From the IMG/VR virus record IMGVR_UViG_3300005528_000049: a DNA stretch of 64,000 nucleotides, one strand, 5' to 3'. The notes under the pieces are model-generated. The model saw nothing but the letters and a program-made list of their open reading frames with translations. It did not search any database and had not been told where the DNA came from. The position numbers and the translations under genes were made by a program. Below, piece by piece: positions 1-64,000 of the stretch; the first letter of the stretch is position 1, and each line of letters opens with the position of its first letter. This DNA comes from a virus (lineage: Duplodnaviria; Heunggongvirae; Uroviricota; Caudoviricetes).

Positions 1-65
1 TTTGGAGTTTAAAGAAATATACTTATCTTTAATACCCTATTTAAATAAATATATTTTAGAGTTAT

Positions 66-422
66 TTGAATTTACTTTATTTAGTTGGGAATAATATTTT
101 TGCTTATAAATTATATTCAAGAAAAAGCTTAATAAATACACAACCTCTATTTTATTTAAAGAGTGATAACCCTCTACATAAATATAGAAGAAGTATATTT
201 ATAAATGATTTATCCTTTATAAAAGATGTAAGTGTATGTGGAAGAACAATTGATGTTAACTTTAATCTATATACTTCTGTTAATTATGATGTAGTTCATT
301 CAACATATATTAAATTAATAAAGTATTTAAATGATTATATTAATAACGTTAAATTATATACTTATAAAGAGACTGAAGAGCTTGTAGCTGATTTAGAGCT
401 AATAATATTTAGTTGGGATTAA
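66..422 (+). CDS. hypothetical protein
   Basis: 118-aa ORF from the six-frame track; no recognisable motif. Confidence 0.35.
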   Translation: MNLLYLVGNNIFAYKLYSRKSLINTQPLFYLKSDNPLHKYRRSIFINDLSFIKDVSVCGRTIDVNFNLYTSVNYDVVHSTYIKLIKYLNDYINNVKLYTYKETEELVADLELIIFSWD

Positions 423-478
423 GTTTGTGTTAAGTTTGAAAACTTTAAGTATAAAAATATGACAAAAAATATGTAATT

Positions 479-823
479 ATGATTAATTATCCTAGAAATG
501 TTGTTGAGTTCAAATCTCTGAGAAAGGATTTATTAAGAGGTAATCTTAATAAACAAGATGTAAAGACTGCTGAAACTTATATAACCCACTGGCAGGTTGT
601 TGTTGGTAGTTATAATTTGCAAGTGTTGGTAAAAATTAGTGGCAAAAGTCAAAAAGATATTTCAAATGATTTAGGTATTAAACCTAGACAACTAAATGAA
701 ATGCTTAGTGGTTTGAATGGTATTACTCCTCATAAGAGGTTATTAGCAAATTACTTTAATGTAAGTGAGGAATTGTTTAATGATTATAGACAAATTGGGA
801 AAACCAGTACAAACAAACAATAG
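479..823 (+). CDS. putative HTH (XRE-like) DNA-binding protein
   Basis: segment ISGKSQKDISNDLGIKPRQLNEMLSG resembles a helix-turn-helix of the Cro/cI type. Confidence 0.4.
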   Translation: MINYPRNVVEFKSLRKDLLRGNLNKQDVKTAETYITHWQVVVGSYNLQVLVKISGKSQKDISNDLGIKPRQLNEMLSGLNGITPHKRLLANYFNVSEELFNDYRQIGKTSTNKQ

Positions 824-1032
824 AATAGCAATTGCTGAGCTAAAACTAAATGATCAATTAGTTAAATCAGCTCATTTAGTTTTTGCTACAGTTATAAAAG
901 TATTTATTGATTATTTAATCATTAGATATGATAATAATATGATAGATGATAATTTTATTTCTGAGGAGTTTATTATTATATCAACTCCAGAAGAAAAGAT
1001 TACTTATATAGGTTCTAGTTTAGAAATGCCTC

Positions 1033-1299
1033 TTGGATATTCAAATGTCAGATAAAATTCCTCTTATACATTTAGATGAAGATAAAAATAAACTCAGTAT
1101 TTATGTCTCAGAAGAAAACATAAATACTGAGTCCAATTGGAGAAATACCGTCTCTCATCATATGTTAGACTTCTTAAAATCTAATTCAACTGGAATCTGC
1201 CAAGTCAAAATTAAAATTGATGATTATAAACCTTTTTTAGTTGATTTGTTGGATTATTTTGATTTTGCCTTTCCAAAAAGAATCTATATTAGATATTAA
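1033..1299 (+). CDS. hypothetical protein
   Basis: 88-aa ORF; weak support. An upstream overlapping ORF 765..1055 is also possible. Confidence 0.3.
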   Translation: MDIQMSDKIPLIHLDEDKNKLSIYVSEENINTESNWRNTVSHHMLDFLKSNSTGICQVKIKIDDYKPFLVDLLDYFDFAFPKRIYIRY

Positions 1300-2021
1300 A
1301 TATAAGTTATTTCTATTGTAAAGTTTAGATTTAAAGAGCTTGATGTTGATAAGACTTCAAGAACTAACTGCTCTCCAACTACCGTTGAAAAGGAACTAAT
1401 GATGTTAGTTGATCTAGTAGTTGACACGTTGAATGTTGTACTATTAGCTAAAGTTGCTCCTAAAGCATCTTGTTTAACTAATCTAACAGTTGCTGAACCA
1501 CTAGTATTATTTAAATATAACTTAGTAATATTATATGCTTTAGTTATATAGTTTTCTAATACATATACTTTTACAGTTGGTATTTCAATAGATCCAATTA
1601 TAGAATCTAAAGAGCTATTAACACTAGAAGATATATTAATACTAGTGGTGTTATCAGTTACTACTATTCCAGAACTACCTGTTATTGTCTTTAAGGCGAC
1701 ATTAGGATTAGCAAAGGAATTAAGTAAAGAAACACCAGAACCTACATTAGTAATATTCAAATTATTATTAATAGTTATAGTATCTGAATTAACTGTAAAT
1801 GTAGTTGCTGTTCCAGGAAGTAGGGTTTTTAATCTTAACTCTGCTCCTGTTATGCTGCCTATAGTAGAGCCACCTCCTAAGTTAGCTACTGTAATACCAA
1901 TGGGTAGTTGATCTACTGTTGCTTTTTCTGTAACTCCTGAGACTGTATTAACTACTGCTAATAAACTGGCATTAGTTACAGAAGATGCAGGAGGTAATTG
2001 AGATATTTTCTTTGAAGCCAT
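1296..2021 (-). CDS. tail fibre-like structural protein
   Basis: N-terminus MASKKISQLPPA... resembles the conserved N-terminal anchor of phage tail-fibre proteins; Ser/Thr/Asn/Gly-rich beta-type composition. Confidence 0.5.
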   Translation of the reverse strand: MASKKISQLPPASSVTNASLLAVVNTVSGVTEKATVDQLPIGITVANLGGGSTIGSITGAELRLKTLLPGTATTFTVNSDTITINNNLNITNVGSGVSLLNSFANPNVALKTITGSSGIVVTDNTTSINISSSVNSSLDSIIGSIEIPTVKVYVLENYITKAYNITKLYLNNTSGSATVRLVKQDALGATLANSTTFNVSTTRSTNIISSFSTVVGEQLVLEVLSTSSSLNLNFTIEITYI

Positions 2022-2116
2022 ATATTTGTAATAATTTTATAAGTTGAAATAATAATAATATTATATATAGGATATTAAGTATGTAATTAAGATAAAAAAA
2101 TGTATTCAGGCTATTT

Positions 2117-2692
2117 ATGCAAGACAATAATAAGGGTATTAATAAGGTTTCAGATTCATATGTATGTGGTGTATTTACAAGTTGGTCATATGTTAAAGTA
2201 GTTGATAATAAGAAAATGATCACACTGCACTTTGCAATTAATAGGTTTGTGGGGGAAGATACAGTTCATTATGATTTACCATCTAATAACTTAGATAAAA
2301 ATCATAAGAAAAGAGTTGCTCTATACTTAGAGTTAGAACTTGAAGATATGCCCTCAGATATGGATAACTTAAGTAACTTTAAATTTGTGGATAAAAGATT
2401 TAATAATATAACTCATAAAAAAAGTGAATATGTATTAGCCATATCTTATACAACCAAACCAGTTGCAGTTACCTCTAGAACTAAAGAAGGAAAGCCTAAT
2501 ATTGAATGTTATTATTTTTCTATGGGGGCAGATAGTATTATTAGTATTAGTGAAGAAGGTAATTATCTATGGACGGAAGATAATCAAAATACTAGAAAAA
2601 TTGATATAGATAAAGCAGTTGACATTATTAGTAATAATATTGTTAAAGTGCCTGATCATATTAGTAATAGAAGCACTGCATTTTTAATATAA
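2117..2692 (+). CDS. hypothetical protein
   Basis: 191-aa ORF, no motif. Confidence 0.45.
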   Translation: MQDNNKGINKVSDSYVCGVFTSWSYVKVVDNKKMITLHFAINRFVGEDTVHYDLPSNNLDKNHKKRVALYLELELEDMPSDMDNLSNFKFVDKRFNNITHKKSEYVLAISYTTKPVAVTSRTKEGKPNIECYYFSMGADSIISISEEGNYLWTEDNQNTRKIDIDKAVDIISNNIVKVPDHISNRSTAFLI

Positions 2693-2705
2693 CATAACTG
2701 CTTTA

Positions 2706-3251
2706 ATGAATGTATTTCAGAATAATTGTTTGAGGTTAGTAGGTGGAGAATATCCAATTAAACTATATAAACCAATAAAACAAACTATAAAATCTCATTA
2801 TGATATTAATGAGCCTATAACATTATATGGAAAAAATGGAAGTAGGTTAGATTTGGAAAAGTCAGTTCAAGAATTTTATCTATTCAATTCTTTATGTCTG
2901 TCTTATAAGAATATAAATAAAACAACCCTTTATACAAAAGAAGAAGTGTCTTTACTATTTTTAGAAATAGTAGGCAGACTTACAAAATATTTAAAGTTTT
3001 ATTATACTCTTATAAACTATAACTTACCTGATAAAGTATTGATAAAAGATATTATTTTATCTGAGCTTTTAATTATGTTTGATATATCTTTAGATGATTT
3101 AATTAAGGATGATCTTATATATTATGAGACAGGTTCCTGGAAGTTAAAAGGGCAAAAATCTCTTTTAATATTTTTTAAATATATAAATTACTTAGATCTA
3201 CTTATAGTAGATGCTAAACAACAAATTCAAGATAGTTTTTCAATAATATAA
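2706..3251 (+). CDS. hypothetical protein
   Basis: 181-aa ORF, no motif. Confidence 0.45.
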   Translation: MNVFQNNCLRLVGGEYPIKLYKPIKQTIKSHYDINEPITLYGKNGSRLDLEKSVQEFYLFNSLCLSYKNINKTTLYTKEEVSLLFLEIVGRLTKYLKFYYTLINYNLPDKVLIKDIILSELLIMFDISLDDLIKDDLIYYETGSWKLKGQKSLLIFFKYINYLDLLIVDAKQQIQDSFSII

Positions 3252-3252
3252 T

Positions 3253-4533
3253 ATGGCATCAAATAATCTGTTAAATTTTAATGGTGGTTCTATTACCTTG
3301 GGACAAGTTCCTAAAGCTATAGAGTTTATGGAAGTAACTAAAAGAAGTTTGTTACTTCAGTCTGCTCCTGGTTATGGTAAGTCTGCAATGGTTTATCAAT
3401 ATGGAGAACAAAAAGGTTACAAAGTCTTTGCATTTACAGGTGGATTGATTACAAGATCAAATATTTATGGAGTTGATTTTATTGACTCTGATAGAAATAG
3501 ATGCACCCATTATCCAGCAGAATGGTTCTCAGAAGCAATGGATTCTAAGAATAAATCAATCCTGTTTTTAGACGACTTTGGTAATGCTTCACCACAGGAG
3601 ATGATGGTTCTCCAACAAATCCTGGGGGATAGAAAACTAGGTAACTATGATCTTCCAGTAGAAAAATTTCTTATTATTGGTGCAACTAATAGACAGAATG
3701 ACAGAGCTAATGTTTATAATATTAGCTCTGCTATTCTTAATAGATGTTGTGTTTTAAATGTTAGATTAGATGCTAATGAATTTCTAATACATGCTAAACA
3801 AAAGTTTCATCCATCTGTTTATGCCTTTCTTGAAGCTAGAAAGTATGCAATTACTAATGATGAAGAATATATACAAGAAAACCAATTACCTAAAGATTTA
3901 TTAGGTTTTTATTCAGCTAATAGTTCTTCTAATTCTATTAGACCCTCTCCTAGAACTTGGGAGGGTGTTAGTCATATGCTGTATAGACAACAAAGTAATG
4001 TCTTAAGTGATGATTATATTGGTGTTTTTAGTAGTGCTGTAAGTGGTTTAGTAGGTAAAGAAATTACACCTATGTTTATGAAATCACTGAAGGGAACTTT
4101 GAATATTCCATCAACTGAGACTTTAATACAAAATTGTAATGATAGTTTTGACTATGCAACTATTATTAGTTCTGATAATGAAGCTATTAGTACTGTCTTA
4201 TCTACTCTCTATCAGGAGATTGGAAAAGAAGTTATTAAATATCAAGAAGCTTTAAGTAAAGGTCAAGTTGAAAAGGTTGCAGCGCCTAATAGTCAAAGAT
4301 CTATGTATGTATATGAACCTCTAAATAACTTAGCAAAAGTTATAAATAAACTTGGAAACACCAAATTTAAATCAATAAATGCTAATGTTTTAGTTGCTGA
4401 TACGTGGGATTTAATTATTAGTAATAAGAGTGATATAGCTAAGTATACATGCTTAGTTGACACCATTTTTCATCTACCTTTCTTAAAAGAAAGAATGAAG
4501 TTAAAGAGTAGTATAATTAATAGCCTATCATAA
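3253..4533 (+). CDS. AAA+ ATPase, MoxR-like
   Basis: Walker A LLQSAPGYGKSA; Walker B-like ILFLDDFGNAS; arginine finger region; length and motif order typical of MoxR/CbbQ-type AAA+ ATPases. Confidence 0.75.
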   Translation: MASNNLLNFNGGSITLGQVPKAIEFMEVTKRSLLLQSAPGYGKSAMVYQYGEQKGYKVFAFTGGLITRSNIYGVDFIDSDRNRCTHYPAEWFSEAMDSKNKSILFLDDFGNASPQEMMVLQQILGDRKLGNYDLPVEKFLIIGATNRQNDRANVYNISSAILNRCCVLNVRLDANEFLIHAKQKFHPSVYAFLEARKYAITNDEEYIQENQLPKDLLGFYSANSSSNSIRPSPRTWEGVSHMLYRQQSNVLSDDYIGVFSSAVSGLVGKEITPMFMKSLKGTLNIPSTETLIQNCNDSFDYATIISSDNEAISTVLSTLYQEIGKEVIKYQEALSKGQVEKVAAPNSQRSMYVYEPLNNLAKVINKLGNTKFKSINANVLVADTWDLIISNKSDIAKYTCLVDTIFHLPFLKERMKLKSSIINSLS

Positions 4534-5945
4534 TGACACCCCTATCTTTTAACTTAAGAAGTGTAGATAATATATGTTTTTTGATCAATAACTATGAACC
4601 CTTTTTTTGCTACTTACTAAGTGGCATAAAAATTGAGTTTGGAAATTATGAAGACTTTGAATATATGGCTTGCACTTCTTCTTCTATCTCCATACAAGAG
4701 AAATTTATTGAAGAGGTGCAAAAAGATAAAAGTAAGTTAGATGAGTTTATTTTTATCTTTTTGCATGAGATATATCATATATATCTTCATCATAATTGGA
4801 GATATGGTTTTAATAATGATGCTCTATATTCTAAGTATAGAAATAGGCCTAATTTACCAAAATTAGTAAACTATGTTTTAGATGCAATTATTAATACTAA
4901 TCTAATAAATGCTGGTTATTCTTTTGGCAGCTTAGAACCAACAGTATTAAACAATTTATTACCCCCAGATCATCCAAAATTAAATATTAATAGTTGGACT
5001 GAAGATGAATTATTACTTGAGGTATTGTCAAAATCTACTTCAAATAATAATGATTCTGGTGGGGCTGGTGCTGGCGGAGAACTAAGTGATAACTGTATTA
5101 AACTTCCTAGTGGTAAAACAATTGATCTTGATAATATTGATTGTGATTTAATACTGTCAAAAGATACTTCAGAAGCATTAGAAGCTGTTGAAGCTATACA
5201 AGAGATTGCTAAGAAAGCTGCAAATAATCTAAGAAGTAGAGGTAAAAATCCAGGAAGTTTATCCTCTGGTATAATTCCCCCTGAGTTTGAAGAAACTAAA
5301 TCTTCAAATATATCTTGGGAAGATAGATTAAAACAGATTGCAATATCATCAGTTAATGATAGAGTTATAACTAATTACGACAGTCTTATACAAGATAACT
5401 TTTATGCTTATGATTTAGGCTTAAGTTCTTTTACTAGATGTCCTATTGAATATTCATATAAGCCTCTACCAAAACCAAATACTGTAGTTGTATATATAGA
5501 TCTATCTGGTTCTATTTTCTCTTGCACTGAGACTTTATCTAAGTTCTTATTTCAAATAACAGAGATATCAAAGTATGTAGGTAATTTATTACTTATCACA
5601 TTTGATGTGGGTATGACTGGTTGTCATTTGTTTGATATAAATGAGTTAGATAAACCTCTTGGTGATCTTCTAATAGAAGAAAAGAGTAAGTATTTAATTG
5701 GCGGCGGTGGTACTGATGTAATACCTCTATTTGAAGAGTTTTTTAATAGCTATTCTAACTATGATATAGAAATTAATGTAGATAATATATCTATGTTGAT
5801 TGTTCTAACTGATCTGTGGTTAGAGGCTGTTGATAAAAGATTAGAACCTGTCAATAGTAAGGGTTTTATTCCAACTCTATGGGTTGTACCAGAAGATCAT
5901 TGTTCAAGTACTGTTAATTTTGGAGAAATTTTGTTAGTAAAATGA
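4533..5945 (+). CDS. vWA-domain protein with N-terminal HExxH metallopeptidase-like motif (MoxR partner)
   Basis: HEIYHIYLHH (HExxH) near N-terminus; MIDAS-like VVVYIDLSGSIFS (DxSxS) in C-terminal half; start overlaps stop of the upstream AAA+ gene (translational coupling). Confidence 0.7.
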   Translation: MTPLSFNLRSVDNICFLINNYEPFFCYLLSGIKIEFGNYEDFEYMACTSSSISIQEKFIEEVQKDKSKLDEFIFIFLHEIYHIYLHHNWRYGFNNDALYSKYRNRPNLPKLVNYVLDAIINTNLINAGYSFGSLEPTVLNNLLPPDHPKLNINSWTEDELLLEVLSKSTSNNNDSGGAGAGGELSDNCIKLPSGKTIDLDNIDCDLILSKDTSEALEAVEAIQEIAKKAANNLRSRGKNPGSLSSGIIPPEFEETKSSNISWEDRLKQIAISSVNDRVITNYDSLIQDNFYAYDLGLSSFTRCPIEYSYKPLPKPNTVVVYIDLSGSIFSCTETLSKFLFQITEISKYVGNLLLITFDVGMTGCHLFDINELDKPLGDLLIEEKSKYLIGGGGTDVIPLFEEFFNSYSNYDIEINVDNISMLIVLTDLWLEAVDKRLEPVNSKGFIPTLWVVPEDHCSSTVNFGEILLVK

Positions 5946-6115
5946 ATAAAAAATATTTGATTCTTTTGTCATTTGTTGGATGTTTATTTATTGGATCTTT
6001 AGGTAGTTGTGCAATAAGTACCACTCCTGTTCCTACTTCTACTCCTACTGTATTTGAGCCTCCTTTAGATAATCCAGCACCAGCTCCACAAAAATTAATT
6101 AAGAAGCCTATATAG
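5942..6115 (+). CDS. small putative lipoprotein (57 aa)
   Basis: Not in the ORF track (under 60 aa). Translation by hand gives MNKKYLILLSFVGCLFIGSLGSC..., a signal peptide with a lipobox-like LGSC followed by a Pro/Thr-rich tail; ATG overlaps the upstream TGA. Confidence 0.4.
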   Translation: MNKKYLILLSFVGCLFIGSLGSCAISTTPVPTSTPTVFEPPLDNPAPAPQKLIKKPI

Positions 6116-6131
6116 AGATTTTATAGCACAT

Positions 6132-6198
6132 TTATTAAGGCCATATGATATATAATTGTATTTACAAAATATATAAATATATCATATGGCCTTAATAA
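6132..6198. promoter_or_regulatory. perfect 22-bp inverted repeat spanning the start codon of the tail-fibre gene
   Basis: ttattaaggccatatgatatat (6132-6153) and its exact reverse complement atatatcatatggccttaataa (6177-6198); the right arm contains the ATG of ORF 6186. Confidence 0.6.
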
Positions 6199-7088
6199 AA
6201 ATCTCAACTAAAGGTACAAACTTAACCTGTGATGAGTTAGATAATAACTTTGACTTTGTACTTGACTTAGCAAATGCAGTTGGTGAATTAAACTGTGCAA
6301 AGATTAATCAACTATCTTTATCAACTTGCTTGTTACTTAATCAAGTAATAATTGATTTACAAGCAGACATTGATAATGTTGAGACAGCTATTGGAGAAGT
6401 GGCTCAAGATTTAATTGATGTTCAAACTACATTACAAGGAAATATAAATTCTTTAACTACTTTAATTAATAATCAAAATACTACTATAGCTGATTTAAAC
6501 ACTCAAATTGCAACTTTGATAGGAGGTTTCAATAGTTTAAGCGGTACAGTTGCTTCTTTTAATAGCAGATTATTATCTGTTGAAGGAAGACTAACTACTT
6601 TAGAAGAAGCTATTGCTAGTGGTATTATTGTTGTTTGGGTAGGTCTTATTGCAAATATTCCTGTTGGTTGGCAACTTACAGATGGTACAAATGGTACACC
6701 TGATTTAAGAAATAGATTTATCATTGGTGCAGGTTCTACTTATGCTGTTAATGCTATTGGTGGTTCTGGTAATCATACTCATACTATTACTGGAACAACT
6801 GGTGGTACAGCTTTAACTATTAATCAAATGCCTGCTCATACTCATCCATTAAATGATCCAGGACATTATCACTTTCAAAATGCAGGAGATAATAATAGAC
6901 CAGGCCCTTATTATGAAAATAGTAATAATGGAAATGAAGGTCCCATTAATACAAATAGTGCATTTACTAATATTACTATTGGTTCAACAGGTGCTAATGA
7001 AGCACATACTCATACATATAGTGCAACTACTGCAACTACTACTAATTTACCTCCTTATTATGCTCTTGCTTATATTATGAAAGTATAG
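6186..7088 (+). CDS. tail fibre protein with C-terminal phage tail-collar domain
   Basis: C-terminal region with HTHT..GxxGG...NQMPAHTHP...NLPPYYALAYIMKV, typical of the phage tail collar / MdpB-like domain; N-terminal coiled-coil-like segment. Confidence 0.7.
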   Translation: MALIKISTKGTNLTCDELDNNFDFVLDLANAVGELNCAKINQLSLSTCLLLNQVIIDLQADIDNVETAIGEVAQDLIDVQTTLQGNINSLTTLINNQNTTIADLNTQIATLIGGFNSLSGTVASFNSRLLSVEGRLTTLEEAIASGIIVVWVGLIANIPVGWQLTDGTNGTPDLRNRFIIGAGSTYAVNAIGGSGNHTHTITGTTGGTALTINQMPAHTHPLNDPGHYHFQNAGDNNRPGPYYENSNNGNEGPINTNSAFTNITIGSTGANEAHTHTYSATTATTTNLPPYYALAYIMKV

Positions 7089-7113
7089 TTATTTATAATT
7101 ACAAAATAAACAT

Positions 7114-7157
7114 TAAAAAACAACTTAGCTATTAATTAATAGCTAAGTTGTTTTTTA
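7114..7157. terminator. bidirectional rho-independent terminator
   Basis: aaaaaacaacttagctattaattaatagctaagttgtttttt: perfect hairpin flanked by an A-run and a T-run, between convergent genes 6186..7088(+) and 7155..7709(-). Confidence 0.7.
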
Positions 7158-7709
7158 ATGTTTATTTTGTAGTTTATTGGGTTTATTATTTATATCTGTG
7201 TTTATATTAGATGTAAATGACTCTGTAGCTGAACTAATTGTATTGTTTATAATATCTTTTGCAATATTACTTTGTATATTATTAGCAGGAATAATTGTAT
7301 TTAAAGTATCAGTTGTAATATTATTAATTGATTTGTTTATATCTGTATTTATATTATTATTATTAACAGCTTCTTTAACTGTTTCTAATACAACTTTTCT
7401 TACTTCATTTACTGTTGGAGATAACAACTCATTTATATTATCTAATGCTTTATCTTTATTTCTACCAGGAATAAACTTAGGAGTGTATACATCTTTATCA
7501 AATACTTTTAAAGATGCCCCAACTATAGTTACAATCAAAGCATTAAATAGTTTACCTATATCCTTTTTAGTCATATTTCCATCAATCCAACTATCTATTG
7601 CTGGATTTAATGTTGTCATATAAAACACAGCCATTACAGCTAAAAAGTGTTTTGTACAGAATAAGTTTTGTGGTTTTTGCTCATTAATCATAATTTTATT
7701 TAAGCCCAA
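7155..7709 (-). CDS. hypothetical protein (possible membrane/structural)
   Basis: 184-aa ORF, first of a four-gene minus-strand run, ends at the terminator; chosen over the overlapping plus ORF 7177..7623. Confidence 0.5.
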   Translation of the reverse strand: MGLNKIMINEQKPQNLFCTKHFLAVMAVFYMTTLNPAIDSWIDGNMTKKDIGKLFNALIVTIVGASLKVFDKDVYTPKFIPGRNKDKALDNINELLSPTVNEVRKVVLETVKEAVNNNNINTDINKSINNITTDTLNTIIPANNIQSNIAKDIINNTISSATESFTSNINTDINNKPNKLQNKH

Positions 7710-8215
7710 ATAAATCCTGTGCTTGTTCTATTTACATATAATTTTGTATTTGGAATAGGTGTTGGAAGAGTGTAAAGAGTAAGTATATTATTAACATATC
7801 CTCTAGTTATAGCAGTGCTGTCTTTATCTAAAATAGTTTTAAGGATTGGTCTAGTTAGAGGAGAATCAGCTAAAGCTTTATCATTAAGTATATTAATAAA
7901 AGATGCTTTAGTAGTTGTTAAACTACTAATGTAATCATTACTTTCTAAGGTTATATCAGATAATACATCTATAAATGTATACTTGTTTTTTAATCTTGTG
8001 TCTTCTGACTGTAGTTTTGCAACAGTATTATTATCTGTTGTTATAGGTTCAGCTATTGTATTTTTCATAGCGTTTAAAGCTAATATTTCAGTAGTAATCA
8101 TATTATTAAAAGGGTTTAGTAATGAATCCAGATAATCATCCAAATTATTTATAGTTGATGTATCTTGATCACCTACTAAACTTTGTCTTTCAAATATATT
8201 ATTTAAGCTTTCCAT
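7700..8215 (-). CDS. hypothetical structural protein
   Basis: 171 aa; 4-nt overlap with neighbours (operon-like). Confidence 0.5.
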   Translation of the reverse strand: MESLNNIFERQSLVGDQDTSTINNLDDYLDSLLNPFNNMITTEILALNAMKNTIAEPITTDNNTVAKLQSEDTRLKNKYTFIDVLSDITLESNDYISSLTTTKASFINILNDKALADSPLTRPILKTILDKDSTAITRGYVNNILTLYTLPTPIPNTKLYVNRTSTGFIWA

Positions 8216-8754
8216 ATAAGGTTTCCTCCTTCATCTGTTGCTAAATACTTTAATGGCTGATATGGCTTTGGAGGCTGTTCTAGCTTTAATAATTCTTTGG
8301 TTAAGAATTCTCTATTTATAGCTCCTTTAACAGAGGTTGGTTTAATAACTTCTAAGGTTGTAAACTCTCCTTCAACTATACTAACCTTGTTATTATCATA
8401 AAGATCTTGTTTATGTAATAGATTGTTAGTTGTTATAAAATCTTTGTAGGATAAAATTATTGTTAGCTGTTTTAATACTTTATTGAAATCTTCTAATAAA
8501 GTATTAGCTTCTTCTTGATTAGATAATATAGTTGTATATTTAACATCTGTTAAGAGTTGCTCTTTTAGTAGTGTATTAGTTGAATTAAGTGAGTTATATA
8601 AATCAAGCTTTTCTTGAATAAGTCTTTTCTTATCTCTTATTTGTTGAATCTTTGCCTGTATCTGTTGTAAGTAGTTAGTGTTTATAAACTGTTCTAACTC
8701 ATTTATAGACTTTATGTTTTCATTGCCAATTCTTAGACTTCTTATTGTTGCCAC
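8203..8754 (-). CDS. hypothetical protein (coiled-coil rich)
   Basis: 183 aa; heptad-like Q/L/K/E-rich sequence. Confidence 0.5.
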   Translation of the reverse strand: MATIRSLRIGNENIKSINELEQFINTNYLQQIQAKIQQIRDKKRLIQEKLDLYNSLNSTNTLLKEQLLTDVKYTTILSNQEEANTLLEDFNKVLKQLTIILSYKDFITTNNLLHKQDLYDNNKVSIVEGEFTTLEVIKPTSVKGAINREFLTKELLKLEQPPKPYQPLKYLATDEGGNLIWKA

Positions 8755-9302
8755 TGTATTTCTCCACTACTATTACATATAAGGGCTGCATTACTTGGTT
8801 TTATTTTAGGAATTAAAGATATAGAATTAAAATAGTTGCTTAACCATTGTTTATTAACTATTGAGTTAATTCCAGTTCCTACTTCATTTATAATAAGCTG
8901 ACTAGTATAAACTGCTACATTAGATTGGGTATCTAATAGTATTGAACCTAATATCTTATTACACTCTTCTACTAAAGTATTTATTTCATTAATTAAGTCA
9001 ATATAATCTTGTTTATCTGGAATAGTATATGTATAAGTAGGTAATAAATCTAGTAGAAGTATCTGCTGTTTTATATTATTATAATTAGTTTGAGCTTCAG
9101 ATATTAAACTGTCTAATTCTTCTAAAGTATTATTATAATTAGTCTCTAACATATTTAAAGAGTTCATTATGTTGTTATATGTTTTATTGTTTAATAATGC
9201 TTCATCAATATTAAACACATTTATTGGATGTTTACCATAGTTAGTTGATCTATACTGAGAAGTACTATTAATGAGTAAATTTTGAGCTTTAGTGTATGTC
9301 AT
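8742..9302 (-). CDS. hypothetical structural protein
   Basis: 186 aa; overlapping stop/start with downstream gene. Confidence 0.5.
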   Translation of the reverse strand: MTYTKAQNLLINSTSQYRSTNYGKHPINVFNIDEALLNNKTYNNIMNSLNMLETNYNNTLEELDSLISEAQTNYNNIKQQILLLDLLPTYTYTIPDKQDYIDLINEINTLVEECNKILGSILLDTQSNVAVYTSQLIINEVGTGINSIVNKQWLSNYFNSISLIPKIKPSNAALICNSSGEIQWQQ

Positions 9303-9337
9303 TATTTATACTATTATTGTTTTATTACTTATAAATT

Positions 9338-9793
9338 ATGACTAAATTACTAACAAAAACTGAGCTATTAAATTTACCAACACTATATATAATTAAGGAT
9401 TTGGCTCCAATAATAACTAAATTCTTTAATCCTTTTTTAGGTCATTTAAATTTAAAAGATCCTGTTTTAACTTTATCAAGTATGGAAGTTAAAGTAGTGA
9501 TGTCTAATAACTCTTTAACTGTAAGTATGCCTTATTCTAATACTTATGATTACTATAAAGTGTGGAATTGGGCAATATTATATTACAATAATTTACCTAA
9601 TTTATTATTGGTAAATGATGAAGCTATTCAAGGGCCTCTTGTATATTTATTGGGAGATGTAGATATAACAAAAACCATCTTATATCTTCTGTCTCAAGAG
9701 ATGGAAGTAGTACAAGATGGCTTTGCTTATAATAGTTTTGATGGTTATTTAAACTATCAAAATGATCCTAGTGATCTACTAGTCTTAAACTAG
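9338..9793 (+). CDS. hypothetical protein
   Basis: 151-aa ORF. Confidence 0.45.
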   Translation: MTKLLTKTELLNLPTLYIIKDLAPIITKFFNPFLGHLNLKDPVLTLSSMEVKVVMSNNSLTVSMPYSNTYDYYKVWNWAILYYNNLPNLLLVNDEAIQGPLVYLLGDVDITKTILYLLSQEMEVVQDGFAYNSFDGYLNYQNDPSDLLVLN

Positions 9794-10261
9794 ATTAAAG
9801 CAGGTATTTTCTTCATCTATTACTTCAATCTGTTCTTCTGTTAAAAATGATTTAAGTATATTATAAGCTGCTAAATAAGCTGGTACCAACTGTGGGTAAA
9901 GCTTGAACTATATCATTTAATAATATGTTACTATTTGTTTGTAGGGCTGTTGTTGCTGCTGCACCTATTAACAAAGTTGTAGATGTAACTATTACATTAT
10001 TTGCAAGAGAAAGCGGTCCTAAATCATTAAGATTAGGAGTTCTAATTACTGTATCATTGTTATAATATTAAGGAGGATTACTACCTATTTGTCTATGTTG
10101 TCTACTGTACCAATATTTTCAATTTGTAAGACTCCAGTATTGTTAGTTGGATATACTATATTAAATGCTGAACTTCTATTTCCTAAATCTGGTGTCATAA
10201 TATCACTATATAGATTTTTTTTAATATTTTCTTAAATACTATCTCAGATTAATATTTTATA

Positions 10262-10618
10262 ATGTGTAATAGTTTGTTTAAAGCTGCTAAGGCAGGCACA
10301 TATCAAAGAGTTACCTATCCACACTTAGTAAAAGTAATTCCTTTAAAAAATAGCTTGCAAGATTTAGATTTATTAGCCAAATCTATAGCATATACTCTAG
10401 TCACTCCATATAACCAAAGAGTAGATTTTCACTGGAGATTACTTAGTAGATTTATATGTAATACAGAAGAAAATTATATATCACTTGTTTTTAAGTCGCC
10501 TAATAATCTGAAAGATTTAAAGGTAACCTATATACATAATTTAGATGATCTTAAGTTGTTTCCTTCTCTAAGAGATAAGGTTTTAAGTAATTTATTACAA
10601 ATTATAAGAGATGAATAA
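10262..10618 (+). CDS. hypothetical protein
   Basis: 118-aa ORF. Confidence 0.45.
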   Translation: MCNSLFKAAKAGTYQRVTYPHLVKVIPLKNSLQDLDLLAKSIAYTLVTPYNQRVDFHWRLLSRFICNTEENYISLVFKSPNNLKDLKVTYIHNLDDLKLFPSLRDKVLSNLLQIIRDE

Positions 10619-11034
10619 TGAAACAGACAGATGTAATCTTACCTATTAATTGTAAAGCTCAGGGAGGTGTTTTACAAGTGGCCGTTGTAAATACAACTAA
10701 GTTTGGAACACAAGTTATTAAACTTAGTAATGAGCATCCAATGTTTATTGTTGTAGCTGTGGAGCCTGATGAATGGGTTAAAGTTAGCATAGATGAAAGA
10801 CAGACTATAAAAATGGACCCTACACTTTCAACAGGGTTAACTAATCAGTTTAATTACATTACTTATAATATTACAGCAGAGAAAACAAGCAGTGCTGTAG
10901 ATCCTAATTGTGATTATTTTATTACTAAGTCTAATCAGTTAGATAAGAATAGTAAAACTAAGAAGCAAAGAGTTTTAAAGAATGCTAATAGTACAAGACA
11001 AACTAATAAAATAGAAAATAATAAAGTAGTTTAA
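10618..11034 (+). CDS. hypothetical protein
   Basis: 138 aa; ATGA overlap with the upstream gene. Confidence 0.45.
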   Translation: MKQTDVILPINCKAQGGVLQVAVVNTTKFGTQVIKLSNEHPMFIVVAVEPDEWVKVSIDERQTIKMDPTLSTGLTNQFNYITYNITAEKTSSAVDPNCDYFITKSNQLDKNSKTKKQRVLKNANSTRQTNKIENNKVV

Positions 11035-11043
11035 ATAAATAAT

Positions 11044-11074
11044 AAAAACCTATTAGATGTCTAATAGGTTTTTA
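11044..11074. terminator. bidirectional rho-independent terminator
   Basis: aaaaacctattagATGTctaataggttttt: 10-bp perfect stem with flanking A/T runs between convergent genes. Confidence 0.7.
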
Positions 11075-11100
11075 TTATTTGTACTTTTTACTATATCTAT

Positions 11101-11376
11101 TTATACAGCTTCATATCCATATTTTGTTGCTGTATATTCTTCATAAAAGTTTATAATTAGATCTAATAACTGTTGAGGTATAGGTAATTCAATAGTGCCA
11201 CTTTCAATTTGAACTGAGGTATCTATTTGATTAGGTATATGTAATGGAATACTGTGATTAAATTCTACAAGTGCCATATTACTATTTAAATCTAATGTAA
11301 TTTTTGGAATATCTACAATAACCTCAGGCAGCTTTGAACTGTAGTTTATTGATACACTGTTAAGAATCCTTTTCAT
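11101..11376 (-). CDS. hypothetical protein
   Basis: 91-aa ORF at the 3' end of the minus-strand structural block. Confidence 0.4.
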   Translation of the reverse strand: MKRILNSVSINYSSKLPEVIVDIPKITLDLNSNMALVEFNHSIPLHIPNQIDTSVQIESGTIELPIPQQLLDLIINFYEEYTATKYGYEAV

Positions 11377-11383
11377 ATTTTTT

Positions 11384-14212
11384 TTAAAAGAATAATGGTA
11401 CTCTAAAGCACTGTGTATTTGAACTTCTATTTATCCATAAATAAGAGCTTCCTTCTTCAGAGGTAAATACTTCCATTTTGTTACCAATAGTTGCAGTTGG
11501 TGCTGCAAATGGCATAAAGCCAGCTCCATGTATATTATTTGTTACTGTATCTAAATAATATAATCTTTGAGTTGCATCTTTATTAAAGTATATTCTATCT
11601 ACATTATCATAAGCATACATTGATCCAGTGGACAAAGTTTCAAATTGAGGTGTTACAGGCATCATTTCAAATTTATCATTAGTTATGTCTAAAGAGTCAA
11701 ATCCAAATTGGGCACCGCCTCTTGCACAAATGATATATCTACCTCTTCTAGTTGCATTAGTACCTCCAAATGTAGGTATTAATTCAATACCAGTACCTCT
11801 AATTGGCTGTTGCAATATTACATAACTTGTAACTAGAGTTACAGGTGCAGTTGTAGTACTAAATGTTAATGTGTTAGCTGTATTAGATGTAATTGCAACT
11901 TCAACAGATTGTCCAGTTCCACCAATTAATTTAAGTCTTCTACCTGCAAAAAAGTTAACAACCCATCCAGTAGAAGTAATTGTAGTACTTACTAGTGTTT
12001 GACTAATAGATACTACATATGTACCAATTCTTCCATTAGTATTTGGTCCATATCCAATAACAGTTGTCCCTGCTGTACCTCCAACAATTACAGAGCCAAT
12101 AGTTAAATAACCTGCTGTTACAGCAGTAATTGTTAATATGTTTCCACTAATAGAACCCGTGCCAGAGAATGTAGATATATTAGTATCTTGTAATGTAGTA
12201 GTTGACTGTGTTCCAGTTGCTAGTCCATTAGCCATTTGTCCTTCAGCATCTCTAGGACATATAATATATCTGCTAATTCCATTAACAGGTGCACTTCCAG
12301 CTACAAATGTTAAGGTAGTTGCTGTATTAGAAACTATTTGTAAAGCTTGACCTGTAGCAACACCAGTAGCAGCAGTTACAGCCGTTGTATTCATATAAAC
12401 TACATGACCAGCCCATTGATTAGTGGTCCAACTCTTGGTTGAATCAGATAATGTAGTAGTTGATTGTGTATTAGCTAATGTAGTAGAAGCTGGTGTACTA
12501 CTCATTATATAAGTGAATGTAGTAATACTTGGAACTGATGCAATTGTAAATGTCCCATTAAAGTTTGCATCTGTTGCTCCTCTAACTACAACTGACTGAC
12601 CCACTTTAAAGTTATGTGCAATTGCAGTTGTTATTGTTGCTGTTGTAGTTGCATTGCTTAAAGAGGCAATACTAACTGGTCTGTTATCAGCAAATCTAAC
12701 TGAAGCATTACTTGCTATACCAAAATCAGCAACTCTACCATACGTAGCTAAGTCTTCATCAATGTTGTGATTTAATACAGCAGCTTGACCACCTAACATT
12801 AGATATAAGTTGTTGGAGTTACCTTGTATTTTGTAAATACTAGTAGAGTCTGGAGCAACAAATGGTTTGTAGAATGTAAGAGTAGTTGCAGTGTTGGAAA
12901 GAATAGGAATTAGTTGACCAGCGCCAGCACCACTAATTATTCTTAATGAGTAATTCTTCCATCTATTTATTGTCCAATTCTTACTACTATCAACAAGTGT
13001 TGTTGTAGTTCCACTAGATGCAATACCAGCATCATAACCATCAATAAAATATCTACTAGTTGAGTTAGGTATTGTTGTCCAAGTAGCAGAAGAACCAGAG
13101 ATAGCATCTATAGTTAATGTATCTACTGTATTAGATAAAATAGATCTAATTTGTTGAGCGCCTGTACCAGAGTAAATCCTTACTGAATATCCAGCCCATT
13201 GATTAGGTGACCACTTAGCATTAGTGTCTTGTAATGTACTAGTAGTTTGTGTACCTGTAGCTGTACCTCTATACCAAATAGATGCATGTTCTCCAACAGA
13301 TGACATTGCAGAGTCAGTTGCAACAGATGATACATTATTAGTGTTAGCTGTTTTAATATACCAAGTATCAGTTAGTACATCATATTGCTGTAATGTATAA
13401 AAAGGTGTTGCAGCAGCAGAAGAGAATAAATAAGCTGTTCCACCTTCTATTCTATATCTAGATGTTGAATCAGGTGTAATAGCCCAATTAGAATCAATAG
13501 ATACTATGGCTGATTCTATCTGATAAATTGATTGTGATCCAGCAGTAGATGATATTGCAGGAGAAAATGTCTGAGAATTACAGAAGGGTTCATAAGAAGA
13601 TAATGTACTATCCGCAAAAACTAATTGAGTAGCTGTATTAGATATAATTCTTCTTACTTGCCCTACTCCTGATCCAGATACAATTCTTGCAGAGTAATCT
13701 TTCCATTGATTAATAGCCCAAGTTTTTGTTGTATCAGTTATAGATATAGAACCAATTGTATTAGACACAGCAGTTGCTACACCTGTATCGGCAATGATTG
13801 GGTCTGATACATCACTAATTAATCTTCTTTGTCCTGAACCAGTACCACTAATTATCTTTATATCAAAAGTGTTGTAAGTTTTGCCAAAATAAGGAGCTAT
13901 TTGTGCAGTAGATGATGTGGCTGATATTAAGTTTGCTTCTATTCCAGCACCACCACTAAATCTTATATTGGTCCAAGTTGTAGGGGCAATAGGTGGAGAG
14001 GATAATTGTAAATAAGTATCTGTAATTGTGTCATATTTCCAAAAATTAGTAGCATTTAACAAGTAGTAAATGTATCTACCAAATGTAGGATGAAACATTG
14101 AATTGTCTGAACTACAAGCACAACTAATAGCACTAGAAACTACTGGAGCTTGTCTTAATGCTTCCCAAGGAGGTAAGTTTATATGTTTTTTTAGAGAGGA
14201 TATAAATGCCAT
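11384..14212 (-). CDS. large repeat-containing structural protein (tail fibre / receptor-binding candidate)
   Basis: 942 aa; several internal repeats of the form ...W(A/T)xNQW(K/A)xYS(A/L)RI(V/I)SG(S/A)G(V/A)GQ(V/L)...ILSNTA(T/D)TLTF...; Gly/Thr/Ser-rich. Confidence 0.65.
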   Translation of the reverse strand: MAFISSLKKHINLPPWEALRQAPVVSSAISCACSSDNSMFHPTFGRYIYYLLNATNFWKYDTITDTYLQLSSPPIAPTTWTNIRFSGGAGIEANLISATSSTAQIAPYFGKTYNTFDIKIISGTGSGQRRLISDVSDPIIADTGVATAVSNTIGSISITDTTKTWAINQWKDYSARIVSGSGVGQVRRIISNTATQLVFADSTLSSYEPFCNSQTFSPAISSTAGSQSIYQIESAIVSIDSNWAITPDSTSRYRIEGGTAYLFSSAAATPFYTLQQYDVLTDTWYIKTANTNNVSSVATDSAMSSVGEHASIWYRGTATGTQTTSTLQDTNAKWSPNQWAGYSVRIYSGTGAQQIRSILSNTVDTLTIDAISGSSATWTTIPNSTSRYFIDGYDAGIASSGTTTTLVDSSKNWTINRWKNYSLRIISGAGAGQLIPILSNTATTLTFYKPFVAPDSTSIYKIQGNSNNLYLMLGGQAAVLNHNIDEDLATYGRVADFGIASNASVRFADNRPVSIASLSNATTTATITTAIAHNFKVGQSVVVRGATDANFNGTFTIASVPSITTFTYIMSSTPASTTLANTQSTTTLSDSTKSWTTNQWAGHVVYMNTTAVTAATGVATGQALQIVSNTATTLTFVAGSAPVNGISRYIICPRDAEGQMANGLATGTQSTTTLQDTNISTFSGTGSISGNILTITAVTAGYLTIGSVIVGGTAGTTVIGYGPNTNGRIGTYVVSISQTLVSTTITSTGWVVNFFAGRRLKLIGGTGQSVEVAITSNTANTLTFSTTTAPVTLVTSYVILQQPIRGTGIELIPTFGGTNATRRGRYIICARGGAQFGFDSLDITNDKFEMMPVTPQFETLSTGSMYAYDNVDRIYFNKDATQRLYYLDTVTNNIHGAGFMPFAAPTATIGNKMEVFTSEEGSSYLWINRSSNTQCFRVPLFF

Positions 14213-14218
14213 TTATTT

Positions 14219-14800
14219 TTATTTAGGTAATATTGCTGTATTATAAGCTGATCTGAGATTCATCATATATAAATCATAACCAACACCTAATCCATTAGCT
14301 CCAATAGCAGTATCAACTGGATTAGTTATTGTAGCTACTGTACCAACGTTAGTTATTGTAGCTACTGTACCAACGTTAGTAACTGTTGGTAATGTTACAC
14401 CTGCACTAATTGAATCAACAGTTTGTAAAGTTCTTTGTGAAGAATCAGTGTTTGTTAGAGGTAATAAACTTGTTAATATTTTACTTAACATTGCAATATT
14501 ATCCTCAGAGGTTACTCTAAGTTCACCCTCATTATTAACTGTTAAGTCTCTTGATGAATCATCATAGTATATTTGTAATGTGTCAGAATCATTCATTACA
14601 GTTGTATCAAATTGTAATGTTAATACATTATTTAATACAGTTCCACCTTTACCACTAATTGCAAAATTGTATATTTGTGTATTAGTAACAAGATTAGTAA
14701 TTATTAATATTGATTCTAAATCAATATCAGTATAATCTAACAGTGTTACGGTTTTTGCTGATGCATTAAATGAATAGTTTTTTAAAGGTGCTAGTTTCAT
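14219..14800 (-). CDS. hypothetical structural protein
   Basis: 193 aa; contains exact tandem repeat TNVGTVATITNVGTVATITN encoded by a 27-nt DNA duplication (about 14328-14386). Confidence 0.5.
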   Translation of the reverse strand: MKLAPLKNYSFNASAKTVTLLDYTDIDLESILIITNLVTNTQIYNFAISGKGGTVLNNVLTLQFDTTVMNDSDTLQIYYDDSSRDLTVNNEGELRVTSEDNIAMLSKILTSLLPLTNTDSSQRTLQTVDSISAGVTLPTVTNVGTVATITNVGTVATITNPVDTAIGANGLGVGYDLYMMNLRSAYNTAILPK

Positions 14801-14808
14801 TTTGTTTA

Positions 14809-15219
14809 TTAAAGTGCTATTGAATAAGCTATTGCAAGTTCCTCTGATATTCCACTAGAACTGCTATTTGTTGGTTGAATTGAGCTGTTAATGTAATTCC
14901 ATTTGTTATCAGTTGCATTATATATAAAGAATAAATAGTCTTCTTTATTTAATCCTGTAGTTAGAGTTGGTATAGCATTATTGCTAGATGTTGAATAACC
15001 GCTATCAAATGATATTGATCTCTGTAAGGAACTAGTTATTCTTATTTGTAATGATTGACCCTCTGTAGGATTTCCAGTTGGTGTTTGAAAGGTACATGCT
15101 TGTGATAAAGATGGCAAAACTCCAATGATAGTAGTATTAGAATCTATACTAATAATACTTGCATCTGTAAGAGTTGTTACTCTATTTAATTGACTAAATC
15201 TTGCAGTTGTTGGAGCCAT
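14809..15219 (-). CDS. hypothetical structural protein
   Basis: 136-aa ORF in structural block. Confidence 0.45.
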   Translation of the reverse strand: MAPTTARFSQLNRVTTLTDASIISIDSNTTIIGVLPSLSQACTFQTPTGNPTEGQSLQIRITSSLQRSISFDSGYSTSSNNAIPTLTTGLNKEDYLFFIYNATDNKWNYINSSIQPTNSSSSGISEELAIAYSIAL

Positions 15220-15227
15220 TTATTTAA

Positions 15228-16058
15228 TTATTTTCTATATGATACTCTAATCTTGTCAGCAGCAGTTGGTGCAAATAAGGTAGTTATTACGGCGTTAGAA
15301 ATTGTATAATCATTGCTAGCGCCAACATCTAGTAATATACCATTGAAATACACATGTTCACTGCCAGCAACAGGTGTGGCAGTTAATGTGAATGTAGTAT
15401 TAGACCCATTTAAAGCTCCTGTTGGTATCTCTTTATCAACAAAGTTACTACCTGTTAAACCAGCAGCATTAACTTGTATAAATGTAACAGGTGTTGTACC
15501 TAATGTACCACCACTAGCAACATTACAAAGCCACATTGTATTTCCATAAACAGAACCACCAGATTCAACTGTAAATAAAGCGCCTGGGAATTCAGTCCAA
15601 ACATCCATTTGAGTAATTCTAGTTAAAGGTGAACTAGATCCATTGAATGTATATAAACCATTTTCAGAGGGAGCTGTTTGTGCTCTTACAAATAGAATTT
15701 CAGTTGGATTTAAAGTAACTGTGTCAAATACTGCTGTAGCTGGATTGGTTAATGCAATATTACCTGTAGTAGCTGCTTTAGCACTTGGTTTAGAATCAAA
15801 TAGGCTATTTAAATTAGATATTTGAGTGTCAACATAAGCTTGGTTTACAGCGTCTGTTGAGTTAGAAGGTGAAGCTAAATTAGTAATTCTTTGGCCACCT
15901 AAGTTAACAGCACCAGTAAATGTTACTGTACCATCTCTTTTAACAAAGTCAGCACCTTCAGCTAACTTATTAGTTGTAATACCAGCACCTGCTCCAATCT
16001 TACTATTATTAATAGCGCCATCTTGAATTTGTCTTGTTGCAATTTGTGTTAATGCCAT
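15228..16058 (-). CDS. tail fibre-like protein
   Basis: N-terminal region ...GAVNLGGQRITNLASPSNSTDAVNQAYVD... matches the motif widely conserved in phage tail-fibre proteins (xxITNLAxPxxxTDAVNKxYVD). Confidence 0.6.
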   Translation of the reverse strand: MALTQIATRQIQDGAINNSKIGAGAGITTNKLAEGADFVKRDGTVTFTGAVNLGGQRITNLASPSNSTDAVNQAYVDTQISNLNSLFDSKPSAKAATTGNIALTNPATAVFDTVTLNPTEILFVRAQTAPSENGLYTFNGSSSPLTRITQMDVWTEFPGALFTVESGGSVYGNTMWLCNVASGGTLGTTPVTFIQVNAAGLTGSNFVDKEIPTGALNGSNTTFTLTATPVAGSEHVYFNGILLDVGASNDYTISNAVITTLFAPTAADKIRVSYRK

Positions 16059-16077
16059 TTACTTATACTTTATATAA

Positions 16078-16416
16078 TTATAATTTTATGTAGTCTATTG
16101 TTGTAATATCTGTTATTAATGGAGGACTTACAAATGTTATAGTATTATTTCCTGCTGTAATGTAATCATTTATAATAGTTTGTCTAAGACCATTAACATA
16201 TACTATTAAAGTTGCTGGTATAAAGCTATTTATTGATGTAAATACAGGATTAATGCCATTAACTATACCTGCTGGTATCTCTGCATATACAAACTTATTA
16301 GCTAATTGTGCAGGGTTTATAGTCCATAAAGTACCTTCCAAAGATACTGTAATATCTCCTTTGTTACCGTCAGTCACATTATTTCTTTGTGTAATAGCGT
16401 TTATAGTAACTTGCAT
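16078..16416 (-). CDS. hypothetical structural protein
   Basis: 112-aa ORF. Confidence 0.45.
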   Translation of the reverse strand: MQVTINAITQRNNVTDGNKGDITVSLEGTLWTINPAQLANKFVYAEIPAGIVNGINPVFTSINSFIPATLIVYVNGLRQTIINDYITAGNNTITFVSPPLITDITTIDYIKL

Positions 16417-16440
16417 TGTAAATCTCTTTAATATTAATAA

Positions 16441-16860
16441 TTATCTTTTTTCTATTACTAATATATATTTGACTTCAATTATATTTGGATTTGTAAATTG
16501 AGCGCCCACAGGTCCAGAGAATCCTGTTGGATTAGTTATTAGTACTTCTTCAATTTCAGTTAGATTAGTAAAGCCTGTTCTACTTGGTCCAACATCTAAC
16601 GTAAATGTATTAGTTAATAGTTCAAATGACTCATTTATATTGATTGTAAATGAGTTATTACTGTTAATTACTAAGTATCTTAAAGTGTATAAAGGATCTA
16701 TGTTTACTGTTAATGTAAATGGATCTCCTTTTGCTATTGCTACAGAGTTAAATTGATATAGGTGATCAGGTGTTAACTCAAATGTCTTAGGTAATACCCA
16801 CTTTATATTTGTTGATACTCCATCTGTTATTTCACTAGCTATGTTATACTTTACAAGCAT
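16441..16860 (-). CDS. hypothetical structural protein
   Basis: 139-aa ORF; first gene of the minus-strand block (divergent from 16929). Confidence 0.45.
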   Translation of the reverse strand: MLVKYNIASEITDGVSTNIKWVLPKTFELTPDHLYQFNSVAIAKGDPFTLTVNIDPLYTLRYLVINSNNSFTININESFELLTNTFTLDVGPSRTGFTNLTEIEEVLITNPTGFSGPVGAQFTNPNIIEVKYILVIEKR

Positions 16861-16928
16861 TTATTTATCTAATATTTATCTACATTATTTACTACAAATA
16901 AAATAACTTTTTCAATCAATACAAATGT

Positions 16929-17426
16929 ATGCTGCTTGTTAATTGTCCTTATATATATGAAATGAATTGCACTAATGCAGGAGAGAAATGCTCTGAATGT
17001 ATTGCTGGTGTTGGTACTGGTAAATTATATTATAAGCCCCTTAATAGAAAAATAAAGGACTTAAAAGATCATCCTGCTAAAGACATTAAAGCCAGTAATA
17101 GAGGTAAAGAATGTAATAAAAGAGGTAGAAAAGTAGAGGCTCAATTAGTAAAAGATTTTGGCTTAGAAGCCACTGAAGCTAGTGGAGCAAAGTTTAGAGA
17201 TGGTGATGGTATATTACTACTTCCTAATGGTGATGAAATACATATATCTATTAAGAGTAGAACTACAGTAAATAAGTTAGCTATTACTCCAAAAGAATAT
17301 AGAATAGATGAAATACATTTAATTAATAGTAAAGAATATGGAACTATTGTTATAATGTCTAAACTTGTATTTGATCAGTTGGAGAATGGATATGTCAGAC
17401 AAGAACAAGAGACAATACAGCCTTAA
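16929..17426 (+). CDS. Cys-rich (zinc-finger) protein, possible nuclease
   Basis: N-terminal CPYIYEMNCTNAGEKCSEC cluster; downstream GDGILLLPNGDEIHISIKS could be a degenerate PD-(D/E)xK-like core; function not established. Confidence 0.4.
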   Translation: MLLVNCPYIYEMNCTNAGEKCSECIAGVGTGKLYYKPLNRKIKDLKDHPAKDIKASNRGKECNKRGRKVEAQLVKDFGLEATEASGAKFRDGDGILLLPNGDEIHISIKSRTTVNKLAITPKEYRIDEIHLINSKEYGTIVIMSKLVFDQLENGYVRQEQETIQP

Positions 17427-17730
17427 AGAGCTTTCTGGTAAGTATAAAAGAAAGTTAAAGAGAATAAATAAGAGAGTATTAAAAGCTCAACTAAATAGAG
17501 AAATAATTAAAGAACTAGATAAAAATCCTGTTGATGATTTAGTTATGAGTGGGCGGATTACTGACGCTAATTATCAAGATTATAATACACTTGAACATGA
17601 TGATTGGTTAAGGTATCTAGGAAGAACTTGGACATTAGAAGATGAGTTAGAATATTGTGATCAAGTGTATGAAGATTGCAACTTTGAACAAGAGGAGGAT
17701 AAAATAATTAAAGCTATGGAAGCTCTTTAA
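17365..17730 (+). CDS. hypothetical protein
   Basis: 121-aa ORF overlapping the 3' end of the previous ORF in another frame; true start may be internal. Confidence 0.35.
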   Translation: MYLISWRMDMSDKNKRQYSLKELSGKYKRKLKRINKRVLKAQLNREIIKELDKNPVDDLVMSGRITDANYQDYNTLEHDDWLRYLGRTWTLEDELEYCDQVYEDCNFEQEEDKIIKAMEAL

Positions 17731-17890
17731 GATGTTAGAGACTATCAACAAGCTTTTATAGAGTTGAGTAGTGAAGGAAGGGTTAATAAATACTTCAAGG
17801 GAGGTATTAATACTTTTATAGAAGATTTTAATAATGCATTAGAATAATTAAGTTTGCCTCTTAAGGTTAATCTTATTAGGTATTATGTAA

Positions 17891-18907
17891 GTGGATTTAA
17901 AAGAGTATGTAAAGCTAACTGAAAAGGTAGTTGGTAAAAAGCAAGTTTGTATTGGTAACCAAGTTGAAGTTGAAAGATTTAAACTTGAATCTCCTTCTAT
18001 AAATCACTTGTTAGGTGGCGGCGTTCCACATGGTACTATTATTGAAATATATGGGCCAGAACAAACAACTAAGTCATTGTTAGCTATGTATATAGCAGCT
18101 CAACTACAAAAACAAACTGATAGATTTGTTGGCTATGTACAGGCTGCAGAGTTTGGCTATACTTCTTGTCATGCTACTAATATAGGATTAGACCCAGATA
18201 AAGTATTATTAGTAGATGCAACAAGTGCTGAAGAAGCCTTACAATGTACTAGATCATTTCTTACTGAAGACTTCTGTGCTGTCATTATTGATAGTGTTGC
18301 TGGCTTAGTTCCAGAGAAGTTAACAGATGAAAGTAAAGAGATTGGTGATGTATTTGTAATGGGTATTAGAGCTAGACTGTTAAGTGAAAATCTTCCACAG
18401 TTTAGTGTTAAATGTAAAAAGAATGATGTAGTACTTATTCTTATTAATCAGGTTAGAAATACTAACTTAAGTGGATATGGTAATCCAGAAGGTAGTATGG
18501 GTGGTAAGGGTTTACCTTATTGGGCTTCTATTAGACTAATGACAACTAAGAAGGCTCTTAAATCACCAGATGAAGAAGGCATTAATAACTTTGATGTTCA
18601 GATTAAATGTATAAAATCTAAATATGGTAAAGCACTAAGAAGCATTGAAATGCAAGTAGATCTTGAACAAGATAGTATTGATAAAACTATTACTAATACT
18701 AATTACAATAAGTATATAGATGTAATTAGAATGGCCAAGAAGGAGGAACTAATAAAGGTTGCTGGTTCTTGGATCACATTAAGTTTGCCAAATTTAAGCT
18801 CTGAAGAGCCAATTAAAGTTCAAGGGGAAAACAACTTAGAAGCTAAACTAAGAGAAGATCCTGAACTATTTGAAGCTTTAAGAGATGCTGTTAATTCTAA
18901 ATGTTAA
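17891..18907 (+). CDS. RecA/UvsX-family recombinase
   Basis: 338 aa; GGGVPHGTIIEIYGPEQTTKSLL aligns with the UvsX P-loop region (T4 UvsX GPSKSFKS, also GxxxxxKS rather than GxxxxGKT); RecA-fold hydrophobic beta-strand pattern follows. Confidence 0.65.
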   Translation: MDLKEYVKLTEKVVGKKQVCIGNQVEVERFKLESPSINHLLGGGVPHGTIIEIYGPEQTTKSLLAMYIAAQLQKQTDRFVGYVQAAEFGYTSCHATNIGLDPDKVLLVDATSAEEALQCTRSFLTEDFCAVIIDSVAGLVPEKLTDESKEIGDVFVMGIRARLLSENLPQFSVKCKKNDVVLILINQVRNTNLSGYGNPEGSMGGKGLPYWASIRLMTTKKALKSPDEEGINNFDVQIKCIKSKYGKALRSIEMQVDLEQDSIDKTITNTNYNKYIDVIRMAKKEELIKVAGSWITLSLPNLSSEEPIKVQGENNLEAKLREDPELFEALRDAVNSKC

Positions 18908-18936
18908 TTTAAAAAAATAAGGACTGAAATTTAATT

Positions 18937-19200
18937 ATGGAACCTACTAATAATACTTCATTGGTTGATCTTATTCAAAATGACCCTGAGGTTATTACCG
19001 TTGCTGAAGCTAAATCTTCAAAGACTAAATCTTCTAGACAAGTTAATCTAACTACTATTCTTGCTCAATTGTCAGAGTTTACTTCTGAGGAAATCATGAG
19101 TTATCCTATTAATACTATTAGAGGTATTAAAACTCAAGGTAATAGAATTTCTAGTGTTTATGCTAAAGGCGTTGAAGAGTTGAATAATTCTGATGGCTAA
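18937..19200 (+). CDS. hypothetical protein
   Basis: 87-aa ORF. Confidence 0.4.
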   Translation: MEPTNNTSLVDLIQNDPEVITVAEAKSSKTKSSRQVNLTTILAQLSEFTSEEIMSYPINTIRGIKTQGNRISSVYAKGVEELNNSDG

Positions 19201-19642
19201 AACAAGCAATCCAATTCAAACAACAATAAAAGATTTTAAAAATCTTTTTACTAAAGAAGGCTTGAAGAAGATTTCTATTGATGATTTACTTTTATTGAAA
19301 GCCACTTTAGATTATGGAAATGAAAGGCTGAATGAACTGTCAGAGATACTTTCTTCTGCATCTTTGGGTGTGTCTCCTAATAAGAATGCCAGAAATAACT
19401 ATGCAAGGAATAATACTTCTTATGTAACTGGTTCTGTGCAGCCAATATTACCCTCAACAACTGGAAATGAGTTAGCACAAGTTAATTCAATAAGTAATTT
19501 TGATACTTCTGCAGTTGGTTTATATGATGCAGAAGCAGAGGCTAGAGCACAAAATGAGTTGTTCTTACAAACGGTTTCAGAACAACTGCCAGATGAAGTT
19601 GAAGTATTAGAAGAAATCTTTGGCTCAGTAGAAGATGCATAA
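19193..19642 (+). CDS. hypothetical protein (acidic C-terminus)
   Basis: 149 aa; overlapping start/stop with neighbours. Confidence 0.45.
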   Translation: MAKTSNPIQTTIKDFKNLFTKEGLKKISIDDLLLLKATLDYGNERLNELSEILSSASLGVSPNKNARNNYARNNTSYVTGSVQPILPSTTGNELAQVNSISNFDTSAVGLYDAEAEARAQNELFLQTVSEQLPDEVEVLEEIFGSVEDA

Positions 19643-21737
19643 TAGTAATATATATTCTTATATTACTACTCAAGAGTTGTTAGAACAAATAATAGATGTT
19701 CTAACAACTCTTTCAAAAGAAGAAGTGGTAAATGTTGGTATTGACTTTGAAGGCTATGTTAAAGATGAATATAGACTTGTAAGCTCAGGTTTAGATTGCT
19801 ACTGTAATAAGCTAAGACTTATAAGTATTAATTGGATTGGTAATGATGGCCCAACAGTTGTAGTTGAATTAAATACTGTTGATATACTGCCCTTCTTAAA
19901 TCTAATAAAGAATAATAATAGATTTATTGTATGGGCGCATAATGCAACCTTTGAAATAAGACAGATTAAACATCACTATAATATTGAAATGAACAATATA
20001 TACTGTTCAATGGTTATGTTTAATACTTTATATGTATCTATTGGATGGAGACAAAGTAAGTTGGCAATTGGTAGTAGTTTAGGCTCTATCATGAGACACT
20101 TTGCAGGAGTTGTAATGGATAAAACATTACAAACATCTGATTGGTCTAGCCCTATTCTTAGTAAAGCTCAGTTGGAATATTCAGCAATGGATGTTAATAC
20201 TAAGTGGTTAGAATTATGTATAAATGTTAAAGAAAGTCTTATAAGTTATTATGAACAAGAGTATGCATTTAATCTAGATCAAGATGCAATGAGAATCTTA
20301 GCTATTGTTGAGTATGTTGGTTTTAATATTGATAAAGTTAAGATGAATAGCTTTATTAAAGAATTAGAACAACTATCTAATGATACTAAGATTAAGTTAG
20401 CAAGACAATTAGATCAGCCATTATCAGTGTCTTTAGTTGAAGATGAGGATGGTATCTTACAACAATCTTTAACAGTATCTCCTATAGTAACAACTATTTT
20501 TAATAATCCTAAGAAGTTAGGTACTATTATTAATAGTAAGTTCAAAGTTAATTTAACTGCTTTGAACGCTGCTATTATGAAAGAGTTTCTTTCTAATCAA
20601 GATGATGATGAAGATGAGGAAGACACTGATGATGTAGATTTAGAAATGATATCTAATAAGCAAGATGCAAAGGAGGTTATAAATACTTTTATTGTATATA
20701 AAAGACAGGAAAAACTAATAACAGAGATTAGTAAATATAACTCTATTGTTAGTCCAATAACTGGTGCTTTACATGCTACTACTAATCCTGTGGGGGCTGG
20801 AACTGGTAGAATGTCATCTTCTTCTAGTATTATTGTTGGTGATAAAAAGTTTAAGATGAATTTACAACAGGTAATTGCTAGAGGCAATTATGACATTAGA
20901 AGCGGTTTTATAGCTAGACAAGATTATGTTATTGCTGGCATTGACTTTAGTTCACAAGAAGTATTAACTGCAATGGCTTATGCTAAAGATGAAGCGGGTT
21001 TAGCACCCTTTTATCAAAAGAAAAAACAGTTATATCTATTAGATAATAATGGAAATCAAATACTTAATAAGAAAGGTAAACCTGTAGAAGATCCTTATAC
21101 TGATCCTCATACTGTAGCTGCTATGGGCTTATGTCCAGCTTTAAAGAATTATCCAGCAGAACTTATTAGAGAAATGGCTGAGGGTAATCATAAGAATTTT
21201 AAATATACTTATAATAATAAAGATCTATTATATTTAGATGTATATAATAAATCTATAAATGATCTACAAACCTATTTAGGATGTAGTATTGAAGAAGCTA
21301 CTAATATTATTAATATATTAAGTAGTATACCTTCTTCTACAGACTTCAGATTTCAAGGGAAGATTTTAAACTTTAGTGTTATTTATGGTAAGACTGAACA
21401 AGGTTTATCTGAAGACTTAAAATGTTCTGTTGAAGATGCAGCTAAAGTATTACATAGTTATTTTAGTCAATTCTTTAAGCTTAAAGAGTGGCTTGATAAT
21501 AGTGCTAAAGAAGCAATTAGATGTAAAAGAATAAGGCTACCAACTGGCAGATGGTTATGGGTAGATGAATCTAATTCAAAGGGAAATGATGCTTCAGCTC
21601 AAAGAAAGGGTCCAAATGGATATGTTCAAGGATTTTGTGCTGATCAACTAAAAGTAACCCTGCCATATGTTAGAAAGTATTTAGAAGAAGTAAATAATAG
21701 ATACAAAGTTAGAAATTGTATTGTAGCTTTAGTGCAT
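19635..21737 (+). CDS. DNA polymerase, family A, exon 1 (3'-5' exonuclease + polymerase domains up to motif C His)
   Basis: Exo I motif VGIDFEGYV (DxE); motif B-like GKILNFSVIYGKTEQG (KxxxNFxxxYG); ORF stops 8 codons after ...IVALVH, where the motif C HDE triad should continue. Confidence 0.8.
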
Positions 21738-22770
21738 AGCCCTTATCATTGTGCACTTTAAACCCTGTTATGCTATAATTAAAATATAGTTTTAGTTTAA
21801 TGTAATGGAAACAATTTATTTGCGTGGAAAAGAAGTTTTATTAGACAAGTCAACAGTAGATTTACTTGACTTATTAAATGTCAAATTATTTATTGCACCT
21901 TCAGAAGATTATGTAGGATGCTACTTTAATAGACGAAGTATGTATTTACATCAATTTTTGATGTGTCCTTTAAAAGGATATGTTGTTGATCATCTTGATA
22001 GAAATAAATTAAATAACTGTCTTTCTAATTTGAAAGTAGTTACATATTCTGTAAACATACATAACAGATTAAGGGCTAAACCTTTAAGTGGTTATTATGG
22101 AATTAGAGAAAAGATTCTTAAAGATGGTACTACTTCATATGCAGTATTAATAGCTAATTCAGGAATTACTTATCATAGAACCTTCTCAAATATTGAATCA
22201 GCAATAAAGTATTATGACTTAAAAGCTTTAGAATTATTTGAGAGCAGTGCTGTTTTAAACAACCCAGATACAATATTTTCTTTAGAAGAATTAAATTCTT
22301 TAGAAGAAGAAAGTAGAATTACTTCTCTAAGAGGTAAAAACTCTAGAAAGTTAAATGGGGATAAAAAGGGTGGCTTTTCTTTTAAAACTGAAAGAAATAG
22401 ATGGGAAGTAAGAACCTGGAATGGAAACAAAATGAAGCGTAAATATTTTCATACCAAACAAGAAGCAGAAGATTATTTTAAAGTGGCTTTGCTGGAAACC
22501 CCTTAGAGCTTCTTAACTACAAAGCAATTAGGAATAATATACTTGATAGTTATAAAAACTAAGAAGATTGGGCAATCAGCAGGGGGATATAAAGATCTTG
22601 TATCTCCTTCAACGACTATCAAAAAGGTACATAATTATTATGTATAACTGAGTAGAGTAAGGTACAGTGTATCTGAAAAGCAGGGAGTATAGAAATATAC
22701 TATGATATAGTCTGATCTTATATGAAAGTATAAGAGTGTTAAAGGAAACGTTTAGCATGTAACATAAATG
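21738..22770 (+). mobile_element. putative group I intron interrupting the DNA polymerase gene, carrying an HNH-AP2 homing endonuclease ORF
   Basis: 5' exon ends with U (..GUGCAU); the intron start contains GUGCAC able to pair with the exon end (P1 with U.G at the splice site); the intron ends with G (..AAAUG); the downstream exon resumes exactly with DEIVYELHKD, completing the motif C HDE triad (compare Klenow VHDELVFEVHKDD). Confidence 0.55.
21805..22506 (+). CDS. HNH homing endonuclease with AP2-type DNA-binding domain (intron-encoded)
   Basis: GYVVDHLDRNKLNNCLSNLKVVT (HNH_3-type motif); YYGIREK...DGTTSYAVLIANSGITYHRTFSNIESAIKYY is a classic AP2 domain of phage homing endonucleases. Confidence 0.75.
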   Translation: METIYLRGKEVLLDKSTVDLLDLLNVKLFIAPSEDYVGCYFNRRSMYLHQFLMCPLKGYVVDHLDRNKLNNCLSNLKVVTYSVNIHNRLRAKPLSGYYGIREKILKDGTTSYAVLIANSGITYHRTFSNIESAIKYYDLKALELFESSAVLNNPDTIFSLEELNSLEEESRITSLRGKNSRKLNGDKKGGFSFKTERNRWEVRTWNGNKMKRKYFHTKQEAEDYFKVALLETP

Positions 22771-22932
22771 GATGAAATTGTATATGAGTTGCATAAAGAC
22801 TCAGCAGAAGAAGTGGGAAATAAACTAAGAGATATGATGGAAACAATACAAGGTGATATGTTAAAGCAATACTTTGATTGTGAGACTGGTGGTTTTAGTA
22901 GTTTAACAATTGCTCCTTGTTGGAAGAAATAA
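22771..22932 (+). CDS. DNA polymerase family A, exon 2 (motif C to C-terminus)
   Basis: DEIVYELHKDSAEEVGNKLRDMME... aligns to Pol I ...HDELVFEVHKDDVDAVAKQIHQLME...; 53 codons, ends TAA; the ATG just upstream is preceded by an in-frame TAA, so it is unlikely to be an independent gene. Confidence 0.6.
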   Translation, partial: DEIVYELHKDSAEEVGNKLRDMMETIQGDMLKQYFDCETGGFSSLTIAPCWKK

Positions 22933-23273
22933 TATGACAGAAGATATAAGTATTAAGAAACTATATAAGTTTAACTTAAACCATCTTTATGGTATCTTAG
23001 AAGGTTTATTTGTCTCAACATAGGTAGAAGTTAAAAATATTATTGGTTCTACTTTATATTTAGGAGAAGTTGCTGGTAAACATAGTGAGGTTATAAAAGT
23101 CTTAGAATAGGACCATTTAATAGAGTTAGATGTAAGTCAACTTACTATTGAAAACTTATTAAATGCTAATAATAGAGAGACTAATATTTGTGGTTGTAAT
23201 CCTTTTGACTATTTAGAAGAAAGATAAGTTATACTTTAAGTCTGTATTTAATGAAAAATACTTGAAATAAATT

Positions 23274-23843
23274 ATGACAAATTTAAATAAAATTACTAGC
23301 TTAGATTATATTAGAGATACAATTTATAACTCTAAGTTTTCTACTTGGCTGATTAATAATTATTTGACCAGTCTTTTAACTAAAGATGATTGGAAATTAA
23401 AAACAGTTGATAGTAATATATTCTTTGATTTAAATGTTTCTACTGGTGTTAGTTTTATAAGAACTAAGTTTAATGTAGGAGTTATTCATATTGCAACTGA
23501 ATCTGACTTAGATCAGGTGATTGAAAAGATTATGGAATATGGAGAAAGACCTGATTTAATAGCTAATCTTTTTTCAGAGACTATTAACTCAAATGGTGTT
23601 GTGTTTTTACAGCTAACTTATGAGACAAACATATATCAAGGTATGGACTTAGTTCCTTTCTTTAATCTTATCTTTGATCAAATTGAAATAATTAAAGAAG
23701 ATGTTAGATATATGCTTAACTTAAAGATTGTAGATCCTAAGAACTTAGCTAGAAGTGATGAGTATGAAGATGATGATAGTGAAGATGATGATGGCTTAAG
23801 TGATGATCTTATAAGTCCTTATGACGTAAAAGGAGATTCTTAA
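23274..23843 (+). CDS. hypothetical protein with acidic C-terminal tail
   Basis: 189 aa ending EYEDDDSEDDDGLSDDLISPYDVKGDS; location in the replication module suggests a DNA-metabolism accessory (SSB-like tail?), unproven. Confidence 0.45.
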   Translation: MTNLNKITSLDYIRDTIYNSKFSTWLINNYLTSLLTKDDWKLKTVDSNIFFDLNVSTGVSFIRTKFNVGVIHIATESDLDQVIEKIMEYGERPDLIANLFSETINSNGVVFLQLTYETNIYQGMDLVPFFNLIFDQIEIIKEDVRYMLNLKIVDPKNLARSDEYEDDDSEDDDGLSDDLISPYDVKGDS

Positions 23844-24970
23844 TGTTATTTACAATTACAGATATCACTAGATTCAAAAATACTGCTAAACAGGCAATAA
23901 GCTTAGCAAATAATAAAACTGCATCCTCCTTAGAACAATGTGTAGAAGTAACTGTCATAGGTGATCAGTTAAGCTTTACTGCTGTTAATAGTAATTATGG
24001 TGCTAAGTTCTTATATCCCTTAGAAGGTAATAGCAATGTAGATGGAACCTGCTTAATTCACTTTACCAAGTTGTCATTGTTACTAAGTAAAATACCAACA
24101 AAAGCATCTTACTTAAAAGTTAGTTTAAAGAATAATGTATTAAACTTTAGTCTTTTAAATATGGGTTCTATTGGTGAATCTATTTGGATTGATAATACTA
24201 GTCTGCATAATTCAGACTTCTTAGATGAGAATAAATATATTGTATTAGATGAAGACAATACTACTCTTATTCCTCATTTATTATCTGTTAGTGATATTGC
24301 TAAGACTTGTGATAGCAGTGTTATTGGCTTTAAAGGTGACAGCAAAGAGTTAGTCATTAGTGGCAAGTTTGGCATAACAGGTAATAACTTGTTTATGTCT
24401 AAATTAGACTCTATTGGAAATATAACTTTTGCTATTAAACCTGTTCTATTAAATAGTAGTTTATCCTTTCTAGGCAGCTCTGTAACTATAGGTTATAACA
24501 ATAATAATAAGTGGCTAATGTTTAGCTCTGATAAAGGAGTTGTATGTTATAAGAGTCTTAGTTCTATAGTTAATATAGAAAAGACTATTAATAATATATA
24601 TGCATTAGAAGCTGGTGGATGTATTACAGTTAAGAGATCAGAGTTAGACTTGGCTATTGGTTTTCACACTGAAGGTGATTATATTTGTTTAAATAGTGAT
24701 AAAAGTAATACTTTACTAGAGGTTTTTAGTACCACTAGTAAAGAGCCAGCAAAGTTAAAGCCAGAGTTATATGATGGTAATTTTGTTGATGTTAGATTAG
24801 AAGTTAATCACATTAAACAAGCACTTAGCCTTACTAATAATAACTGTCCAGGAGTTACTATTAATCAAAGAGTTACAGCTCTAGTTGATACAGATATTAC
24901 TATTTTAGTAATAAATAGTCCTGATAGTGGGGCTATTGAAACAACAACAATTGTATATACATGTATATAA
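23843..24970 (+). CDS. putative sliding clamp (DnaN-like)
   Basis: 375 aa, typical beta-clamp length; N-terminus MLFTITDITRFKNTAKQAISLA resembles DnaN MKFTxEREHLLKPLQQV; sits directly upstream of the clamp-loader gene. Confidence 0.4.
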   Translation: MLFTITDITRFKNTAKQAISLANNKTASSLEQCVEVTVIGDQLSFTAVNSNYGAKFLYPLEGNSNVDGTCLIHFTKLSLLLSKIPTKASYLKVSLKNNVLNFSLLNMGSIGESIWIDNTSLHNSDFLDENKYIVLDEDNTTLIPHLLSVSDIAKTCDSSVIGFKGDSKELVISGKFGITGNNLFMSKLDSIGNITFAIKPVLLNSSLSFLGSSVTIGYNNNNKWLMFSSDKGVVCYKSLSSIVNIEKTINNIYALEAGGCITVKRSELDLAIGFHTEGDYICLNSDKSNTLLEVFSTTSKEPAKLKPELYDGNFVDVRLEVNHIKQALSLTNNNCPGVTINQRVTALVDTDITILVINSPDSGAIETTTIVYTCI

Positions 24971-25148
24971 ATTTATGTTAAGTCCAGAACAAAGAGCTTT
25001 GTATAGATCTCAGTTAATTGCTTATTACTTTAATAAGCAAAAGAATAAAGATGAAAATACTATGGCTAAAATTAGAAGGCAGATTGTTAATCAAGATGAT
25101 AAAGCATTAACTGATAATTATAATTTAATTCCTGACATGCCTAAATGA
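24927..25148 (+). CDS. hypothetical small protein
   Basis: 73-aa ORF. Confidence 0.3.
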   Translation: MGLLKQQQLYIHVYKFMLSPEQRALYRSQLIAYYFNKQKNKDENTMAKIRRQIVNQDDKALTDNYNLIPDMPK

Positions 25149-25360
25149 AAAATGAATTATTAGTTCAACTATTAGACTCTAAATTGCATACAGATCAAGC
25201 AGCAATAGTTGAACAAGCTTTACTAGATATCTTAATTAATGAGAGAGCAGAAACTGCCCTTGTTAGAATAAAAGATGAAGTATATAGAGAAGTAGAAGAT
25301 ATGTCTAGACAAGATATTATTAACTTGTTAAAGGAAAAATTAGAATGTCATGATGAATAA
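25145..25360 (+). CDS. hypothetical small protein
   Basis: 71-aa ORF, overlapping start/stop. Confidence 0.35.
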   Translation: MKNELLVQLLDSKLHTDQAAIVEQALLDILINERAETALVRIKDEVYREVEDMSRQDIINLLKEKLECHDE

Positions 25361-25574
25361 TACAACATTAAGTATTAACTTGCTTAAAGAATTATTAAAT
25401 ACTGATTTAACTTCAGAGCAGCTTAAATTATTAGATACATTTTTAATTGATAATCTAGTTAAAGATGCAGTAGATCCTTTTAAACAAAGGATTGAAAAAA
25501 GTGTTATAACTGGCGCTAGAGCAATGACACATGATATTAAAACTGATGAACTAATAAAATATTTAGGTATTTAA
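25350..25574 (+). CDS. hypothetical small protein
   Basis: 74-aa ORF. Confidence 0.35.
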   Translation: MMNNTTLSINLLKELLNTDLTSEQLKLLDTFLIDNLVKDAVDPFKQRIEKSVITGARAMTHDIKTDELIKYLGI

Positions 25575-25575
25575 A

Positions 25576-26205
25576 TTGACTTATAGAGCTATAGGATTAC
25601 CTAATACTTGTTCTAATTGTCATTTATCTAATCCCAGAATACCACCAATTTGGGGGCAAGCAGAAATACCTCTTAGTAATATAAGAGGTATTATTATATC
25701 TGCTTATAGTGGCAAAGAAGAAGAGAAAGAAAAGAAAGTATTAGTTGAAGCGCCTGGATATTTGAATGCTGGTGGATTTCTTAGAAGAGTTATTAGAAGT
25801 ATTACAGATGATATTGATATAGATAATAACTTCTTTTTTACAAATGCTCTTAGTTGTAGTGTTAAAAACAATAAGAAGGAAACAAAAACTTGTATAGAGA
25901 AGTGTGGTAATTGGACACAGTTTGAAATATCTAAATGTAATAGTAAAGCTCCAATATTAGTGGCTTCTTCAGAGGCTGTTACTCAATTATTTGGTAGTAA
26001 AGCTAGTATAAGTAAGCTAAGAAATGAAGTAGGATTGACATATGCTGGCAGACCATGTGTGGTTACTTGGAATCCAATTACTCCTCTTAGATACTTGCCA
26101 AAGAATGAAGATGAAACTCCTGTTTTACCAGTGCCAATATATAGTCATACTTGGTTATTTAAACAGGATATGATAAGATTTTTAACTTTGGCTGGAGTTA
26201 TATGA
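25576..26205 (+). CDS. uracil-DNA glycosylase superfamily protein (family 4-like, possible Fe-S)
   Basis: VEAPGYLNAGGFLRRV resembles the UDG family-4 motif GE(A/G)PG..x..aG..L; Cys pattern CSNC...C...C compatible with a 4Fe-4S site; the C-terminal HPS motif is replaced by NPI. Confidence 0.4.
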   Translation: MTYRAIGLPNTCSNCHLSNPRIPPIWGQAEIPLSNIRGIIISAYSGKEEEKEKKVLVEAPGYLNAGGFLRRVIRSITDDIDIDNNFFFTNALSCSVKNNKKETKTCIEKCGNWTQFEISKCNSKAPILVASSEAVTQLFGSKASISKLRNEVGLTYAGRPCVVTWNPITPLRYLPKNEDETPVLPVPIYSHTWLFKQDMIRFLTLAGVI

Positions 26206-27254
26206 TTAATTGGAATGATTATAAGGGACAATCTAATGCTGTTTCTTATATGAAGAAATGTGTTAGTAAGAATAGGTTTCCTTCTGCATTGCTTATTACT
26301 GGGCCACCAGGGGTGGGTAAAAGTTTATTAACAGAGTTAAGTATTAGATCTTTATTGTGTTCTAGTAAGGAAGAAAAGCCTTGTGGAGAATGTGTTTATT
26401 GTAATACTAATATTAGAGAGTTAGATAATGTTAAATGGAGACAGATATCTAACTTAGATGGCATGACAGACTTATTGGGTGAAATAAACCTCTGGGCTAA
26501 AGAAGCACCTTTATATTTAAATGATATTGGCTTTACCAGAAAGTTTGTTGTGTTAGATGAAATACAGTTGTTAAATAGTACTCACATACAAAGTCTGTTA
26601 GGTTATATAGATACAACTCCTGAAACAACCACTTGGATTCTTATATCAATGGATCTAAGTAAGCTATCTAATACAATCTTAGATGCTTTATCTAGTAGAT
26701 GTAAGGAGCTAGAATTAAATAGTCATACAACTAAAGACTGTATTGATTATGTGTTGGATAACTGGCCATATAACTACAAAGATGCAAAACTATTAGCTCT
26801 ATTATCTGATGGTAATATGAGAAAAATTAGTAGTCTGATAGAGTATTGTGCAGGAGTTGATAGTACTAGAAGTATTAGCAACATCCTTATTGGTGGAGCT
26901 ACAGATAGACAATCTTTTTGGCACGCTTTATATAATAAAAACTATAAAGCCGCAATTAATATTTGTGAATTGTGGTTGAGAAATACAAATCCAACAGTGC
27001 TGCTTAAGATATTAATAGATGATATAATAGAACAAATTACTAATAATCCTTCAGTAGATTTAATACATGATTTAGATCTATTAATTAAATATAATTCAAA
27101 CAATATTAAAGTCTCTTTACCAAACTATATAAGTTTGTTAAGAGGTTTCAAACAACAAGAAAATAGAGAAGTTATCCAAAAGATAAGAACTTTAGATAGC
27201 TTTTATAGTTTTAAATCGTTGGAGGATTATTATATTGAGCATTGTATATATTAA
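26202..27254 (+). CDS. clamp loader ATPase subunit (DnaX/RFC-like AAA+)
   Basis: Walker A LLITGPPGVGKSLL; zinc module CGECVYC directly after, as in the DnaX gamma/tau N-terminal domain; SRC-like region SRCKEL. Confidence 0.65.
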   Translation: MINWNDYKGQSNAVSYMKKCVSKNRFPSALLITGPPGVGKSLLTELSIRSLLCSSKEEKPCGECVYCNTNIRELDNVKWRQISNLDGMTDLLGEINLWAKEAPLYLNDIGFTRKFVVLDEIQLLNSTHIQSLLGYIDTTPETTTWILISMDLSKLSNTILDALSSRCKELELNSHTTKDCIDYVLDNWPYNYKDAKLLALLSDGNMRKISSLIEYCAGVDSTRSISNILIGGATDRQSFWHALYNKNYKAAINICELWLRNTNPTVLLKILIDDIIEQITNNPSVDLIHDLDLLIKYNSNNIKVSLPNYISLLRGFKQQENREVIQKIRTLDSFYSFKSLEDYYIEHCIY

Positions 27255-27927
27255 ATCCTCTGAGGATTTATACTTTTGCTATAAGTATAATCCTATTATA
27301 ATTACTACTACTGTTGAAGCTAATTATATTGATAATATAAATAGAAGCAGCCCTTCTTATAATGATGAAGGGCTTATAAATTATAGTTGCTATTTAATAA
27401 GAAAGTATAAAGGAAAGCTTGTACAACATAAATCAAATAATCTAATATTTGTTGTTGATGATAAGCTATCTAAAAGTAGGTTGGGCTTTAGTGACTTTAA
27501 TTATTTATTGCAAGATAAGTTAGAACTATTTGATTTGGCAGGGTTTAACTTTTTTACTGATCTATGTAAAAAATGGTCTAACCCTAAAAAATGGGTAGAA
27601 GAATTAGAATATTTGGAGTCTTTAAATGAAGTAATAACTGTTAAGACTTTAAATATTTTATATGTTAATAGTAGAGTAGATGTGTGGAAATATCTCAATT
27701 CTATTGGTAGAGATGGTAATAATTATAGCCTTATTTTAAGTTTGGAATCTAATACTTTGTGGTATTTATTTATGATAAAAGGTGTACTAAGCACCGTTAG
27801 AAATATAGATCCACAGGTTTTATCTTATTTTGAGTTGTTAAAACTAAGAGTGTTAGATAATAATTTGAGTCTTAAGTTTGCATTAATTTACTTAGAAATA
27901 TATGCACAAACAAGAGAACAATTTTAA
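27235..27927 (+). CDS. hypothetical protein (possible clamp-loader accessory subunit)
   Basis: 230 aa, overlaps the 3' end of the clamp loader; no ATPase motifs. Confidence 0.4.
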   Translation: MSIVYIKSSEDLYFCYKYNPIIITTTVEANYIDNINRSSPSYNDEGLINYSCYLIRKYKGKLVQHKSNNLIFVVDDKLSKSRLGFSDFNYLLQDKLELFDLAGFNFFTDLCKKWSNPKKWVEELEYLESLNEVITVKTLNILYVNSRVDVWKYLNSIGRDGNNYSLILSLESNTLWYLFMIKGVLSTVRNIDPQVLSYFELLKLRVLDNNLSLKFALIYLEIYAQTREQF

Positions 27928-27929
27928 TA

Positions 27930-29081
27930 ATGGCTGAAACTATTGCACAAGTAGATGAATTTATGAGACTAGCTGCTGAGCTAGGTATTGAAGATACATC
28001 TAGTAAGACTAATATTAGTACTGGAAAGAAGGATTTTGGTGGAATTACACCTTATAATATAGTTCCTAAAGATTTCTATAAGGTTACAAAGCAAAAAGTA
28101 TTTACCTTTGAATATCCCTATGTTAAGGCTTCTACACCTGAACAAGAAGCTAGTGGTAAGAATTTACTAACAGCCTTCTATGATAAAGAGTTAGATAGAG
28201 AAATTGTGCCAACTTCTATCAAAGGTTATGCTGTAGAGTTTAATGATAGACATAGTTTGAGTGAGTTTAGTGATGGAAAATATACTAACTATTGTTCTGT
28301 TATTGGACAAAAGGTAGGAGATATGGTTACCAATGAACCAATCATTGTTCCAGTTAAATGGATGTATAGCAAGGGAAGTACTACTGGACATAGAATTCCT
28401 AGTGATTCATTTGCTAATCAAAATGCAGTTGGTTCTAATGGCATGTTATGTGTTGATTGTATTAAACAAGGATGCAATCAAAACTTGGCAAAAGATGGTA
28501 AGCCAAACTGGTGTAAAGAAAAGGGTGTAGTAGTTATGTATATAACACACCTTGGAGTATTTAATAAGAAGTCTCAGTCAGTTGTTTATACTGCAGTCTC
28601 TGATATTTTCTTTGCAAGTAGTTGGGATTTAGCTGCAAAGAATCAAACAGCTATTAGAATGAACTTTATTCCTACTTATATTGATTTGAGTGGTTCTCAT
28701 ATTCAAGGCTCCTTTGCTGATCCTGCTACAAATCAAGAAGCAATTGATGGCTTTGGTGGCTTCTTTGAAAAGGTAAAGAAAGCATCTGCTGCTTCTAACT
28801 TCTTTAACTTGATTCAATGGAAATTAGAAGTTAATGTATTTAATAAGCCTGGTCAAAGCTATTCAACTCTGTCTTTTAATTCAGATGGTGGATATGATAC
28901 TGCTGAATTAGGTCTTATTGTACAACACTGGAAAGCTAATAAGCCTGAGTTTGTATTACAAGAAGTACCATTTAATAAGTTTACTACAGAGTTAAGAGGA
29001 AACTATGCACCTCCTTCTGAAGAAGAAGTTAAAGAACAAAAAGAACAAACAGAAGCTAAGTTAGACATAAGTAATTTTTAA
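27930..29081 (+). CDS. hypothetical Cys-rich protein (possible ssDNA-binding or zinc-binding replication protein)
   Basis: 383 aa; cluster CVDCIKQGCNQNLAKDGKPNWC (C-x2-C-x4-C-x12-C); position between the clamp loader and the helicases. Confidence 0.45.
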   Translation: MAETIAQVDEFMRLAAELGIEDTSSKTNISTGKKDFGGITPYNIVPKDFYKVTKQKVFTFEYPYVKASTPEQEASGKNLLTAFYDKELDREIVPTSIKGYAVEFNDRHSLSEFSDGKYTNYCSVIGQKVGDMVTNEPIIVPVKWMYSKGSTTGHRIPSDSFANQNAVGSNGMLCVDCIKQGCNQNLAKDGKPNWCKEKGVVVMYITHLGVFNKKSQSVVYTAVSDIFFASSWDLAAKNQTAIRMNFIPTYIDLSGSHIQGSFADPATNQEAIDGFGGFFEKVKKASAASNFFNLIQWKLEVNVFNKPGQSYSTLSFNSDGGYDTAELGLIVQHWKANKPEFVLQEVPFNKFTTELRGNYAPPSEEEVKEQKEQTEAKLDISNF

Positions 29082-30271
29082 TGAATAATAAAGTATTAGA
29101 TTTATCTAATACTTCTTTTAAGGGGGAGCTATTAAACTCCCCCTTACCTTTTATAAAAGGTTGGACTTCTAACTTATATTTACATCAAATGGAGTCTATA
29201 GTAGAAGTATTAACTAAGGGTAGTGGTGTTTTAAAACTAACAACTGGTACAGGCAAAACTAGAATAATTGCAGAACTGTGTAGAAAAACACAAGTAAAAC
29301 ATATATTAGTTGTTGTTAGTAAGATAGACTTATTAGTTCAAATAAATGATGTCTTGGTTGACTATCTAAAAGATACAAACTTAACTATAACAACTATTGG
29401 TGATGGTAATAAATATCCTATATGGGCTAATATTACTGTGGGTTTAGTTGGTACTTTAACTAAGATTAATAATTTAGATTTAATTGATTATGTCATATAT
29501 GATGAGTGTCATAAATATATAAATCAGTCTGGCATTGATTTATATAATATGTTAGTTAATGTTAAATGTATTACAGCTTTATCAGCTACTCCATATACAG
29601 AAGATGTAGAAACTAATAACTTAATTACTAAGTTATATGGTCCTTTATTATATGAACTAACGGAGAAACAAGCTATTGCATTAGGTTGTATATCTACTCC
29701 AAAAATTAATATATATAAGGCTCCAATTGGTTATTGTAGTCGTAAGTTTATTAACTGTACCTTTAGTAATTTTGCTTATAATAAACAAATAGATAGTCTA
29801 ATTATAAATAATAAGGGCAGAAATGATCTTATTGTTGAACTAGTTCAACTTGATAAGTCTACTGTTATTATTGTTAATAAGGTTAATACTGAAAAGAATA
29901 ATCATGCGGTAATATTAAAAGATTTAATAGAAAAAGCTTATCCACATAAACTTGTATACATTGTTAAAGGTGGAGATACAAAAGGACTTAGTAGTATAAG
30001 CAACCCTAATTGTATATTAATTGCAGGCCCTAATATAATAACTGAAGGAACAGACATGCCTTCATTAGAAGTAGTTGTATTAGCTGCAGCTAACTCTTCT
30101 CCAACATTGTTATTACAAAGAGTTGGTAGAGTTTTAAGAAAGAGTTTTACTAAAACATATGGGGAAGTTATAGACTTTATAGATCCTATTGGCTGGCCTG
30201 CAAGCCAAAGTAAAAAGAGAATAGATACATATACTGAAGTATATGGTAAAGAAAATATAGTATTTCATTAG
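29081..30271 (+). CDS. SF2 DEAD/DEAH-box helicase (UvsW/RecG-like)
   Basis: motif I LTTGTGKTRI; motif II YDECHKY (DExH); motif III SATP; motif VI-like QRVGRVLR. Confidence 0.7.
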   Translation: MNNKVLDLSNTSFKGELLNSPLPFIKGWTSNLYLHQMESIVEVLTKGSGVLKLTTGTGKTRIIAELCRKTQVKHILVVVSKIDLLVQINDVLVDYLKDTNLTITTIGDGNKYPIWANITVGLVGTLTKINNLDLIDYVIYDECHKYINQSGIDLYNMLVNVKCITALSATPYTEDVETNNLITKLYGPLLYELTEKQAIALGCISTPKINIYKAPIGYCSRKFINCTFSNFAYNKQIDSLIINNKGRNDLIVELVQLDKSTVIIVNKVNTEKNNHAVILKDLIEKAYPHKLVYIVKGGDTKGLSSISNPNCILIAGPNIITEGTDMPSLEVVVLAAANSSPTLLLQRVGRVLRKSFTKTYGEVIDFIDPIGWPASQSKKRIDTYTEVYGKENIVFH

Positions 30272-30294
30272 AAGATTTATTATAAAAATATTAA

Positions 30295-31521
30295 GTGGTT
30301 ATTAAGGATGTTAAATATTTAAATATAAAAGTACTAATGAATACTACAATAAAGGTTGTAACTGGTCCTAGTGGCAGTGGTAAAAGTTTTAAGCTTAAGC
30401 AAGAGATGAGTATTAATAATCTTAGATTGACAGCTAGTACTGGAATTGCTAGTGTAAATTTAAGTGAAAGTGCTTGTACTATTCATTCTTTGTTAGGTGC
30501 CATTGATTCAACAAATCTACTTAAGTCTTTTGTTTCAGGTAAGCTAACAAAAAGATTAAACAACTTATTTGAAGATTATAATGGTATTGCAATTGATGAG
30601 TTTGGCATGTTACCTAGGGACTATATTGATACTTTGATTAAAGTATTAGATATGTATGGAGGTACAACACATAGAAGTCTAGAGTTATACTTGACTGGAG
30701 ATATTGCTCAACTACCACCTGTTAAAGGAGAGCCATACTTTAAAAGTATGTATAAAGATAGATTCAATACTGAAGTACTAACAGTTATACATAGACAAAC
30801 AAATAAAGATTTTCAAGACGCTTTAAATGATCTAAGACTCGGAAAGACACAGAAGATAAAACAAATGTTATTAGATAATAATTGTTTTGTTAAAGACATT
30901 GAATCAGATTTTTTAGGCATAACTTTATTTAGTACTAAAGCTAAAGTTGAAGCCTATAACTTAGCTAGACTAAAGGCGATTGATAACTATCAAGAGTATA
31001 CTTATAAAGGATATAAGTTAGGTAAGGTTGATAATAGTTGGAATTCTTTTCTAGATCCTGTTGTGTTAAAGGTTGGAGTATTAGTTAGATGTATTACAAA
31101 TACTGTAACTGATGGGGGCCTTATAGCTAATGGAGATATGGGGGTTGTTGAAGAGTTATTTAAGGATAGTGTTCTTGTTAATTTACTTAGAACTGGCAAA
31201 TCTATATTAGTTAAATATGTAAAGAAGAAGGTGTTAAATCCTGATACTATGTTAGAAGAAGGTAGTATTAACTATATCCCTCTAAGACTAAGTTTTGCTT
31301 GTACCATTCATAGTACACAAGGAATAACTACAGATGCTTTACAAATTAGTATGGGCCAACAAGATACCTTTATGGGTAGAACAAGTGGCATGGCATATGT
31401 AGGGCTTTCTAGAAATACTAATATAGAAAATATTAGAGTTATTGGTAATCCAGATTATTTTGAGAGCTGCTGTTTCATTGATCCAGAATACTTAAGGTTT
31501 ATAAGTGGGAAATCTAATTAA
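30295..31521 (+). CDS. SF1 helicase, Dda/RecD-like
   Basis: Walker A VTGPSGSGKSF; Walker B IAIDEFGM; C-terminal CTIHSTQGITTD similar to the RecD/Dda motif (V/T)IHKSQG. Confidence 0.7.
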   Translation: MVIKDVKYLNIKVLMNTTIKVVTGPSGSGKSFKLKQEMSINNLRLTASTGIASVNLSESACTIHSLLGAIDSTNLLKSFVSGKLTKRLNNLFEDYNGIAIDEFGMLPRDYIDTLIKVLDMYGGTTHRSLELYLTGDIAQLPPVKGEPYFKSMYKDRFNTEVLTVIHRQTNKDFQDALNDLRLGKTQKIKQMLLDNNCFVKDIESDFLGITLFSTKAKVEAYNLARLKAIDNYQEYTYKGYKLGKVDNSWNSFLDPVVLKVGVLVRCITNTVTDGGLIANGDMGVVEELFKDSVLVNLLRTGKSILVKYVKKKVLNPDTMLEEGSINYIPLRLSFACTIHSTQGITTDALQISMGQQDTFMGRTSGMAYVGLSRNTNIENIRVIGNPDYFESCCFIDPEYLRFISGKSN

Positions 31522-32674
31522 TGATATTAAAAATAAGGTAAAAATAAGTGATCTATTATCAACAGGATATAGTAAAAGAATAGACTGTCCTTGCTGTAAA
31601 AGGATTAAATCTGCCTCTGTAATAAATAATGAGTTTGTATACTGTTATAGTGCTTCTTGTAACTTTAAAGCAGATGTAATTGCTCTAAATGCTCTTCTAA
31701 CTTTTGGTGATAAAGATAGACTTAAAGACTCTATAAAAGATTTAACAACTAAGTTTAATATAGCAAGAAGAAACTCTTTATCAGAAGAAGATAAGCAAAA
31801 GAATTTATTTTATACAAGCATAAACAGTATTTATATTAATGATCTAAAAGGGCCCTCTTTAAACTATTTAGTTAATAGAGGTCTTACAAAAGATGTAATA
31901 GATATAATAGGTATTGGTTATGCTACTGGCACTTCTCTTAGAGGTGAATTTAATAGATCAGATTTAATTAAATATGGTTTATTCAAAAACAATAAAGAGT
32001 TTTTTATTGATAGGATAATCTTCCCTTTAATGTCAAATAAGATTGAATCTTTTGTTGGTAGATATGTTGGACCAGAAAATGATTTTATACCTAGATATAA
32101 GAACCTTCAAACTAGTATAAGTACATTAATATTAGAACAATTTATAGATCTATATAATAGTAATAGTATTTACATTGCTGAAGGTTTTATGGATACTATT
32201 TCTTTATATCAATTAGGTATGCAGTCTGTAGGAATATTAGGTGTTCAAGGTTTATTAAATCATATTAGTAAACTTAAAAAATTTAATAATATATGCTTTT
32301 GTTTTGATAGTGATAAAGATGAAAGAGGTAACTATAAATCTTATAATTGTTTAATTCCTCAAATAATAAATCTGATTATACTAAATCCTAAAAATAACTA
32401 TTATGTATTTTTACCTGATGGAGCAAAGGATATTAATGAGTTATTATGTAAGGGGCTTTTAACAAAAGAGCTAGTTGAATCTAAAAAGATTAGATTTAAT
32501 GACTTTCTTGTTCAGTTGTATATTGATGATTTATCTAAGCATGTTGAACTTATTAAATTAATAGAAGTAACTAATGACGAGGCTAATAGAGAAGTAATGT
32601 ATAATAGTGTAGGAAAAACTAACTATCAATATGCTACTAAAATATTAGACTTTTATGACTCCAAACATTATTAA
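31505..32674 (+). CDS. DNA primase (DnaG-type, zinc finger + TOPRIM)
   Basis: CHC2-type zinc finger CPCC...CYSASC; TOPRIM glutamate IYIAEGFMDTISL and the DxD-like FDSDKDERG. Confidence 0.7.
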   Translation: MGNLINDIKNKVKISDLLSTGYSKRIDCPCCKRIKSASVINNEFVYCYSASCNFKADVIALNALLTFGDKDRLKDSIKDLTTKFNIARRNSLSEEDKQKNLFYTSINSIYINDLKGPSLNYLVNRGLTKDVIDIIGIGYATGTSLRGEFNRSDLIKYGLFKNNKEFFIDRIIFPLMSNKIESFVGRYVGPENDFIPRYKNLQTSISTLILEQFIDLYNSNSIYIAEGFMDTISLYQLGMQSVGILGVQGLLNHISKLKKFNNICFCFDSDKDERGNYKSYNCLIPQIINLIILNPKNNYYVFLPDGAKDINELLCKGLLTKELVESKKIRFNDFLVQLYIDDLSKHVELIKLIEVTNDEANREVMYNSVGKTNYQYATKILDFYDSKHY

Positions 32675-33338
32675 TTGTATATCAGTTCAGTGTGGATCTG
32701 CTGATGATTTATATATACCTTTTGTATTAATTGCAGTGTCTATTAAAGAAGATGAACATGTAATAAACTTAATTAATAATCTATTAAGACCAAGATTACA
32801 AAAGATGTGCGTCTATGAACATAGAGTATTACATAGGTTATATCCTCACTACTTAATTATAATAAATGAGATTATAAGTAGAAATTTATTAACTCACTCT
32901 TGTGTTGATCTAGTATTTGATGATGAAGTTTCTTTTTACAGTAATATGTGGGAAGTTACTTTTAAAAGGTTTAATAGATTAAAAAAGACTTTAAATAAAG
33001 AAGGTTTAAACTATTATTATTTTAGTGTTAAGAATGAACATATAGTTAAAGATAGTTATAGCTTTACTCAAATAATAAATGGAGATACACATCCTTATAT
33101 GTTATTTACATATTTCTGGTCTTTATTACTTAGACTAGAAAAGATAAGATTAGATTGTGTTTTATTAGGTGTTCCTAGATTTACCATAAATGAAGTATCA
33201 AAGCTTGGCTTATTTCCCAAATGTATAATGAAAGAAAGAACTAAAGTTGTTCTGATTAATGCTTCTATAAAGAATAGATTAAAACAATGTCCCTTGTGGA
33301 TGGCTAATAATTATTTAAGGAATAGTAGAAATAAATGA
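32655..33338 (+). CDS. hypothetical protein
   Basis: 227-aa ORF. Confidence 0.45.
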   Translation: MTPNIINCISVQCGSADDLYIPFVLIAVSIKEDEHVINLINNLLRPRLQKMCVYEHRVLHRLYPHYLIIINEIISRNLLTHSCVDLVFDDEVSFYSNMWEVTFKRFNRLKKTLNKEGLNYYYFSVKNEHIVKDSYSFTQIINGDTHPYMLFTYFWSLLLRLEKIRLDCVLLGVPRFTINEVSKLGLFPKCIMKERTKVVLINASIKNRLKQCPLWMANNYLRNSRNK

Positions 33339-33718
33339 ACCCAAAAGTTAATAAGCTACTAAGTTTTTTAACACTGCAGCCTAGAACCAATGCATTAAAT
33401 TGTTTTATTGGTTATGTAAATTTATTAAATTTTGTAGACGAAGAGATAACATGGGATTATGTTATTGATCATATAATCAAAATTGATAAAGCAGTTCTTG
33501 ATATATTTGAAAAGGATATAAATAAGGATCTTCTAAAGCAATATGGTGTTATATTTAATGATTGTTATAATTTTATTAATGAAGAAGAACCTATAAGCTT
33601 TATAAAAGAAGCGGCATTTAATAATGTTAGGGTTGCTAATATACAAGATTACATAGCATATTTAGTAGCTCGGAGACTGTTATTAAATGAGTATGAAAAA
33701 GATAAAGCAGTTGGTTGA
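33335..33718 (+). CDS. hypothetical protein
   Basis: 127-aa ORF, overlapping stop/start. Confidence 0.45.
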   Translation: MNPKVNKLLSFLTLQPRTNALNCFIGYVNLLNFVDEEITWDYVIDHIIKIDKAVLDIFEKDINKDLLKQYGVIFNDCYNFINEEEPISFIKEAAFNNVRVANIQDYIAYLVARRLLLNEYEKDKAVG

Positions 33719-34034
33719 CAAAGATAAACTAATAAAAGAAAATTGTTTAGTTAATCAGGCTGAGTTTGGAGGTGTTCCTAAAGATGTAGAACACGCTCAA
33801 AGAAGAAGTGATTTGAGAGCAATCCCAATTGAATATATTTGGATTGCTATTGTATATGGCACTAAAAAGAGGGCTATAAAGGCCCTCTCTTTTACTATTT
33901 ATGATAAGGATTTAATAAATACTAAATATATTAAATATATAAGTACATTGAGAGGAGTGTGTGTAATTATTGATTATGATAATTATATTATTACTACTTA
34001 TTGGTTATTTAAAGCTAAAAGAAGATTTAATTAA
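33687..34034 (+). CDS. hypothetical protein
   Basis: 115-aa ORF. Confidence 0.4.
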   Translation: MSMKKIKQLVDKDKLIKENCLVNQAEFGGVPKDVEHAQRRSDLRAIPIEYIWIAIVYGTKKRAIKALSFTIYDKDLINTKYIKYISTLRGVCVIIDYDNYIITTYWLFKAKRRFN

Positions 34035-36889
34035 TCACTCCTAGCTACATAACTGAAATAACCAGCTAATGTTTTACCTACATCAGCAGTAGAACATAAT
34101 ATTAAACCATTTCTATATACAATTACTTGTCCAGTTGTAAGAGATGCTTGAGTAGGAATTGTTTCTACAGTTTCTCTAAAAATACCTGTAATAGGTGTTC
34201 CATCTATAGTAAATCTCATTAAGTTTGGAGCATATTCTGGTAATATTGAATGCCATAAAGCATTTTCTGTTGTAGCAGAAACTGCACTACTTAATCCTAA
34301 GTTTCCTGGTGCTCCATCAACTACTACTCCATAATTATTAGGGGCTGTAATTATAGTTGGAGTTAATGTTACTTTTTCAAAATAGGGTTGTATATATGCT
34401 GTTATATTCTCAATATATAAAGATGTATCATTTGTTTTCATAAAACCTTGACATACATATTGATCATATACTTCATTAGCTACAAATGATGTTCCAGTTG
34501 CAGTATTTTCAAATCTAACATTTATTCCATCAATTAAATCTATAAAAGAACTACTAGTAGTTCTAGTATCACTTCCAGTTGTATCAGTGAAATCTCCTGT
34601 ATTATTGTTATAAGTTACAGAAGGAATCCAGTTAGTACCATTCCATTTATACCAAATCCAACTAGATAAAGTATTACTACTTCCAGTTGTAAGATAATTT
34701 GAACTAACTGTATCTGCTAAAACTATACCATTAGGTAATGACACTCTTTTAATATGCATTCTAGGATATTTTGTATTTTCATTATAACTTCCAACAGAAG
34801 CTCCTGTACTACTTAACTGTATGTTTCCATTAGCATTATTAGATACAAAATTACCCCAATAATCCTGTGCAACACAAGCATTTCCAAATAAGTTAGTCGT
34901 ATTTATTGTTCCATCTAATTGTCTATATGATTCAGTTCCATACTGAGGTAATAAATTTAATTGTGATAAATCTCCTGGATTCTGTCTAATAATAGTACTA
35001 CTGTTAAAGGATAATAAAGTGCCATCACCACTCCATAATCTATTATCACTTCCTTTAGACCAAGCATAATTAGCTTGATGTTCTCCCACATATATTTGTA
35101 CTGTTGTTATATTATTAGCACTTGAGCCCCCAGCTAAACTCCACCAATATACTCTAGCTCCTCTTAATCCATTAGTAACTGTATTATCTCTAACACAGAT
35201 AGCCATCCTAGTATCAGCATGTATTTTATTAATATGTATATTAAGCCAATTAGAAGTTGTTAAAGCAACAGTTGTAAAGTTTAAATTAGTAGTATAACTA
35301 CTAGCAGAACTAGTTAAAGTTAGAGCAGTTGTAGCTAAATTCATAAAAGCATAAACTACTCCATTAACATTAACATCAACTGCATATGTAGGGGTTGTTG
35401 ATTCTTGTGTTATAACAGGACTGTTTATGTTTGTTATATTAATTTTCCATAATCCAGTAACAGAATCAGCAACATAAATTAAGTTTCTTGCTTGATCTAA
35501 TGCAAACTGTCTAAATTGTGTAATAGATAATGTAAATGGAGAAGGTCTTGTACTGTCAAAATCCCAATGTTGACCTGTAAATTGATTAATTATACTAAGT
35601 CCATTTTGATCTGCTTGTACTGTTAAATAGTTATCCCAAGCAATAATAGGTGCTACATATTGCCAACCATGACAATTAGGATAAGGTTGTAATGCAGCAT
35701 ATATATATGGATGAAATGATGTACCAGATCCACTATAAGTAAAATTTGCATCAGCAGAATGTCCTCCAAATCTTTTAACTCCAAGTACAAATTTTGCAGT
35801 TCCAACAGGGCCTCCTTCAGTTATTCTTATTCTATATATAGAAGGCCATTTTTCAGTCCATGGATCTTCTGAAAACTGTAAAACACCTGTTCCACTAGGA
35901 TTATTATCAGGTATAAACATGCCAGCTAAATCATCTCTAGGATTTGCACTATAAGCAAAAGCTGACTGCAAATTAGAACTGGAAGTTACATTATTTAAAG
36001 TTGTATGTTTATGAGCTGAAAAAGTATTTCCAGGATCTGATTCTGGTCTGTTTCCTGTTGCAGTTTTTGTTGTAAAATTATTTCCACATAAATAACCATT
36101 AAATATTCTTCCATTTGAAAATCTAGAATTATTATTGTCTCTTGGTATAGTCCAATATTGTTTACATCTATAAAATAAAGTATTTTGATTCTGACCTGAT
36201 ATAAAAGTTCCAGATGCTGGTTGGCTAAAACCATCTGTGCTTCCTGTTCTACTAAGCCTATTACTTACAAACAACAACTGCCAGTTATATTCATCTAAAG
36301 AAGCTGGAACTACTGTGTTATATAAGAAGTTATATCTTTCAAATGTAGTATTAACTAATGCATCACAAACATCATTTATCCATCTTGGATATTTAATTAT
36401 AGAAACTCCAGGAACTGTTGCATTTTGTACTGTTACTCTATAAGTTAAATTTATAATTTGTTCTGCCTGTTGAGTACAAGGAGTATTAAGTAACAAATAT
36501 GCCCAAGGAGCTACTGTTGTATTTGCAACTTGACCTACACTAGATTGAGTTAATCCAACTGTTTGAAATGTTCTAGGAGTTACTACTGCATCTAACCTTT
36601 GTGTTATTACAAAATAAGGTGGATTAGCATTTTGAAAAGCTTGAATTGCAGGTTGTCCAGAACCTTGATAAGCGGTTCCACTACATTGAATTGATGTTTT
36701 AGATCTCACAGGAGTAGCAGTTTCTGTGCTTATAAATATATTTCTTCCTGCCCACTGAAATATATTATCATTCTTTACCATTTCAGTATAAGCAAAATTA
36801 GTAATTATATTATCTTGCTCTCTTTTTTCTATTACTTTGCCAGTAATTTCATCTACTATTTCTAAAGTTAAATGGCCTGATAATTTCAT
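34031..36889 (-). CDS. large structural protein (tail fibre / baseplate-associated candidate)
   Basis: 952 aa, Thr/Ser/Asn/Gly-rich beta-type composition, convergent with the replication module; no enzymatic motif seen. Confidence 0.6.
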   Translation of the reverse strand: MKLSGHLTLEIVDEITGKVIEKREQDNIITNFAYTEMVKNDNIFQWAGRNIFISTETATPVRSKTSIQCSGTAYQGSGQPAIQAFQNANPPYFVITQRLDAVVTPRTFQTVGLTQSSVGQVANTTVAPWAYLLLNTPCTQQAEQIINLTYRVTVQNATVPGVSIIKYPRWINDVCDALVNTTFERYNFLYNTVVPASLDEYNWQLLFVSNRLSRTGSTDGFSQPASGTFISGQNQNTLFYRCKQYWTIPRDNNNSRFSNGRIFNGYLCGNNFTTKTATGNRPESDPGNTFSAHKHTTLNNVTSSSNLQSAFAYSANPRDDLAGMFIPDNNPSGTGVLQFSEDPWTEKWPSIYRIRITEGGPVGTAKFVLGVKRFGGHSADANFTYSGSGTSFHPYIYAALQPYPNCHGWQYVAPIIAWDNYLTVQADQNGLSIINQFTGQHWDFDSTRPSPFTLSITQFRQFALDQARNLIYVADSVTGLWKINITNINSPVITQESTTPTYAVDVNVNGVVYAFMNLATTALTLTSSASSYTTNLNFTTVALTTSNWLNIHINKIHADTRMAICVRDNTVTNGLRGARVYWWSLAGGSSANNITTVQIYVGEHQANYAWSKGSDNRLWSGDGTLLSFNSSTIIRQNPGDLSQLNLLPQYGTESYRQLDGTINTTNLFGNACVAQDYWGNFVSNNANGNIQLSSTGASVGSYNENTKYPRMHIKRVSLPNGIVLADTVSSNYLTTGSSNTLSSWIWYKWNGTNWIPSVTYNNNTGDFTDTTGSDTRTTSSSFIDLIDGINVRFENTATGTSFVANEVYDQYVCQGFMKTNDTSLYIENITAYIQPYFEKVTLTPTIITAPNNYGVVVDGAPGNLGLSSAVSATTENALWHSILPEYAPNLMRFTIDGTPITGIFRETVETIPTQASLTTGQVIVYRNGLILCSTADVGKTLAGYFSYVARSD

Positions 36890-36898
36890 TTATTTGTT

Positions 36899-37870
36899 TT
36901 ATCCTATAATTATTGAAGTGAAAGGTATCCTATTAAATGATAAATAAGAAGCGCCTTTATTAAAATTACTACTGCTTATATTATCATTATTATCTGATAA
37001 GTTTTGTACTGTAAAAGGTACCCTATTAAATGATAATAAAGAGCCACCTTTATTAAAATTACTACTACTACTTATATCTTCTAAGTTAAATATGTTTTGT
37101 ACTGTAAAAGGTACTCTATTAAATGTTAATAAAGAAGCGCCCTTATTAAAAGTTTTAGCATATTCATCAGCTATATAATTAGGGTAAGACATTAATATTT
37201 GCTGATTACTGCCTTCTAATTCTTGAGATAATACTTTAATGTCTAACCATCTTTTTATAAAAGTATAGTTAGTATTAACATTTAAATTAAGTCTAGTGTC
37301 AGGCGTTGTTAAGTCTGTTATTGATTTAAATACTGATACAGAAGTTGTATTGTTATTTGAGTCTATTACATCAATAAATTGTGCAAATGTATTTCTATAA
37401 GTGTAATTTACACTGTTTAATCTAATTCCTGTTGTTTGATTATTATTAGTATATTGTATAACTTGAGGACCATCTGGAGGATAGGGTGCTAAAGTTATAG
37501 TGATAGGATCATTTAATGTATTGTTATAAGCTAATAAAGAACCTCCTTTACTAAAATTATTAATGTTATCAACTAATAAAGGAACGATATCTACAAATTT
37601 GTAATTATTAGTGTCTCCATTTAAAGTTACTCTAAGTCTAATATTACTTTGTATATTATTTGGAATAATAATAATTACATTTTTACTTGTGTTATTTGGA
37701 ATTATAGTTACAGGATCTGTTAGGGGATTAGGCTCTATTTGCTCCCATAAATAAGTAGTTGCATTAGATACAGGAGATAAAGTAGCCGTTATGGGACTGC
37801 CACATAATACATACTGTGGTTCTAAAAACCAATCAGATTGATATGTTGGAAAGAATAAATATCTTTTCAC
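36899..37870 (-). CDS. structural protein with three C-terminal tandem repeats
   Basis: 323 aa; repeats (S)SSNFNKG(G/A)S(L/Y)LSFNR(V/I)PFT(V/S)QN three times in the C-terminal third. Confidence 0.55.
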   Translation of the reverse strand: MKRYLFFPTYQSDWFLEPQYVLCGSPITATLSPVSNATTYLWEQIEPNPLTDPVTIIPNNTSKNVIIIIPNNIQSNIRLRVTLNGDTNNYKFVDIVPLLVDNINNFSKGGSLLAYNNTLNDPITITLAPYPPDGPQVIQYTNNNQTTGIRLNSVNYTYRNTFAQFIDVIDSNNNTTSVSVFKSITDLTTPDTRLNLNVNTNYTFIKRWLDIKVLSQELEGSNQQILMSYPNYIADEYAKTFNKGASLLTFNRVPFTVQNIFNLEDISSSSNFNKGGSLLSFNRVPFTVQNLSDNNDNISSSNFNKGASYLSFNRIPFTSIIIG

Positions 37871-37925
37871 TTTTGTTCTAATTTAATATATACTCTACAG
37901 TATTAACAATATGTAAAGTATTTGT

Positions 37926-38447
37926 ATGCAATCTAGTAATAAAATTGTTAAAGATAATAACAAGTATGTAATAAGTTTAGATCCTGGTTTAGAAGGTGCC
38001 TTGTGCCTTTATAATTTGACTACAGATAAAGTAATAGAAGTTCTTAATACTCCTACTTATAAAAAAGATAAAAAGACTTGGCTACATGGTAAAAACATAT
38101 ATACTAAACTACAAGAATGGAGTTTATTAACTAATAAAGTTATTATTGAAACTCAAACTATAATGAGTGGTAGAGATGGTACTAAATCAGCAAAAACCAC
38201 TATGAAAAACTTTGGAATGTTGTTGGGAATATTGTCTACATTAGATTTTGAAATAATTGAAGTTGAACCTAGAGTTTGGCAATCAATAGTTCTTAAAAAT
38301 GTTATTGATCCAGGATTGCCTCTTAAACTTAAACCAACAAAAAGAAAGAGTATGGTATTAACAAGAGATTTTAATCCTAAAAATGATGGGCAAGCAGATG
38401 CAATAGCAATTGCTCTATACTATAAAACTCTTTTAACTAAAAATTAA
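37926..38447 (+). CDS. RuvC-like Holliday junction resolvase
   Basis: ISLDPGLEGALCLYN (RuvC motif I DPG...G); C-terminal DGQADAIAIALYY matches the RuvC catalytic Asp followed by the AxAIA..H/Y motif. Confidence 0.7.
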   Translation: MQSSNKIVKDNNKYVISLDPGLEGALCLYNLTTDKVIEVLNTPTYKKDKKTWLHGKNIYTKLQEWSLLTNKVIIETQTIMSGRDGTKSAKTTMKNFGMLLGILSTLDFEIIEVEPRVWQSIVLKNVIDPGLPLKLKPTKRKSMVLTRDFNPKNDGQADAIAIALYYKTLLTKN

Positions 38448-38504
38448 AAGAGTTTTATATTAATAGTTATAGACATAAAATAACCTTATAAATCCTTATA
38501 AATA

Positions 38505-39299
38505 ATGAAGTTAATAAGACTAGATACAATAAAAAATAAAATTAATCAGTTTCCTATTAAAGCATCTGTTTTTTTACGTCTGAAAAAACAAATAACTTTA
38601 GAAGAAATTGATGGAGTTTTATTTTGTCTCAATGTAAAATTAAAGGATCATGTTTTAGATCATGATTTTTGTAGAGATGTTTATAATGTATTGCTAAAAG
38701 TAAGATTAGATAATAATTATTATTTTATGCAAAACTCAGAGGCTCAATATTATACATATTCAGCTCCTTTTACAATGTCTATAGAAGAGTATATAAAAAT
38801 AACTAGCAAGTCATTTTATAAAGGACTTGTTACAAAGGATCAAGTTAAAGTGTTAGATTATCTTCTACCTGATTCTATTTTTAATAACATATATACAGCA
38901 GATGGTGACTTGACATTTGAAATAAATAAAGAATGTCTTTATTTATTTGTTAGATTAATGCCATATTCTGAATCAGATTTAACTGGCTTAATTATGTTTC
39001 TTAATACTGATCTAGTATATATGATCAGTGAAAGAAATAATAAGGAGAAATGTTCTAGTCTAGGCTTTATAATTAAATTAAAAGATAGATATCTCTTAAA
39101 AGATTTTAAATATAGCCCTGAGGATACTTGGTCACCCTTAAACTTAAATCCACATATTAGATATAAAATTAAAAAACAATTTATAAATGATAAGTTGTTT
39201 GACAATGTATCTTTTAAATACAGTGTAGAGTATAGTTTATTATATATAAATGACAATACTTTGTTAGATAAATATGATTTAAAAGTATTAGACATTTAA
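38505..39299 (+). CDS. hypothetical protein
   Basis: 264-aa ORF. Confidence 0.5.
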   Translation: MKLIRLDTIKNKINQFPIKASVFLRLKKQITLEEIDGVLFCLNVKLKDHVLDHDFCRDVYNVLLKVRLDNNYYFMQNSEAQYYTYSAPFTMSIEEYIKITSKSFYKGLVTKDQVKVLDYLLPDSIFNNIYTADGDLTFEINKECLYLFVRLMPYSESDLTGLIMFLNTDLVYMISERNNKEKCSSLGFIIKLKDRYLLKDFKYSPEDTWSPLNLNPHIRYKIKKQFINDKLFDNVSFKYSVEYSLLYINDNTLLDKYDLKVLDI

Positions 39300-39547
39300 T
39301 ATGCTTTTTAAGTTTTATTAGTTAAGTAGCAAATTACTATATTTACTATAACAATGTGACTAGAAAAAGATTTTATTTATTTGGCAAATCATATATGTCA
39401 GATAAGCAATGAGAAGGAAAGACAAATCATTTTAGACTTTTGTTTGTCAGTTTTACCTAATACAACTAAAAGTTTTAATAGTGTAACCTTTAAAAAATAT
39501 ATAGCTCAAAGAACATAATTTAATAAAAATAATAGGAAATACATATC

Positions 39548-39898
39548 ATGGCTAAACCAGTAAAAGGTAATAAAAATAAAAGACCAGCTTCTGATGAGAG
39601 AAGACTTAAGTCGGCACATCTTAATAATCTAAAGAGAAATGTTGCTATTATTTCTAGTAGAGAGTCTACTCCTGATGGGTTTAAAGTAACCTTTGTTAGT
39701 AAAGAAAAGATCAGAATTAAAGGGCCAGGTGCTCAGGCTATTAAACTAGCAACTCATAAGAATAGAGAAGATGTAATTGAAGCGGTAGCTCAAAGAAATT
39801 GGACAAGAGTAGTAACACTTATTCCAATGGAAGCTGCAGCTTCCATTGACTATAAAAATACACAAGAACAAGAAGTAACTACAAAGAAAGTAAAATAG
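39548..39898 (+). CDS. small basic protein (possible DNA-binding / virion protein)
   Basis: 116 aa, Lys/Arg-rich N-terminus MAKPVKGNKNKRPASDERRLK. Confidence 0.5.
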   Translation: MAKPVKGNKNKRPASDERRLKSAHLNNLKRNVAIISSRESTPDGFKVTFVSKEKIRIKGPGAQAIKLATHKNREDVIEAVAQRNWTRVVTLIPMEAAASIDYKNTQEQEVTTKKVK

Positions 39899-39905
39899 TG
39901 ATCTA

Positions 39906-39962
39906 ATTGATAAGTTAACACATTACATAAAATTGTAATAAAAGCTGTGTTAACTTATCAAT
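39906..39962. promoter_or_regulatory. 16-bp inverted repeat upstream of the RNR gene
   Basis: attgataagttaacac (39906-39921) ... gtgttaacttatcaat (39947-39962), 25-nt spacer; could be a terminator for the upstream gene or an operator-like site. Confidence 0.4.
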
Positions 39963-40009
39963 ACATTTAAGTTTGTCTTTAAAAGATAAAATTATTATTA
40001 CTTATTTAT

Positions 40010-43000
40010 ATGTTAGTTGAATTTGAGTTAAATAAAGAAGAACAAGATATTAAACCTGACTTTGGTCCTGTAGGTTCTATTGTTGATATTAGAACATATA
40101 GAAGATGGCTGCCAAATAAAAAAAGAAGAGAGACATTTGTAGAAAGAAATGCAAGAGTAGTAGATGCTAATTTAGACCTTGTTAAAGATATTATTAGTGA
40201 TCAAGAGTATGAGTTAGAAAGATCTACTATGATGGATCATATGAATAAATTACTAGCTCTGCCTTCTGGTAGAAGTATGTGGATTGCAGGCACTGAAGCT
40301 AATAAAAAACATCCTGCTTCATCCTTCAATTGTTCAGCTTTAGCTATTAATAGAATAGAAGCTTTTACAACTGTATTTGAACTGTTAATGCTTGGTACTG
40401 GTGTTGGATTTAGAGTGTTTGGCTCTGATATTAATGAGCTGTCAAATATTAAGAAGTTTGATATATTGTTTGATTCTTATAACCCAAAGCCTAAACATGA
40501 GAGAATTGAAAGTACCATTGTAAGTTATTCTAAGAATGCAACTATTGTACAGGTTGGGGATAGTAGAGAAGGATGGATACATGCTTTACACGCTCTCTTA
40601 GAAATAGCTTTTTGTATAAATAAAGATACGTCTATCTCATTTAATTTTGATTCTGTTAGACCATTAGGTGAGAGAATTAATGGTTTTGGTGGCACGGCTA
40701 GTGGTCATGAAGCATTAAAGAATTTGCTTAAAGATGTCTTTGATATCTTTAATGAATGTCCGGATAGTAAGCTTAGAAGTATTGATTGTTTAGATATTTG
40801 TTGTGCTATTGCTAAGGGTGTTGTAGCTGGTAATACTAGAAGATCTGCATTACTTTGTCTCTTTGAAGAAGGTGATGACCTAATGGCCAATGCTAAGGTA
40901 AACCTATTTGATGATCCTACTTTAAAGGGTAAGTATTATAGAATTCAAAGTAATAATACTGAAGCATTAGGCACCCCTTATTTATCTGAATTAAGAGAGT
41001 TTCTAGAAGCCAATCCAGATGTTTCTAAAGAAGATTTATTCAAGTTTATTGATAAGTACAAACCTTCTGTTGAATGGTTAAAAGAAAGATTTAAAGTAAT
41101 TGCTAATGCTGGTGATCCAGGCTTTGCTAACTATTTGAAGATGGTTGGTAAGAAGTGGTTAGCTGTTAGAAAGCACAGACCTGATTTTGATGTTAAGAAA
41201 ATCTGGGAATATTTTTGTGATATTTGTACGAACCCATGCCACGAAATAATTTTGTCTGTAGGTTATAAAGATGGTAAAGGAACTGGATTTTGCAATTTAA
41301 CAACTCTTCCAATTAATAAATTTGTTATTAAAAAATGTAATAATAATGATTTATGTGCAGTTACTGGTTATAAGCTAGATGAGAAAGCTTTAGAACAAGC
41401 TATTAAACTTACAGTTAGAATAGCTACAAGACAAACCTTTGTTACTATGCCTAGAGCTGAACTAGATGATACTCAGAAAGCTGAAAGATTGTTGGGAGTG
41501 TCAGTCACTGGTTGGATTCAATTATTTAATAAACTAGATTTGTCTTATACAGAACAAGAAGACTTAATGACTAAGTTAAATGACTGGGCTAATGATGAAG
41601 CAACTACATATGCTAATAAGTTAGGTATTGAAAGACCCTTAATGGTGTGTTGTATTAAACCAGAGGGGTGCGGAAAAATTTCACATATAAGAACAACAAC
41701 TGAAGGTTTATTAAGAGTTGATGAGATCGGAGATGTATCTAAATTAGGTTTTAATAAAGTTGATACAAACAATACAACAACTAAAGGATTTTCTATTAGA
41801 AGTGTATATAATAACGGCTTATCTAAAGTTGTAAAAATTAAACTAAACAATGGAAGAGAATTAGTATTTACACTCCAACATCCTTTTAGTGTAAATGGTT
41901 TATGGAAAAATGCTGTTAATTTAAAGAAAGGCGATGTATTAGATATTGAATTAGATACTTATAATAAAGTAACTAATGAATTACTAGCAAATTACAGTGC
42001 TAAATATAATCATTTAAGAAAAGAAGATTTATTATTTCCTAAAGAAATAACTAATGATTTATCTTGGTGGGTTGCTAGTGTATTTGCTAATGGTAGTGTA
42101 ACTAATCATGCAATTAGTTTCTATTCAGGATATATAGAAGTAGTACAAAAGTTTGTTGATTTAAGCAATAGTTTATTTAATATTTCTACTGTTGCTACAA
42201 AAGATAAAATAAAAGATATGTATAGGGTAAATATTAATTCTACAGATTTAGTTGAATATTTAAAGCTTAATGGTTTATTAAAGACAAAAAACTTTACTAT
42301 TCCTCTTATTATTAGAAGATCTAGTAGAGAAGCTTTACTATCTTTTATTTGTGGTTATTTAGATAATGATGGCTGCTTTAAAAACAAAGGATGTAGTATT
42401 ACTACAAAGAATGAAAACTTTGCAAGAATGTTACAAGAAGTTGGAGAAGCAGTAGGGCTATCATTTAGTTGTTATGATTATACAAGAGAAACAACTAAAA
42501 GTATTGGCATTTATTATGACTTACAGTTAAGTAGAACTTATTCAACTAATAGAGCTATTGATTTTATTAACAGTAATAGTATTAAAGCTAAATTAAATGG
42601 CTTTATTATTTCAAGTGATAAGAGTCATAAAAATCCTTATAAGGTTGATAGTGTTGAAGTATTAGAAGAGTTAATTAACACTTATGATATAGAAGTAGAT
42701 GATCCTCATTGGTATTATCAAGGTGGTATTAAATCGCATAATACTGGCTCTAAAGTATTAGGCTCTTCTAGTGGAGTTCATTGGGATTGGGCACCTTATT
42801 ATATTAATAGAATTCAAATGGGCGCTAATGATGCTCTTGCTAAGACATTAAAAGATCAGGGCTTTAGCTGGATTCCAACTCCTTATGATTTACTTAAACT
42901 ATATAATGATCAAGTTGAAGTGTTTAGTAATAATAATGTTATTAGATTATTTCAAAGGTTATTAGTTAGGTTTAATATTACTAAATCAAAATATGAGCCA

Positions 43001-43531
43001 AAGTTTAAAGATGTTTGGAGTAGAATTGAACACTTTAGATCTCTAACTGATAAGGATAAACAAGAAGCCTTTAACAATTCTAATGCAGTTTTATTTGAGT
43101 TTCCTGTTAACTCTGGTATGGTTGAATCTCAAGGTAGTGTAAGTGCTAGTAGACAGTTGCAAAATGTACTTAGATTTACTGATTGTTATGTTGATCATAT
43201 GGTGTCTTCTACTATTACAGCTAAAGAAGATGAATGGGATAACTTAGCAGAAGAGTTACATCAAGAAAAGAATTGGTTTAGATTTATTAATGCGGCCTTC
43301 TTATCTTATTACAGTGGTAATCATCCTCTTCTTCCTAATGAAGAAATAACAGAAGAAGTCTATAACAAGATGATGTCTTCTTTCAAGCAGTCTGAGTGGG
43401 TTAAAGATGGCAAGTTCTATGTCAATGAAGATCTATTAGCTAAATTAGAACAAGCAGCTTTAAGAGCTAATGTTGATATTGATGATGTTGATTTAGGTGC
43501 TTCTTGTCAAGGGGCATGTCCCGTCCGTTAA
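40010..43531 (+). CDS. nrdJ: ribonucleotide reductase, class II (adenosylcobalamin-dependent, NrdJ-like) containing an intein
   Basis: active-site motif ICTNPCHEIILS (TNPCxEI, class II form); no adjacent NrdB-like gene; C-terminal Cys pair SCQGACPV; 1173 aa including an in-frame 358-aa intein. Confidence 0.75.
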   Translation: MLVEFELNKEEQDIKPDFGPVGSIVDIRTYRRWLPNKKRRETFVERNARVVDANLDLVKDIISDQEYELERSTMMDHMNKLLALPSGRSMWIAGTEANKKHPASSFNCSALAINRIEAFTTVFELLMLGTGVGFRVFGSDINELSNIKKFDILFDSYNPKPKHERIESTIVSYSKNATIVQVGDSREGWIHALHALLEIAFCINKDTSISFNFDSVRPLGERINGFGGTASGHEALKNLLKDVFDIFNECPDSKLRSIDCLDICCAIAKGVVAGNTRRSALLCLFEEGDDLMANAKVNLFDDPTLKGKYYRIQSNNTEALGTPYLSELREFLEANPDVSKEDLFKFIDKYKPSVEWLKERFKVIANAGDPGFANYLKMVGKKWLAVRKHRPDFDVKKIWEYFCDICTNPCHEIILSVGYKDGKGTGFCNLTTLPINKFVIKKCNNNDLCAVTGYKLDEKALEQAIKLTVRIATRQTFVTMPRAELDDTQKAERLLGVSVTGWIQLFNKLDLSYTEQEDLMTKLNDWANDEATTYANKLGIERPLMVCCIKPEGCGKISHIRTTTEGLLRVDEIGDVSKLGFNKVDTNNTTTKGFSIRSVYNNGLSKVVKIKLNNGRELVFTLQHPFSVNGLWKNAVNLKKGDVLDIELDTYNKVTNELLANYSAKYNHLRKEDLLFPKEITNDLSWWVASVFANGSVTNHAISFYSGYIEVVQKFVDLSNSLFNISTVATKDKIKDMYRVNINSTDLVEYLKLNGLLKTKNFTIPLIIRRSSREALLSFICGYLDNDGCFKNKGCSITTKNENFARMLQEVGEAVGLSFSCYDYTRETTKSIGIYYDLQLSRTYSTNRAIDFINSNSIKAKLNGFIISSDKSHKNPYKVDSVEVLEELINTYDIEVDDPHWYYQGGIKSHNTGSKVLGSSSGVHWDWAPYYINRIQMGANDALAKTLKDQGFSWIPTPYDLLKLYNDQVEVFSNNNVIRLFQRLLVRFNITKSKYEPKFKDVWSRIEHFRSLTDKDKQEAFNNSNAVLFEFPVNSGMVESQGSVSASRQLQNVLRFTDCYVDHMVSSTITAKEDEWDNLAEELHQEKNWFRFINAAFLSYYSGNHPLLPNEEITEEVYNKMMSSFKQSEWVKDGKFYVNEDLLAKLEQAALRANVDIDDVDLGASCQGACPVR
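41669..42742 (+). mobile_element. intein with LAGLIDADG homing endonuclease inside the RNR ORF
   Basis: Begins with Cys after KPEG (CGKISHI..., block A); block B TLQHPF; LAGLIDADG motifs WWVASVFANGSV and CGYLDNDGCF; block F YDIEVDDPHWYYQGG; block G IKSHN followed by Thr; the excised extein would read CIKPEG/TGSKV. Confidence 0.7.
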
Positions 43532-43552
43532 GCATAAATACTTAATAACTTA

Positions 43553-43960
43553 ATGAAGACATATTATATGGTTACAGCAAATCTTACCTTCTTTATAAAT
43601 ATAGAAGAAGGTAAGATTCCTTTTTATCAAGAGTTGGCAGAAAATCTAATGAATAATAGAGGCTTTGGTTCAGATCAATATAACTTTACTATGATTAATA
43701 AAAAGAGAAGTCAGGGTATTGATCTAACTCAGGCTTATATTAATTTATATTTAGAGTTCTATAATGAATCTGCTTTAGAGATTAGAGTCTATCAAGTAAA
43801 AGAAGATACTTCATGGAGTAAAAAAGGTAGTTGGTGCTTTGAGAATATATTAACTAATATATTTCCAGACAGTTGTGATACATATCAATTTAATGCTTCT
43901 AAAGAGAGTGCTTGGAATAGCTTTATAAAATATTTAAATAGTTCTACTCTAATACATTAA
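43553..43960 (+). CDS. hypothetical protein
   Basis: 135-aa ORF. Confidence 0.45.
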   Translation: MKTYYMVTANLTFFINIEEGKIPFYQELAENLMNNRGFGSDQYNFTMINKKRSQGIDLTQAYINLYLEFYNESALEIRVYQVKEDTSWSKKGSWCFENILTNIFPDSCDTYQFNASKESAWNSFIKYLNSSTLIH

Positions 43961-44271
43961 AATGAGAATAATTAAAGCTAGAAGATTAGATAATATTGTT
44001 ATTGATTTACCAGATAACTTAGAAAGTTTGAAGTATATTATTAATAATAAATTCTATTTTTCTAGCTTTTGGTATGAGATAAATGAAGTTAATAAGAAAC
44101 AAGCATAAAGCAAAAATAAAAAAAATATAAGCCACTACATTACATGACTCATAAAGATTGTATTAGTGAAAGTGGCTGTCTTTATACAGAGGTAATATAT
44201 TAGTAGATATTCTTTGTAGATTAAATATTCATAGTTGGATATTTGGCTATAGATATGGATGGGTGGTTGCT

Positions 44272-44309
44272 AAGAAGTGTGTTAGATGTGATAAAACACA
44301 CTTCTTTTA
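44272..44309 (+). terminator. hairpin, possible terminator
   Basis: aagaagtgtgtt-agatgtgataa-aacacacttctt followed by ttatt. Confidence 0.4.
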
Positions 44310-44355
44310 TTATGATGTAATTGATAATATAATGTTTTACAATGACAAATAAATA

Positions 44356-44547
44356 ATGGAAGAACTACAAACTATAGATGATATTGTTAAATATTTGTTA
44401 GATATTAAAAGTAAGTATGGAAACTTACAAGTTGCAGATATAATTTGGGAAACTGCTGATAGACAAATGAATGAGCTAATTGCTATTAAACCTTGTGTAG
44501 TTACTAATCCTATAACTAAAAAAGATTATTTGGTAATATTTGATTGA
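44356..44547 (+). CDS. hypothetical small protein
   Basis: 63-aa ORF. Confidence 0.35.
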   Translation: MEELQTIDDIVKYLLDIKSKYGNLQVADIIWETADRQMNELIAIKPCVVTNPITKKDYLVIFD

Positions 44548-44872
44548 TATGAAAGATACTAAATTATTAATTACATATAGTTCAAGTTGGGCTGATGAAA
44601 TAAATATTCAATGCTCTTTACTTATGCTTTTAAATGAATGGATTGAAATATGTAGAGATGCTAAGTTGGCATTTGCAAAGTATAAAAGCTGTTGTCATAG
44701 AGTTGGTAGTAATCAAGAGATTGATTATTATAGCTATCAACAATGGTTAGATTGTTACTCAATTAAAGAATTAACTAATGCTGAGTATAAAGTGTTTAAG
44801 AAGTTTGAAAGAGTGATTGATAACAATAAATTCTTTATACCAGAGTACTATGAAGAGGATGTTTATATATAA
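44540..44872 (+). CDS. hypothetical protein
   Basis: 110-aa ORF. Confidence 0.4.
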   Translation: MIDMKDTKLLITYSSSWADEINIQCSLLMLLNEWIEICRDAKLAFAKYKSCCHRVGSNQEIDYYSYQQWLDCYSIKELTNAEYKVFKKFERVIDNNKFFIPEYYEEDVYI

Positions 44873-44898
44873 GGACTAAAGAAGAGTGTTTAGAAGAT

Positions 44899-45156
44899 TT
44901 GCTAACTCTTGATGAAGTAATTGATAGTTTCTTACATAGAGAACTTGTAGATGGTCAAACCTTAATTGACTTTCTTAAAGAGGGTACTAAGGTACCTCTT
45001 GTTGATTTTCATAAAAATATAAAGTTTCTTAATGCACTTAAAACAATGGCGGATAAAGAAGCTGCCACAAGAAGAATGAGTAAAGGTAGTGGCAAAAACT
45101 TAAGGTCTTTACAAAATGTTTTTAGTGAGTTTAGTACACCAATAAATTATGACTAA
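44899..45156 (+). CDS. hypothetical protein
   Basis: 85-aa ORF. Confidence 0.4.
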   Translation: MLTLDEVIDSFLHRELVDGQTLIDFLKEGTKVPLVDFHKNIKFLNALKTMADKEAATRRMSKGSGKNLRSLQNVFSEFSTPINYD

Positions 45157-45814
45157 GTTAAAAGCGCCAAGAATATATCATCTACCTTGGTCTGAAGTAT
45201 TAAGTAAGGATGATAAGTTTATTAGATCAACTAATATATTTAAAGATAAAGAGGTTATTGTTACTTTAAAATTTGATGGTGAGAATACTTCTTTGTACAA
45301 CGATGGAACATTTCATGCTAAGTCTTTAGATAGTAAAGCACATGAGTCTAGAGACTGGTTACATATTTGGTGGAGAGAAAAACTATATACTAGTAATTAT
45401 TTGTTGTTGCATGGTAAGTTGCCTGATTTAAGATTAGTTGGTGAAAATATGAAAGGCTTTCATACAATCCAATATAATAACTTAGAAGCTTTGTTTCTAT
45501 TACATAGCGCATGGAATGGCACCACATGTTTGTCATGGGAAGAAACACTTAATATAGCTTTTATATTAAATATAAAAACTCCACCTGTATTGTATAAAGG
45601 TGTTTATAATGAAGCAGCTATAAAGGAATTAAACAACTTAGAAAAGTATAATGATGATTTAGTTGAAGGCTATGTCATTAGAAATGCTGGTGAATTTGAC
45701 TATAAAGATTCAATAAACAATGTTGCTAAATTTGTATCTAGCAGGTTTGAAATTAAAGGCGATCACTGGTCTAAAGGTAAAATAACTTTTAATAAAACTA
45801 AATATGAAATATAG
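45149..45814 (+). CDS. ATP-dependent RNA/DNA ligase-like nucleotidyltransferase
   Basis: covalent nucleotidyltransferase motif I KFDGENTSL (KxDG); short (221 aa) as in the phage RNA_ligase-family proteins. Confidence 0.45.
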   Translation: MTKLKAPRIYHLPWSEVLSKDDKFIRSTNIFKDKEVIVTLKFDGENTSLYNDGTFHAKSLDSKAHESRDWLHIWWREKLYTSNYLLLHGKLPDLRLVGENMKGFHTIQYNNLEALFLLHSAWNGTTCLSWEETLNIAFILNIKTPPVLYKGVYNEAAIKELNNLEKYNDDLVEGYVIRNAGEFDYKDSINNVAKFVSSRFEIKGDHWSKGKITFNKTKYEI

Positions 45815-46097
45815 ATATAATTGTTATACAAGAAAGATTGGAGATAGAGAAGAAAAATATTACTGTATTGAGTACAATAAAACTGATGGAGACTATGACT
45901 CAGATTGGTTTGAATTAGAAGACTTTACTGAGGACATGTGTAAAGATGTAGCTGAACTATTAAATGCTAAATATGCTTCAGAGCCTTATTATAAATATAA
46001 AAAGTCTAATAATGCTTATGTTTATGTAAAGGGTATATGTAAAGGTATAAATGAAAGAATAGCAGCTTTAGATCCTATAGATCCTAAAGATTTATAA
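45804..46097 (+). CDS. hypothetical protein
   Basis: 97-aa ORF. Confidence 0.4.
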   Translation: MKYRYNCYTRKIGDREEKYYCIEYNKTDGDYDSDWFELEDFTEDMCKDVAELLNAKYASEPYYKYKKSNNAYVYVKGICKGINERIAALDPIDPKDL

Positions 46098-46175
46098 GTC
46101 TTAATTAATTTGCTGTTTATATTATTTAAGTTTGTTTATTTAAGAAATTAAATAATATAAATAGTGAGTTAAAAA

Positions 46176-46769
46176 ATGGCTAAAAGAGTTACAAGTAAAG
46201 TAGTAGGACTTGGTAGTAAAGGATTTACTCATGCTCACAATGGTGAAGATAATGAACCTATTACTCTTAGAAAAGATCATATTACTTGTATAGTACAAGC
46301 TCAAGTAGATTTAACTAATGCTTGGTTAGGTAATGTTAAAAGATTTTATAAGGCTGATGATTTTGAATATTTTCTATTAGATACTTTACAAGACTGTATG
46401 ATGAACATAGGAGCAATGATTTTTACTCCTAAATATGCTTGTTATGAGGTTAATACAGAAAATGTTATTAATACTCTATTAGAAAGACTAACTGTAATAA
46501 ATAATAATTTATTACCTACAGAATTCATTAAATATGGTGCTGATGAGATAAGTTCTTTTTGGGGCCTCTTAACAACTCAAGTTAGATTGTTAGAGACTCA
46601 ATGGGTAAAATGGATGAATGAAGCTTCTATTGTTGATAGTAAAAGAGATCAATATGAACTACAAGAAGAACTAATAAACTTAATTAGTAAGTGGTCTTAT
46701 AGTGAATGTAGATATTATTGTAAAATGAAAGGTTTACTAGTTAATACTTGGGAATCCAAACATGATTAG
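46176..46769 (+). CDS. hypothetical protein
   Basis: 197-aa ORF. Confidence 0.45.
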   Translation: MAKRVTSKVVGLGSKGFTHAHNGEDNEPITLRKDHITCIVQAQVDLTNAWLGNVKRFYKADDFEYFLLDTLQDCMMNIGAMIFTPKYACYEVNTENVINTLLERLTVINNNLLPTEFIKYGADEISSFWGLLTTQVRLLETQWVKWMNEASIVDSKRDQYELQEELINLISKWSYSECRYYCKMKGLLVNTWESKHD

Positions 46770-47061
46770 AATGCATAATAGCAATAACATTGCAGGTAAA
46801 GGACAGCTAATGAATACAGGTTTTGAAGATCTAAAAGAAAAAATGGACAAACAAGAAATATCTAATAAACAAATAATTACAATACTTTATAAAAATTGGA
46901 AGGGTAATTTAGGTATTAGACATATTATTCCTTGCGGTCCTTTAAGATGGGGTACAACAGAGTATCACAAAGAAGAGCAATGGCTTATGGAAGTATATGA
47001 CTTAGATAAAGGCGATATTAGAACTTATGCATTTAAAGATATTAAATATGTAGAGGATTAG
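46762..47061 (+). CDS. hypothetical protein
   Basis: 99-aa ORF. Confidence 0.4.
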   Translation: MIRMHNSNNIAGKGQLMNTGFEDLKEKMDKQEISNKQIITILYKNWKGNLGIRHIIPCGPLRWGTTEYHKEEQWLMEVYDLDKGDIRTYAFKDIKYVED

Positions 47062-47318
47062 AGTGTTAGGATCATTACTTCCAGGAACTGATAAGAATAT
47101 AATAAACTCATTAGAAGCTTATATAGCATATCAAAAAAGATTGATATCTAAATTGTCTAAAGAAGTTCAGCAGCAAAAGAATATGGTTAAAGAACTTAAA
47201 GCATATATTAATAGTTAATAATAAATGAAAAGGTCTAAAGAGATTAAGAGTATTTTTAGAAAAAGCTAAGATAGAATGTTATTACTTTACAAGAGAAGAC
47301 TTAAAAGCTTTATTTGAA

Positions 47319-47531
47319 TTGTATTATAAAGTTAAGGATATACATATCGGCTTTGAATGGGAATATAGTGGTATATATAAAATGGATATACCTTCAATAA
47401 ATAACTGTCCATCAAAGCCAGATAAGTATGATGAATGGTCTGATAGATTAAATGACATGTTTAATGCTGGTGCAATTCCAAAAGGTATATATTTAATAGA
47501 ATCAGATTATTATTGTGATTGTATTGGTTAA
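47319..47531 (+). CDS. hypothetical small protein
   Basis: 70-aa ORF. Confidence 0.35.
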   Translation: MYYKVKDIHIGFEWEYSGIYKMDIPSINNCPSKPDKYDEWSDRLNDMFNAGAIPKGIYLIESDYYCDCIG

Positions 47532-47751
47532 TAAAAAAAATATGACTACTAATAAGAATATTGTTTCTATACATAGTCCAACATATGATGAGGTTATATA
47601 CACATATGTTATGTCTGATGAGCAGTTAGAAGAATATAACCATATAACTAGAAATGGCACTTTAATGAATCTTAGAGTCTTTGGTGAGTTGAATATGAAG
47701 GGCCTTTTAAATAAAAGAATTAAACAAAATGTTAGTAGTATAAAACTATGA
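47515..47751 (+). CDS. hypothetical small protein
   Basis: 78-aa ORF. Confidence 0.35.
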   Translation: MIVLVNKKNMTTNKNIVSIHSPTYDEVIYTYVMSDEQLEEYNHITRNGTLMNLRVFGELNMKGLLNKRIKQNVSSIKL

Positions 47752-48074
47752 ATGGTGTACTTACAATTGATGCTAGCTATAATGATGTAGCTGGTCTTAT
47801 TTTTAGGGATAAAGAAGTAAAAGCATTTTGTATATCTCATTTAAATGCATTACAAATGGGTGAGAGTAATACAGTATATACTGCTCAAGAGCTAGTATTA
47901 TACATGTTTAGAGCTTTACTTTATAAAGATTATAAGCATTTACAAAGTCAAGTTGTGTTTAAATTTGATGGTGTTGAAGTAAAGTTTGATAAGAATATGA
48001 GAACAAGGGCTGAGTATCCTTATTCAGTTTATGATGAATGTTTATGTATATTAGTTGGTGGCGCTGATGGATAG
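47748..48074 (+). CDS. hypothetical protein
   Basis: 108-aa ORF. Confidence 0.4.
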   Translation: MNGVLTIDASYNDVAGLIFRDKEVKAFCISHLNALQMGESNTVYTAQELVLYMFRALLYKDYKHLQSQVVFKFDGVEVKFDKNMRTRAEYPYSVYDECLCILVGGADG

Positions 48075-48147
48075 ACTGCTTACTTATTAATTTGACATAC
48101 TCACTACTTCCATTATATAATTTGTATTAGTTAATTAAAATACTAAT

Positions 48148-48738
48148 ATGAATTATATAAAAATACTATGTCAATGTTGTGGAAATCCTAAAGATATAGT
48201 CAAAGGAGAATACAACAGAAAATTGAGATTAGGAACTAAGTTTTATTGTTCTAAGAAATGTTCCTATGAAGATAATAAACATTTACTTATAGAAGGATCT
48301 ATAGAATATTCAAAGTCTGAAAAAGGTATTAAACATCTAAATAACATAAGACCTATAAGACCTGCTGAACCCTTTAATTATTTCTTAAGAATAAAAACTA
48401 GAAGGACTAAACAAGAATTTAAGATTTCAATTGAATATCTAAAGGAGTTATGGGCTAAACAGAATGGTCTGTGTGCTATATCTAATTTACCTTTAGAATT
48501 ACCTCATGGTGTTGAGGGATTTAGCACCGTAAAACCTTTTAATGGTGCTTCTTTAGACAGAATTAATTCTAATTATGGTTACATTGAAGGTAATGTACAA
48601 TTTGTTTGTATGGGTATTAATTTTATGAAAAATGATTGGAATCAAGATTATATTAAAGATTGGATATTAGCAATGTCTAAGTCAGTACTTGACAAATATA
48701 AAGAAGTATTAGATAATAATAAAGTTATTGAAGTCTAA
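48148..48738 (+). CDS. putative HNH-family endonuclease
   Basis: N-terminal Cys cluster CQCCGNP...C..C; C-terminal SLDRINSNYGYIEGNVQFVCMGINFMKN resembles the HNH_3 core (LDRIDxxxGYxxxNxQxVCxxCN). Confidence 0.45.
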   Translation: MNYIKILCQCCGNPKDIVKGEYNRKLRLGTKFYCSKKCSYEDNKHLLIEGSIEYSKSEKGIKHLNNIRPIRPAEPFNYFLRIKTRRTKQEFKISIEYLKELWAKQNGLCAISNLPLELPHGVEGFSTVKPFNGASLDRINSNYGYIEGNVQFVCMGINFMKNDWNQDYIKDWILAMSKSVLDKYKEVLDNNKVIEV

Positions 48739-48783
48739 AAAGTAGTCTGGTACACGGCGGCTTCAATGCCCCCAGATCCACTT

Positions 48784-48857
48784 ATTTCAGTAGTGTAACG
48801 GTAGCATAAGAGTCTCCAAAACTTTTGGTAATAGTTCAAATCTATTCTGATTTGCCA
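48784..48857 (+). tRNA. tRNA-like, probable tRNA-Trp(CCA) with genome-encoded 3' CCA; 5' half non-canonical
   Basis: anticodon arm agagt-cuccaaa-acuuu (anticodon CCA, U33, A37); T arm aatag-TTCAAAT-ctatt; 3' ctgattt-g-CCA; no clean complementary 5' acceptor strand or D stem could be found by eye. Confidence 0.35.
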
Positions 48858-49012
48858 AGGGTCTGAAAGGTTTCGATGCTAGAAATAACTAATTAGACAT
48901 GCTTAGTAGTTTTATGAATGAAAAGCTAGGTGACAGAAAAATAAATGGCAACGTTAAAAATAATATTGTTAGCTTCTCTAAAGCACCTGTTTTAGCCTAA
49001 CAATAAATGAAA

Positions 49013-49040
49013 GGAGTAGTAGAAAATACTACTCCTTTTT
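49013..49040 (+). terminator. rho-independent terminator
   Basis: ggagtagta-gaaaa-tactactcc followed by ttttt. Confidence 0.7.
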
Positions 49041-49067
49041 AAGTCTTAAATTATTTAAAAGAAATTA

Positions 49068-49370
49068 ATGAATAATAAAAAACTAAAGAAAAGACATTTT
49101 AGTAAAGAAATAAGACTCTGCTTTGTTAATAATAAAGCAGACTTAATTAGTAAACTTATTGAAATTTTAACTCAAGAGTTACCAGAAGATATTGATAGTA
49201 TAAAAAAGTTTGGTTTTAATTTAGATAATAGTTTGCCTCTTTTAAATTGTGATTTTCATGTTGATTATTCAGGCTTTGAAACCTCAGAAGAATATAGAGA
49301 AAGACTAAAACTATTAACTGAATTAGCTGATGAGTTTAATTATTTAGAGAAAAATCATGGCCAGAACTAA
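49068..49370 (+). CDS. hypothetical protein
   Basis: 100-aa ORF. Confidence 0.4.
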   Translation: MNNKKLKKRHFSKEIRLCFVNNKADLISKLIEILTQELPEDIDSIKKFGFNLDNSLPLLNCDFHVDYSGFETSEEYRERLKLLTELADEFNYLEKNHGQN

Positions 49371-49734
49371 AAAAGTAAAAGATATTATAGTTGAACCAAC
49401 TATTGAACAAAGTGAATATATATCTATTTCTAGTATGTTTGCTGGTAAAGATTTACTTAAGGATAGTTCTAATTTAAATACAAAATTAAATCCTGAGAAT
49501 CACTACTTTCAGGACATTCATAGACTAGATCCAGAAGGAGACTTGCCCTTTTATTATGTAATTCATTTTGATAATTTACAATATAAGGGTGGTCCTTATA
49601 AAACTATCTATCAAGCTAATAGAGATTGTGCAATTAAGTTATATGAGTTATATAACTTAGAAGAAACCCCTATCATTGAATGTGAAAAAAAGGTTATTAA
49701 GAAAGATGAAAACAATACAGAAATGGATATATAG
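49357..49734 (+). CDS. hypothetical protein
   Basis: 125-aa ORF. Confidence 0.4.
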   Translation: MARTKKVKDIIVEPTIEQSEYISISSMFAGKDLLKDSSNLNTKLNPENHYFQDIHRLDPEGDLPFYYVIHFDNLQYKGGPYKTIYQANRDCAIKLYELYNLEETPIIECEKKVIKKDENNTEMDI

Positions 49735-50053
49735 TCTATTATTTGCACTAAGCTTAAATGTTTATGCTTTTCCTGCACTATCTACTAATGTAAGAGAAGT
49801 AAGAGAAGTAATAGAAGTATCACAAAAGAAGCATATACAAGCAGAACATATTAAAGGCTTTGATACATATGATCATCCAATTGATTATCATATAGAAGAA
49901 CAATATATCTTAAGATTTAAAGATAGAAATGGTTTTTTTGTTGTTCCAAAAAGAGTATATGATAAAACAGAAGTTGGAGATATGTTCACAACAGAAGATG
50001 ACCAATTGTATTATTGTAGATATATAGATAACTGTTATGATTCAACTCTCTAA
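49676..50053 (+). CDS. hypothetical secreted protein
   Basis: N-terminal signal-peptide-like MKTIQKWIYSLLFALSLNVYAFPALS. Confidence 0.4.
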   Translation: MNVKKRLLRKMKTIQKWIYSLLFALSLNVYAFPALSTNVREVREVIEVSQKKHIQAEHIKGFDTYDHPIDYHIEEQYILRFKDRNGFFVVPKRVYDKTEVGDMFTTEDDQLYYCRYIDNCYDSTL

Positions 50054-51032
50054 ACTAAGAGATATTAAAAAGGTAATATCTCTTAGTTTCTATGAAAATA
50101 GAATTGATCTTTTTAGAATACTATATAACTTGAATAAGTTATTAGAAAAGGTAGAACAAGATTTAAACTATATGCTTCCTAATATTTATATAGATAGTCC
50201 TCAAGCTAACTGTATTTCTATAAAAGCGTTTAAAGATCATATTGAATTAAAGTTTTTTAAGTCAGTTGCAACTTCTAATTATATATATATATACAATGTA
50301 AGATTTTATAAAGGTGGTTATTTCATTAATAACAACAAACATAAAGCATCTTATAAAGATTTACTAAAGTTTATTGATTCCTTTTACAACATTAAACAAA
50401 GATCTTTGGCTTATAGTTTAGACACATTATGTCCAGGCTTATACATTTGGTTTTTTAATACATATATTATACTTGGCGGTGACATATGCCCTGCTAACTA
50501 TAACTATGTTATACCTACTAAATTAGGCTTTGGATTTGTATTTCCTAGTCTTGATCATTGGCACACACCATTTAAACAATTTAAAAAAAATATGACGTTA
50601 GAAGAGTTACTTAAATATAATAATCCTTTAGATGGTTTAGAAGCTATTTATAAAGAATATAATTTATTAGGTGTAGAAGAAGAGAATGATCCTAATGCAC
50701 CTAATATAAGTCAAGAAGAAAAAGAGCTTAGACAACAAAATCTAATTATGAAAAAGAAATATGGATGGGCTTTCTCTGATCTTTGGAACTTAGATGACGT
50801 TATATTTAAGTTTATTCTTCCCAGATTATATGTGTTTTATAAAGAAGATGTTGAAGGTAGACAGGATGTTTATCTTGATGAAGGAAGTTGGGCAGACATT
50901 GTTAAAGATATCTTAAGAATGATTCTACTTAATCTAGAACATGATGGTAGTGGCTTTACTCCTAAAGAAAGTATGATTCATATTAATGGTATGACTTTAT
51001 TAGCAAGGTATATTAGAAGACTATGGATTTAA
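50037..51032 (+). CDS. hypothetical protein (C-terminal domain duplicated in the next gene)
   Basis: 331 aa; C-terminal ~100 aa (YGWAFSDLWNLDDVIFKFILPRLYVFYKEDVEG...GSWADIVKDIL...LARYIRRLW) is paralogous to ORF 51023..51430. Confidence 0.5.
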   Translation: MIQLSKLRDIKKVISLSFYENRIDLFRILYNLNKLLEKVEQDLNYMLPNIYIDSPQANCISIKAFKDHIELKFFKSVATSNYIYIYNVRFYKGGYFINNNKHKASYKDLLKFIDSFYNIKQRSLAYSLDTLCPGLYIWFFNTYIILGGDICPANYNYVIPTKLGFGFVFPSLDHWHTPFKQFKKNMTLEELLKYNNPLDGLEAIYKEYNLLGVEEENDPNAPNISQEEKELRQQNLIMKKKYGWAFSDLWNLDDVIFKFILPRLYVFYKEDVEGRQDVYLDEGSWADIVKDILRMILLNLEHDGSGFTPKESMIHINGMTLLARYIRRLWI

Positions 51033-51430
51033 CAACTTTATTAGCCTTTGAGGATTATAAAGAAGGATTAAAAGCCCTCTATGAAAGATATGATTTAACA
51101 TTAGGATATAAGGATTATGATGCCTCTGAAGAAGAAACTATACAATATCTAAATAGTAATTATGGTTGGAATACAACTGAACTGTGGAATTTGGATGATA
51201 CAATAACTAGATTTCTTGTTTCTAGATTATATGTATTTTATAAGTTAGATGACAGTACTTCTCAAGAGTTTGAAGAAGGTAGTTGGGGTGATATTTTAAA
51301 AAGTATATTAGAAGGATTATTAATGATGTTGTATACCAAAGAAGGGTTTGAACAACCTAATAGAGATGAAAAGATTATTAATGATGCAACTATGCTATTA
51401 GGTAAATATTTTAGAAGATTATGGAATTAA
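51023..51430 (+). CDS. hypothetical protein, paralog of the C-terminal domain of the upstream gene
   Basis: YGWNTTELWNLDDTITRFLVSRLYVFYKLDD...GSWGDILKSIL...LGKYFRRLW. Confidence 0.5.
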   Translation: MDLTTLLAFEDYKEGLKALYERYDLTLGYKDYDASEEETIQYLNSNYGWNTTELWNLDDTITRFLVSRLYVFYKLDDSTSQEFEEGSWGDILKSILEGLLMMLYTKEGFEQPNRDEKIINDATMLLGKYFRRLWN

Positions 51431-51433
51431 ATA

Positions 51434-52207
51434 ATGAGATTTCAACCTCTTAGTGATATTCATTTAGAGTTTTATAAAGATAGTAGTACTGTAAAAATAA
51501 AAGATACTGATAGTGACTGTATTATTTTAGCTGGTGATATACATACTAAAACAAGAGCTATTAAATGGTTGTTAGATCAAAAGATTAATAAGCCAATATT
51601 TTATATATGTGGTAATCATGAGTTTTATGGAACTAACTGGCCTAGAAATATAGATAAGTTAAAAGAAGCTGCCAAAGACACAAATATACATGTATTAGAA
51701 AATGATTATTATATTTTTAAAGATTGGATAATCTTAGGCTGTACTTTGTGGACAGATTATAAATTATTAGAACCTATTGTTCCTCAACAATTAGCAATGT
51801 CTGCTTGTTTTAAAGGAATGAATGATTTTTATAAAATTAGAAATAGTAATTTTGGCTATAAAAAGATTATACCCTCTGATTTATTACATGCTCATTATGA
51901 ATCTGTTGATTTTTTAAAGACATACTTAGAAGTATTTAATGGATGTAATATAGCTGTATTAACACATCATACTCCTTCTATAAAATGTATTGATCCTACA
52001 TATCATAAAGATATTTTAAGTGCCGCTTATGCTTCTAACTTAGATGAGTTTGTTGCTTATAGTGGGGCTAAGATTTGGTTTACAGGTCATACTCATTATA
52101 AGTATAAAAAGTTTATGCTTGGAGACACATTATTGGTATCTAATCCAATGGGTTATTTAAATTATATTAATGAAGATTTTGATCCTAAACAAGTAGAAGA
52201 AGTGTAA
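51434..52207 (+). CDS. calcineurin-like metallophosphoesterase
   Basis: ordered MPP motifs LSDIHLE (DxH), ILAGDIHT (GD), ICGNHEFY (GNHE), LTHHTP, FTGHTHY (GHxH). Confidence 0.7.
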   Translation: MRFQPLSDIHLEFYKDSSTVKIKDTDSDCIILAGDIHTKTRAIKWLLDQKINKPIFYICGNHEFYGTNWPRNIDKLKEAAKDTNIHVLENDYYIFKDWIILGCTLWTDYKLLEPIVPQQLAMSACFKGMNDFYKIRNSNFGYKKIIPSDLLHAHYESVDFLKTYLEVFNGCNIAVLTHHTPSIKCIDPTYHKDILSAAYASNLDEFVAYSGAKIWFTGHTHYKYKKFMLGDTLLVSNPMGYLNYINEDFDPKQVEEV

Positions 52208-52554
52208 TGAGTAATCATTTAGAAGAAGAAACAAAAGATAATATTATAAGACATTTAATAATAAAGATTGATGTTTTAAAAGAAGATAAAAGAGCACTCT
52301 ATAAAGTAATTGAAGATGCACAACAAAAGATTTATAAATTAAAACATATTATTAATGATTTTACAAATCTTACTGTTAAGCCTAAATTTGAAATTGGAGA
52401 TAAAGTAAATATATTTCTTGATAGTGATACTACTTATGTAATTCAAGACTATATGTATGAACAGTCTTACCCAGTCTATAATATAATTCCTCTTGGTAGC
52501 ACAAGTGAAGATGATATTGAAACAGTCTCAGAAATGGACTTAATAAAAATATAA
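52207..52554 (+). CDS. hypothetical protein
   Basis: 115-aa ORF. Confidence 0.4.
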   Translation: MSNHLEEETKDNIIRHLIIKIDVLKEDKRALYKVIEDAQQKIYKLKHIINDFTNLTVKPKFEIGDKVNIFLDSDTTYVIQDYMYEQSYPVYNIIPLGSTSEDDIETVSEMDLIKI

Positions 52555-52747
52555 ATACAATAGAAAGTCATTAATATATGAATAAAAAAGATGTTTTTAT
52601 GATAAGTATAAATAAAGAAGATGTAAGACAAATTGTAAATGAGCAGATTGAATTACATGAAAGCAAAGGAAGAAAGTATGGATATCTAGGCTTATGTATA
52701 TTTCTTTCTACATATATGTTTCTTTTATATCTAATTGTGGCTAAACA

Positions 52748-53401
52748 ATGAAGGATCTTATAATTAATGCATATCCTTGTAAATATCTAATTGCAGTTCA
52801 AGATAGTTCTGAGAACTATGTAATTGAGTCTAAAAGTATATTTAATTGGGTAATTACTAAGAAGGATGATACTAATAATGTATTAGAAAAGGATCTTTCT
52901 TGGGTCAACTATTTATCAGCAAAGGACAAAAATAATTACTTATTTAACACTTTTGAAGATGCTTTTGCCTTTCTTAAGTTATATATACATCATCAAGAAA
53001 TAATAAATCATCAATTAGAGATGCATAAAAAAGAACTACACTTACTAAAACAAGAGTTTGATGTAGATCCTATTTATGCTGTTGGTGATCTTTATTTAGA
53101 TCTTGATGTTTGTATATCTCCAACAGATATTGAAGATATATTAAAAAGATATTCAGTCTTTATTAGTGGCATTGTAAATAAAAGTGGTAATCCTTTTGGT
53201 GGTGTGCAAATTACAATTAGATCCCTCTCTGAGTTGTTATTTATTGAAGATACTTTAAAAAAGATTCAAAAAGATAACAACTATGAGATTGTAAATTACT
53301 TTAATTTTAGTCAACCCTCAATATCAAAGACAGCCCCTTTATGTTATTATTGGCAGGTTTGTGACACTTATACTAGACATTTTACTTTTATTAAAAAGTA
53401 A
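52748..53401 (+). CDS. hypothetical protein
   Basis: 217-aa ORF. Confidence 0.45.
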   Translation: MKDLIINAYPCKYLIAVQDSSENYVIESKSIFNWVITKKDDTNNVLEKDLSWVNYLSAKDKNNYLFNTFEDAFAFLKLYIHHQEIINHQLEMHKKELHLLKQEFDVDPIYAVGDLYLDLDVCISPTDIEDILKRYSVFISGIVNKSGNPFGGVQITIRSLSELLFIEDTLKKIQKDNNYEIVNYFNFSQPSISKTAPLCYYWQVCDTYTRHFTFIKK

Positions 53402-53453
53402 AAAAATTAAGTTTGATTTTAATATAAATAAATAATTTACTTAATAAAAAATC

Positions 53454-53882
53454 ATGTCTAGAAAAATAACTGTTACTCAAGATCAAATCAATAACATTTT
53501 AGATACTGCTGAAACACAAGAAACTATTTTTTGGAATAAAGAACTATTAATAAGTTATAGAATTTATAATGGCTTTACTATTACAGGAAGGGGAGCTTGT
53601 GTTGATCCTAATTACTTTGATATACAATTAGGTAGAAAGTATGCTAGAGAAGATGCTGCTAATCAACTATGGCAGTTAGAAGGTTATTTATTACAGAATA
53701 AAATGCATAATGAAAAAGCATCTAACTGTAATAATGAGTGTAAGTGTTCTTCTAAAAAAGAACCTAGAACAAGAGAAGAATGGACTGCTCTATTTAGTTC
53801 TTATGACTTTGTAGATGAGCAAGGACATTCTTTAACTATGTGTACAGACTTTATTGATCTTGTTGAATTAGCTGTTAGATAA
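53454..53882 (+). CDS. hypothetical protein
   Basis: 142-aa ORF. Confidence 0.45.
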   Translation: MSRKITVTQDQINNILDTAETQETIFWNKELLISYRIYNGFTITGRGACVDPNYFDIQLGRKYAREDAANQLWQLEGYLLQNKMHNEKASNCNNECKCSSKKEPRTREEWTALFSSYDFVDEQGHSLTMCTDFIDLVELAVR

Positions 53883-53893
53883 AAAGTTATTAT

Positions 53894-54214
53894 ATGAAAG
53901 ATGTAAGCCTTCAAAGAGAGATGTTGACTCTTTTAAATAATAAAATAGAAGATTTAAAAGAGCAAATTAGATTAAAAGATGTAATAAATAAAGAATTAAC
54001 AAAGATAATAGAACAACAAGAGACTATAATAAAGTCTCTTGTTTTAACAATAAAAACTCCTAAATATAAAAGAAAGGATATTGTTTCTATTGTAGGAGAA
54101 GGTGATGAAAGATATACTGTTGAAGGTTGTTCTTCTTATTTTCCTGTTTATACTTTAACTAGTATTATAGATAATTCTGTAAGAGAATCTATATTAGAAT
54201 GTGAAATAGTTTGA
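53894..54214 (+). CDS. hypothetical protein
   Basis: 106-aa ORF. Confidence 0.4.
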   Translation: MKDVSLQREMLTLLNNKIEDLKEQIRLKDVINKELTKIIEQQETIIKSLVLTIKTPKYKRKDIVSIVGEGDERYTVEGCSSYFPVYTLTSIIDNSVRESILECEIV

Positions 54215-54352
54215 CATGTTAATGTAAATGTGTTATAAGTATATTAATACTATATTAGTAAAGTAGAAGCTAATTAAGTTTAGTGCCAGAAGTTAATATC
54301 TGGTACAAGTAAAAATCTTGTTGCTTGCGATGATATATAGTATTAATAATAA

Positions 54353-54426
54353 GTGGGTATAGCTCAGAAGAAAAGAGTGCTGGCTTTGGGAGCCAGAGGC
54401 CGCAGGTTTAAGCCCTGCTACCCGCA
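54353..54426 (+). tRNA. tRNA-Pro (anticodon TGG)
   Basis: acceptor gtgggta/tacccgc (one G.U); U8; D arm gctc-agaagaaaa-gagt; anticodon arm ctggc-tttggga-gccag (U33, UGG, G37); T arm gcagg-tttaagc-cctgc; discriminator A; no encoded CCA. Confidence 0.7.
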
Positions 54427-54432
54427 TTTATT

Positions 54433-54472
54433 AAAAAAAAGAGAGTTGTTAAACACTAACTCTCTTTTTTTT
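54433..54472. terminator. bidirectional rho-independent terminator
   Basis: aaaaaaaagagagtt-gttaaacact-aactctctttttttt between the tRNA-Pro (+) and the HNH gene (-). Confidence 0.7.
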
Positions 54473-54476
54473 GTAT

Positions 54477-55208
54477 TTACTTTTTCTTTTTATAATCAAC
54501 TTCTAATTTAATACATCTTTTTTTTACAGCATTATCACTTACATCAAATATCTTTCCTATATAAACCATAGGATATTTATCTACTAATTCTTGTAGTTCT
54601 TCTTTTGTAACTTCAAATTTTAAAGGACGTGAAAAGTTTACTTTATTATTTATCTTAGAGCATTTACCACATCTTGTAGATTTTATATGTATATTACAGT
54701 TACAATCTACACATTTGTTTTGAATGATCTCTTTTCTTCTTCCTCTACCAGCATAAGTTTCTGTTTGAGTGTGACAGTTAGGACATAAGAATCTAAGATT
54801 TTCTAATCTATTATCACTATTAATTCCATTAATATGATCTAATTGAAGAACTAATTCTTGATTATTCCAATGTCCAGGGTTATTACAAATAGAACATTTA
54901 TATTTTAATAGATTTTCTTTTACTAATCTTCTTTTTAGATCTTGTCTGCTATATGTGGAATTTTCTACTAATATTTTATCTAAATCAAGAGCATTAATCC
55001 CTCCAAAAGATTTTGCTTTTCTATTTTTATTTAACTTGTCTAAAGATAAACTATCTTCTTTTATTCTATTGTTTAATTCTTTGTAATTATTTCCATGAAG
55101 AGACATATCAATTTTTAAAAGAACTTCAGCTAAAGTATTACAGCTATTTAATATATCTTGTAATTTATCTTTATCTAATTTCCAAATTGTATTATGCATA
55201 CTTTTCAT
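54477..55208 (-). CDS. HNH endonuclease
   Basis: LVLQLDHINGINSDNRLENLRFLCPNCH (canonical HNH His-Asn-His with Cys zinc ligands); extra Cys-rich zinc-ribbon segments. Confidence 0.75.
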   Translation of the reverse strand: MKSMHNTIWKLDKDKLQDILNSCNTLAEVLLKIDMSLHGNNYKELNNRIKEDSLSLDKLNKNRKAKSFGGINALDLDKILVENSTYSRQDLKRRLVKENLLKYKCSICNNPGHWNNQELVLQLDHINGINSDNRLENLRFLCPNCHTQTETYAGRGRRKEIIQNKCVDCNCNIHIKSTRCGKCSKINNKVNFSRPLKFEVTKEELQELVDKYPMVYIGKIFDVSDNAVKKRCIKLEVDYKKKK

Positions 55209-55318
55209 AATAATTGAATCTTGTAGTAATTAACAGCAATTATACTACAAGGTTTAATAACTTGTCAAATAATATTAACTTGACAAACATATTACTTTAA
55301 TGTATTATATTAAAATAT

Positions 55319-55392
55319 GGCGGGGTGTGGTAGTAGTAACCAATCACTCTCATAAGGTGAAATCAAGGCAGTGTGCAAATCCTGCCCCCGCA
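55319..55392 (+). tRNA. atypical tRNA-like element, anticodon CAT (Met/Ile-type), copy 1
   Basis: D arm tggt-agtagta-acca; anticodon arm tcact-cucauaa-ggtga (U33, CAU, A37); 6-bp acceptor gcgggg/ccccgc followed by unpaired T; T-loop-like GTGCAAATCC instead of GTTCAAATCC; structure not fully canonical. Confidence 0.35.
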
Positions 55393-55430
55393 ATTTAACT
55401 ATATTACTAATATTAATTTAGTTATTCTTA

Positions 55431-55522
55431 GTAAGATGTGGTAGTAGAATATGTAGTAATACATTAACCAGTCTCCGCTTATATTGGAGAGATCAAGGCA
55501 TGGTGCAAATCCTGTTCTTACA
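55431..55522 (+). tRNA. atypical tRNA-like element related to copy 1, with a ~17-nt insertion in the D-loop region
   Basis: shares gtggtagtag..aacca and atcaaggca..ggtgcaaatcctg..caatt with copy 1; acceptor covaries (gtaaga/tcttac) and is again followed by an unpaired T; anticodon stem-loop gtctcc-gcttatatt-ggagag is abnormal. Confidence 0.3.
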
Positions 55523-55735
55523 ATTAACTATAGTAAAATATAGTTAAACTTATACTTAATAAATTATGGCTAAATGAGATTTATACTGCTATTAGAAATA
55601 ATAATGAGGCCAAATCTCTTTTTTATTAGGTATATTTAATATTATTACTGAACCTATAATTTATAGATACTTGGGAGAAGAACCCATGTAGGAAACATTA
55701 GTTGTCTATAATGTGTAATAATATAAAACATATAA

Positions 55736-55841
55736 ATAAAGTTGACTGAGTTTGGTTGAAAGTTGATACTAACTAGATTGCTTAAGTGAGGTTAGATACT
55801 CTATACTTAAGCAACCAAGGGTTCAAATCCCTTACTTTATT
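55736..55841 (+). tRNA. 106-nt tRNA-like element (perfect acceptor stem and T arm, long unresolved interior)
   Basis: acceptor ataaagt/actttat 7/7; T arm aaggg-TTCAAAT-ccctt; the interior contains an 8-bp hairpin gcttaagt...acttaagc with a 17-nt loop; cannot be folded as a canonical tRNA by eye. Confidence 0.3.
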
Positions 55842-56160
55842 TATATAAAAATATCTTTATCAGATCCAACGCTAGTGCAAGACTAGGGGTTTAGTAAAGT
55901 GGATGGTTTACTTGTAATTTGTCAGCCATAAAGTCCGGCCCTATTGGTATAAAGATATATGAAGTACAGCAAAGGTTTAGGGTTTTAACAAAGTATATTT
56001 GTGGCCTGTTAATGTGATGGCTGGAACTTCTAAAACTAGAACCTATAAAGAATAGGAACAGCTATTAGATGGTGAACTTGGCAAGCCTTTTGTATTTAAA
56101 CAGAATAAAACTGTTTGTAATGCAGAAGAAAGATTTACATCTGTTTGGAATTATTAATAT

Positions 56161-56370
56161 ATGGACCCAATCTCTATAGGAGTTGCTATGTTTATTGGTT
56201 GTTTGTTTTTTAAAACACAGCAAGATATGTTTATTGAGGAACAAAAGAAGTCTGCTTCTAAACCACAACAACAGACTTCTTCTCAACAACAAAGAAAACC
56301 ACCACAAACAAATAAGACTATTACTAAATGTCCTCATTGTGGTGGTAGTTTAGATAATGAAAAAGATTAA
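56161..56370 (+). CDS. small protein with N-terminal hydrophobic segment and C-terminal CxxC
   Basis: 69 aa: MDPISIGVAMFIGCLFF..., Gln-rich linker, CPHCGG; competes with the antisense ORF 56065..56337. Confidence 0.3.
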   Translation: MDPISIGVAMFIGCLFFKTQQDMFIEEQKKSASKPQQQTSSQQQRKPPQTNKTITKCPHCGGSLDNEKD

Positions 56371-56371
56371 T

Positions 56372-56914
56372 TTAAGGGCTTAGTTTTTTAAGATATTTGG
56401 CTACTGTTTTATCTGAAACACCTAAATATTCTGCAACTGCTAATTTAGTTTTTAATTTAGAATATAAATCTAATAAATCAATAGATTCCCAATCTAATTT
56501 CTTTTTACTTTGTTGAGAACATTTTGTAGAACAATATTTATGAGATTTTAATTTTGTATTATTACATAAAGGACATTTATCATAATATTGCTTAAACTTA
56601 TAATCCGCAAATTCTTCATTGAATGAAGTAAATATATTAGGTAAAATAGCTTTATCATTATGTATTTCTCTATGACAATTAGAACAAAGCAATATGCATT
56701 TTCTAAGTTCTTTTATAACTGTTTCCCAGGAACCACAGTTTGCTCTAAGTTTACTTAAACTATGTTCTTTTTCATTTGGATCTATATGATGTAATTCTAA
56801 AGCCTCATGACATTTATTGTAACTACATATTTGACAACAGCCTCCCATAGATTCTACAATTCTAGATTTAGAATTCTTTCTCCAGTTTTTTACTTGTTCA
56901 GATTTTATAGTCAT
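56372..56914 (-). CDS. HNH endonuclease
   Basis: ALELHHIDPNEKEHSLSKLRANC...LLCSNCHREIHN (HNH with CxxC zinc ligands); additional zinc-ribbon Cys pairs. Confidence 0.7.
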   Translation of the reverse strand: MTIKSEQVKNWRKNSKSRIVESMGGCCQICSYNKCHEALELHHIDPNEKEHSLSKLRANCGSWETVIKELRKCILLCSNCHREIHNDKAILPNIFTSFNEEFADYKFKQYYDKCPLCNNTKLKSHKYCSTKCSQQSKKKLDWESIDLLDLYSKLKTKLAVAEYLGVSDKTVAKYLKKLSP

Positions 56915-57037
56915 ATATTTATCTGTACTTGTATTAATACAATAACAAATAATGTTATTAAAATGTATTCAGATTCATATAATACAAATCTTTGACAAGT
57001 GTTTATTATTAATATATAATAAACACTATAAATATAA

Positions 57038-57174
57038 TGTTTAGTAGCTCAGTTGGTAGAGCGTCTGACTGTGGCTTTTTAGTTTAATGTAAAACTATAG
57101 TTAACTATATTATAGGTTCAATTCCTATAAAGGTCTTAATCAGAATGTCCCTGGTTCGATTCCAGGCTAGACAG
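57038..57174 (+). tRNA. tRNA gene interrupted by a ~64-nt insertion in the anticodon loop (anticodon GTG/His if inserted after position 37; alternatives possible)
   Basis: acceptor tgtttag/ctagaca (7 bp, one G.U); canonical D arm TA-GCTC-AGTTGGTA-GAGC; anticodon stem tctga (57064-68) pairs with tcaga (57140-44), separated by 71 nt; variable loop atgtc; canonical T arm cctgg-TTCGATT-ccagg; the insertion itself contains a T-arm-like hairpin tatagg-ttcaatt-cctata. Confidence 0.6.
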
Positions 57175-57256
57175 TTGCTATTAAAACAATAGCAAACAAA
57201 CAACTAACTATAAAGGAGGTAACTGTGTTACTAGATATTATAATTGGTTAAAACAA

Positions 57257-57414
57257 ATAGTAGTGGTGGAAAGATATACACTCATATCATGCGTTAGGTT
57301 GTGGTCCTAAAGAAGCAGTAAAATGAAAGATGATTGACAAGTGTACATAGTTAATTAGATCGCATGTGGTATGGATTGGGCACAAGTATAGGGTTAAATT
57401 CCCTACCTACTATT
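57257..57414 (+). tRNA. ~160-nt tRNA-like element (perfect 7-bp acceptor, T arm, long interior)
   Basis: acceptor atagtag/ctactat 7/7; T arm taggg-TTAAATT-cccta; 5' side continues tggtgg as in the 55319/55431 family; interior not foldable by eye. Confidence 0.25.
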
Positions 57415-57626
57415 TCTCTTAAACATGTAGTAATAGATATACAAATATATATATATATGATTTTATAGAAGCTTCTATGAGTATGGCTGACTATAACATT
57501 GAGTATTATACTATTAACTCTCATAGAGTATAATGCAGATTCAATAAGAAAGTGTTAACTATACCATATTTAGTCCTCTTTCTTATATATCCCTTTGTAT
57601 ATTACTACATGTTTATTTTTCTACAA

Positions 57627-57699
57627 TCTGGAAACGTCTAACGGTCTGACAGCACACTTTGACTGTGTACAATTGGAGGTTCAAATCCTTCTTCCAGAG
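57627..57699 (+). tRNA. tRNA-Gln (anticodon TTG)
   Basis: acceptor tctggaa/ttccaga 7/7; anticodon arm gcaca-cuuugac-tgtgt (U33, UUG, A37); T arm ggagg-TTCAAAT-ccttc; D arm short and non-standard (positions 8-9 = AC). Confidence 0.55.
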
Positions 57700-57991
57700 T
57701 AGTTATTTATATATAACAAGGAGGTTATTATGTCAGATATGGAATATTAATAAAACTATGATAAAAGTAGATCTTAAATTTAATAAAGAGAGTGACGGTC
57801 AACATAGTTATATACTATCTTTTACTTCTGATAAGAATAAAGATAAATATGCTGACATTGAGTTTGTTAATGATGGTGAAATATTAACAGGTAAAACAGA
57901 TAGGATTAATCCTTCTGAAATTAAAACTATTACAACAGAATCTTTGTTTGATGTATTAGAAGATTTAATTAAATTTATGAATAAAGATTAA
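57659..57991 (+). CDS. hypothetical protein
   Basis: 110-aa ORF; its 5' end overlaps the predicted tRNA-Gln, so the real start is probably the internal Met (MIKVDLKF...). Confidence 0.35.
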   Translation: MTVYNWRFKSFFQSSYLYITRRLLCQIWNINKTMIKVDLKFNKESDGQHSYILSFTSDKNKDKYADIEFVNDGEILTGKTDRINPSEIKTITTESLFDVLEDLIKFMNKD

Positions 57992-58236
57992 TGAAATTAA
58001 AGTATTTTTTTATTCTCTTTATCCGACTCTTTATAGTAGTCGGATTTTTAATGACTATTATTTATTTGTTAGCCCTTGCAACTAAATTGATAATAGGTAG
58101 TAATTTAATGATTATTGCTGGCATATGTTTATATGTTGTATGTGTAGGGTTGATAGTTATCTTTTTAGAGGTAGCTAAAGACTTTTGGGTATTCTTGTGT
58201 AAATTTATTAGGCGGATGTTTAACTTGTATGATTAA
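57991..58236 (+). CDS. small membrane protein
   Basis: 81 aa with two predicted hydrophobic helices. Confidence 0.45.
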   Translation: MKLKYFFILFIRLFIVVGFLMTIIYLLALATKLIIGSNLMIIAGICLYVVCVGLIVIFLEVAKDFWVFLCKFIRRMFNLYD

Positions 58237-59092
58237 TAAAAAAGTAGTTATTCCTTTTTTTGCTGGTCTTGTTGGAGTTGTTAGTGTTGCTTGTGGTTCA
58301 GTTCCTGAACCTGGAGAAACAGTATTAAAAGTATATAAAGCTGGTGATAATGCTGGGTTTGAAAAAGCAGAAATTGTTACTGGAAACTATGGAAATGACT
58401 TGAATGTAGTATATTACAAAATTAATAATAAGATTGTTAATTATGTTTATACTAATAGTATGACAGAAGGTAGAGCAGCAGATGAATCTATTAAATTTAG
58501 AACATCTGATGGTTTTGTAATGAGTTCTAATATAGGCATCTCTTATATTATTGTAGATCCTAAAAAGTTTCTATCTGTGCAGAAGATGGAAGATGAAAGC
58601 TTAACATTAGGGCCTCTATATATCCTACTTAGAGATAAAGTAAATAGTATTGGTAATACTTATTCCTTGAATGATCTAATTGCTATTCCTGGTCAAACTA
58701 ATAAGCTTAATAACACTTCAAAAACTCTTGCTGATTTCCAAGCAAATGTTCTAAAACAATTGAATGAAGAAACAGCTAAATATGGTGTTAAGGTACTTAG
58801 TGTTACTTTTGTAAATGGTTTTACTCCTCCTAAAGAAATTGCTGAGCAGGTTCTAAATAGTCAAATGCAGCTCATTGAGACTCAAAAACAGACTAGCCTT
58901 TCTCAAACTAAAGCAACTCAGTATGAAAGTGAATTGAGGGCTGCTAATGCTAAACTTCAACTAGCAAAGATTGAGGCGGAAACAAGAAAGCTTGATTCAG
59001 TTGGTGTAACTAATGAATATGTAACTCTGCAAGTCATTGCTCTTCTTAAAGAGAAGTGGAATGGCAGCTTTGTTATTATTGATGGTAAGTAA
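58229..59092 (+). CDS. putative lipoprotein / secreted protein with C-terminal coiled coil
   Basis: N-terminal signal sequence ending ...VVSVACGS; C-terminal QTSLSQTKATQYESELRAANAKLQLAKIEAETRKL. Confidence 0.5.
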   Translation: MINKKVVIPFFAGLVGVVSVACGSVPEPGETVLKVYKAGDNAGFEKAEIVTGNYGNDLNVVYYKINNKIVNYVYTNSMTEGRAADESIKFRTSDGFVMSSNIGISYIIVDPKKFLSVQKMEDESLTLGPLYILLRDKVNSIGNTYSLNDLIAIPGQTNKLNNTSKTLADFQANVLKQLNEETAKYGVKVLSVTFVNGFTPPKEIAEQVLNSQMQLIETQKQTSLSQTKATQYESELRAANAKLQLAKIEAETRKLDSVGVTNEYVTLQVIALLKEKWNGSFVIIDGK

Positions 59093-59148
59093 TTAGTTTA
59101 ATATTAACTCTGTTAGTATATAATTAACAGAGTTAATATTATAATAAT

Positions 59149-59358
59149 ATGATTGATACTATTGCTTCAAGTGAAGAATATGGATACATATATAAAAGAA
59201 TTAGAATTACAAATATAAGCTCTTTACCTCTTACTATATCTTTTAAATATAATATAGAAGTTGAAAAGAAAAAGGTTAAAAACTTATTAGCCAATAGACA
59301 TGAATACAAAGCAAGTAGGACTGATTTAGATATATATGGAAACCAAATATTTCATTGA
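59149..59358 (+). CDS. hypothetical small protein
   Basis: 69-aa ORF. Confidence 0.35.
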   Translation: MIDTIASSEEYGYIYKRIRITNISSLPLTISFKYNIEVEKKKVKNLLANRHEYKASRTDLDIYGNQIFH

Positions 59359-60022
59359 TGACTTAGAAAAGTATAAAGAATGGCAAGAGGGTAAAGCTTC
59401 TGTATTTGAAGAGATAGAAAAAGAACTTGAAAATGAGGCTTTATCTCCATGTGGTAAATATAAATTAACTATTTATAAATATGTTACTGGGCCTAATACT
59501 TGGACTTATACAGAAGGTATTGTAACTAGACTTAGTGATAATAAAGAGATAGTATCAGTTAAAAGAAACTACTCCTCTTTTTATCATTTCTTCTTTGATA
59601 AGTATCTTATTGCTGGTGAGGATTATCAGGGTTATACTGTTGTTAATTTAGAGACAGAAACATCTAATGTTTACTTTCCAGAAGCTGCTTTTAAAGGACA
59701 TGGTTTTTGTTGGGCGGCTATCTATGGAGTTGTTAATAACAAACTAATAGTAGAAGGTTGTTATTGGGGTGGCCCCTATGAAGTTGTTATTTATGACTTT
59801 AGTAATCCAGAAGTGTTACCTCTAACAGAACTAAATAGATTTGATGTTGATGGTTATGTTAGAGTAGAAGGTGATACAATAATCATTGAACAAGAATTAG
59901 AATATAGAAAGTCTGATGGTAAATTCTATAATGATTTATCAGATGATGAACAAAAGACATTAGATAATAACTTTCCTAAACTAAGTGCCTATAAAATAGT
60001 TCCATTAAGTATAAAGATATAA
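59336..60022 (+). CDS. hypothetical protein
   Basis: 228-aa ORF. Confidence 0.45.
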   Translation: METKYFIDDLEKYKEWQEGKASVFEEIEKELENEALSPCGKYKLTIYKYVTGPNTWTYTEGIVTRLSDNKEIVSVKRNYSSFYHFFFDKYLIAGEDYQGYTVVNLETETSNVYFPEAAFKGHGFCWAAIYGVVNNKLIVEGCYWGGPYEVVIYDFSNPEVLPLTELNRFDVDGYVRVEGDTIIIEQELEYRKSDGKFYNDLSDDEQKTLDNNFPKLSAYKIVPLSIKI

Positions 60023-60030
60023 TATAATAA

Positions 60031-60114
60031 GGGTGAGTATCCAAGTGGCTAAAGGGCGCTAACTGTAAAATCAGTTGATTTTTATCTTCATAGGTTTGAC
60101 TCCTATCTTGCCCA
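60031..60114 (+). tRNA. type II (long variable arm) tRNA with atypical anticodon loop; identity uncertain (Leu-TAA or Tyr-GTA)
   Basis: acceptor gggtgag/cttgccc (two G.U); T arm atagg-TTTGACT-cctat; variable arm gat-tttt-atc; anticodon stem aactg/cagtt encloses only 6 nt (taaaat), or 8 nt with a 4-bp stem. Confidence 0.5.
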
Positions 60115-60144
60115 TTTTTAAGTCTGTTTAATATTAAGTATAAT

Positions 60145-60206
60145 GCCCTAGTAGCATAGTGGTCAAATGCGCCTACCTTGTAAGTAGGAGATATCTGATC
60201 TAGGGC
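60145..60206 (+). ncRNA. 62-nt T-arm-less tRNA-like element, anticodon GTA (Tyr-type), followed by a U-run
   Basis: acceptor gccctag/ctagggc 7/7; perfect D arm gcat-agtggtcaa-atgc; perfect anticodon arm cctac-cuuGUAa-gtagg (U33, A37); only 11 nt (agatatctgat) where variable loop plus T arm should be; followed by tttttt, so the acceptor helix plus U-run could also act as a terminator. Confidence 0.35.
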
Positions 60207-60239
60207 TTTTTTATTTAAATAAATAAGAATAAATTTAAT

Positions 60240-60554
60240 ATGATTGTAAAGACATTTGAACAAGAATTAAAAGATCTTCTTGCTAGATATATAGCTAGAA
60301 TAGTATTTGAATATGATGTTAATTATAAGTATCACAATGTTAAAGTGATTAATGATAATGAAGAAGTATTATTTGAATCTGAGAACTCAAAAGAAAGAAT
60401 TACTATATTTAATGATATTGATATAAAAGATTATACAGACAAAGAAAAAGAAGTTATATTAAAAGACTTTAGTAATAAGCTATTATCTAATATAAAGGAT
60501 ATTCCACCTGAATTTGCTAAAATACTTTATGATAACTTTTGGGAATTAATATGA
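60240..60554 (+). CDS. hypothetical protein
   Basis: 104-aa ORF. Confidence 0.4.
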   Translation: MIVKTFEQELKDLLARYIARIVFEYDVNYKYHNVKVINDNEEVLFESENSKERITIFNDIDIKDYTDKEKEVILKDFSNKLLSNIKDIPPEFAKILYDNFWELI

Positions 60555-61030
60555 CAACATTTACACTTATAGCCTATAGACCTAATCATAATTCTTGGGA
60601 TGAATATAATGATTCTTCTAATTCTGATTTACAAATAAATATATCTGAATCATTAGATGAAATTGTTAAGCATATTGTTAATTATGAATTTAGTACTGAA
60701 TGTAGAAAATATAATTATAGATATGATGATTGGGAATTAACTTTACTTATAGATGGTAAAGAAGAATATTGGGATGAAGAAGATGAGACTAATATTCAAC
60801 ATATGGCTCTTAGAGAAATATGTAATGATAAAGTTGCAGAAGGGATTGCTGCTACAAAACAACAAATAATAGAAAACAAAAGAAAGGCCGAAGAACAAAG
60901 AATTATAAATGAACAGAGAAGAGCTGAAGAACAGAGGCTTTTACAAATTCAAATACAAGAAGAGAATAAAAGAAAAGAGTATGAGCTGTTTTTAAAGCTA
61001 AAAGAGAAATATAAAGATGTTAATTCCTAA
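60539..61030 (+). CDS. hypothetical protein with C-terminal charged coiled coil
   Basis: 163 aa; KRKAEEQRIINEQRRAEEQRLLQIQIQEENKRKE. Confidence 0.45.
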   Translation: MGINMTTFTLIAYRPNHNSWDEYNDSSNSDLQINISESLDEIVKHIVNYEFSTECRKYNYRYDDWELTLLIDGKEEYWDEEDETNIQHMALREICNDKVAEGIAATKQQIIENKRKAEEQRIINEQRRAEEQRLLQIQIQEENKRKEYELFLKLKEKYKDVNS

Positions 61031-61244
61031 TGAAACTATAAGAAGATATATTAATATTAATAAAGGCGTTGTTAATGCTAAAAGAGATAGAGTTTATATA
61101 TTTATAAATGGTGTGCCAATTGGCACAGTTATAAATCATTCAATTGAAGAAGTATTTGAGCCTATATATAATACTAAGTTAGTCTGGAAGGTTAAAGTTG
61201 AAAAGTGGGCAAATGATGCAACTTTAAGAATTACATTAAAATAA
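61017..61244 (+). CDS. hypothetical small protein
   Basis: 75-aa ORF. Confidence 0.35.
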   Translation: MLIPNETIRRYININKGVVNAKRDRVYIFINGVPIGTVINHSIEEVFEPIYNTKLVWKVKVEKWANDATLRITLK

Positions 61245-61290
61245 TTAATTGACTTAGTTTATTATATATGCTATAAGTAATATAATATTT

Positions 61291-61361
61291 GCGGGTGTAA
61301 TTTAATGGTAAAATTATGGACTTCCACTCCATTTTTGCAAGTTCAAGTCTTGTCATCCGCT
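61291..61361 (+). tRNA. tRNA-Gly (anticodon TCC)
   Basis: acceptor gcgggtg/catccgc (one G.U); U8; D arm attt-aatggta-aaat; anticodon arm atgga-cuuccac-tccat (U33, UCC, A37); T arm gcaag-TTCAAGT-cttgt. Confidence 0.7.
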
Positions 61362-61487
61362 TAGGAGTTATGTACTCATGTATCTTGTAACTCAGTGGGT
61401 AGAGGAAATTGTGTCAATAGTTCAAGTCTCTTCATTATACATATACATAACTCCATAATTATATTATTTAGAAATAAGTAATATAAT

Positions 61488-61572
61488 GGAAGGCTGACCG
61501 AGTGGACTATGGTGCTTGTCTTGAAAACAAGTAAAGGTAAAACTTTCTAGGGTTCAAATCCCTAGCCTTCCT
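61488..61572 (+). tRNA. tRNA-Ser (anticodon TGA), type II
   Basis: acceptor ggaaggc/gccttcc 7/7; 3-bp D stem; anticodon arm cttgt-cuuGAaa-acaag (UGA); variable arm aaag-gtaaaa-cttt; T arm taggg-TTCAAAT-cccta; followed by a T-run. Confidence 0.75.
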
Positions 61573-62111
61573 TTTTTTAAGTTGTAGAGATATGGCTGAG
61601 TGGCTGAGGTTCTTAATGTATAATTAAGGTTATATATAATAAAAATCTTAACTCAATGTCTAATAGAAAAACCTAATACTGTTTGCAGTATGTGTAATAC
61701 TGCAATTTACAGAAGACCATCATCCTTAATTAATTCAGAAGGTAAAGCTTATTGTAGCAGAGAATGTTATGGTAAATCTTGTCAAAAAGATAGTATTTTG
61801 TATTGTATGTAATAAAGAAATGCTTTCTAGTAAACATTCAAAAACTTGTTCTAAAGAATGTTTTAATATATCTCTTGCAGATCCCAATAGAAAGTTTTGC
61901 AAAGGAAGAAAGCCATATGCTTCAAATAAATATGGAAGTCGTTCTTTTAAGTATGCTTTTGTCATATTATTTGAACCATTGCTTTATATTATATTATAAA
62001 TAGGTTCAATTATAAAACTTTAAACCTCTAAGTTTTATAGTTTTTGGTTATCACTAGTTCAAATCTAGTTAGAGGTACTCATTACATATATAACTTTATA
62101 CAATAATTAAG

Positions 62112-62543
62112 ATGAACAAATTTAATGCTACACTTGATGCCACACAATTTGAAGATGGATATTCTAGAATAAAAAATAGTTATAGAACTGCTATTTTTCC
62201 TTCTGAACCTGCTAAACCAAATCTAGAAGATCTAGAGTCAGTTAAATCTTGGGTCCTAGAACAAACAAATTATCTAGAAGATTTAAAGCTTGCAAGAACT
62301 ACTCAGTCTCTTTATGATAATTATAACAGTGCACTTGATGATGAACTAGATTTGTTAAAAGAACAGTTTATAGCCATTAATATGTATAATATTAGTAAAG
62401 AAACTAAAGCTGCTATTCTTAATAAAGCCTGGAATGAGAAACATTCAGATGGTGAAAAGGCAGTTATTTTTTATACTAAACATTTACTTGAAGAATTGTT
62501 TTTTGATTATAGAATTAAGGATTGTAATAACAATGATTGTTGA
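62112..62543 (+). CDS. hypothetical protein
   Basis: 143-aa ORF. Confidence 0.45.
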   Translation: MNKFNATLDATQFEDGYSRIKNSYRTAIFPSEPAKPNLEDLESVKSWVLEQTNYLEDLKLARTTQSLYDNYNSALDDELDLLKEQFIAINMYNISKETKAAILNKAWNEKHSDGEKAVIFYTKHLLEELFFDYRIKDCNNNDC

Positions 62544-62772
62544 TAAAGAAAGATTGACAGATGCTGAATATGTGGAAAGGTTGAAGTTTGAACTTCAACC
62601 TTTTTATTTAGTTGGTGTGAATTCTAAGAGTGAACTAACAACAGATGAACTATGTTTGTTTGTTAAAAGTTATATTCAAAATGAAAGATTGTGCGTTGAT
62701 GTTATTAACATTAATAAACCTAATAGAGCTATTTATACAACATATATAATTAGGCACTGGTATGAATTATAA
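62533..62772 (+). CDS. hypothetical protein
   Basis: ORF 62434..62772 trimmed to the internal Met (MIVDKERL...) that overlaps the upstream stop by 11 nt. Confidence 0.35.
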   Translation: MIVDKERLTDAEYVERLKFELQPFYLVGVNSKSELTTDELCLFVKSYIQNERLCVDVININKPNRAIYTTYIIRHWYEL

Positions 62773-62793
62773 GCTATACTCTTTATAGTTTAT

Positions 62794-62985
62794 ATGAATG
62801 GTAGTTGTATGAGAAATAAAAAGAATTTATTACTTAGACTACAGAAAGAAACAATAAAAGGCTGCCTTAAGAAAACTGTATATTCTAATAGATATACAGC
62901 AGAAATAGAGGCAGCTAAATTTAATAAGAGAACTTATAAGTGTTCTTATTGTAGCCTATTTCATTTAACTAGTCAGTTAGAATAA
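62794..62985 (+). CDS. small Cys-containing protein (possible zinc ribbon)
   Basis: 63 aa; C..C early and CSYC near the C-terminus. Confidence 0.35.
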   Translation: MNGSCMRNKKNLLLRLQKETIKGCLKKTVYSNRYTAEIEAAKFNKRTYKCSYCSLFHLTSQLE

Positions 62986-62991
62986 TATACA

Positions 62992-63294
62992 ATGACAAAG
63001 AAATTTAGTAAGACAATAGCGAATGATATAGCTTGTACTTCTGTAGACTATGTGTTAGAAAGTATATTAAATCATGATACAGATAACAGACAGTATTCTT
63101 TAGAAACAACTGCTGATAGTTTTACAGATAACTTTATGGAAGACTTGCAAGATTTAGATTTACTTGTAACTGAATATAGAATAAAAATTATATCAGAGTG
63201 TTTTGAAAAACAACTAGAAAAGATTAGAAATAAAGTTAAATGTATTCAGAAGAATAATTTTAAAAGATATGCAATTAAAAAAGAAATACAATGA
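62992..63294 (+). CDS. hypothetical protein
   Basis: 100-aa ORF. Confidence 0.4.
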   Translation: MTKKFSKTIANDIACTSVDYVLESILNHDTDNRQYSLETTADSFTDNFMEDLQDLDLLVTEYRIKIISECFEKQLEKIRNKVKCIQKNNFKRYAIKKEIQ

Positions 63295-63500
63295 GTTTAC
63301 ATATACTTATTAAAGGCAATGTATATGATTATGAAGAGATAGAAAGCAGTTATGATACTTTATTAAATATCAGTAATGATTGTTCTGCACAAGCTCAAGT
63401 TGATCATGCTAGATAATATTGAAGATATAAAGATAAAGAGCAGAAAATTGCAGTCTTAACTAATAGTGATTTCTTTAAGAAAGAAATTAATAATCTTATT

Positions 63501-63728
63501 ATGTTGTCTAAGTTATCTTTACATAATAGATTAAAAGTTTGTCAAGAATATAAAGTCTATAAAGGCCTTTCTTTTTCTTCAAGAGATGATAGTAAGATTA
63601 CTTGTTATGACTTAGAGCATAAAGAGGACTGTGTATTAGAAGAATTTGGCTCTGTTGTTAAGAGTTTTGATGATGTAATTGACTTTCAAAATAAACTATA
63701 TGATTACATAATGTGGAGTTTAGATTAA
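63501..63728 (+). CDS. hypothetical protein
   Basis: 75-aa ORF. Confidence 0.35.
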   Translation: MLSKLSLHNRLKVCQEYKVYKGLSFSSRDDSKITCYDLEHKEDCVLEEFGSVVKSFDDVIDFQNKLYDYIMWSLD

Positions 63729-64000
63729 TGACTTTAGTAAATAAGTGTAAAGCTAAAGAGTATGTTAAATGGATATTAGATGCAATTGAATGTGAAGATC
63801 AAACTAACAAAAACTTGTTTGGAATTAATACTTGTTTTTACTTAAATATGCCATTTGAACATCTTCAAAAATTAACAGAGGAATGTCCTATTGAAATAAA
63901 GGAAGAAGTTCAACAGGAGTTTTATGAATGTATTAAGCCCTATAAAAAACTATTTGATTATCCTACTGTACAAGGATTTAGTGATTGGCTAACTGAGTTA

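What the first reader, a model, noticed from the sequence alone, without database searches (positions are those of the whole stretch)
19635..22932. DNA polymerase (family A) gene split exactly within motif C by a ~1.03-kb putative group I intron encoding an HNH-AP2 homing endonuclease
Exon 1 ends ...IVALVH and exon 2 begins DEIVYELHKD.... Joined, they recreate the invariant motif C (VHDE..E.HKD) of Pol I-family polymerases. The 5' exon ends in U, and an internal guide-like GUGCAC 14 nt into the intervening sequence can pair with the exon end GUGCAU (P1 with U.G). The intervening sequence ends in G. It carries a complete HNH plus AP2-domain endonuclease ORF (21805..22506). A self-splicing intron in the catalytic core of the replicative polymerase is a hallmark of a homing element and is usually unannotated by ORF callers, because the 53-codon exon 2 is missed.
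Basis: partly seen in the sequence, partly recalled or inferred. Interest (0 to 1): 0.65.

Follow-up and report, generated by a model that had tools for sequence, protein, structure and literature searches.

The report
Mobile intron splitting phage DNA polymerase
The DNA polymerase gene of this uncultivated AT-rich freshwater phage is interrupted, right at its catalytic Asp-Glu, by a 1,033-base group I intron that carries its own homing endonuclease; this is a real and well-supported example of a kind of element already known from other phage polymerase genes.

Summary

- **Gene structure.** Exon 1 is 19635-21737 and ends ...IVALVH. Exon 2 is 22771-22932 and begins DEIVYELHKD. They flank a 1,033-nt insert at 21738-22770.
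- **Intron-less allele.** A metagenomic contig (L029) equals the window with exactly those 1,033 nt removed: 0 differences in 2,265 coding nt, and identical flanks.
- **Ribozyme.** The insert has P1 with a U.G at the splice site, P10, P3-P9, P7.1/P7.2 (subgroup IA2-like), P9.1 and a terminal G.
- **Rfam.** RF00028 misses it at gathering threshold. Targeted scans give 23-25 bits. An ORF-less intron at the same site in a relative scores 63 bits.
- **Covariation.** Four ORF-less same-site introns show 18 compensatory pairs. All six helix substitutions in the endonuclease-carrying copies preserve pairing.
- **Mobility.** The intron is 97% identical between phages whose flanks are 45-83% identical.
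- **Endonuclease.** The ORF is an intact HNH nuclease with AP2-like repeats.
- **Precedent.** T7-like phages phiI and W31 are reported to carry introns at the same polymerase site (881), so this is a new member of a known kind.
- **Mildly unusual.** The ORF appears to sit in an extra stem between P3 and P4, and the intron looks mosaic.

The parts
19635..21737 (+). Exon 1 of the family A DNA polymerase: 701 codons covering the 3'-5' exonuclease domain and the polymerase domain up to His of motif C (...IVALVH).
   Evidence: ORF list and sequence. Pfam DNA_pol_A_exo1 and DNA_pol_A. Alignment to uninterrupted homologues.
21738..22770 (+). Group I intron, subgroup IA2-like, 1,033 nt. It follows an exon U and ends in G (omega-G at 22770).
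   Evidence: It is exactly absent from the otherwise identical contig L029. Rfam partial hits. Helix table. Unconstrained fold of the ORF-deleted construct.
21731..21757 (+). P1 hairpin. 5' strand AGUGCAU|AG (21731-21739), 3' strand UUGUGCACU (21749-21757). The internal guide GUGCAC is at 21751-21756. U21737.G21751 is the splice-site wobble. UCAUU (21746-21750) can pair with exon 2 GAUGA (22771-22775) as P10.
   Evidence: 9/9 pairs for P1 and 5 pairs for P10. P1 is conserved in all nine same-site introns.
21763..21769 (+). P3 5' strand, CCCUGUU. It pairs with AGCAGGG at 22679-22685, across the ORF.
   Evidence: 7/7 pairs, and predicted by the unconstrained MFE fold. It occupies the same position after the conserved UUUAAAC as P3 in the ORF-less relatives (CCUAUC/GGUAGG), with three pairs changed on both sides (sequences).
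21772..21786 (+). 5' strand of an extra stem that carries the ORF in its loop: GCUAU-AA-UUAAAAUA. It pairs with UAUUUUAA-A-GUGGC at 22474-22487.
   Evidence: 13/13 pairs. Predicted by MFE and duplex folding at -17.2 kcal/mol. The L014 change G22483A turns U.G into U-A. This is an inferred element, not a canonical one.
21805..22506 (+). Homing endonuclease gene, 233 aa. The HNH motif lies around residues 54-94, followed by AP2-like repeats around residues 95-150 and 185-231. The last 11 codons overlap the extra stem, P4 and P5.
   Evidence: Pfam HNH_3 30.9 bits. PHROG 99 'HNH endonuclease' at 1e-23. PDB I-HmuI and WRI1. 15 synonymous against 8 non-synonymous codon differences versus L014.
22474..22487 (+). 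3' strand of the ORF-bearing stem. It lies inside the 3' end of the ORF.
22490..22581 (+). P4 (UGCUGG 22490-22495 / UCAGCA 22576-22581) and P5 (CCC 22499-22501 / GGG 22570-22572), with a long P5 extension between them.
   Evidence: The stretch 22489-22582 is 76-81% identical to cores of phage group I introns. One of these (DW2) scores 80.1 bits with Rfam and one (AR9) is annotated as a group I intron. Alignment A1. The Rfam alignment places it on P4-P5-P4' with high posterior.
22582..22608 (+). P6 hairpin, 11 bp.
   Evidence: The L011 change G22585A turns G.U into A-U.
22609..22619 (+). J6/7 and the P7 5' strand (UCAAC-GACUAU, the 'R' element). P7 is 22614-22619 paired with 22707-22712.
   Evidence: Aligned to the conserved GUUCAaAGACUA of RF00028. 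6/6 pairs. P7 covaries (GACUA/UAGUC versus GAUCA/UGAUC) in the ORF-less relatives.
22627..22674 (+). P7.1 (22627-22634/22638-22645) and P7.2 (22660-22665/22669-22674), with the conserved AGUAGAG linker between them. These helices are the IA2 hallmark.
   Evidence: Two L014 substitutions in P7.2 keep the pairs (G.U to A-U and C-G to U.G). IA2 criterion as stated in PMC3428280.
22679..22685 (+). P3 3' strand, AGCAGGG.
22686..22701 (+). P8 hairpin, AGUAUA-GAAA-UAUACU.
22702..22712 (+). J8/7 and the P7 3' strand (AUGAU-AUAGUC, the 'S' element).
   Evidence: Near-exact match to the RF00028 consensus GAUAUAGUC with high posterior. It is the only exact occurrence of ATGATATAGTCTGA in the window.
22716..22758 (+). 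P9 (22716-22723/22728-22735, GAAA loop) and P9.1 (22736-22743/22751-22758).
   Evidence: In P9.1, A-U becomes G-C (a double compensatory change) and U.G becomes U-A in L014. Both helices covary in the ORF-less relatives.
22771..22932 (+). Exon 2 of the polymerase: 53 codons plus stop (DEIVYELHKD...CWKK). It carries the catalytic Asp-Glu of motif C.

Best explanation
The 1,033 nt at 21738-22770 are a mobile group I intron, IA2-like, in the family A DNA polymerase gene of an uncultivated AT-rich phage whose contigs in the collection reach about 228 kb.

**Splicing (inferred).** After transcription the intron RNA folds so that the exon end GUGCAU pairs with the guide GUGCAC (P1). A free guanosine bound in P7 attacks after U21737. 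The released exon 1 then attacks after the terminal G22770, helped by P10. This joins ...VH to DE... and restores motif C, giving a 754-aa polymerase.

**Homing (inferred).** The intron encodes an HNH endonuclease with AP2-like DNA-binding repeats. It presumably nicks or cuts intron-less polymerase alleles near the insertion site during co-infection. Repair then copies the intron in.

**What is shown here:**
- the exact boundaries of the insert;
- the intron-less allele;
- the conserved core sequences and helices, with compensatory changes;
- the presence/absence polymorphism;
- the island of high identity.

Splicing chemistry, endonuclease activity and endonuclease target are inferred from family membership.

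**Architecture (inferred).** The ORF sits in the loop of an extra 13-bp stem between the P3 5' strand and P4. Its last codons run into P4 and P5, so translating the ORF and folding the ribozyme should be mutually exclusive on a single RNA molecule.
For: 1. **Colinearity.** Five uninterrupted homologues read IVAL(V/I)HDEIVYEL across the junction. The joined protein gains 29 bits on Pfam DNA_pol_A and aligns continuously to Taq and Klenow through VHDE.
2. **Exact boundaries.** Contig L029 equals the window over 2,320 nt upstream and 3,000 nt downstream, and its polymerase gene has 0/2,265 differences from exon 1 plus exon 2. The flanking bases do not allow the deletion boundaries to be shifted.
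3. **Ribozyme, sequence level.** RF00028 hits at E=5e-4 and 1e-4 align P4-P5, P6, J6/7-P7, J8/7-P7' and P9. The stretch 22489-22582 is 76-81% identical to phage intron cores. Of four inspected, one (DW2) passes Rfam at 80.1 bits and one (AR9) is annotated as a group I intron.
4. **Ribozyme, fold.** Unconstrained folding of the ORF-deleted RNA gives P1, P3, P4-P6, P7.1, P7.2, P8, P9 and P9.1. All helices are fully paired.
5. **Selection on structure.** Six of six helix substitutions versus L014 and L011 keep pairing, and one is a double compensatory change. Four ORF-less introns at the same site have 94% of cells paired and 18 pairs changed on both sides, with 0/500 shuffles reaching this and slid controls at 29-49% paired. 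One of them scores 63.1 bits on RF00028.
6. **Mobility.** The intron is 96.8% identical to that of L014, while exon 1 is 74% and exon 2 is 80% identical. The identity profile shows a sharp island. Relatives carry no intron, an ORF-less intron, or the endonuclease-carrying intron at this site.
7. **Endonuclease.** HNH motif intact, matches to I-HmuI and to AP2 repeats. 15 synonymous against 8 non-synonymous codon changes.
8. **Precedent.** Introns in the polymerase genes of T7-like phages phiI and W31 are reported at site 881 in E. coli numbering (PMC3428280). His881 precedes Asp882-Glu883, from my own knowledge of Pol I numbering.
Against: - RF00028 does not reach its gathering score in the window: no hit in the standard scan and at most 25.3 of 50 bits in targeted scans.
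- No experimental or read-level evidence of splicing is available. Whether L029 is DNA or assembled spliced RNA is unknown (one search found no sample information).
- An ATG or GTG directly precedes exon 2 in all copies, so separate translation of a 54-aa peptide cannot be excluded from sequence alone.
- J3/4 is atypical: AU and UU around an inserted stem, instead of the usual A-rich triplet.
- The endonuclease-carrying copies differ too little to test P3 or the extra stem by covariation among themselves.
Confidence: 0.9

Rival explanations
1. The gene is fractured without RNA splicing. The polymerase would be made as two polypeptides, a 708-aa protein ending ...VHSPYHCAL and a 54-aa MDEIVYELHKD... 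peptide. They would assemble non-covalently, the gene having been split by a DNA-level endonuclease cassette.
For: Both pieces are ORFs with their own start and stop codons. An ATG or GTG precedes exon 2 in every copy. Gene callers list them as separate genes. Genes split by homing endonuclease insertions are known in phages (from my own knowledge; 'fractured genes' in PMC2677866, seen).
Against: - The insert carries a complete, conserved group I core with compensatory changes. That core would have no reason to be maintained under this model.
- ORF-less introns of 255-284 nt occupy the same site, so the interruption does not depend on an endonuclease cassette.
- The break falls between His and the catalytic Asp-Glu of one beta-hairpin, an unlikely place for a functional protein split.
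- The A/GUG is explained by the required terminal G.
Confidence: 0.03
2. The intron is dead and the polymerase gene is a pseudogene: the ribozyme no longer splices and the phage relies on another polymerase.
For: The Rfam score is below threshold. J3/4 is non-canonical and a large insertion lies between P3 and P4.
Against: - Both exons are intact and, when joined, are identical to the uninterrupted allele.
- The interrupted allele is on record in 40 blocks of the collection, on contigs up to 228 kb.
- Substitutions preserve the helices, and the ORF shows an excess of synonymous changes.
Confidence: 0.03
3. The element is the same group I intron, but with a conventional architecture. The ORF would lie in the loop of a P2 stem, the 'extra stem' being P2. 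P3 would be a short local helix, GCUU(U) at 22486-22490 with (A)AAGC at 22677-22681, next to P4. The upstream CCCUGUU would then be a relic.
For: ORFs are normally in terminal loops of peripheral helices (PMC3984707). A 4-5 bp complementarity, GCUU(U)/(A)AAGC, can be read in the sequence. The site-2 intron of relative L027 has its ORF upstream of a conventional P3.
Against: - The local helix is only 4-5 bp and overlaps both the stem's GUGGC strand and P4, leaving no J3/4.
- The long-range P3 is 7 bp and is the MFE solution.
- It sits at exactly the position of P3 in the ORF-less relatives, after the identical UUUAAAC, with three pairs changed on both sides.
- An insertion between P3 and P4 has a precedent in yeast aI5beta (PMC2396411).
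Confidence: 0.2

Closest known systems
Group I introns (IA2, with HNH ORF, e.g. [quoted passage not shown]
   Same: The host gene family is the same (family A polymerase). The reported insertion site is 881 in E. coli Pol I numbering, which corresponds to the His|Asp-Glu junction of motif C found here. The subgroup is IA2 and the endonuclease is of the HNH family.
   Different: In those introns the ORF is in P6a. Here it lies between P3 and P4 in its own stem. The host phage is unrelated: its nearest polymerases in the phage collection are about 28% identical. I could not compare the intron sequences directly, because I did not find those records in the collections searched.
SPO1, SP82, Bastille and Pf-WMP3 polymerase introns encoding the nicking HNH enzymes I-HmuI, I-HmuII, I-BasI and I-PfoP3I
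   Same: They are self-splicing IA2 introns in phage family A polymerase genes that encode HNH homing endonucleases. The HNH motif here matches I-HmuI (1u3e) at E=8e-4. Multiple introns in one polymerase gene, and Rfam hits broken up by endonuclease ORFs, are described for Bastillevirinae (PMC11878797).
   Different: Those introns sit at site 674, in the fingers subdomain, not at 881. The DNA-binding part here is AP2-like, whereas the HNH families in Bastillevirinae polymerase introns carry NUMOD and I-HmuI-like domains.
Widespread IA2 introns of Staphylococcus (DW2, JDF86), Bacillus (AR9/PBS1) and T5-like Salmonella phages
   Same: The P4-P5-P4' segment is 76-81% identical over about 94 nt. 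The JDF86 intron ORF is annotated as an AP2 domain protein and shares the HNH-AP2 layout.
   Different: The host genes differ: tail hydrolase, virion RNA polymerase subunit, helicase and lysin. In those introns the matching core segment lies upstream of the ORF, not downstream of it. The endonucleases are at most about 30% identical.
ORF-less group I introns at the same site in related uncultivated phages (L012, L015, L016, L028)
   Same: The insertion site and the guide sequence GUGCAC are identical. The last 67 nt are 84% identical and the first 35 nt 63% identical. The helix set is the same, including P7.1, P7.2 and P9.1.
   Different: They are 255-284 nt with no ORF. Their P4-P6, P7.1/P7.2 and P8 sequences are only 31-38% identical to the window's.

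Membership tests
Group I intron (Rfam RF00028) | The 5' splice site follows a U that forms a U.G wobble in P1 with an internal guide sequence. | tested here: met
   U21737.G21751 lies within a 9-bp P1. It is conserved in all nine same-site introns.
Group I intron (Rfam RF00028) | The last intron nucleotide is G (omega-G), with P10 pairing to the 3' exon. | tested here: met
   G22770. GAUGA at 22771-22775 pairs with UCAUU at 21746-21750, immediately 5' of the guide.
Group I intron (Rfam RF00028) | A conserved core: P3-P8 with the P3/P7 pseudoknot, the P/Q elements (P4) and the R/S elements (P7). | tested here: met
   All helices are fully paired. The R element (UCAACGACUAU) and S element (AUGAUAUAGUC) align to the model consensus. 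The P4-P5 homology to recognised introns is shown.
Group I intron (Rfam RF00028) | A score at or above the family's gathering threshold (50 bits). | tested here: not met
   There is no hit in the whole-window scan. Targeted scans give 23.2 and 25.3 bits. The model cannot span the 718 nt (the ORF and its stem) between the P3 5' strand and P4, and it has no P7.1/P7.2. An ORF-less same-site relative scores 63.1 bits, and the site-2 intron of L027 scores 69.3 bits.
Group I intron (Rfam RF00028) | Guanosine-dependent self-splicing. | not testable with these tools
   The only indirect evidence is contig L029, which lacks exactly the intron and could be either DNA or spliced RNA.
Subgroup IA2 | Extra helices P7.1 and P7.2 between P7 and the P3 3' strand, linked by a segment that contains GUA. 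| tested here: met
   P7.1 is 22627-22645 and P7.2 is 22660-22674, with the linker AACUGAGUAGAGUA between them. Substitutions in P7.2 keep the pairs. The criterion is taken from PMC3428280. No GISSD subgroup model was available to score.
HNH homing endonuclease (I-HmuI-like, HNH_3) | An HNH / beta-beta-alpha-metal motif with the conserved His and Asn residues. | tested here: met
   Pfam HNH_3 scores 30.9 bits against a cutoff of 24.8, over residues 54-84. The sequence VVDHLDRNKLNN...NL..VT...N aligns to I-HmuI residues 67-106.
HNH-AP2 endonucleases | AP2 DNA-binding domain or domains C-terminal to the HNH motif. | tested here: inconclusive
   Pfam finds no AP2 hit even at E<=10. The two-AP2 protein WRI1 (7wq5) aligns to residues 123-231 at E=1.5e-4. 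There is weak similarity to an intron ORF annotated as an AP2 domain protein.
Mobile (homing) intron | Presence/absence polymorphism at one site, and horizontal spread independent of the host gene. | tested here: met
   Intron-less, ORF-less and endonuclease-carrying alleles all exist. The intron is 96.8% identical against 74-80% for the exons. The identity island is shown. Cleavage of the empty site was not testable.
Family A DNA polymerase | A 3'-5' exonuclease domain plus a polymerase domain with a motif C Asp-Glu. | tested here: met
   Pfam DNA_pol_A_exo1 and DNA_pol_A. VHDE aligns to Taq and Klenow.
Intein (considered) | An in-frame insertion translated together with the host protein. | tested here: not met
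   The exon 1 reading frame stops 7 codons into the insert. No Hint or intein domain is present in the insert.

The most novel reading that the evidence does not exclude
The endonuclease-carrying intron may be a natural chimera with a non-canonical layout.

- **Ends.** P1, the guide, the P3 5' strand, and P7' through P9.1 come from the resident ORF-less intron lineage at this polymerase site.
- **Centre.** The endonuclease gene and a different P4-P6 domain, of the type found in Staphylococcus, Bacillus and T5-like phage introns and in the second polymerase intron of relatives, were acquired together.
- **Result.** The ORF ends up in a new stem inserted into J3/4, between P3 and P4.

If this is right, the locus would capture endonuclease invasion by exchange of a ribozyme domain. 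It would also show that the J3/4 triple-helix junction tolerates a 700-nt insertion.
Probability: 0.35. Interest if true: 0.45.

Novelty: new member of a known kind. Interest (0 to 1): 0.3.

Why it matters
- **Annotation.** The replicative polymerase of an uncultivated phage found on many metagenome contigs is currently called as three unrelated ORFs, two of them 'hypothetical'. It should be annotated as one spliced 754-aa gene plus an intron-encoded endonuclease.
- **Method.** The standard Rfam scan misses endonuclease-bearing introns when the ORF separates core strands. Protein colinearity with intron-less alleles found this one.
- **Biology.** The clade shows the stages proposed for the homing cycle at one site: empty, ORF-less intron and endonuclease-carrying intron. 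Relatives also carry a second intron, and the same genome has an intein. This gives a compact natural system for studying intron and endonuclease turnover in environmental phages.

None of this changes what is known about group I introns in phage polymerase genes.

Tried and rejected
- **Rfam at gathering threshold on the whole window:** only tRNAs. A 1.2-kb scan at E<=10 gave no RF00028 hit. Only scans of about 300 nt recovered it.
- **IMG/VR scan with the polymerase:** one distant locus. IMG/VR scan with a 30-nt 3' intron pattern: nothing.
- **Metagenome scan with the polymerase alignment:** only 10 loci, of which three were useful.
- **Pfam and NCBIfam for an AP2 domain:** no hit.
- **Comparison with the ORF of the T5-like K44 intron:** no similarity.
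- **Promoter and terminator scans around the intron:** at chance level.
- **Searches for further intron cores in the window** using the J8/7 and P4' motifs: none beyond this one.
- **Literature search for the sample identifiers:** nothing, so the DNA or RNA nature of L029 stays open.
- **L013 (P0010):** it carries the intron's 5' end, but no exon 2 was found in the 660 nt left on the contig, so it was not used.
- **Intein and plain endonuclease-cassette readings:** rejected (see the membership test and the rival explanations).

Full report
**What is in the sequence.**

- The + strand ORF 19635..21761 encodes a family A DNA polymerase with its 3'-5' exonuclease domain (Pfam DNA_pol_A_exo1 and DNA_pol_A).
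- Its polymerase-like sequence ends at ...CIVALVH (His codon ending at 21737). Seven unrelated codons and a stop follow.
- A 54-codon ORF at 22768..22932 reads M-DEIVYELHKD....
- Between them lies a 233-codon ORF, 21805..22506.
- Joining 19635-21737 to 22771-22932 gives a 754-aa protein. Its Pfam DNA_pol_A match rises from 105.7 to 134.8 bits and extends from profile position 328 to 361.
- The C-terminal 187 residues of that protein align without a break to Taq and Klenow through ...VHDE(I/L)V.E..K..., the motif C that carries the catalytic Asp-Glu.

**The boundaries are exact, not just plausible.**

- A search of 5.8 billion proteins found close relatives of this polymerase.
- Five of them (P0002, P0003, P0006, P0007, P0020; 58-88% identical) are uninterrupted and read IVAL(V/I)HDEIVYEL across the predicted junction.
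- The 90% cluster of the exon 1 protein also contains a 754-aa member, P0051.
- Its contig (L029; JGI 3300005420, Ga0068879_1571304, 8.7 kb) is identical to the window over 2,320 nt upstream and 3,000 nt downstream of the gene.
- Its polymerase gene differs at 0 of 2,265 nt from exon 1 plus exon 2.
- L029 is therefore the window minus exactly 21738..22770. Because base 21737 differs from 22770 and base 21738 differs from 22771, the boundaries cannot be shifted.
- They coincide with the group I rule: a U before the 5' splice site and a G as the last intron base.
- I could not find out whether this sample is a metagenome or a metatranscriptome. It is either an isogenic intron-minus allele or an assembled spliced mRNA, and both readings support the interpretation.

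**Is the insert a group I ribozyme?**

Rfam at gathering threshold finds only tRNAs in the window, and a 1.2-kb scan at E<=10 still shows no RF00028 hit.
- Scans of about 300 nt downstream of the ORF do find RF00028, at 23.2 bits (E=5e-4) and 25.3 bits (E=1e-4). P4-P5-P4', P6, J6/7-P7 (UUCAACGACUA), J8/7-P7' (AUGAUAUAGUCUGAUC) and P9 are aligned at high posterior probability.
- Independently, blastn found that 22489-22582 is 76-81% identical to short stretches in many phages.
- The four I inspected all lie in genes that are split or flanked by an intron-type ORF. These are the Staphylococcus phage DW2 tail hydrolase (Rfam 80.1 bits), AR9 gene 078 (annotated group I intron with a homing endonuclease), a split helicase in the T5-like Salmonella phage K44, and the lysin region of Staphylococcus phage JDF86.
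- That stretch is P4-P5-P4' (UUGCUGGAAACCCC...GGGCAAUCAGCAG).

**Secondary structure.**

- Unconstrained MFE folding of the intron with the ORF body removed returns the canonical helices. I checked each of them base by base:

| Helix | 5' strand | 3' strand |
|---|---|---|
| P1 (9 bp, U21737.G21751 at the splice site) | 21731-21739 | 21749-21757 |
| P10 (5 bp) | 22771-22775 | 21746-21750 |
| P3 | 21763-21769 | 22679-22685 |
| P4 | 22490-22495 | 22576-22581 |
| P5 | 22499-22501 | 22570-22572 |
| P6 | 22582-22592 | 22598-22608 |
| P7 | 22614-22619 | 22707-22712 |
| P7.1 | 22627-22634 | 22638-22645 |
| P7.2 | 22660-22665 | 22669-22674 |
| P8 (GAAA loop) | 22686-22691 | 22696-22701 |
| P9 (GAAA loop) | 22716-22723 | 22728-22735 |
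| P9.1 | 22736-22743 | 22751-22758 |

- P7.1 and P7.2, with a GUA-containing linker, are the IA2 hallmark (PMC3428280).
- RF00028 scores low for two reasons. The P3 5' strand lies 718 nt upstream of P4, on the far side of the ORF. The model also has no P7.1 or P7.2.

**Evidence that the structure is under selection.**

- Relatives carry introns at exactly the same site.
- Three carry the same endonuclease-carrying intron: L011 and L027 (about 99% identical) and L014 (96.8%).
- Four carry ORF-less introns of 255-284 nt: L012, L015, L016 (the same as L017) and L028.
- The L016 intron passes Rfam at 63.1 bits.
- On the four ORF-less introns, RNAalifold predicts the same helices, with 18 of 76 pairs changed on both sides.
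- With my full structure including the P3/P7 pseudoknot, 94% of cells pair and 18 pairs have double changes. No shuffle out of 500 reaches this, and slid controls give 29-49% paired.
- Among the endonuclease-carrying copies, six substitutions fall in helices and all six keep the pair. One is a double compensatory change in P9.1 (A-U to G-C). The other five interconvert wobble and Watson-Crick pairs in P6, P7.2, P9.1 and the ORF stem.
- Between the two intron types, P3 changes from CCUAUC/GGUAGG to CCCUGU/GCAGGG, with three pairs changed on both sides (sequences).

**Mobility.**

- Against L014, a phage whose flanking genes are 45-83% identical, identity jumps to 92-100% across the intron and falls again within exon 2 and beyond.
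- Against the nearly identical strains L011 and L027, a divergent patch (68-86% identity) covers 20850-21740 and ends at the intron's 5' boundary. This looks like recombination or co-conversion of exon sequence associated with intron traffic.
- The ORF has an intact HNH motif (Pfam HNH_3, 30.9 bits; I-HmuI 1u3e, E=8e-4).
- Its C-terminal half aligns to the two AP2 domains of WRI1 (E=1.5e-4), although Pfam itself reports no AP2 domain.
- Compared with L014 it has 15 synonymous and 8 non-synonymous codon differences.
- Its nearest relatives in sequenced phages are HNH or AP2 endonucleases at 26-36% identity.

**An unusual detail.**

- The ORF does not sit in a terminal loop of a standard helix.
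- The P3 5' strand (21763-21769) lies upstream of the ORF, and P4 starts 3 nt after the end of a 13-bp bipartite stem. That stem (21772-21776 plus 21779-21786, paired with 22474-22481 plus 22483-22487) closes off the ORF.
- The ORF's last 11 codons overlap that stem, P4 and P5.
- The insertion is therefore in J3/4. An insertion between P3 and P4 is described for the yeast aI5beta intron (PMC2396411), so the position is not unprecedented. ORFs running into core sequence are also known (PMC3984707).
- A conventional alternative, with the ORF in a P2 loop and a 4-5 bp local P3, is weaker but not excluded.
- The intron also looks mosaic. Its first 35 nt and last 67 nt are 63% and 84% identical to the ORF-less lineage, but P4-P6, P7.1/P7.2 and P8 are only 31-38% identical.
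- Its P4-P5 instead resembles the Staphylococcus, Bacillus and T5-like phage introns, and the second polymerase intron of relative L027.

**Comparison with what is known.**

- Group I introns with HNH endonucleases in phage family A polymerase genes are classic. SPO1, SP82, Bastille and Pf-WMP3 carry them at site 674, phiL7 at site 676, and the T7-like phages phiI and W31 at site 881 in E. coli numbering (PMC3428280).
- Site 881 is the His of VHDE (Pol I numbering from my own knowledge), which is the site found here.
- Multiple introns per polymerase gene, and Rfam hits fragmented by endonuclease ORFs, are documented for Bastillevirinae (PMC11878797).
- The finding is therefore a new member of a known kind, in a phage lineage with no close cultured relative. 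The best polymerase match in the phage collection is Microcystis phage Ma-LMM01, at 28% identity.

**Verdict.** Confidence that this is a splicing-competent mobile group I intron is about 0.9. Interest is modest at 0.3: the case is clean and well documented and has annotation value, but it is not surprising. The ORF placement and the mosaic origin are the only features that might repay further work.

Noticed in passing
window 40010-43531 (+): The 1,173-aa ribonucleotide reductase ORF contains an in-frame insert at about residues 563-911. It hits Intein_splicing, PT-HINT and LAGLIDADG_3, so it is probably an intein with a LAGLIDADG homing endonuclease. This would be a second homing element in the same window.
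   Followed up: partly
L027 5861-7371 (relative of the window; the equivalent window position is about 21627, in ...QRKGPNGYV|QGFCAD): Near-identical and related phages carry a second group I intron in the same polymerase gene. It encodes a 389-aa LAGLIDADG protein, and its core scores 69.3 bits on RF00028. Eight homologues (P0005, P0012, P0013, P0015, P0016, P0018, P0019, P0021) end at this second site. The window lacks this intron.
   Followed up: partly
window about 21192-21340 (polymerase residues about 520-568): An in-frame insert of about 47 aa (KNFKYTYNNKDLLYLDVYNKSINDLQTYLGCSIEEATNIINILSSIPSST) lies just before motif B. It is present only in the window, P0002, P0003 and close kin. Most homologues read ...GGHDG.DYRFQGK there. 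Its origin and function are unknown.
   Followed up: no
window 20850-21740 compared with L011 and L027: Strains that are otherwise 98-100% identical to the window diverge to 68-86% over the last 850 nt or so of exon 1. The patch ends exactly at the intron boundary and includes the 47-aa indel. It suggests a recombination or co-conversion tract linked to intron exchange.
   Followed up: partly
L029 (JGI 3300005420, Ga0068879_1571304): This 8.7-kb contig is identical to the window except for a precise absence of the intron. It lies entirely within the + strand gene block that starts near 16929. It could be an assembled spliced transcript rather than DNA, but the sample type could not be determined.
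   Followed up: partly
window 48784-61572 (+): There is a cluster of eight tRNA genes, some unusually short (63-64 nt). One only just reaches the Rfam threshold (60031-60114, 29.9 bits).
   Followed up: no
L013 4972-5631 (P0010 contig): The 5' end of a same-site intron is followed by unrelated sequence, with no exon 2 in the 660 nt left on the contig. It could be a degenerate intron, a rearrangement or an assembly chimera.
   Followed up: no

Follow-up and report, generated by a model that had tools for sequence, protein, structure and literature searches.

Two adjacent genes in an AT-rich phage genome probably encode functional tRNAs of unusual structure, as judged from their sequences and from those of their homologues in related phages. 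Both genes belong to the tRNAs in the broad sense and represent a distinct structural variant among them, which has a G55/A18 elbow, a bulged T-stem and, in the second gene (copy 2), a fifth arm in the D-loop that is capped by a GNRA tetraloop. We infer tRNA function from the retained universal positions, the identity determinants, synteny and codon demand. The window that we analyzed comprises 64,000 nt of IMGVR_UViG_3300005528_000049, and all coordinates are given on window numbering.

The G+C content of the window was ~28% throughout and its genes included those for DNA polymerase, helicases, ribonucleotide reductase and several HNH endonucleases. Proteins identical to those of the window were found on metagenomic contigs of up to 228 kb from freshwater samples, and the best cultured matches to the DNA polymerase (Microcystis and Microcoleus cyanophages) were only ~28% identical. 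By these two measures the source is an uncultured large freshwater phage, AT-rich and with a genome of ~230 kb; a cyanobacterial host is possible. A tRNA gene cluster is located at 54.3-62.1 kb, with two minus-strand HNH genes interspersed and an RNA ligase gene close by. We found no ORF of at least 40 aa overlapping copy 1 or copy 2, and the short ATG frames downstream were not conserved in relatives; a coding explanation for the locus was thus rejected.

An earlier note on this DNA had described two related tRNA-like genes, both with a CAT anticodon. Two related copies are present on the + strand and share the blocks TGTGGTAGTAG, TAACCA and ATCAAGGCA(G/T)(T/G)GTGCAAATCCTG; their acceptor and anticodon stems differ. 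The G/T versus T/G difference corresponds to a bulged U that is shifted one step in a 5-bp T-stem (GCA-U-GG versus GCAG-U-G). A blastn comparison of copy 1 with copy 2 gave E ~2e-5, and on this similarity beyond chance the two are paralogous tRNA-type genes. The CAT anticodon was confirmed for copy 1 (55351-53) but not for copy 2 of the window, which has TAT at 55480-55482; CAT is the anticodon of its orthologues in the related loci L004, L010, L012 and L044. Further, the acceptor had been described as 6 bp followed by an unpaired T facing C or T. We read it instead as an acceptor of seven positions that starts one base upstream (G55319 and A55430) and has a 1x72 mismatch, because of the Rfam alignment of copy 1 and the U1-A72 pair in L010 and L044. 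The T then corresponds to U8, and the C/T that was thought to face it is position 65, which pairs with G49. The two genes were annotated as follows.

55319..55393, + strand: copy 1, a non-canonical tRNA(CAU), putatively of initiator type (Rfam, family model, fold and orthologue)
55319-55325/55386-55392, + strand: copy 1 acceptor, 7 positions with a G1xA72 mismatch
55326, + strand: copy 1 U8
55328-31/55339-42, + strand: copy 1 D-stem, with D-loop AGUAGUA
55344-48/55356-60, + strand: copy 1 anticodon stem, with anticodon CAU at 55351-53 in the 7-nt loop CUCAUAA
55361-67, + strand: copy 1 variable loop, 7 nt
55368-73/55381-85, + strand: copy 1 T-stem, with a bulged U at 55372 and T-loop UGCAAAU at 55374-80
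55393, + strand: copy 1 discriminator A
55430..55523, + strand: copy 2, a non-canonical tRNA whose anticodon is UAU in the window but CAU in relatives (covariation and family model)
55430-36/55516-22, + strand: copy 2 acceptor, with an A1xA72 mismatch
55437, + strand: copy 2 U8
55439-42/55467-70, + strand: copy 2 D-stem
55448..55464, + strand: 17-nt D-loop insertion of copy 2, after the A-G that stands for G18-G19; lacking in copy 1
55472-76/55486-90, + strand: copy 2 anticodon stem
55477-85, + strand: copy 2 anticodon loop, 9 nt (GCUUAUAUU), with UAU at 55480-82
55491-97, + strand: copy 2 variable loop
55498-55503/55511-15, + strand: copy 2 T-stem, with a bulged U at 55501 and the T-loop at 55504-10
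55523, + strand: copy 2 discriminator A

The minimum-energy fold of each copy was the cloverleaf (z = -2.1 for copy 1). The D-loop of copy 2 contained exactly 17 extra nt and its anticodon loop 9 nt, as had been reported. This loop is reduced to 7 nt if G55477.U55485 closes as a sixth G.U pair; the closing bases in L044 are A/A.

Both copies shared an elbow module that consists of the D-loop A14-G15-U16-A-G..A21 instead of ..G18G19.., the T-loop U54-G55-C56-A57-A58-A59-U60, the bulged T-stem U and the 7-nt variable loop. The universal positions U8, A14, R15 (G15), A21, R26, U33, A37, G53, U54, C56, R57 (A57), A58 and C61 were kept, and the D-stem carried U10-A25 with G11-C24. In every family member position 18 was changed to A and position 55 to G; a G was present at the G19 position. 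Features of the canonical elbow are a G19-C56 pair, the intercalation of residue 18 between residues 57 and 58, and a single hydrogen bond from G18 to Psi55 (PMC4810234). The L-shape could be kept in the phage pair if the D-loop A intercalated in the place of G18 and the next G paired with C56, with an A18/G55 contact replacing G18-Psi55. The GNRA-capped hairpin of copy 2 would point outward from the outer corner of this elbow, because the insertion sits in the naturally length-variable region around position 20.

Phage tRNAs are commonly taken for ordinary cloverleaves and tallied with standard finders; the pair was invisible to ARAGORN at default settings, copy 2 also to Rfam. Copy 1 matched the Rfam tRNA model (RF00005) only when 55300-55540 (241 nt) was searched alone, scoring 30.1 bits where the gathering score is 29; the alignment covered 55319-55393 as a complete tRNA in canonical numbering. 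Neither copy was called by Rfam in the 8-kb (E<=10) and 64-kb searches, and copy 2 had no match at E<=10 either at the 8-kb scale or on 55300-55540 alone. ARAGORN, which the earlier note had proposed as a check, called neither gene by default; relaxed thresholds called both (copy 1 only at <=85% and copy 2 at <=90%). These calls are weak evidence because they appeared among many obvious false positives. If the pair is functional, the number of tRNAs in uncultured large phages would be underestimated.

Exact-pattern scans yielded zero matches to the family in viral contigs and only chance matches, in unrelated GC-rich coding DNA, in metagenome and genome contigs. We therefore reached homologues by walking out from the neighbouring proteins. 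BLAST of both copies against 50,697 GenBank phages revealed no homologue, BLAST of the whole region matched HNH genes only, and a related-locus search using the SPFH protein gave no match. Loci L042, L043, L047 and L049 were left out because they came from unrelated phages, ended too early or had no cluster. Orthologues of copy 2 occurred in five distinct forms (the window, L004 with the identical L045/L046/L006/L007, L012, L010 and L044) and those of copy 1 in two (the window and L004/L045), the latter differing by 1 nt, a loop base. Across lineages, copy 2 was 83-98% identical, in contrast to flanking proteins that were only 65-79% identical. In L010, L044, L012 and the outgroup L050, the slot of copy 1 was held by a canonical tRNA-Met(CAT) that ARAGORN called. 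The tRNA-Met of L012 had exactly the acceptor of copy 1 (GGCGGGG/CCCCGC), and that of L050 was initiator-like. Copy 2 was absent from L050 and from a second outgroup, L047, which had no tRNA cluster at the corresponding position. Among the loci and databases searched, the family appears to be restricted to one clade of uncultured phages.

In the copy-2 set (five sequences), six pairs showed double compensatory changes and 96.9% of cells were paired, a result that 0/500 shuffles reached. The D-loop hairpin, the anticodon stem and the T-stem each contributed two of these pairs, and slid registers of the structure gave at most one doubly changed pair each. There were no disruptive changes in the helices of copy 2 except at position 1:72 (A/A in three lineages and U-A in two, L010 and L044) and in one cell that resulted from the migrating bulge. 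The D-stem was invariant and thus uninformative for covariation. When copies 1 and 2 were combined (seven distinct sequences), 10 pairs covaried, including four acceptor pairs, with 95% of cells paired and again 0/500 shuffles, which supports the four cloverleaf helices (7/4/5/5 bp). This alignment was model-based, as MAFFT misaligned copy 1 with copy 2, and it leans toward the model; its acceptor and hairpin columns, however, can be checked by eye without ambiguity. The acceptor arms of the two copies thus differ yet stay complementary, which had been the basis of the earlier argument for selection on RNA structure, and homologues in related phages lend it further support, since all five copy-2 forms keep their helices by compensatory change. 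As judged from these patterns of substitution, selection on RNA structure is shown for the helices of both genes.

A covariance model that we built from the five copy-2 orthologues detected copy 1 end to end (55 bits, E ~1e-9) and otherwise nothing else in the 64-kb window. The copy-2 members themselves scored 105-120 bits on this model and the canonical tRNA-Met of L012 matched it weakly (27 bits). Because related phages keep the unusual shapes, the two genes are neither chance matches nor plain junk.

The D-loop insertion of copy 2 holds a 5-bp hairpin (55451-55/55460-64) with a GUAA cap. In L010, two of the stem pairs were changed on both sides (U-A to G-C and G-C to A-U). The loop had the sequence GUAA in three lineages and GUGA in L010, each a GNRA tetraloop; in L044 it was GUAAAA. 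The resemblance of the insertion (..GUAGUAA..) to the adjacent D-loop (GUAGUAG) suggests that it may have arisen by local duplication of GUAGUA. Copy 2 without the 17 nt has exactly the D-loop of copy 1, as would be expected if the hairpin were excised as an intervening sequence to leave a mature, copy-1-like tRNA of 77 nt; the tRNA-Asn of the cluster also carries a structured insert that looks excisable. However, searches with Rfam found no bulge-helix-bulge, ribozyme or group I/II features at the insertion, which is a plain 5-bp hairpin, and we know of no machinery in bacteria for the removal of a D-loop hairpin. Further, the GNRA-capped form is that of a permanent structural element and may stem from the GUAGUA duplication, and copy 2 was still not called by default ARAGORN after removal of the hairpin in silico. 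We consider excision to be very improbable and regard the hairpin as a lasting fifth arm. We found no case of a D-loop helix in phage tRNAs in the literature. Altered elbows, as in tRNA-Pyl and mitochondrial tRNAs, are covered by a review of non-canonical tRNAs in nature, but a D-loop helix is not (PMC7609411). To the extent of our searches, no D-loop helix supported by covariation has been described in a bacterial-type tRNA.

The pair is accompanied by the following expression signals and neighbouring features.

54477..55208, - strand: HNH homing-endonuclease gene (phrog_10822, E = 3.5e-45), divergent from the tRNA pair
55268-55239, - strand: promoter of the HNH gene, 12/12 consensus matches
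55280..55308, + strand: sigma-70-type promoter TTGACA-17-TATTAT, 11/12 consensus matches
55396..55424, + strand: AU-rich spacer hairpin between the copies, z = -2.05
55524..55547, + strand: 9-bp hairpin immediately 3' of the copy 2 discriminator, z = -2.9
55551..55634, + strand: structured region of ~85 nt, almost invariant, with a U-run near its 3' end

The -10 element of the + strand promoter stops 10 nt short of position 1 in copy 1, and the promoter sequence is conserved ahead of the corresponding slot in L004, L010 and L044. An equivalent of the spacer hairpin, with another sequence, was present in L010 and L044. The stem of the 9-bp hairpin was invariant in five lineages, with one varying loop base. 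The region 55551..55634 contained three covarying pairs, including a G-C to A-U change in the GAGAUUU/AAAUCUC stem, and is a probable terminator or 3' element of a two-gene unit. The locus is probably organized as a small tRNA operon of promoter, copy 1, hairpin, copy 2, hairpin and terminator-like structure. Neither copy encodes CCA; RNase P and a 3' nuclease would trim the precursors, CCA would be added, and the tRNAs would supplement the host pool.

The determinants for recognition by formyltransferase and for initiation are an unpaired 1x72, A73, G2-C71, C3-G70, G4-C69 and R11:Y24 (PMC9976931). In its Rfam alignment, copy 1 carries all of them (G1xA72, A73, G2-C71, C3-G70, G4-C69 and G11:C24), which it shares with bacterial initiator tRNA-fMet together with CAU in a CUCAUAA loop; G11:C24 is also found in copy 2 and thus does not discriminate between the copies. 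Copy 1 is also syntenic with the phage-borne initiator-like tRNA-Met of sister phages. In contrast to tRNA-fMet, copy 1 has G at position 1 rather than the usual C, a UCACU/GGUGA anticodon stem, no GG in the D-loop, G55, the bulged T-stem U and a 7-nt variable loop. The anticodon stem of bacterial initiators has three consecutive G-C pairs (29-41, 30-40 and 31-39), which are lacking in copy 1 (U-A, C-G, A-U, C-G and U.G). From the determinants and the position of the gene, we infer that copy 1 would be an initiator-type tRNA-Met. Because its slot is held by canonical initiator-like genes in the relatives and in the outgroup, copy 1 is most simply explained as a chimera that would combine the acceptor of the resident initiator gene with three modules of copy 2 (D, variable and T). 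The T-arm of copy 1 is identical to that of copy 2 in L010, and recombination between the two copies does occur, as indicated by a fusion in L005 and L009 (described below).

The complete cluster, that of L010, contained three CAU genes, namely the initiator-like gene, copy 2 and a canonical gene adjoining tRNA-Ile(GAU). Given these three genes, copy 2 is probably an elongator-type CAU tRNA, specific either for Met or, with lysidine, for Ile (Ile2). Copy 2 resembles AUA-decoding tRNA-Ile (the lysidine CAU 'Ile2' or the UAU form) in its CAU/UAU anticodon, U33 and A37 and in occurring in an AUA-rich phage, but differs from it in its 9-nt loop or sixth G.U pair, its D-loop hairpin and its non-canonical elbow; further, relatives possess a second candidate, the canonical tRNA(CAT) adjoining tRNA-Ile(GAT). 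The UAU of copy 2 in the window would allow direct reading of AUA. This codon represents 42% of the Ile codons of the phage and, at 34 per 1000 codons, is used twice as often as AUG. Among the canonical tRNAs across the cluster, six of seven read A-ending codons (UGG, UUG, UGU, UCC and UGA), a pattern into which a role of copy 2 as a minor AUA decoder would fit; the split tRNA-Asn-like gene (GUU) reads AAU/AAC. UAU in copy 2, the demand for AUA and the loss of the downstream tRNA(CAT) would fit an AUA decoder and would equally fit drift. Decoding by copy 2 could be impaired by G55, by the D-loop hairpin and by the anticodon arm, with its loop of 9 nt or stem of 6 bp. Anticodon stems of 6 bp are found in tRNA-Pyl and mt-tRNA-Ser(UCN) (PMC7609411). 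Among the possibilities raised in the earlier note, a phage-specific non-canonical initiator/elongator Met or Ile tRNA family fits best with the compensatory changes, the universal nucleotides, the determinants of copy 1, synteny, the promoter, the terminator-like structure and AUA use.

Decaying duplicates had been suggested as well. For the family as a whole this is wrong because the odd features are conserved and covary. For the lineage of the window, a once-functional family that now drifts like the neighbouring tRNA genes is an unlikely explanation that some observations favour. L005 and L009, which were sampled independently of each other and elsewhere match the window almost exactly, possess a single hybrid in which the 5' part of copy 1 runs into the 3' part of copy 2 at a junction inside ATCAAGGCA. 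The ends of this hybrid cannot pair, which indicates that the two genes are dispensable. Further, in the window, a deletion has removed 11 nt from the T-arm of tRNA-Thr, and tRNA-Tyr carries a loop of 8 nt. The genes for Ser(GGA) and Ile(GAU) are no longer present, and the downstream tRNA(CAT) is reduced to its 3' half (62020-62078). Given these eroding neighbours, the two window-specific substitutions in copy 2, C34U and C65U, could be drift. However, C65U preserves a G.U pair, C34U creates a meaningful AUA anticodon, and every helix of both window copies is still fully paired. The promoter and the terminator-like structure are intact, and the window sequence is present in at least two independent samples. 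Copy 1 is only one loop base away from its orthologue in L004/L045, in which the flanking proteins are 66-79% identical. We favour functional tRNAs over remnants for the window phage too.

The pair may also represent tRNA-derived regulatory RNAs, a further suggestion of the earlier note. Processed tRNA mimics without a translational role could occupy, as decoys or sponges, a nuclease that targets tRNAs or a modification enzyme, encoded by the host or the phage, or their elbow and hairpin could serve as a handle for a phage protein. Structural selection would look identical in this case, and the 9-nt anticodon loop, G55 and D-loop hairpin of copy 2 are odd for a decoding tRNA; the review cited above contains nothing like this hairpin (PMC7609411). 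In addition, the cluster holds other conserved tRNA-framed RNAs that are unable to decode as they stand (a 160-nt element and the tRNA-Asn insert), and the RNA ligase gene is nearby. On the other hand, all four other lineages retain U33, the CAU anticodon and A37 of copy 2. Likewise, copy 1 has what a working tRNA needs, with initiator acceptor determinants and a location in a slot that ordinary tRNA-Met genes fill elsewhere. We regard mimicry as quite unlikely and continue to favour tRNAs that act in translation.

A bolder reading is that the A18/G55 elbow, the bulged T-stem and the exposed GNRA hairpin define a phage-private class of tRNA that escapes, or is selectively recognized by, a factor that reads the elbow; we put this forward as a long shot. 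For example, a tRNA-cleaving nuclease of defence or takeover might destroy the host initiator and AUA-reading tRNAs, and the phage would translate on with nuclease-proof replacements. The module would then have spread from copy 2 to the initiator gene by recombination because it was advantageous. Accordingly, the locus offers a testable case for remodelling of the tRNA elbow by a phage for evasion of tRNA-targeting enzymes.

Functional tRNAs that lack G18G19 and the T-Psi-C consensus are known, namely tRNA-Pyl and type II mitochondrial tRNAs (PMC7609411). These have shortened D-loops and short variable loops, in contrast to the helix-expanded D-loop of copy 2, and the phage pair differs from them in keeping C56, U54 and A58 and in its bacteriophage context. 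Copy 2 is similar to class II tRNAs (Leu, Ser and Tyr) in having five arms, with an extra stem-loop that projects from the core. However, in class II the variable arm, which separates the anticodon arm from the T arm, provides the extra helix, whereas that of copy 2 lies inside the D-loop at approximately position 20. If the pair is functional, bacterial-type translation would tolerate G55, a bulged T-stem and a whole extra D-loop helix.

In the tRNA cluster of phage T4, free-standing homing-endonuclease genes of the SegB type drive recombination of the region (PMC2330249). The cluster described here is similarly composed of tRNA genes interspersed with free-standing homing-endonuclease genes. 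The T4 tRNAs are structurally canonical, in contrast to the divergent, chimeric tRNAs that are flanked by HNH genes here. Oddities of phage tRNAs are expected as such; the chimeric copy 1 and the fused hybrid suggest in addition that adjacent tRNA paralogues exchange modules beside homing-endonuclease genes.

The T4 tRNA cluster also encodes stable tRNA-ended RNAs, the role of which is unknown. In the present cluster, the 160-nt element at 57257 had been proposed as a third member of the family. It is ruled out by the family covariance model, which gave no match to it in the window at E<=10, and its resemblance to the pair is loose and limited to the 5' end. It is a separate conserved tRNA-framed RNA, with a branched domain of ~80 nt where the anticodon loop would be. 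Finally, the neighbourhood contains a tRNA-Asn(GUU)-like gene in which a tRNA-shaped insert interrupts the anticodon loop; 16 pairs covaried across four sequences.

The tRNA cluster of the window contained a tRNA-like gene interrupted by a second tRNA-shaped sequence.

Window 57038-57175, tRNA-Asn(GUU)-like gene with an insert (Rfam and covariation)
Window 57073-57137, the insert
Window 45149-45814, phage RNA ligase gene
Window 57257-57416, conserved 160-nt RNA

The insert, a 64-nt tRNA-shaped sequence plus one U, lies in the anticodon loop of the tRNA-Asn(GUU)-like gene between CUGU and UAA. It scored 43 bits against the Rfam tRNA model; its acceptor is 7 bp long, D and T arms are both present, and a mini-hairpin is all that is left of the anticodon arm. 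When the tRNA-like part and its discriminator U were taken out, CUGUUAA was restored exactly. Comparison of the window with three loci of related phages (L004, L044 and L010) revealed covariation in all eight helices, outer and inner (16 pairs; 0 of 500 shuffles). The gene was uninterrupted in the related locus L012 and in the more distant relative L050. The insert might be cut out by RNase P and RNase Z, after which the tRNA-Asn halves could be joined by the phage RNA ligase. A literature search for a tRNA gene split by a tRNA-like insert yielded no match, and the split gene looks more novel than the copy 1/copy 2 pair.

The acceptor, D arm and T arm of the 160-nt RNA are all tRNA-like and contain covarying pairs, and the place of the anticodon loop is taken by a branched domain of approximately 80 nt on a 7-bp stem. 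This RNA was found in L004, L010, L012, L044 and L050. The earlier note had proposed it as a third member of the copy 1/copy 2 family; however, it did not match the covariance model of that family, and this relationship was not upheld. The RNA is reminiscent of the stable tRNA-ended RNAs in the tRNA cluster of phage T4.

Copies 1 and 2 themselves were fused in two relatives, which came from two independent samples.

L005 11909-11983, deletion hybrid of copy 1 and copy 2
L009 3612-3686, deletion hybrid of copy 1 and copy 2

The ends of the hybrid are non-complementary. The hybrid is direct evidence of recombination between copy 1 and copy 2 and of the dispensability of both genes.

Further features lie 3' of copy 2 and elsewhere in the cluster.

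Window 55524-55547, hairpin 3' of copy 2
Window 55551-55634, intergenic structured stretch 3' of copy 2
Window 55740-55842, tRNA-like gene (Rfam partial match, 20.7 bits)
Window 60031-60114, tRNA-Tyr(GUA)
Window 60145-60207, tRNA-Thr(UGU) (Rfam, 46 bits)
Window 61573-62110, remnants of a tRNA-Ser(GGA)/tRNA-Ile(GAU)/tRNA(CAU) region

Across five lineages, the intergenic stretch was more conserved than the tRNAs themselves. Its fold places a GAGAUUU/AAAUCUC helix inside a long stem. The stretch contains three covarying pairs, and a U-run is located close to its 3' end; a terminator is one possible role, a small RNA or an attenuator another. The tRNA-like gene at 55740 combines a canonical T-arm with a long internal hairpin. 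Relaxed ARAGORN settings read a 4-base 'taag' anticodon, and the gene may therefore encode a tRNA of the Leu(UAA) type whose loop has 8 nt. The gene was conserved in L005, L007, L009, L044 and L045, and a bigger form was present in L050.

The T-arm of tRNA-Thr(UGU) is 11 nt shorter than in L004, L001 and L010, and because of this loss the gene is likely a pseudogene despite its Rfam score. One additional A gives tRNA-Tyr(GUA) an 8-nt anticodon loop in both the window and L004. Where relatives carry tRNA-Ser(GGA) and tRNA-Ile(GAU) as well as a canonical tRNA(CAU), the window retained only 17 nt of the Ser gene and, from the CAU gene, a 3' portion of 59 nt (62020-62078), with a Cys-rich ORF between these two remnants.

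A permuted (two-piece) tmRNA (Rfam RF04321, 57 bits) was detected in three related loci, and no tmRNA was called within the window itself.

L004 5302-5633, permuted tmRNA
L005 6120-6451, permuted tmRNA
L045 2892-3223, permuted tmRNA

The encoded tag is GNVKNNIVSFS(K/R)TPVLA, which resembles cyanobacterial tags.

The phage group is rich in mobile elements. At the start of the L004 and L005 loci, the ribonucleotide reductase gene harbors an intein with a LAGLIDADG domain. Two IS605 OrfB/TnpB-type genes are located at 1-3065 of the distant relative L047.

Follow-up and report, generated by a model that had tools for sequence, protein, structure and literature searches.

A tRNA-like insert in the anticodon loop of a phage tRNA-Asn(GUU) gene suggests a protein-dependent route of tRNA splicing

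In textbooks the tRNA introns of bacteria and their phages are self-splicing group I elements, and short tRNA introns that are spliced by proteins are considered a trait of archaea and eukaryotes. The locus described here raises the question of how to read a phage tRNA gene whose anticodon loop is interrupted by 64 nt. It lies in the window, by which we mean the whole 64-kb stretch of DNA that was analysed (64,000 nt). The window derives from an uncultured, AT-rich phage that encodes PolA, a RecA-like protein, a primase, helicases and an RNR with an intein, and for which no close cultured relative was found.

Read directly from the sequence, positions 57,038–57,174 (+ strand) hold a complete tRNA that is interrupted by 64 nt (57,073–57,136). 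The 5' exon (57,038–57,072, + strand) is recognized in the sequence and by ARAGORN with introns allowed (-i), and its design is common to 138 related genes. It consists of the acceptor strand TGTTTAG (57,038–57,044), the D arm (57,047–57,062; GCTC-AGTTGGTA-GAGC), the anticodon stem strand TCTGA (57,064–57,068) and the loop nucleotides C32, U33, G34 and U35 (CTGT, 57,069–57,072). The 3' exon (57,137–57,174, + strand), which is defined by the sequence and by the fold of the spliced 73-nt product, continues with U36, A37 and A38 (TAA, 57,137–57,139) and the anticodon stem strand TCAGA (57,140–57,144). These are followed by the variable loop ATGTC, the T arm (57,150–57,166; CCTGG-TTCGATT-CCAGG), the acceptor strand CTAGACA (57,167–57,173) and the discriminator G (57,174). 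CCA is not encoded, and it is absent from seven of the eight tRNA genes in the window. All seven acceptor pairs and all five anticodon stem pairs can form. With default settings ARAGORN does not report the split gene; when introns are allowed, it returns a single 137-nt tRNA with a 64-nt intron. In the minimum free energy (MFE) fold of the whole interrupted gene, one cloverleaf sits inside another (-35 kcal/mol, z=-2.4). Sequence, ARAGORN and fold thus agree with the original prediction of a canonical tRNA that is split in its anticodon loop by an insert of about 64 nt.

Removing the insert leaves the 7-nt loop CUGU|UAA with U33, the anticodon GUU and A37, and the spliced 73-nt sequence folds into a clean cloverleaf with the loop CUGUUAA and the discriminator G73, as expected of a tRNA-Asn(GUU). 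Moreover, the variable loop AUGUC and the discriminator G agree with tRNA-Asn, intact phage tRNA-Asn genes such as L001 have an identical anticodon arm, and the BLAST matches to the exons carry tRNA-Asn annotation. Because of these features the outer gene is, as judged from its sequence, a tRNA-Asn(GUU) gene, and neither a tRNA-His nor a tRNA-Lys gene. CUGU|UAA is the sole junction that gives a canonical loop, and it matches both the ends of the inner cloverleaf described below and the junction in 137 related genes. The anticodon GTG (His), which had been predicted for a splice site after position 37, does not hold up against this. The junction chosen by ARAGORN, which yields the anticodon CTT (Lys), was likewise rejected: it fits neither the inner cloverleaf ends, nor the variable loop and discriminator of a tRNA-Asn, nor the 137 related genes. 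Owing to a repeated T the position of the junction has an ambiguity of 1 nt, so that 57,072/57,135 is equally possible. tRNA scans of the 64-kb window found no other tRNA-Asn gene and no second copy of the insert.

The insert itself (57,073–57,136, + strand) resembles a tRNA. Rfam model RF00005 matches its entire length with 43.1 bits (gathering score 29; E=3e-7; model positions 1–71), ARAGORN calls it a tRNA at a lowered threshold, and its helices covary across 20 related inserts. Its acceptor stem pairs 57,073–57,079 with 57,129–57,135 over 7 bp (GGCUUUU/AAAGGUC, beginning with G1-C72). It is followed by a D arm (57,082–57,095), a short hairpin (TATAG-TTAA-CTATA, 57,096–57,109) and a T arm (57,112–57,128; AUAGG-UUCAAUU-CCUAU), which is stacked directly on the acceptor stem, and it ends with the discriminator U (57,136). 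The hairpin in the place of an anticodon arm has a 5-bp stem and a 4-nt loop, and thus lacks the 7-nt loop, the U33 and the readable anticodon that decoding would demand. In related inserts this arm has a loop of 4–6 nt or is absent altogether. The ends of the mimic are flush with the junctions, the first inserted base being base 1 of the mimic and the last its discriminator. The T-arm-like hairpin that had been noticed in the insert is indeed present, but this description was incomplete, since all 64 nt form a cloverleaf, and it missed the flush ends.

None of the known intron designs fits this structure. In region 56,000–58,500 neither group I, nor group II, nor any other intron or ribozyme family in Rfam gave a match at E<=10. 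A group I intron was rejected because the insert is 64 nt long, matches no model and ends in U57136, and because its relatives end in U, A or G without a rule and have no omega-G. This bears out the original judgement that a group I intron would have to be much longer than this insert. The archaeal and eukaryal bulge-helix-bulge motif has a 4-bp helix with a 3-nt bulge on each side, and it is processed by a splicing endonuclease together with RtcB or Trl1. Introns of this type resemble the one in the window in that they are short and sit in the anticodon loop, and they share with it the removal by proteins and a ligase that we propose below. The window, however, has neither the 3-nt bulges nor the 4-bp helix. 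A single nucleotide, U57136, separates the inner acceptor from the 3' exon, which forbids a central helix of 4 bp, and in the MFE fold this place is taken by a small internal loop. The search for the motif that had been suggested for the predicted junctions thus came back negative. To our knowledge, the hosts of these phages are bacteria, which have no splicing endonuclease. An RNase III-type junction and a K-turn were also considered and rejected, as the geometry does not fit either of them.

If the insert has a function, its design should be found elsewhere. We searched with a pattern made up of a D arm, CTGT not followed by T, a gap of 44–73 nt, TAA and a T arm. In IMG/VR it retrieved 31 loci, and the anticodon stem, whose complementarity the pattern does not require, is complementary at 5/5 positions in 30 of them and at 4/5 in the remaining one. 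The identical pattern found at least 119 loci in metagenomes, and 28 genome contigs. Among the 181 matches listed, 138 combine a fully paired anticodon stem with six or more of the seven acceptor pairs; together they contain 88 distinct inserts. Chance can be excluded because the architecture recurs in 138 independent matches with 5/5 anticodon stems that the search did not ask for. The interrupted design recurs in related tRNA genes, and in all 138 phage and metagenome tRNA-Asn genes among the matches listed the site of interruption is 35/36. Also among these matches, 55 of the 88 distinct inserts are tRNA mimics of the form acceptor 7, T arm 5-7-5 and tail, with at least nine of 12 pairs, a level reached by 9% of shuffled sequences. 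The other inserts are mostly GC-rich, come from archaeal MAGs and form at most eight of 12 pairs; a few are of the Lak type that is discussed below. The GC-rich introns, which the archaeal MAG contigs matching our pattern carry at the same place, are presumably bulge-helix-bulge introns, and by failing the mimic test (<=8/12) they differ from the insert in the window.

The structure of the mimics was confirmed using RNAalifold, which is independent of the pairing parse. For 20 cloverleaf-type inserts it recovers the acceptor, D and T stems, with compensatory changes in 13 of 15 pairs, and for 21 minimal inserts of 45–54 nt the acceptor and T stems, with compensatory changes in all 11 pairs. 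In the alignment of the cloverleaf type 95.6% of the cells are paired, compared to 65% in shuffled and 34–50% in slid controls. With 0.91, a value that none of 500 shuffles reached, the covariation score likewise exceeds the 0.30 obtained after shuffling. All 55 mimics among the matches listed share U at position -1, a T loop TTCRANT and a 12-bp stack of acceptor and T stem, and 52 of them have G at +1. The 10–39 nt between the 5' strand of the acceptor and the T arm, in contrast, have no common sequence, and in 37 of the 55 the first acceptor pair is a G1.A72 mismatch. Across the family the length of the insert varies from 45 to 74 nt. The outer genes of these 55 mimics are just as constrained: their anticodon stem occurs in 27 versions, all of them complementary, the discriminator is G in 54, and the two loop halves add up to CUGU and UAA. 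Since the outer stems and the processing-relevant features of the inner element are both conserved, selection thus acts on the outer tRNA as well as on the shape of the inner one. We conclude from these comparisons that a phage tRNA-Asn gene is interrupted here by a real intervening sequence, which is conserved and under structural constraint.

The design is found in other isotypes, too. A scan of the distance between D arm and T arm, combined with a structural filter, identified similar inserts in tRNA-Lys(UUU), tRNA-Arg(UCU), tRNA-Ile(UAU) and tRNA-Gln(UUG) genes, at sites ranging from 33/34 to 36/37. Their loop pieces again total 7 nt and their junctions again coincide with the ends of the mimic. 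Since this is so at various sites of the loop, the cut sites would follow the intron rather than a fixed position in the outer tRNA. Other search strategies were less productive. ARAGORN -i, run over all loci, returned mostly chimeras of adjacent tRNAs, which is why the structural filter was applied. A pattern that lacked the D-arm anchor (CTGTV-N-TAA...GGTTCRANTCC) was dominated by chance occurrences of CTGT upstream and gave one true match among the matches listed. The exact anticodon-stem pattern found L006 only, a locus that has retained a second, intact tRNA-Asn gene. No relatives were found by way of the neighbouring SPFH protein, and 39 concatenated introns gave no BLAST match among cultured phages at E<=1e-3.

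The 3' end of the mimics follows a rule. Their tail is bimodal in length: in one group, to which the window belongs, it is exactly 1 nt long and always U, and in the other it measures exactly 4 nt. Tails of the longer kind read NCCA in full cloverleafs, and are purine-rich (ARRN, such as AAAG, AAGA and similar) in the minimal forms. All 19 outer genes that contain a mimic with a 1-nt tail are CCA-less, whereas CCA is encoded in 23 of the 36 with a 4-nt tail, including all eight with an NCCA tail (Fisher p=1.4e-6 for the 55 mimics among the matches listed). The 3' end of the intron therefore copies the local mode of tRNA 3'-end formation. A possible pairing of the tail with C32–U35 in the 4-nt class was discarded as weak, as complementarity is usual at positions 73 and 75 only and 26 of 28 cases have a mismatch at G34.

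The only precedent that we found in the literature, where our searches met with no account of a mechanism for a tRNA-like intron, are the short "enigmatic introns" in the tRNAs of Lak megaphages (Devoto et al., 2019, Nat Microbiol; PMC6784885). These introns, 79–141 nt long, interrupt Tyr, Thr, Gly and Phe tRNAs, and the authors noted that the one in tRNA-Thr "may itself encode a tRNA", without proposing a structural rule, a distribution or a mechanism (PMC6784885). When we compared the sequences in their Table S6, all were found to contain the module of acceptor and T arm. They also have a 5' hairpin, one strand of which repeats the loop sequence of the exon, an A-rich linker and a tail of 2–3 nt. 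The same variant is found in L254, L410, L474 and L495. Lak introns thus resemble the insert in the window in being short inserts in the anticodon loop of a large-phage tRNA with an acceptor/T-arm module, and Lak-A/C share the ligase family described below. They differ by the extra 5' hairpin and linker, whereas the insert in the window is a bare mimic, flush at both ends, in a tRNA-Asn. It therefore represents a minimal variant of barely characterised short introns in large-phage tRNAs. The suggestion that it is a new kind of phage tRNA intervening sequence has to be qualified accordingly: the Lak introns were reported before (PMC6784885), but a mechanism was not described for them.

Taken as a whole, the locus belongs to a widespread family of short phage tRNA introns whose sole conserved features are the recognition elements of end-processing enzymes. 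RNase P recognizes the stack of acceptor and T stem together with the T loop and favours G at +1 and U at -1, and RNase Z cuts CCA-less precursors after N73. Both enzymes leave 3'-OH and 5'-phosphate ends, which are the substrates of ATP-dependent ligases. The insert in the window has all these features, namely contiguous helices of 7 and 5 bp, the T loop TTCAATT, G57073 at +1 and U57072 at -1 for a predicted cleavage by RNase P, and U73 followed by UAA in the absence of CCA for a predicted cleavage by RNase Z. This match between conserved features and enzyme determinants is the reason why we propose excision by RNase P and RNase Z. We put forward, with a little less than even confidence, that the phage has here a functional tRNA-Asn(GUU) gene with a protein-dependent "tRNA-mimic" intron at 35/36, which would be excised by RNase P and RNase Z, whose exons would be sealed by a ligase, and which would shield the gene from an HNH endonuclease or be spread by it. 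The anatomy of the insert suggests a specific and so far undescribed splicing route. The precursor would fold into a cloverleaf within a cloverleaf. RNase P would cleave at U35|G57073, 5' of G+1 of the mimic, leaving a 3'-OH on the 5' exon, and RNase Z would cleave after the mimic discriminator U57136, so that U36 would carry a 5'-phosphate. The exon halves would stay paired as a nicked tRNA, until the 3'-OH/5'-P nick is closed by an ATP-dependent RNA ligase to give the CUGUUAA loop. The intron would thus be pared down to the parts that end processing recognizes: a 7-bp acceptor on a 5-bp T stem, a canonical T loop and a D arm. In the window, where the tail is 1 nt long and CCA is missing, every element of the model fits. 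Comparable signals are mitochondrial tRNA punctuation, the mascRNA of MALAT1 and synthetic tRNA-gRNA arrays, in which RNase P and RNase Z are brought to a longer transcript by a module with the shape of a tRNA. There the transcript is cut at both ends of the module, as we propose for the window, but the flanks are not re-joined, whereas those in the window are tRNA halves that would need ligation.

A candidate for the sealing enzyme is encoded by the phage itself. About 11 kb upstream of the split tRNA, ORF 45,149–45,814 (+ strand) codes for a protein of 221 aa that matches the full Pfam profile PF09414 (RNA_ligase; E=1.2e-21) and comprises the adenylyltransferase domain only. It contains motif I (KFDGEN) as well as the motifs EN, EGYVIR and KFV, and K41, D43, G44, E99, N100, E173, G174 and K194 are invariant in the alignment of the family (A1). 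No informative match was obtained in PDB and NCBIfam. The ORF thus encodes a predicted ATP-dependent RNA ligase of the PF09414 (Rnl2-like) type, which may act on nicked tRNAs and would be the simplest choice for the last step of our model. Among about 530 loci only L466 and L377 have homologues, both with split tRNAs within 7 kb. Of 50,697 records of cultured or complete phages only 31 contain the family; these include Atu_ph07 and SCTP-2, both carriers of a split tRNA-Asn, and the Lak-A/C megaphages with their tRNA introns. In IMG/VR it has at least 473 matches. The split gene lies at 323,904–324,021 in Atu_ph07 (MF403008; host A. tumefaciens C58), whose ligase homologue is encoded at 66,519–67,163, and at 298,730–298,848 in SCTP-2 (MF360958; host Salicola PV4), and the predicted introns of these two phages measure 45–46 nt. 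XacN1 carries the ligase, and its first 50 kb show no tRNA-mimic intron. The link between ligase and split tRNA is correlative, and genome size may confound their co-occurrence. The RNA ligases of jumbo phages are generally seen as a means of repair against host anticodon nucleases (PMC7824862). As in the route proposed here, Pnkp and Rnl1 of phage T4 and the ligases of jumbo phages have an ATP-dependent phage enzyme seal a 3'-OH/5'-P break in the anticodon loop. In T4, however, the break stems from a host anticodon nuclease and its ends need healing, whereas in the window it would be programmed by the structure of the gene. Moreover, the T4 enzyme is Rnl1, as opposed to the 221-aa PF09414 (Rnl2-like) domain, and the scanned ORFs of the window encode no kinase. 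Among the options offered by the original prediction, the evidence favours processing by an endonuclease together with a possibly phage-encoded RNA ligase, in view of the PF09414 gene 11 kb upstream, but the splicing itself, its cut sites, the chemistry of the ends and each enzymatic step are what we infer.

The second neighbour of interest is an HNH endonuclease gene (56,372–56,914, - strand), which lies 123 bp upstream of the split tRNA in divergent orientation. Its product of 180 aa (PHROG 35854, "HNH endonuclease", E=1e-31) contains CxxC...HH...CxxCH and a C-terminal helix-turn-helix and is a candidate free-standing homing endonuclease. The same family adjoins a split tRNA-Asn in ten other loci at a distance of 13–132 bp, and its density per base is about five-fold higher in split-tRNA loci than in other phage tRNA loci. 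An HNH ORF of any kind is found within 500 bp in about 8 of the 31 loci with adequate flanks. This arrangement is reminiscent of "collaborative homing", in which a free-standing endonuclease and an intron act together, as in psbA of cyanophages and with SegB in the tRNA cluster of T4. Common to both is an endonuclease gene adjoining a conserved gene, with an intron that interrupts the presumed target. In contrast to those cases, the intron in the window is not self-splicing, its HNH protein is a candidate, and HNH genes also adjoin intact tRNA-Asn genes, namely in S-WAM2 and IC12. A further parallel are the Patescibacteria, which have self-splicing group I (IA) introns of 184–894 nt at 35/36 of tRNA-Asn; HNH endonucleases are encoded by four of these introns (PMC13011429). 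The host gene, the site and the association with HNH endonucleases, in the window encoded by an adjacent gene, are the same, whereas the introns differ: ribozymes of 184–894 nt in one case, and in the other 64 nt without group I helices or a model match. These introns support the idea that 35/36 of tRNA-Asn is a homing target, which the phage mini-intron might protect. The idea is suggestive only, because of the HNH genes that flank intact tRNA-Asn genes. In our model the intron would likely either shield the phage from the adjacent HNH endonuclease by interrupting the 35/36 site, or be spread by it.

Three observations in the wider family are left unexplained by the proposed route. Cleavage by RNase Z after N73 does not account for the ARRN-type 4-nt tails of the minimal introns. 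In Lak-type introns as well as in L254, L410, L474 and L495 a hairpin and linker of 25–30 nt lie 5' of the mimic, so that RNase P alone cannot produce their 5' splice site, and the model gives no reason for the frequent G1.A72 mismatch. All three would be easier to reconcile with a genuine intron that is recognized by a dedicated endonuclease of the phage or its host, which reads the symmetric internal loop or the tRNA shape, followed by joining through RtcB or by healing and sealing. We regard this as rather unlikely. In its favour, the anticodon stem and the closing stem of the intron are separated by a small internal loop that contains both junctions, and the window encodes a calcineurin-type metallophosphoesterase (51,434–52,207), a fold seen in some modules that heal RNA ends. 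However, the ORFs of the window that were scanned yielded no domain of a splicing endonuclease, a polynucleotide kinase or RtcB, and apart from homing-type nucleases and lineage markers no conserved family of unknown proteins accompanies the split tRNAs from locus to locus. Moreover, such an enzyme does not predict the correlation between tail and encoded CCA or the flush tRNA-like ends.

The same recognition elements allow another reading, in which the halves are never re-joined. The inner tRNA-like RNA would then be the real product, serving as a decoy or cofactor, or the unspliced chimera would be a decoy for anticodon nucleases. tRNA-like RNAs that are freed by RNase P and RNase Z exist elsewhere, mascRNA being an example, the inner element is clearly under structural selection, and the intact tRNA-Asn gene of L006 is in line with such a role. 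Still, we find this improbable, since only the processing determinants are conserved and the middle 10–39 nt have no common sequence. In addition, the exons preserve all features of a tRNA-Asn, with 5/5 stems in all 27 versions, G in 54 of 55 and CUGU plus UAA, which a mere carrier would not need.

That the gene is dead, its tRNA-Asn having been inactivated by a small tRNA-derived mobile element, would suit a region rich in selfish elements, as indicated by its HNH genes and the intein. It is a very remote prospect, since among the matches listed there are 55 sequence-distinct inserts of one design with intact, co-varying outer and inner helices, and the window has neither another tRNA-Asn nor, as judged by tRNA scans, a second copy of the insert. 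The inactivating mini-insertion that the original prediction had considered is at odds with these 55 inserts, which lie in intact outer tRNAs with 27 complementary anticodon stems. Equally far-fetched is an intron that acts as a ribozyme, either as a miniature element resembling group I introns or as two small nucleolytic ribozymes. It is true that the tRNA introns so far known from bacteria and phages splice themselves and that those of Patescibacteria are group I introns at 35/36 (PMC13011429). Yet no ribozyme or intron family in Rfam matches at E<=10, 45–74 nt contrast with at least 184 nt for group I introns in tRNAs, the 3'-terminal base is U or variable instead of omega-G, and the helices that are conserved belong to a tRNA.

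Returning to excision by RNase P and RNase Z, this might apply beyond the window. That large phages harbour an entire class of tRNA-mimic introns, which would require neither catalytic RNA nor a dedicated endonuclease, be excised in an RNase P/Z-type manner and joined by a phage ligase, and immunise the gene against HNH endonucleases, is a proposition that we advance more tentatively still. Should the pathway be true, it would constitute a new mode of intron removal that employs endogenous tRNA maturases and a ligase. It would also provide orphan phage RNA ligases with a physiological substrate and a constitutive role in splicing that goes beyond the repair of damage, and it would explain the "enigmatic" introns of Lak megaphages. 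Furthermore, it would reveal a co-evolution of selfish endonucleases and their targets at the tRNA anticodon, through which phages could immunise their tRNA genes against HNH enzymes. Because standard annotation misses split genes, as seen with default ARAGORN and in two sequenced phages, published tRNA repertoires of phages and the conclusions on codon usage and recoding drawn from them are incomplete. The phages in question, both of them cultured jumbo phages, are Agrobacterium phage Atu_ph07 and Salicola phage SCTP-2, in which BLAST identified a split tRNA-Asn that is unannotated in either genome; with these two phage-host pairs the splicing hypothesis is directly testable.

Split tRNA-Asn genes are also found in other phages, including cultured ones. 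The closest one lies on a phage contig (L006) that carries a second, intact tRNA-Asn at positions 12383-12453. On the same contig, a ROOL RNA (9856-10493; 255.9 bits in Rfam) is embedded in the tRNA array. Two cultured jumbo phages also have a split tRNA-Asn, Atu_ph07 at 4001-4118 of locus L532 (MF403008, 323904-324021) and SCTP-2 at 3001-3119 of L620 (MF360958, 298730-298848). Neither of the two genes is annotated in the corresponding GenBank record, and the published tRNA counts for both phages are therefore probably too low.

The tRNA-mimic insert, which folds like a tRNA lacking an anticodon, occurs in a tRNA of another identity as well. A type II tRNA-Leu(CAA) that ARAGORN -i reports on a metagenome contig (L453, JAEIGA010134240.1) contains such an insert, with an additional 'GT' ahead of it and 'TC' behind it. 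The arrangement gives the impression that an Asn-type intron was transferred along with flanking CTGT exon bases. The insert could reflect ectopic transposition with co-conversion, or else it could be a non-functional copy.

A third class of introns comprises those of four comparison loci (L410, L474, L254 and L495) and the Lak phage introns listed in Table S6 of PMC6784885. Their elements follow in the order 5' hairpin, A-rich linker, minimal tRNA mimic and a tail of 2-3 nt. The 5' strand of the hairpin, ACAG, is complementary to exon positions C32-U35, and its 3' strand repeats CUGU. The hairpin is reminiscent of an internal guide or of an element for alternative pairing.

Introns at the apparent position 35/36 are also present in tRNA-Asn genes of archaeal MAGs assigned to Thermoproteota, Nitrososphaerota, Methanomethylicia and Methanosarcinales (genome contigs L504-L531; examples are L505, L507, L511, L515 and L527). 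These introns are GC-rich and 46-64 nt long, and they do not fit the tRNA-mimic model. Presumably, they are bulge-helix-bulge introns at a non-canonical position.

Two further tRNA-like genes in the window, neither of which is called by ARAGORN, are located on the plus strand. In the first one (60145-60207, 63 nt, Thr(UGU); Rfam tRNA, 46.3 bits), the acceptor stem, the D arm and the anticodon arm, whose loop is CUUGUAA, are normal, and a 3-bp mini-hairpin, AUC-U-GAU, takes the place of the T arm. The second one (60031-60114, 84 nt) is Tyr-like (GUA), with a long variable arm and the loop CUGUAAA, and its score of 29.9 bits lies exactly at the Rfam threshold.

Selfish elements have colonised the window phage heavily, as shown by an intein containing a LAGLIDADG endonuclease domain, which splits the ribonucleotide reductase gene (40010-43531, plus strand), and by three HNH genes (21805-22506, 54477-55208 and 56372-56914). 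Moreover, a gene for a calcineurin-like metallophosphoesterase (51434-52207, plus strand) is situated between the RNA ligase gene and the tRNA region. Some RNA repair enzymes use the calcineurin-like fold as their module for 2',3'-phosphate healing, and by this analogy the protein could be one of a set that acts in RNA repair or splicing.

Both the window and the Xanthomonas jumbo phage XacN1 (L621) encode an SPFH/Band 7 protein within the tRNA gene region (58229-59092, plus strand, and 31115-32026, respectively), and the two phages also share the RNA-ligase family. Long variable arms are normally restricted to Leu, Ser and Tyr tRNAs. In XacN1, such arms account for the length of 86-91 nt of the tRNAs for Lys (30565-30651), Gly (39053-39138), Thr (42569-42659), Cys (45202-45290) and Asn (45979-46067). 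Finally, the XacN1 gap at 36560-39053, which lacks annotation, contains more odd tRNA-like predictions.
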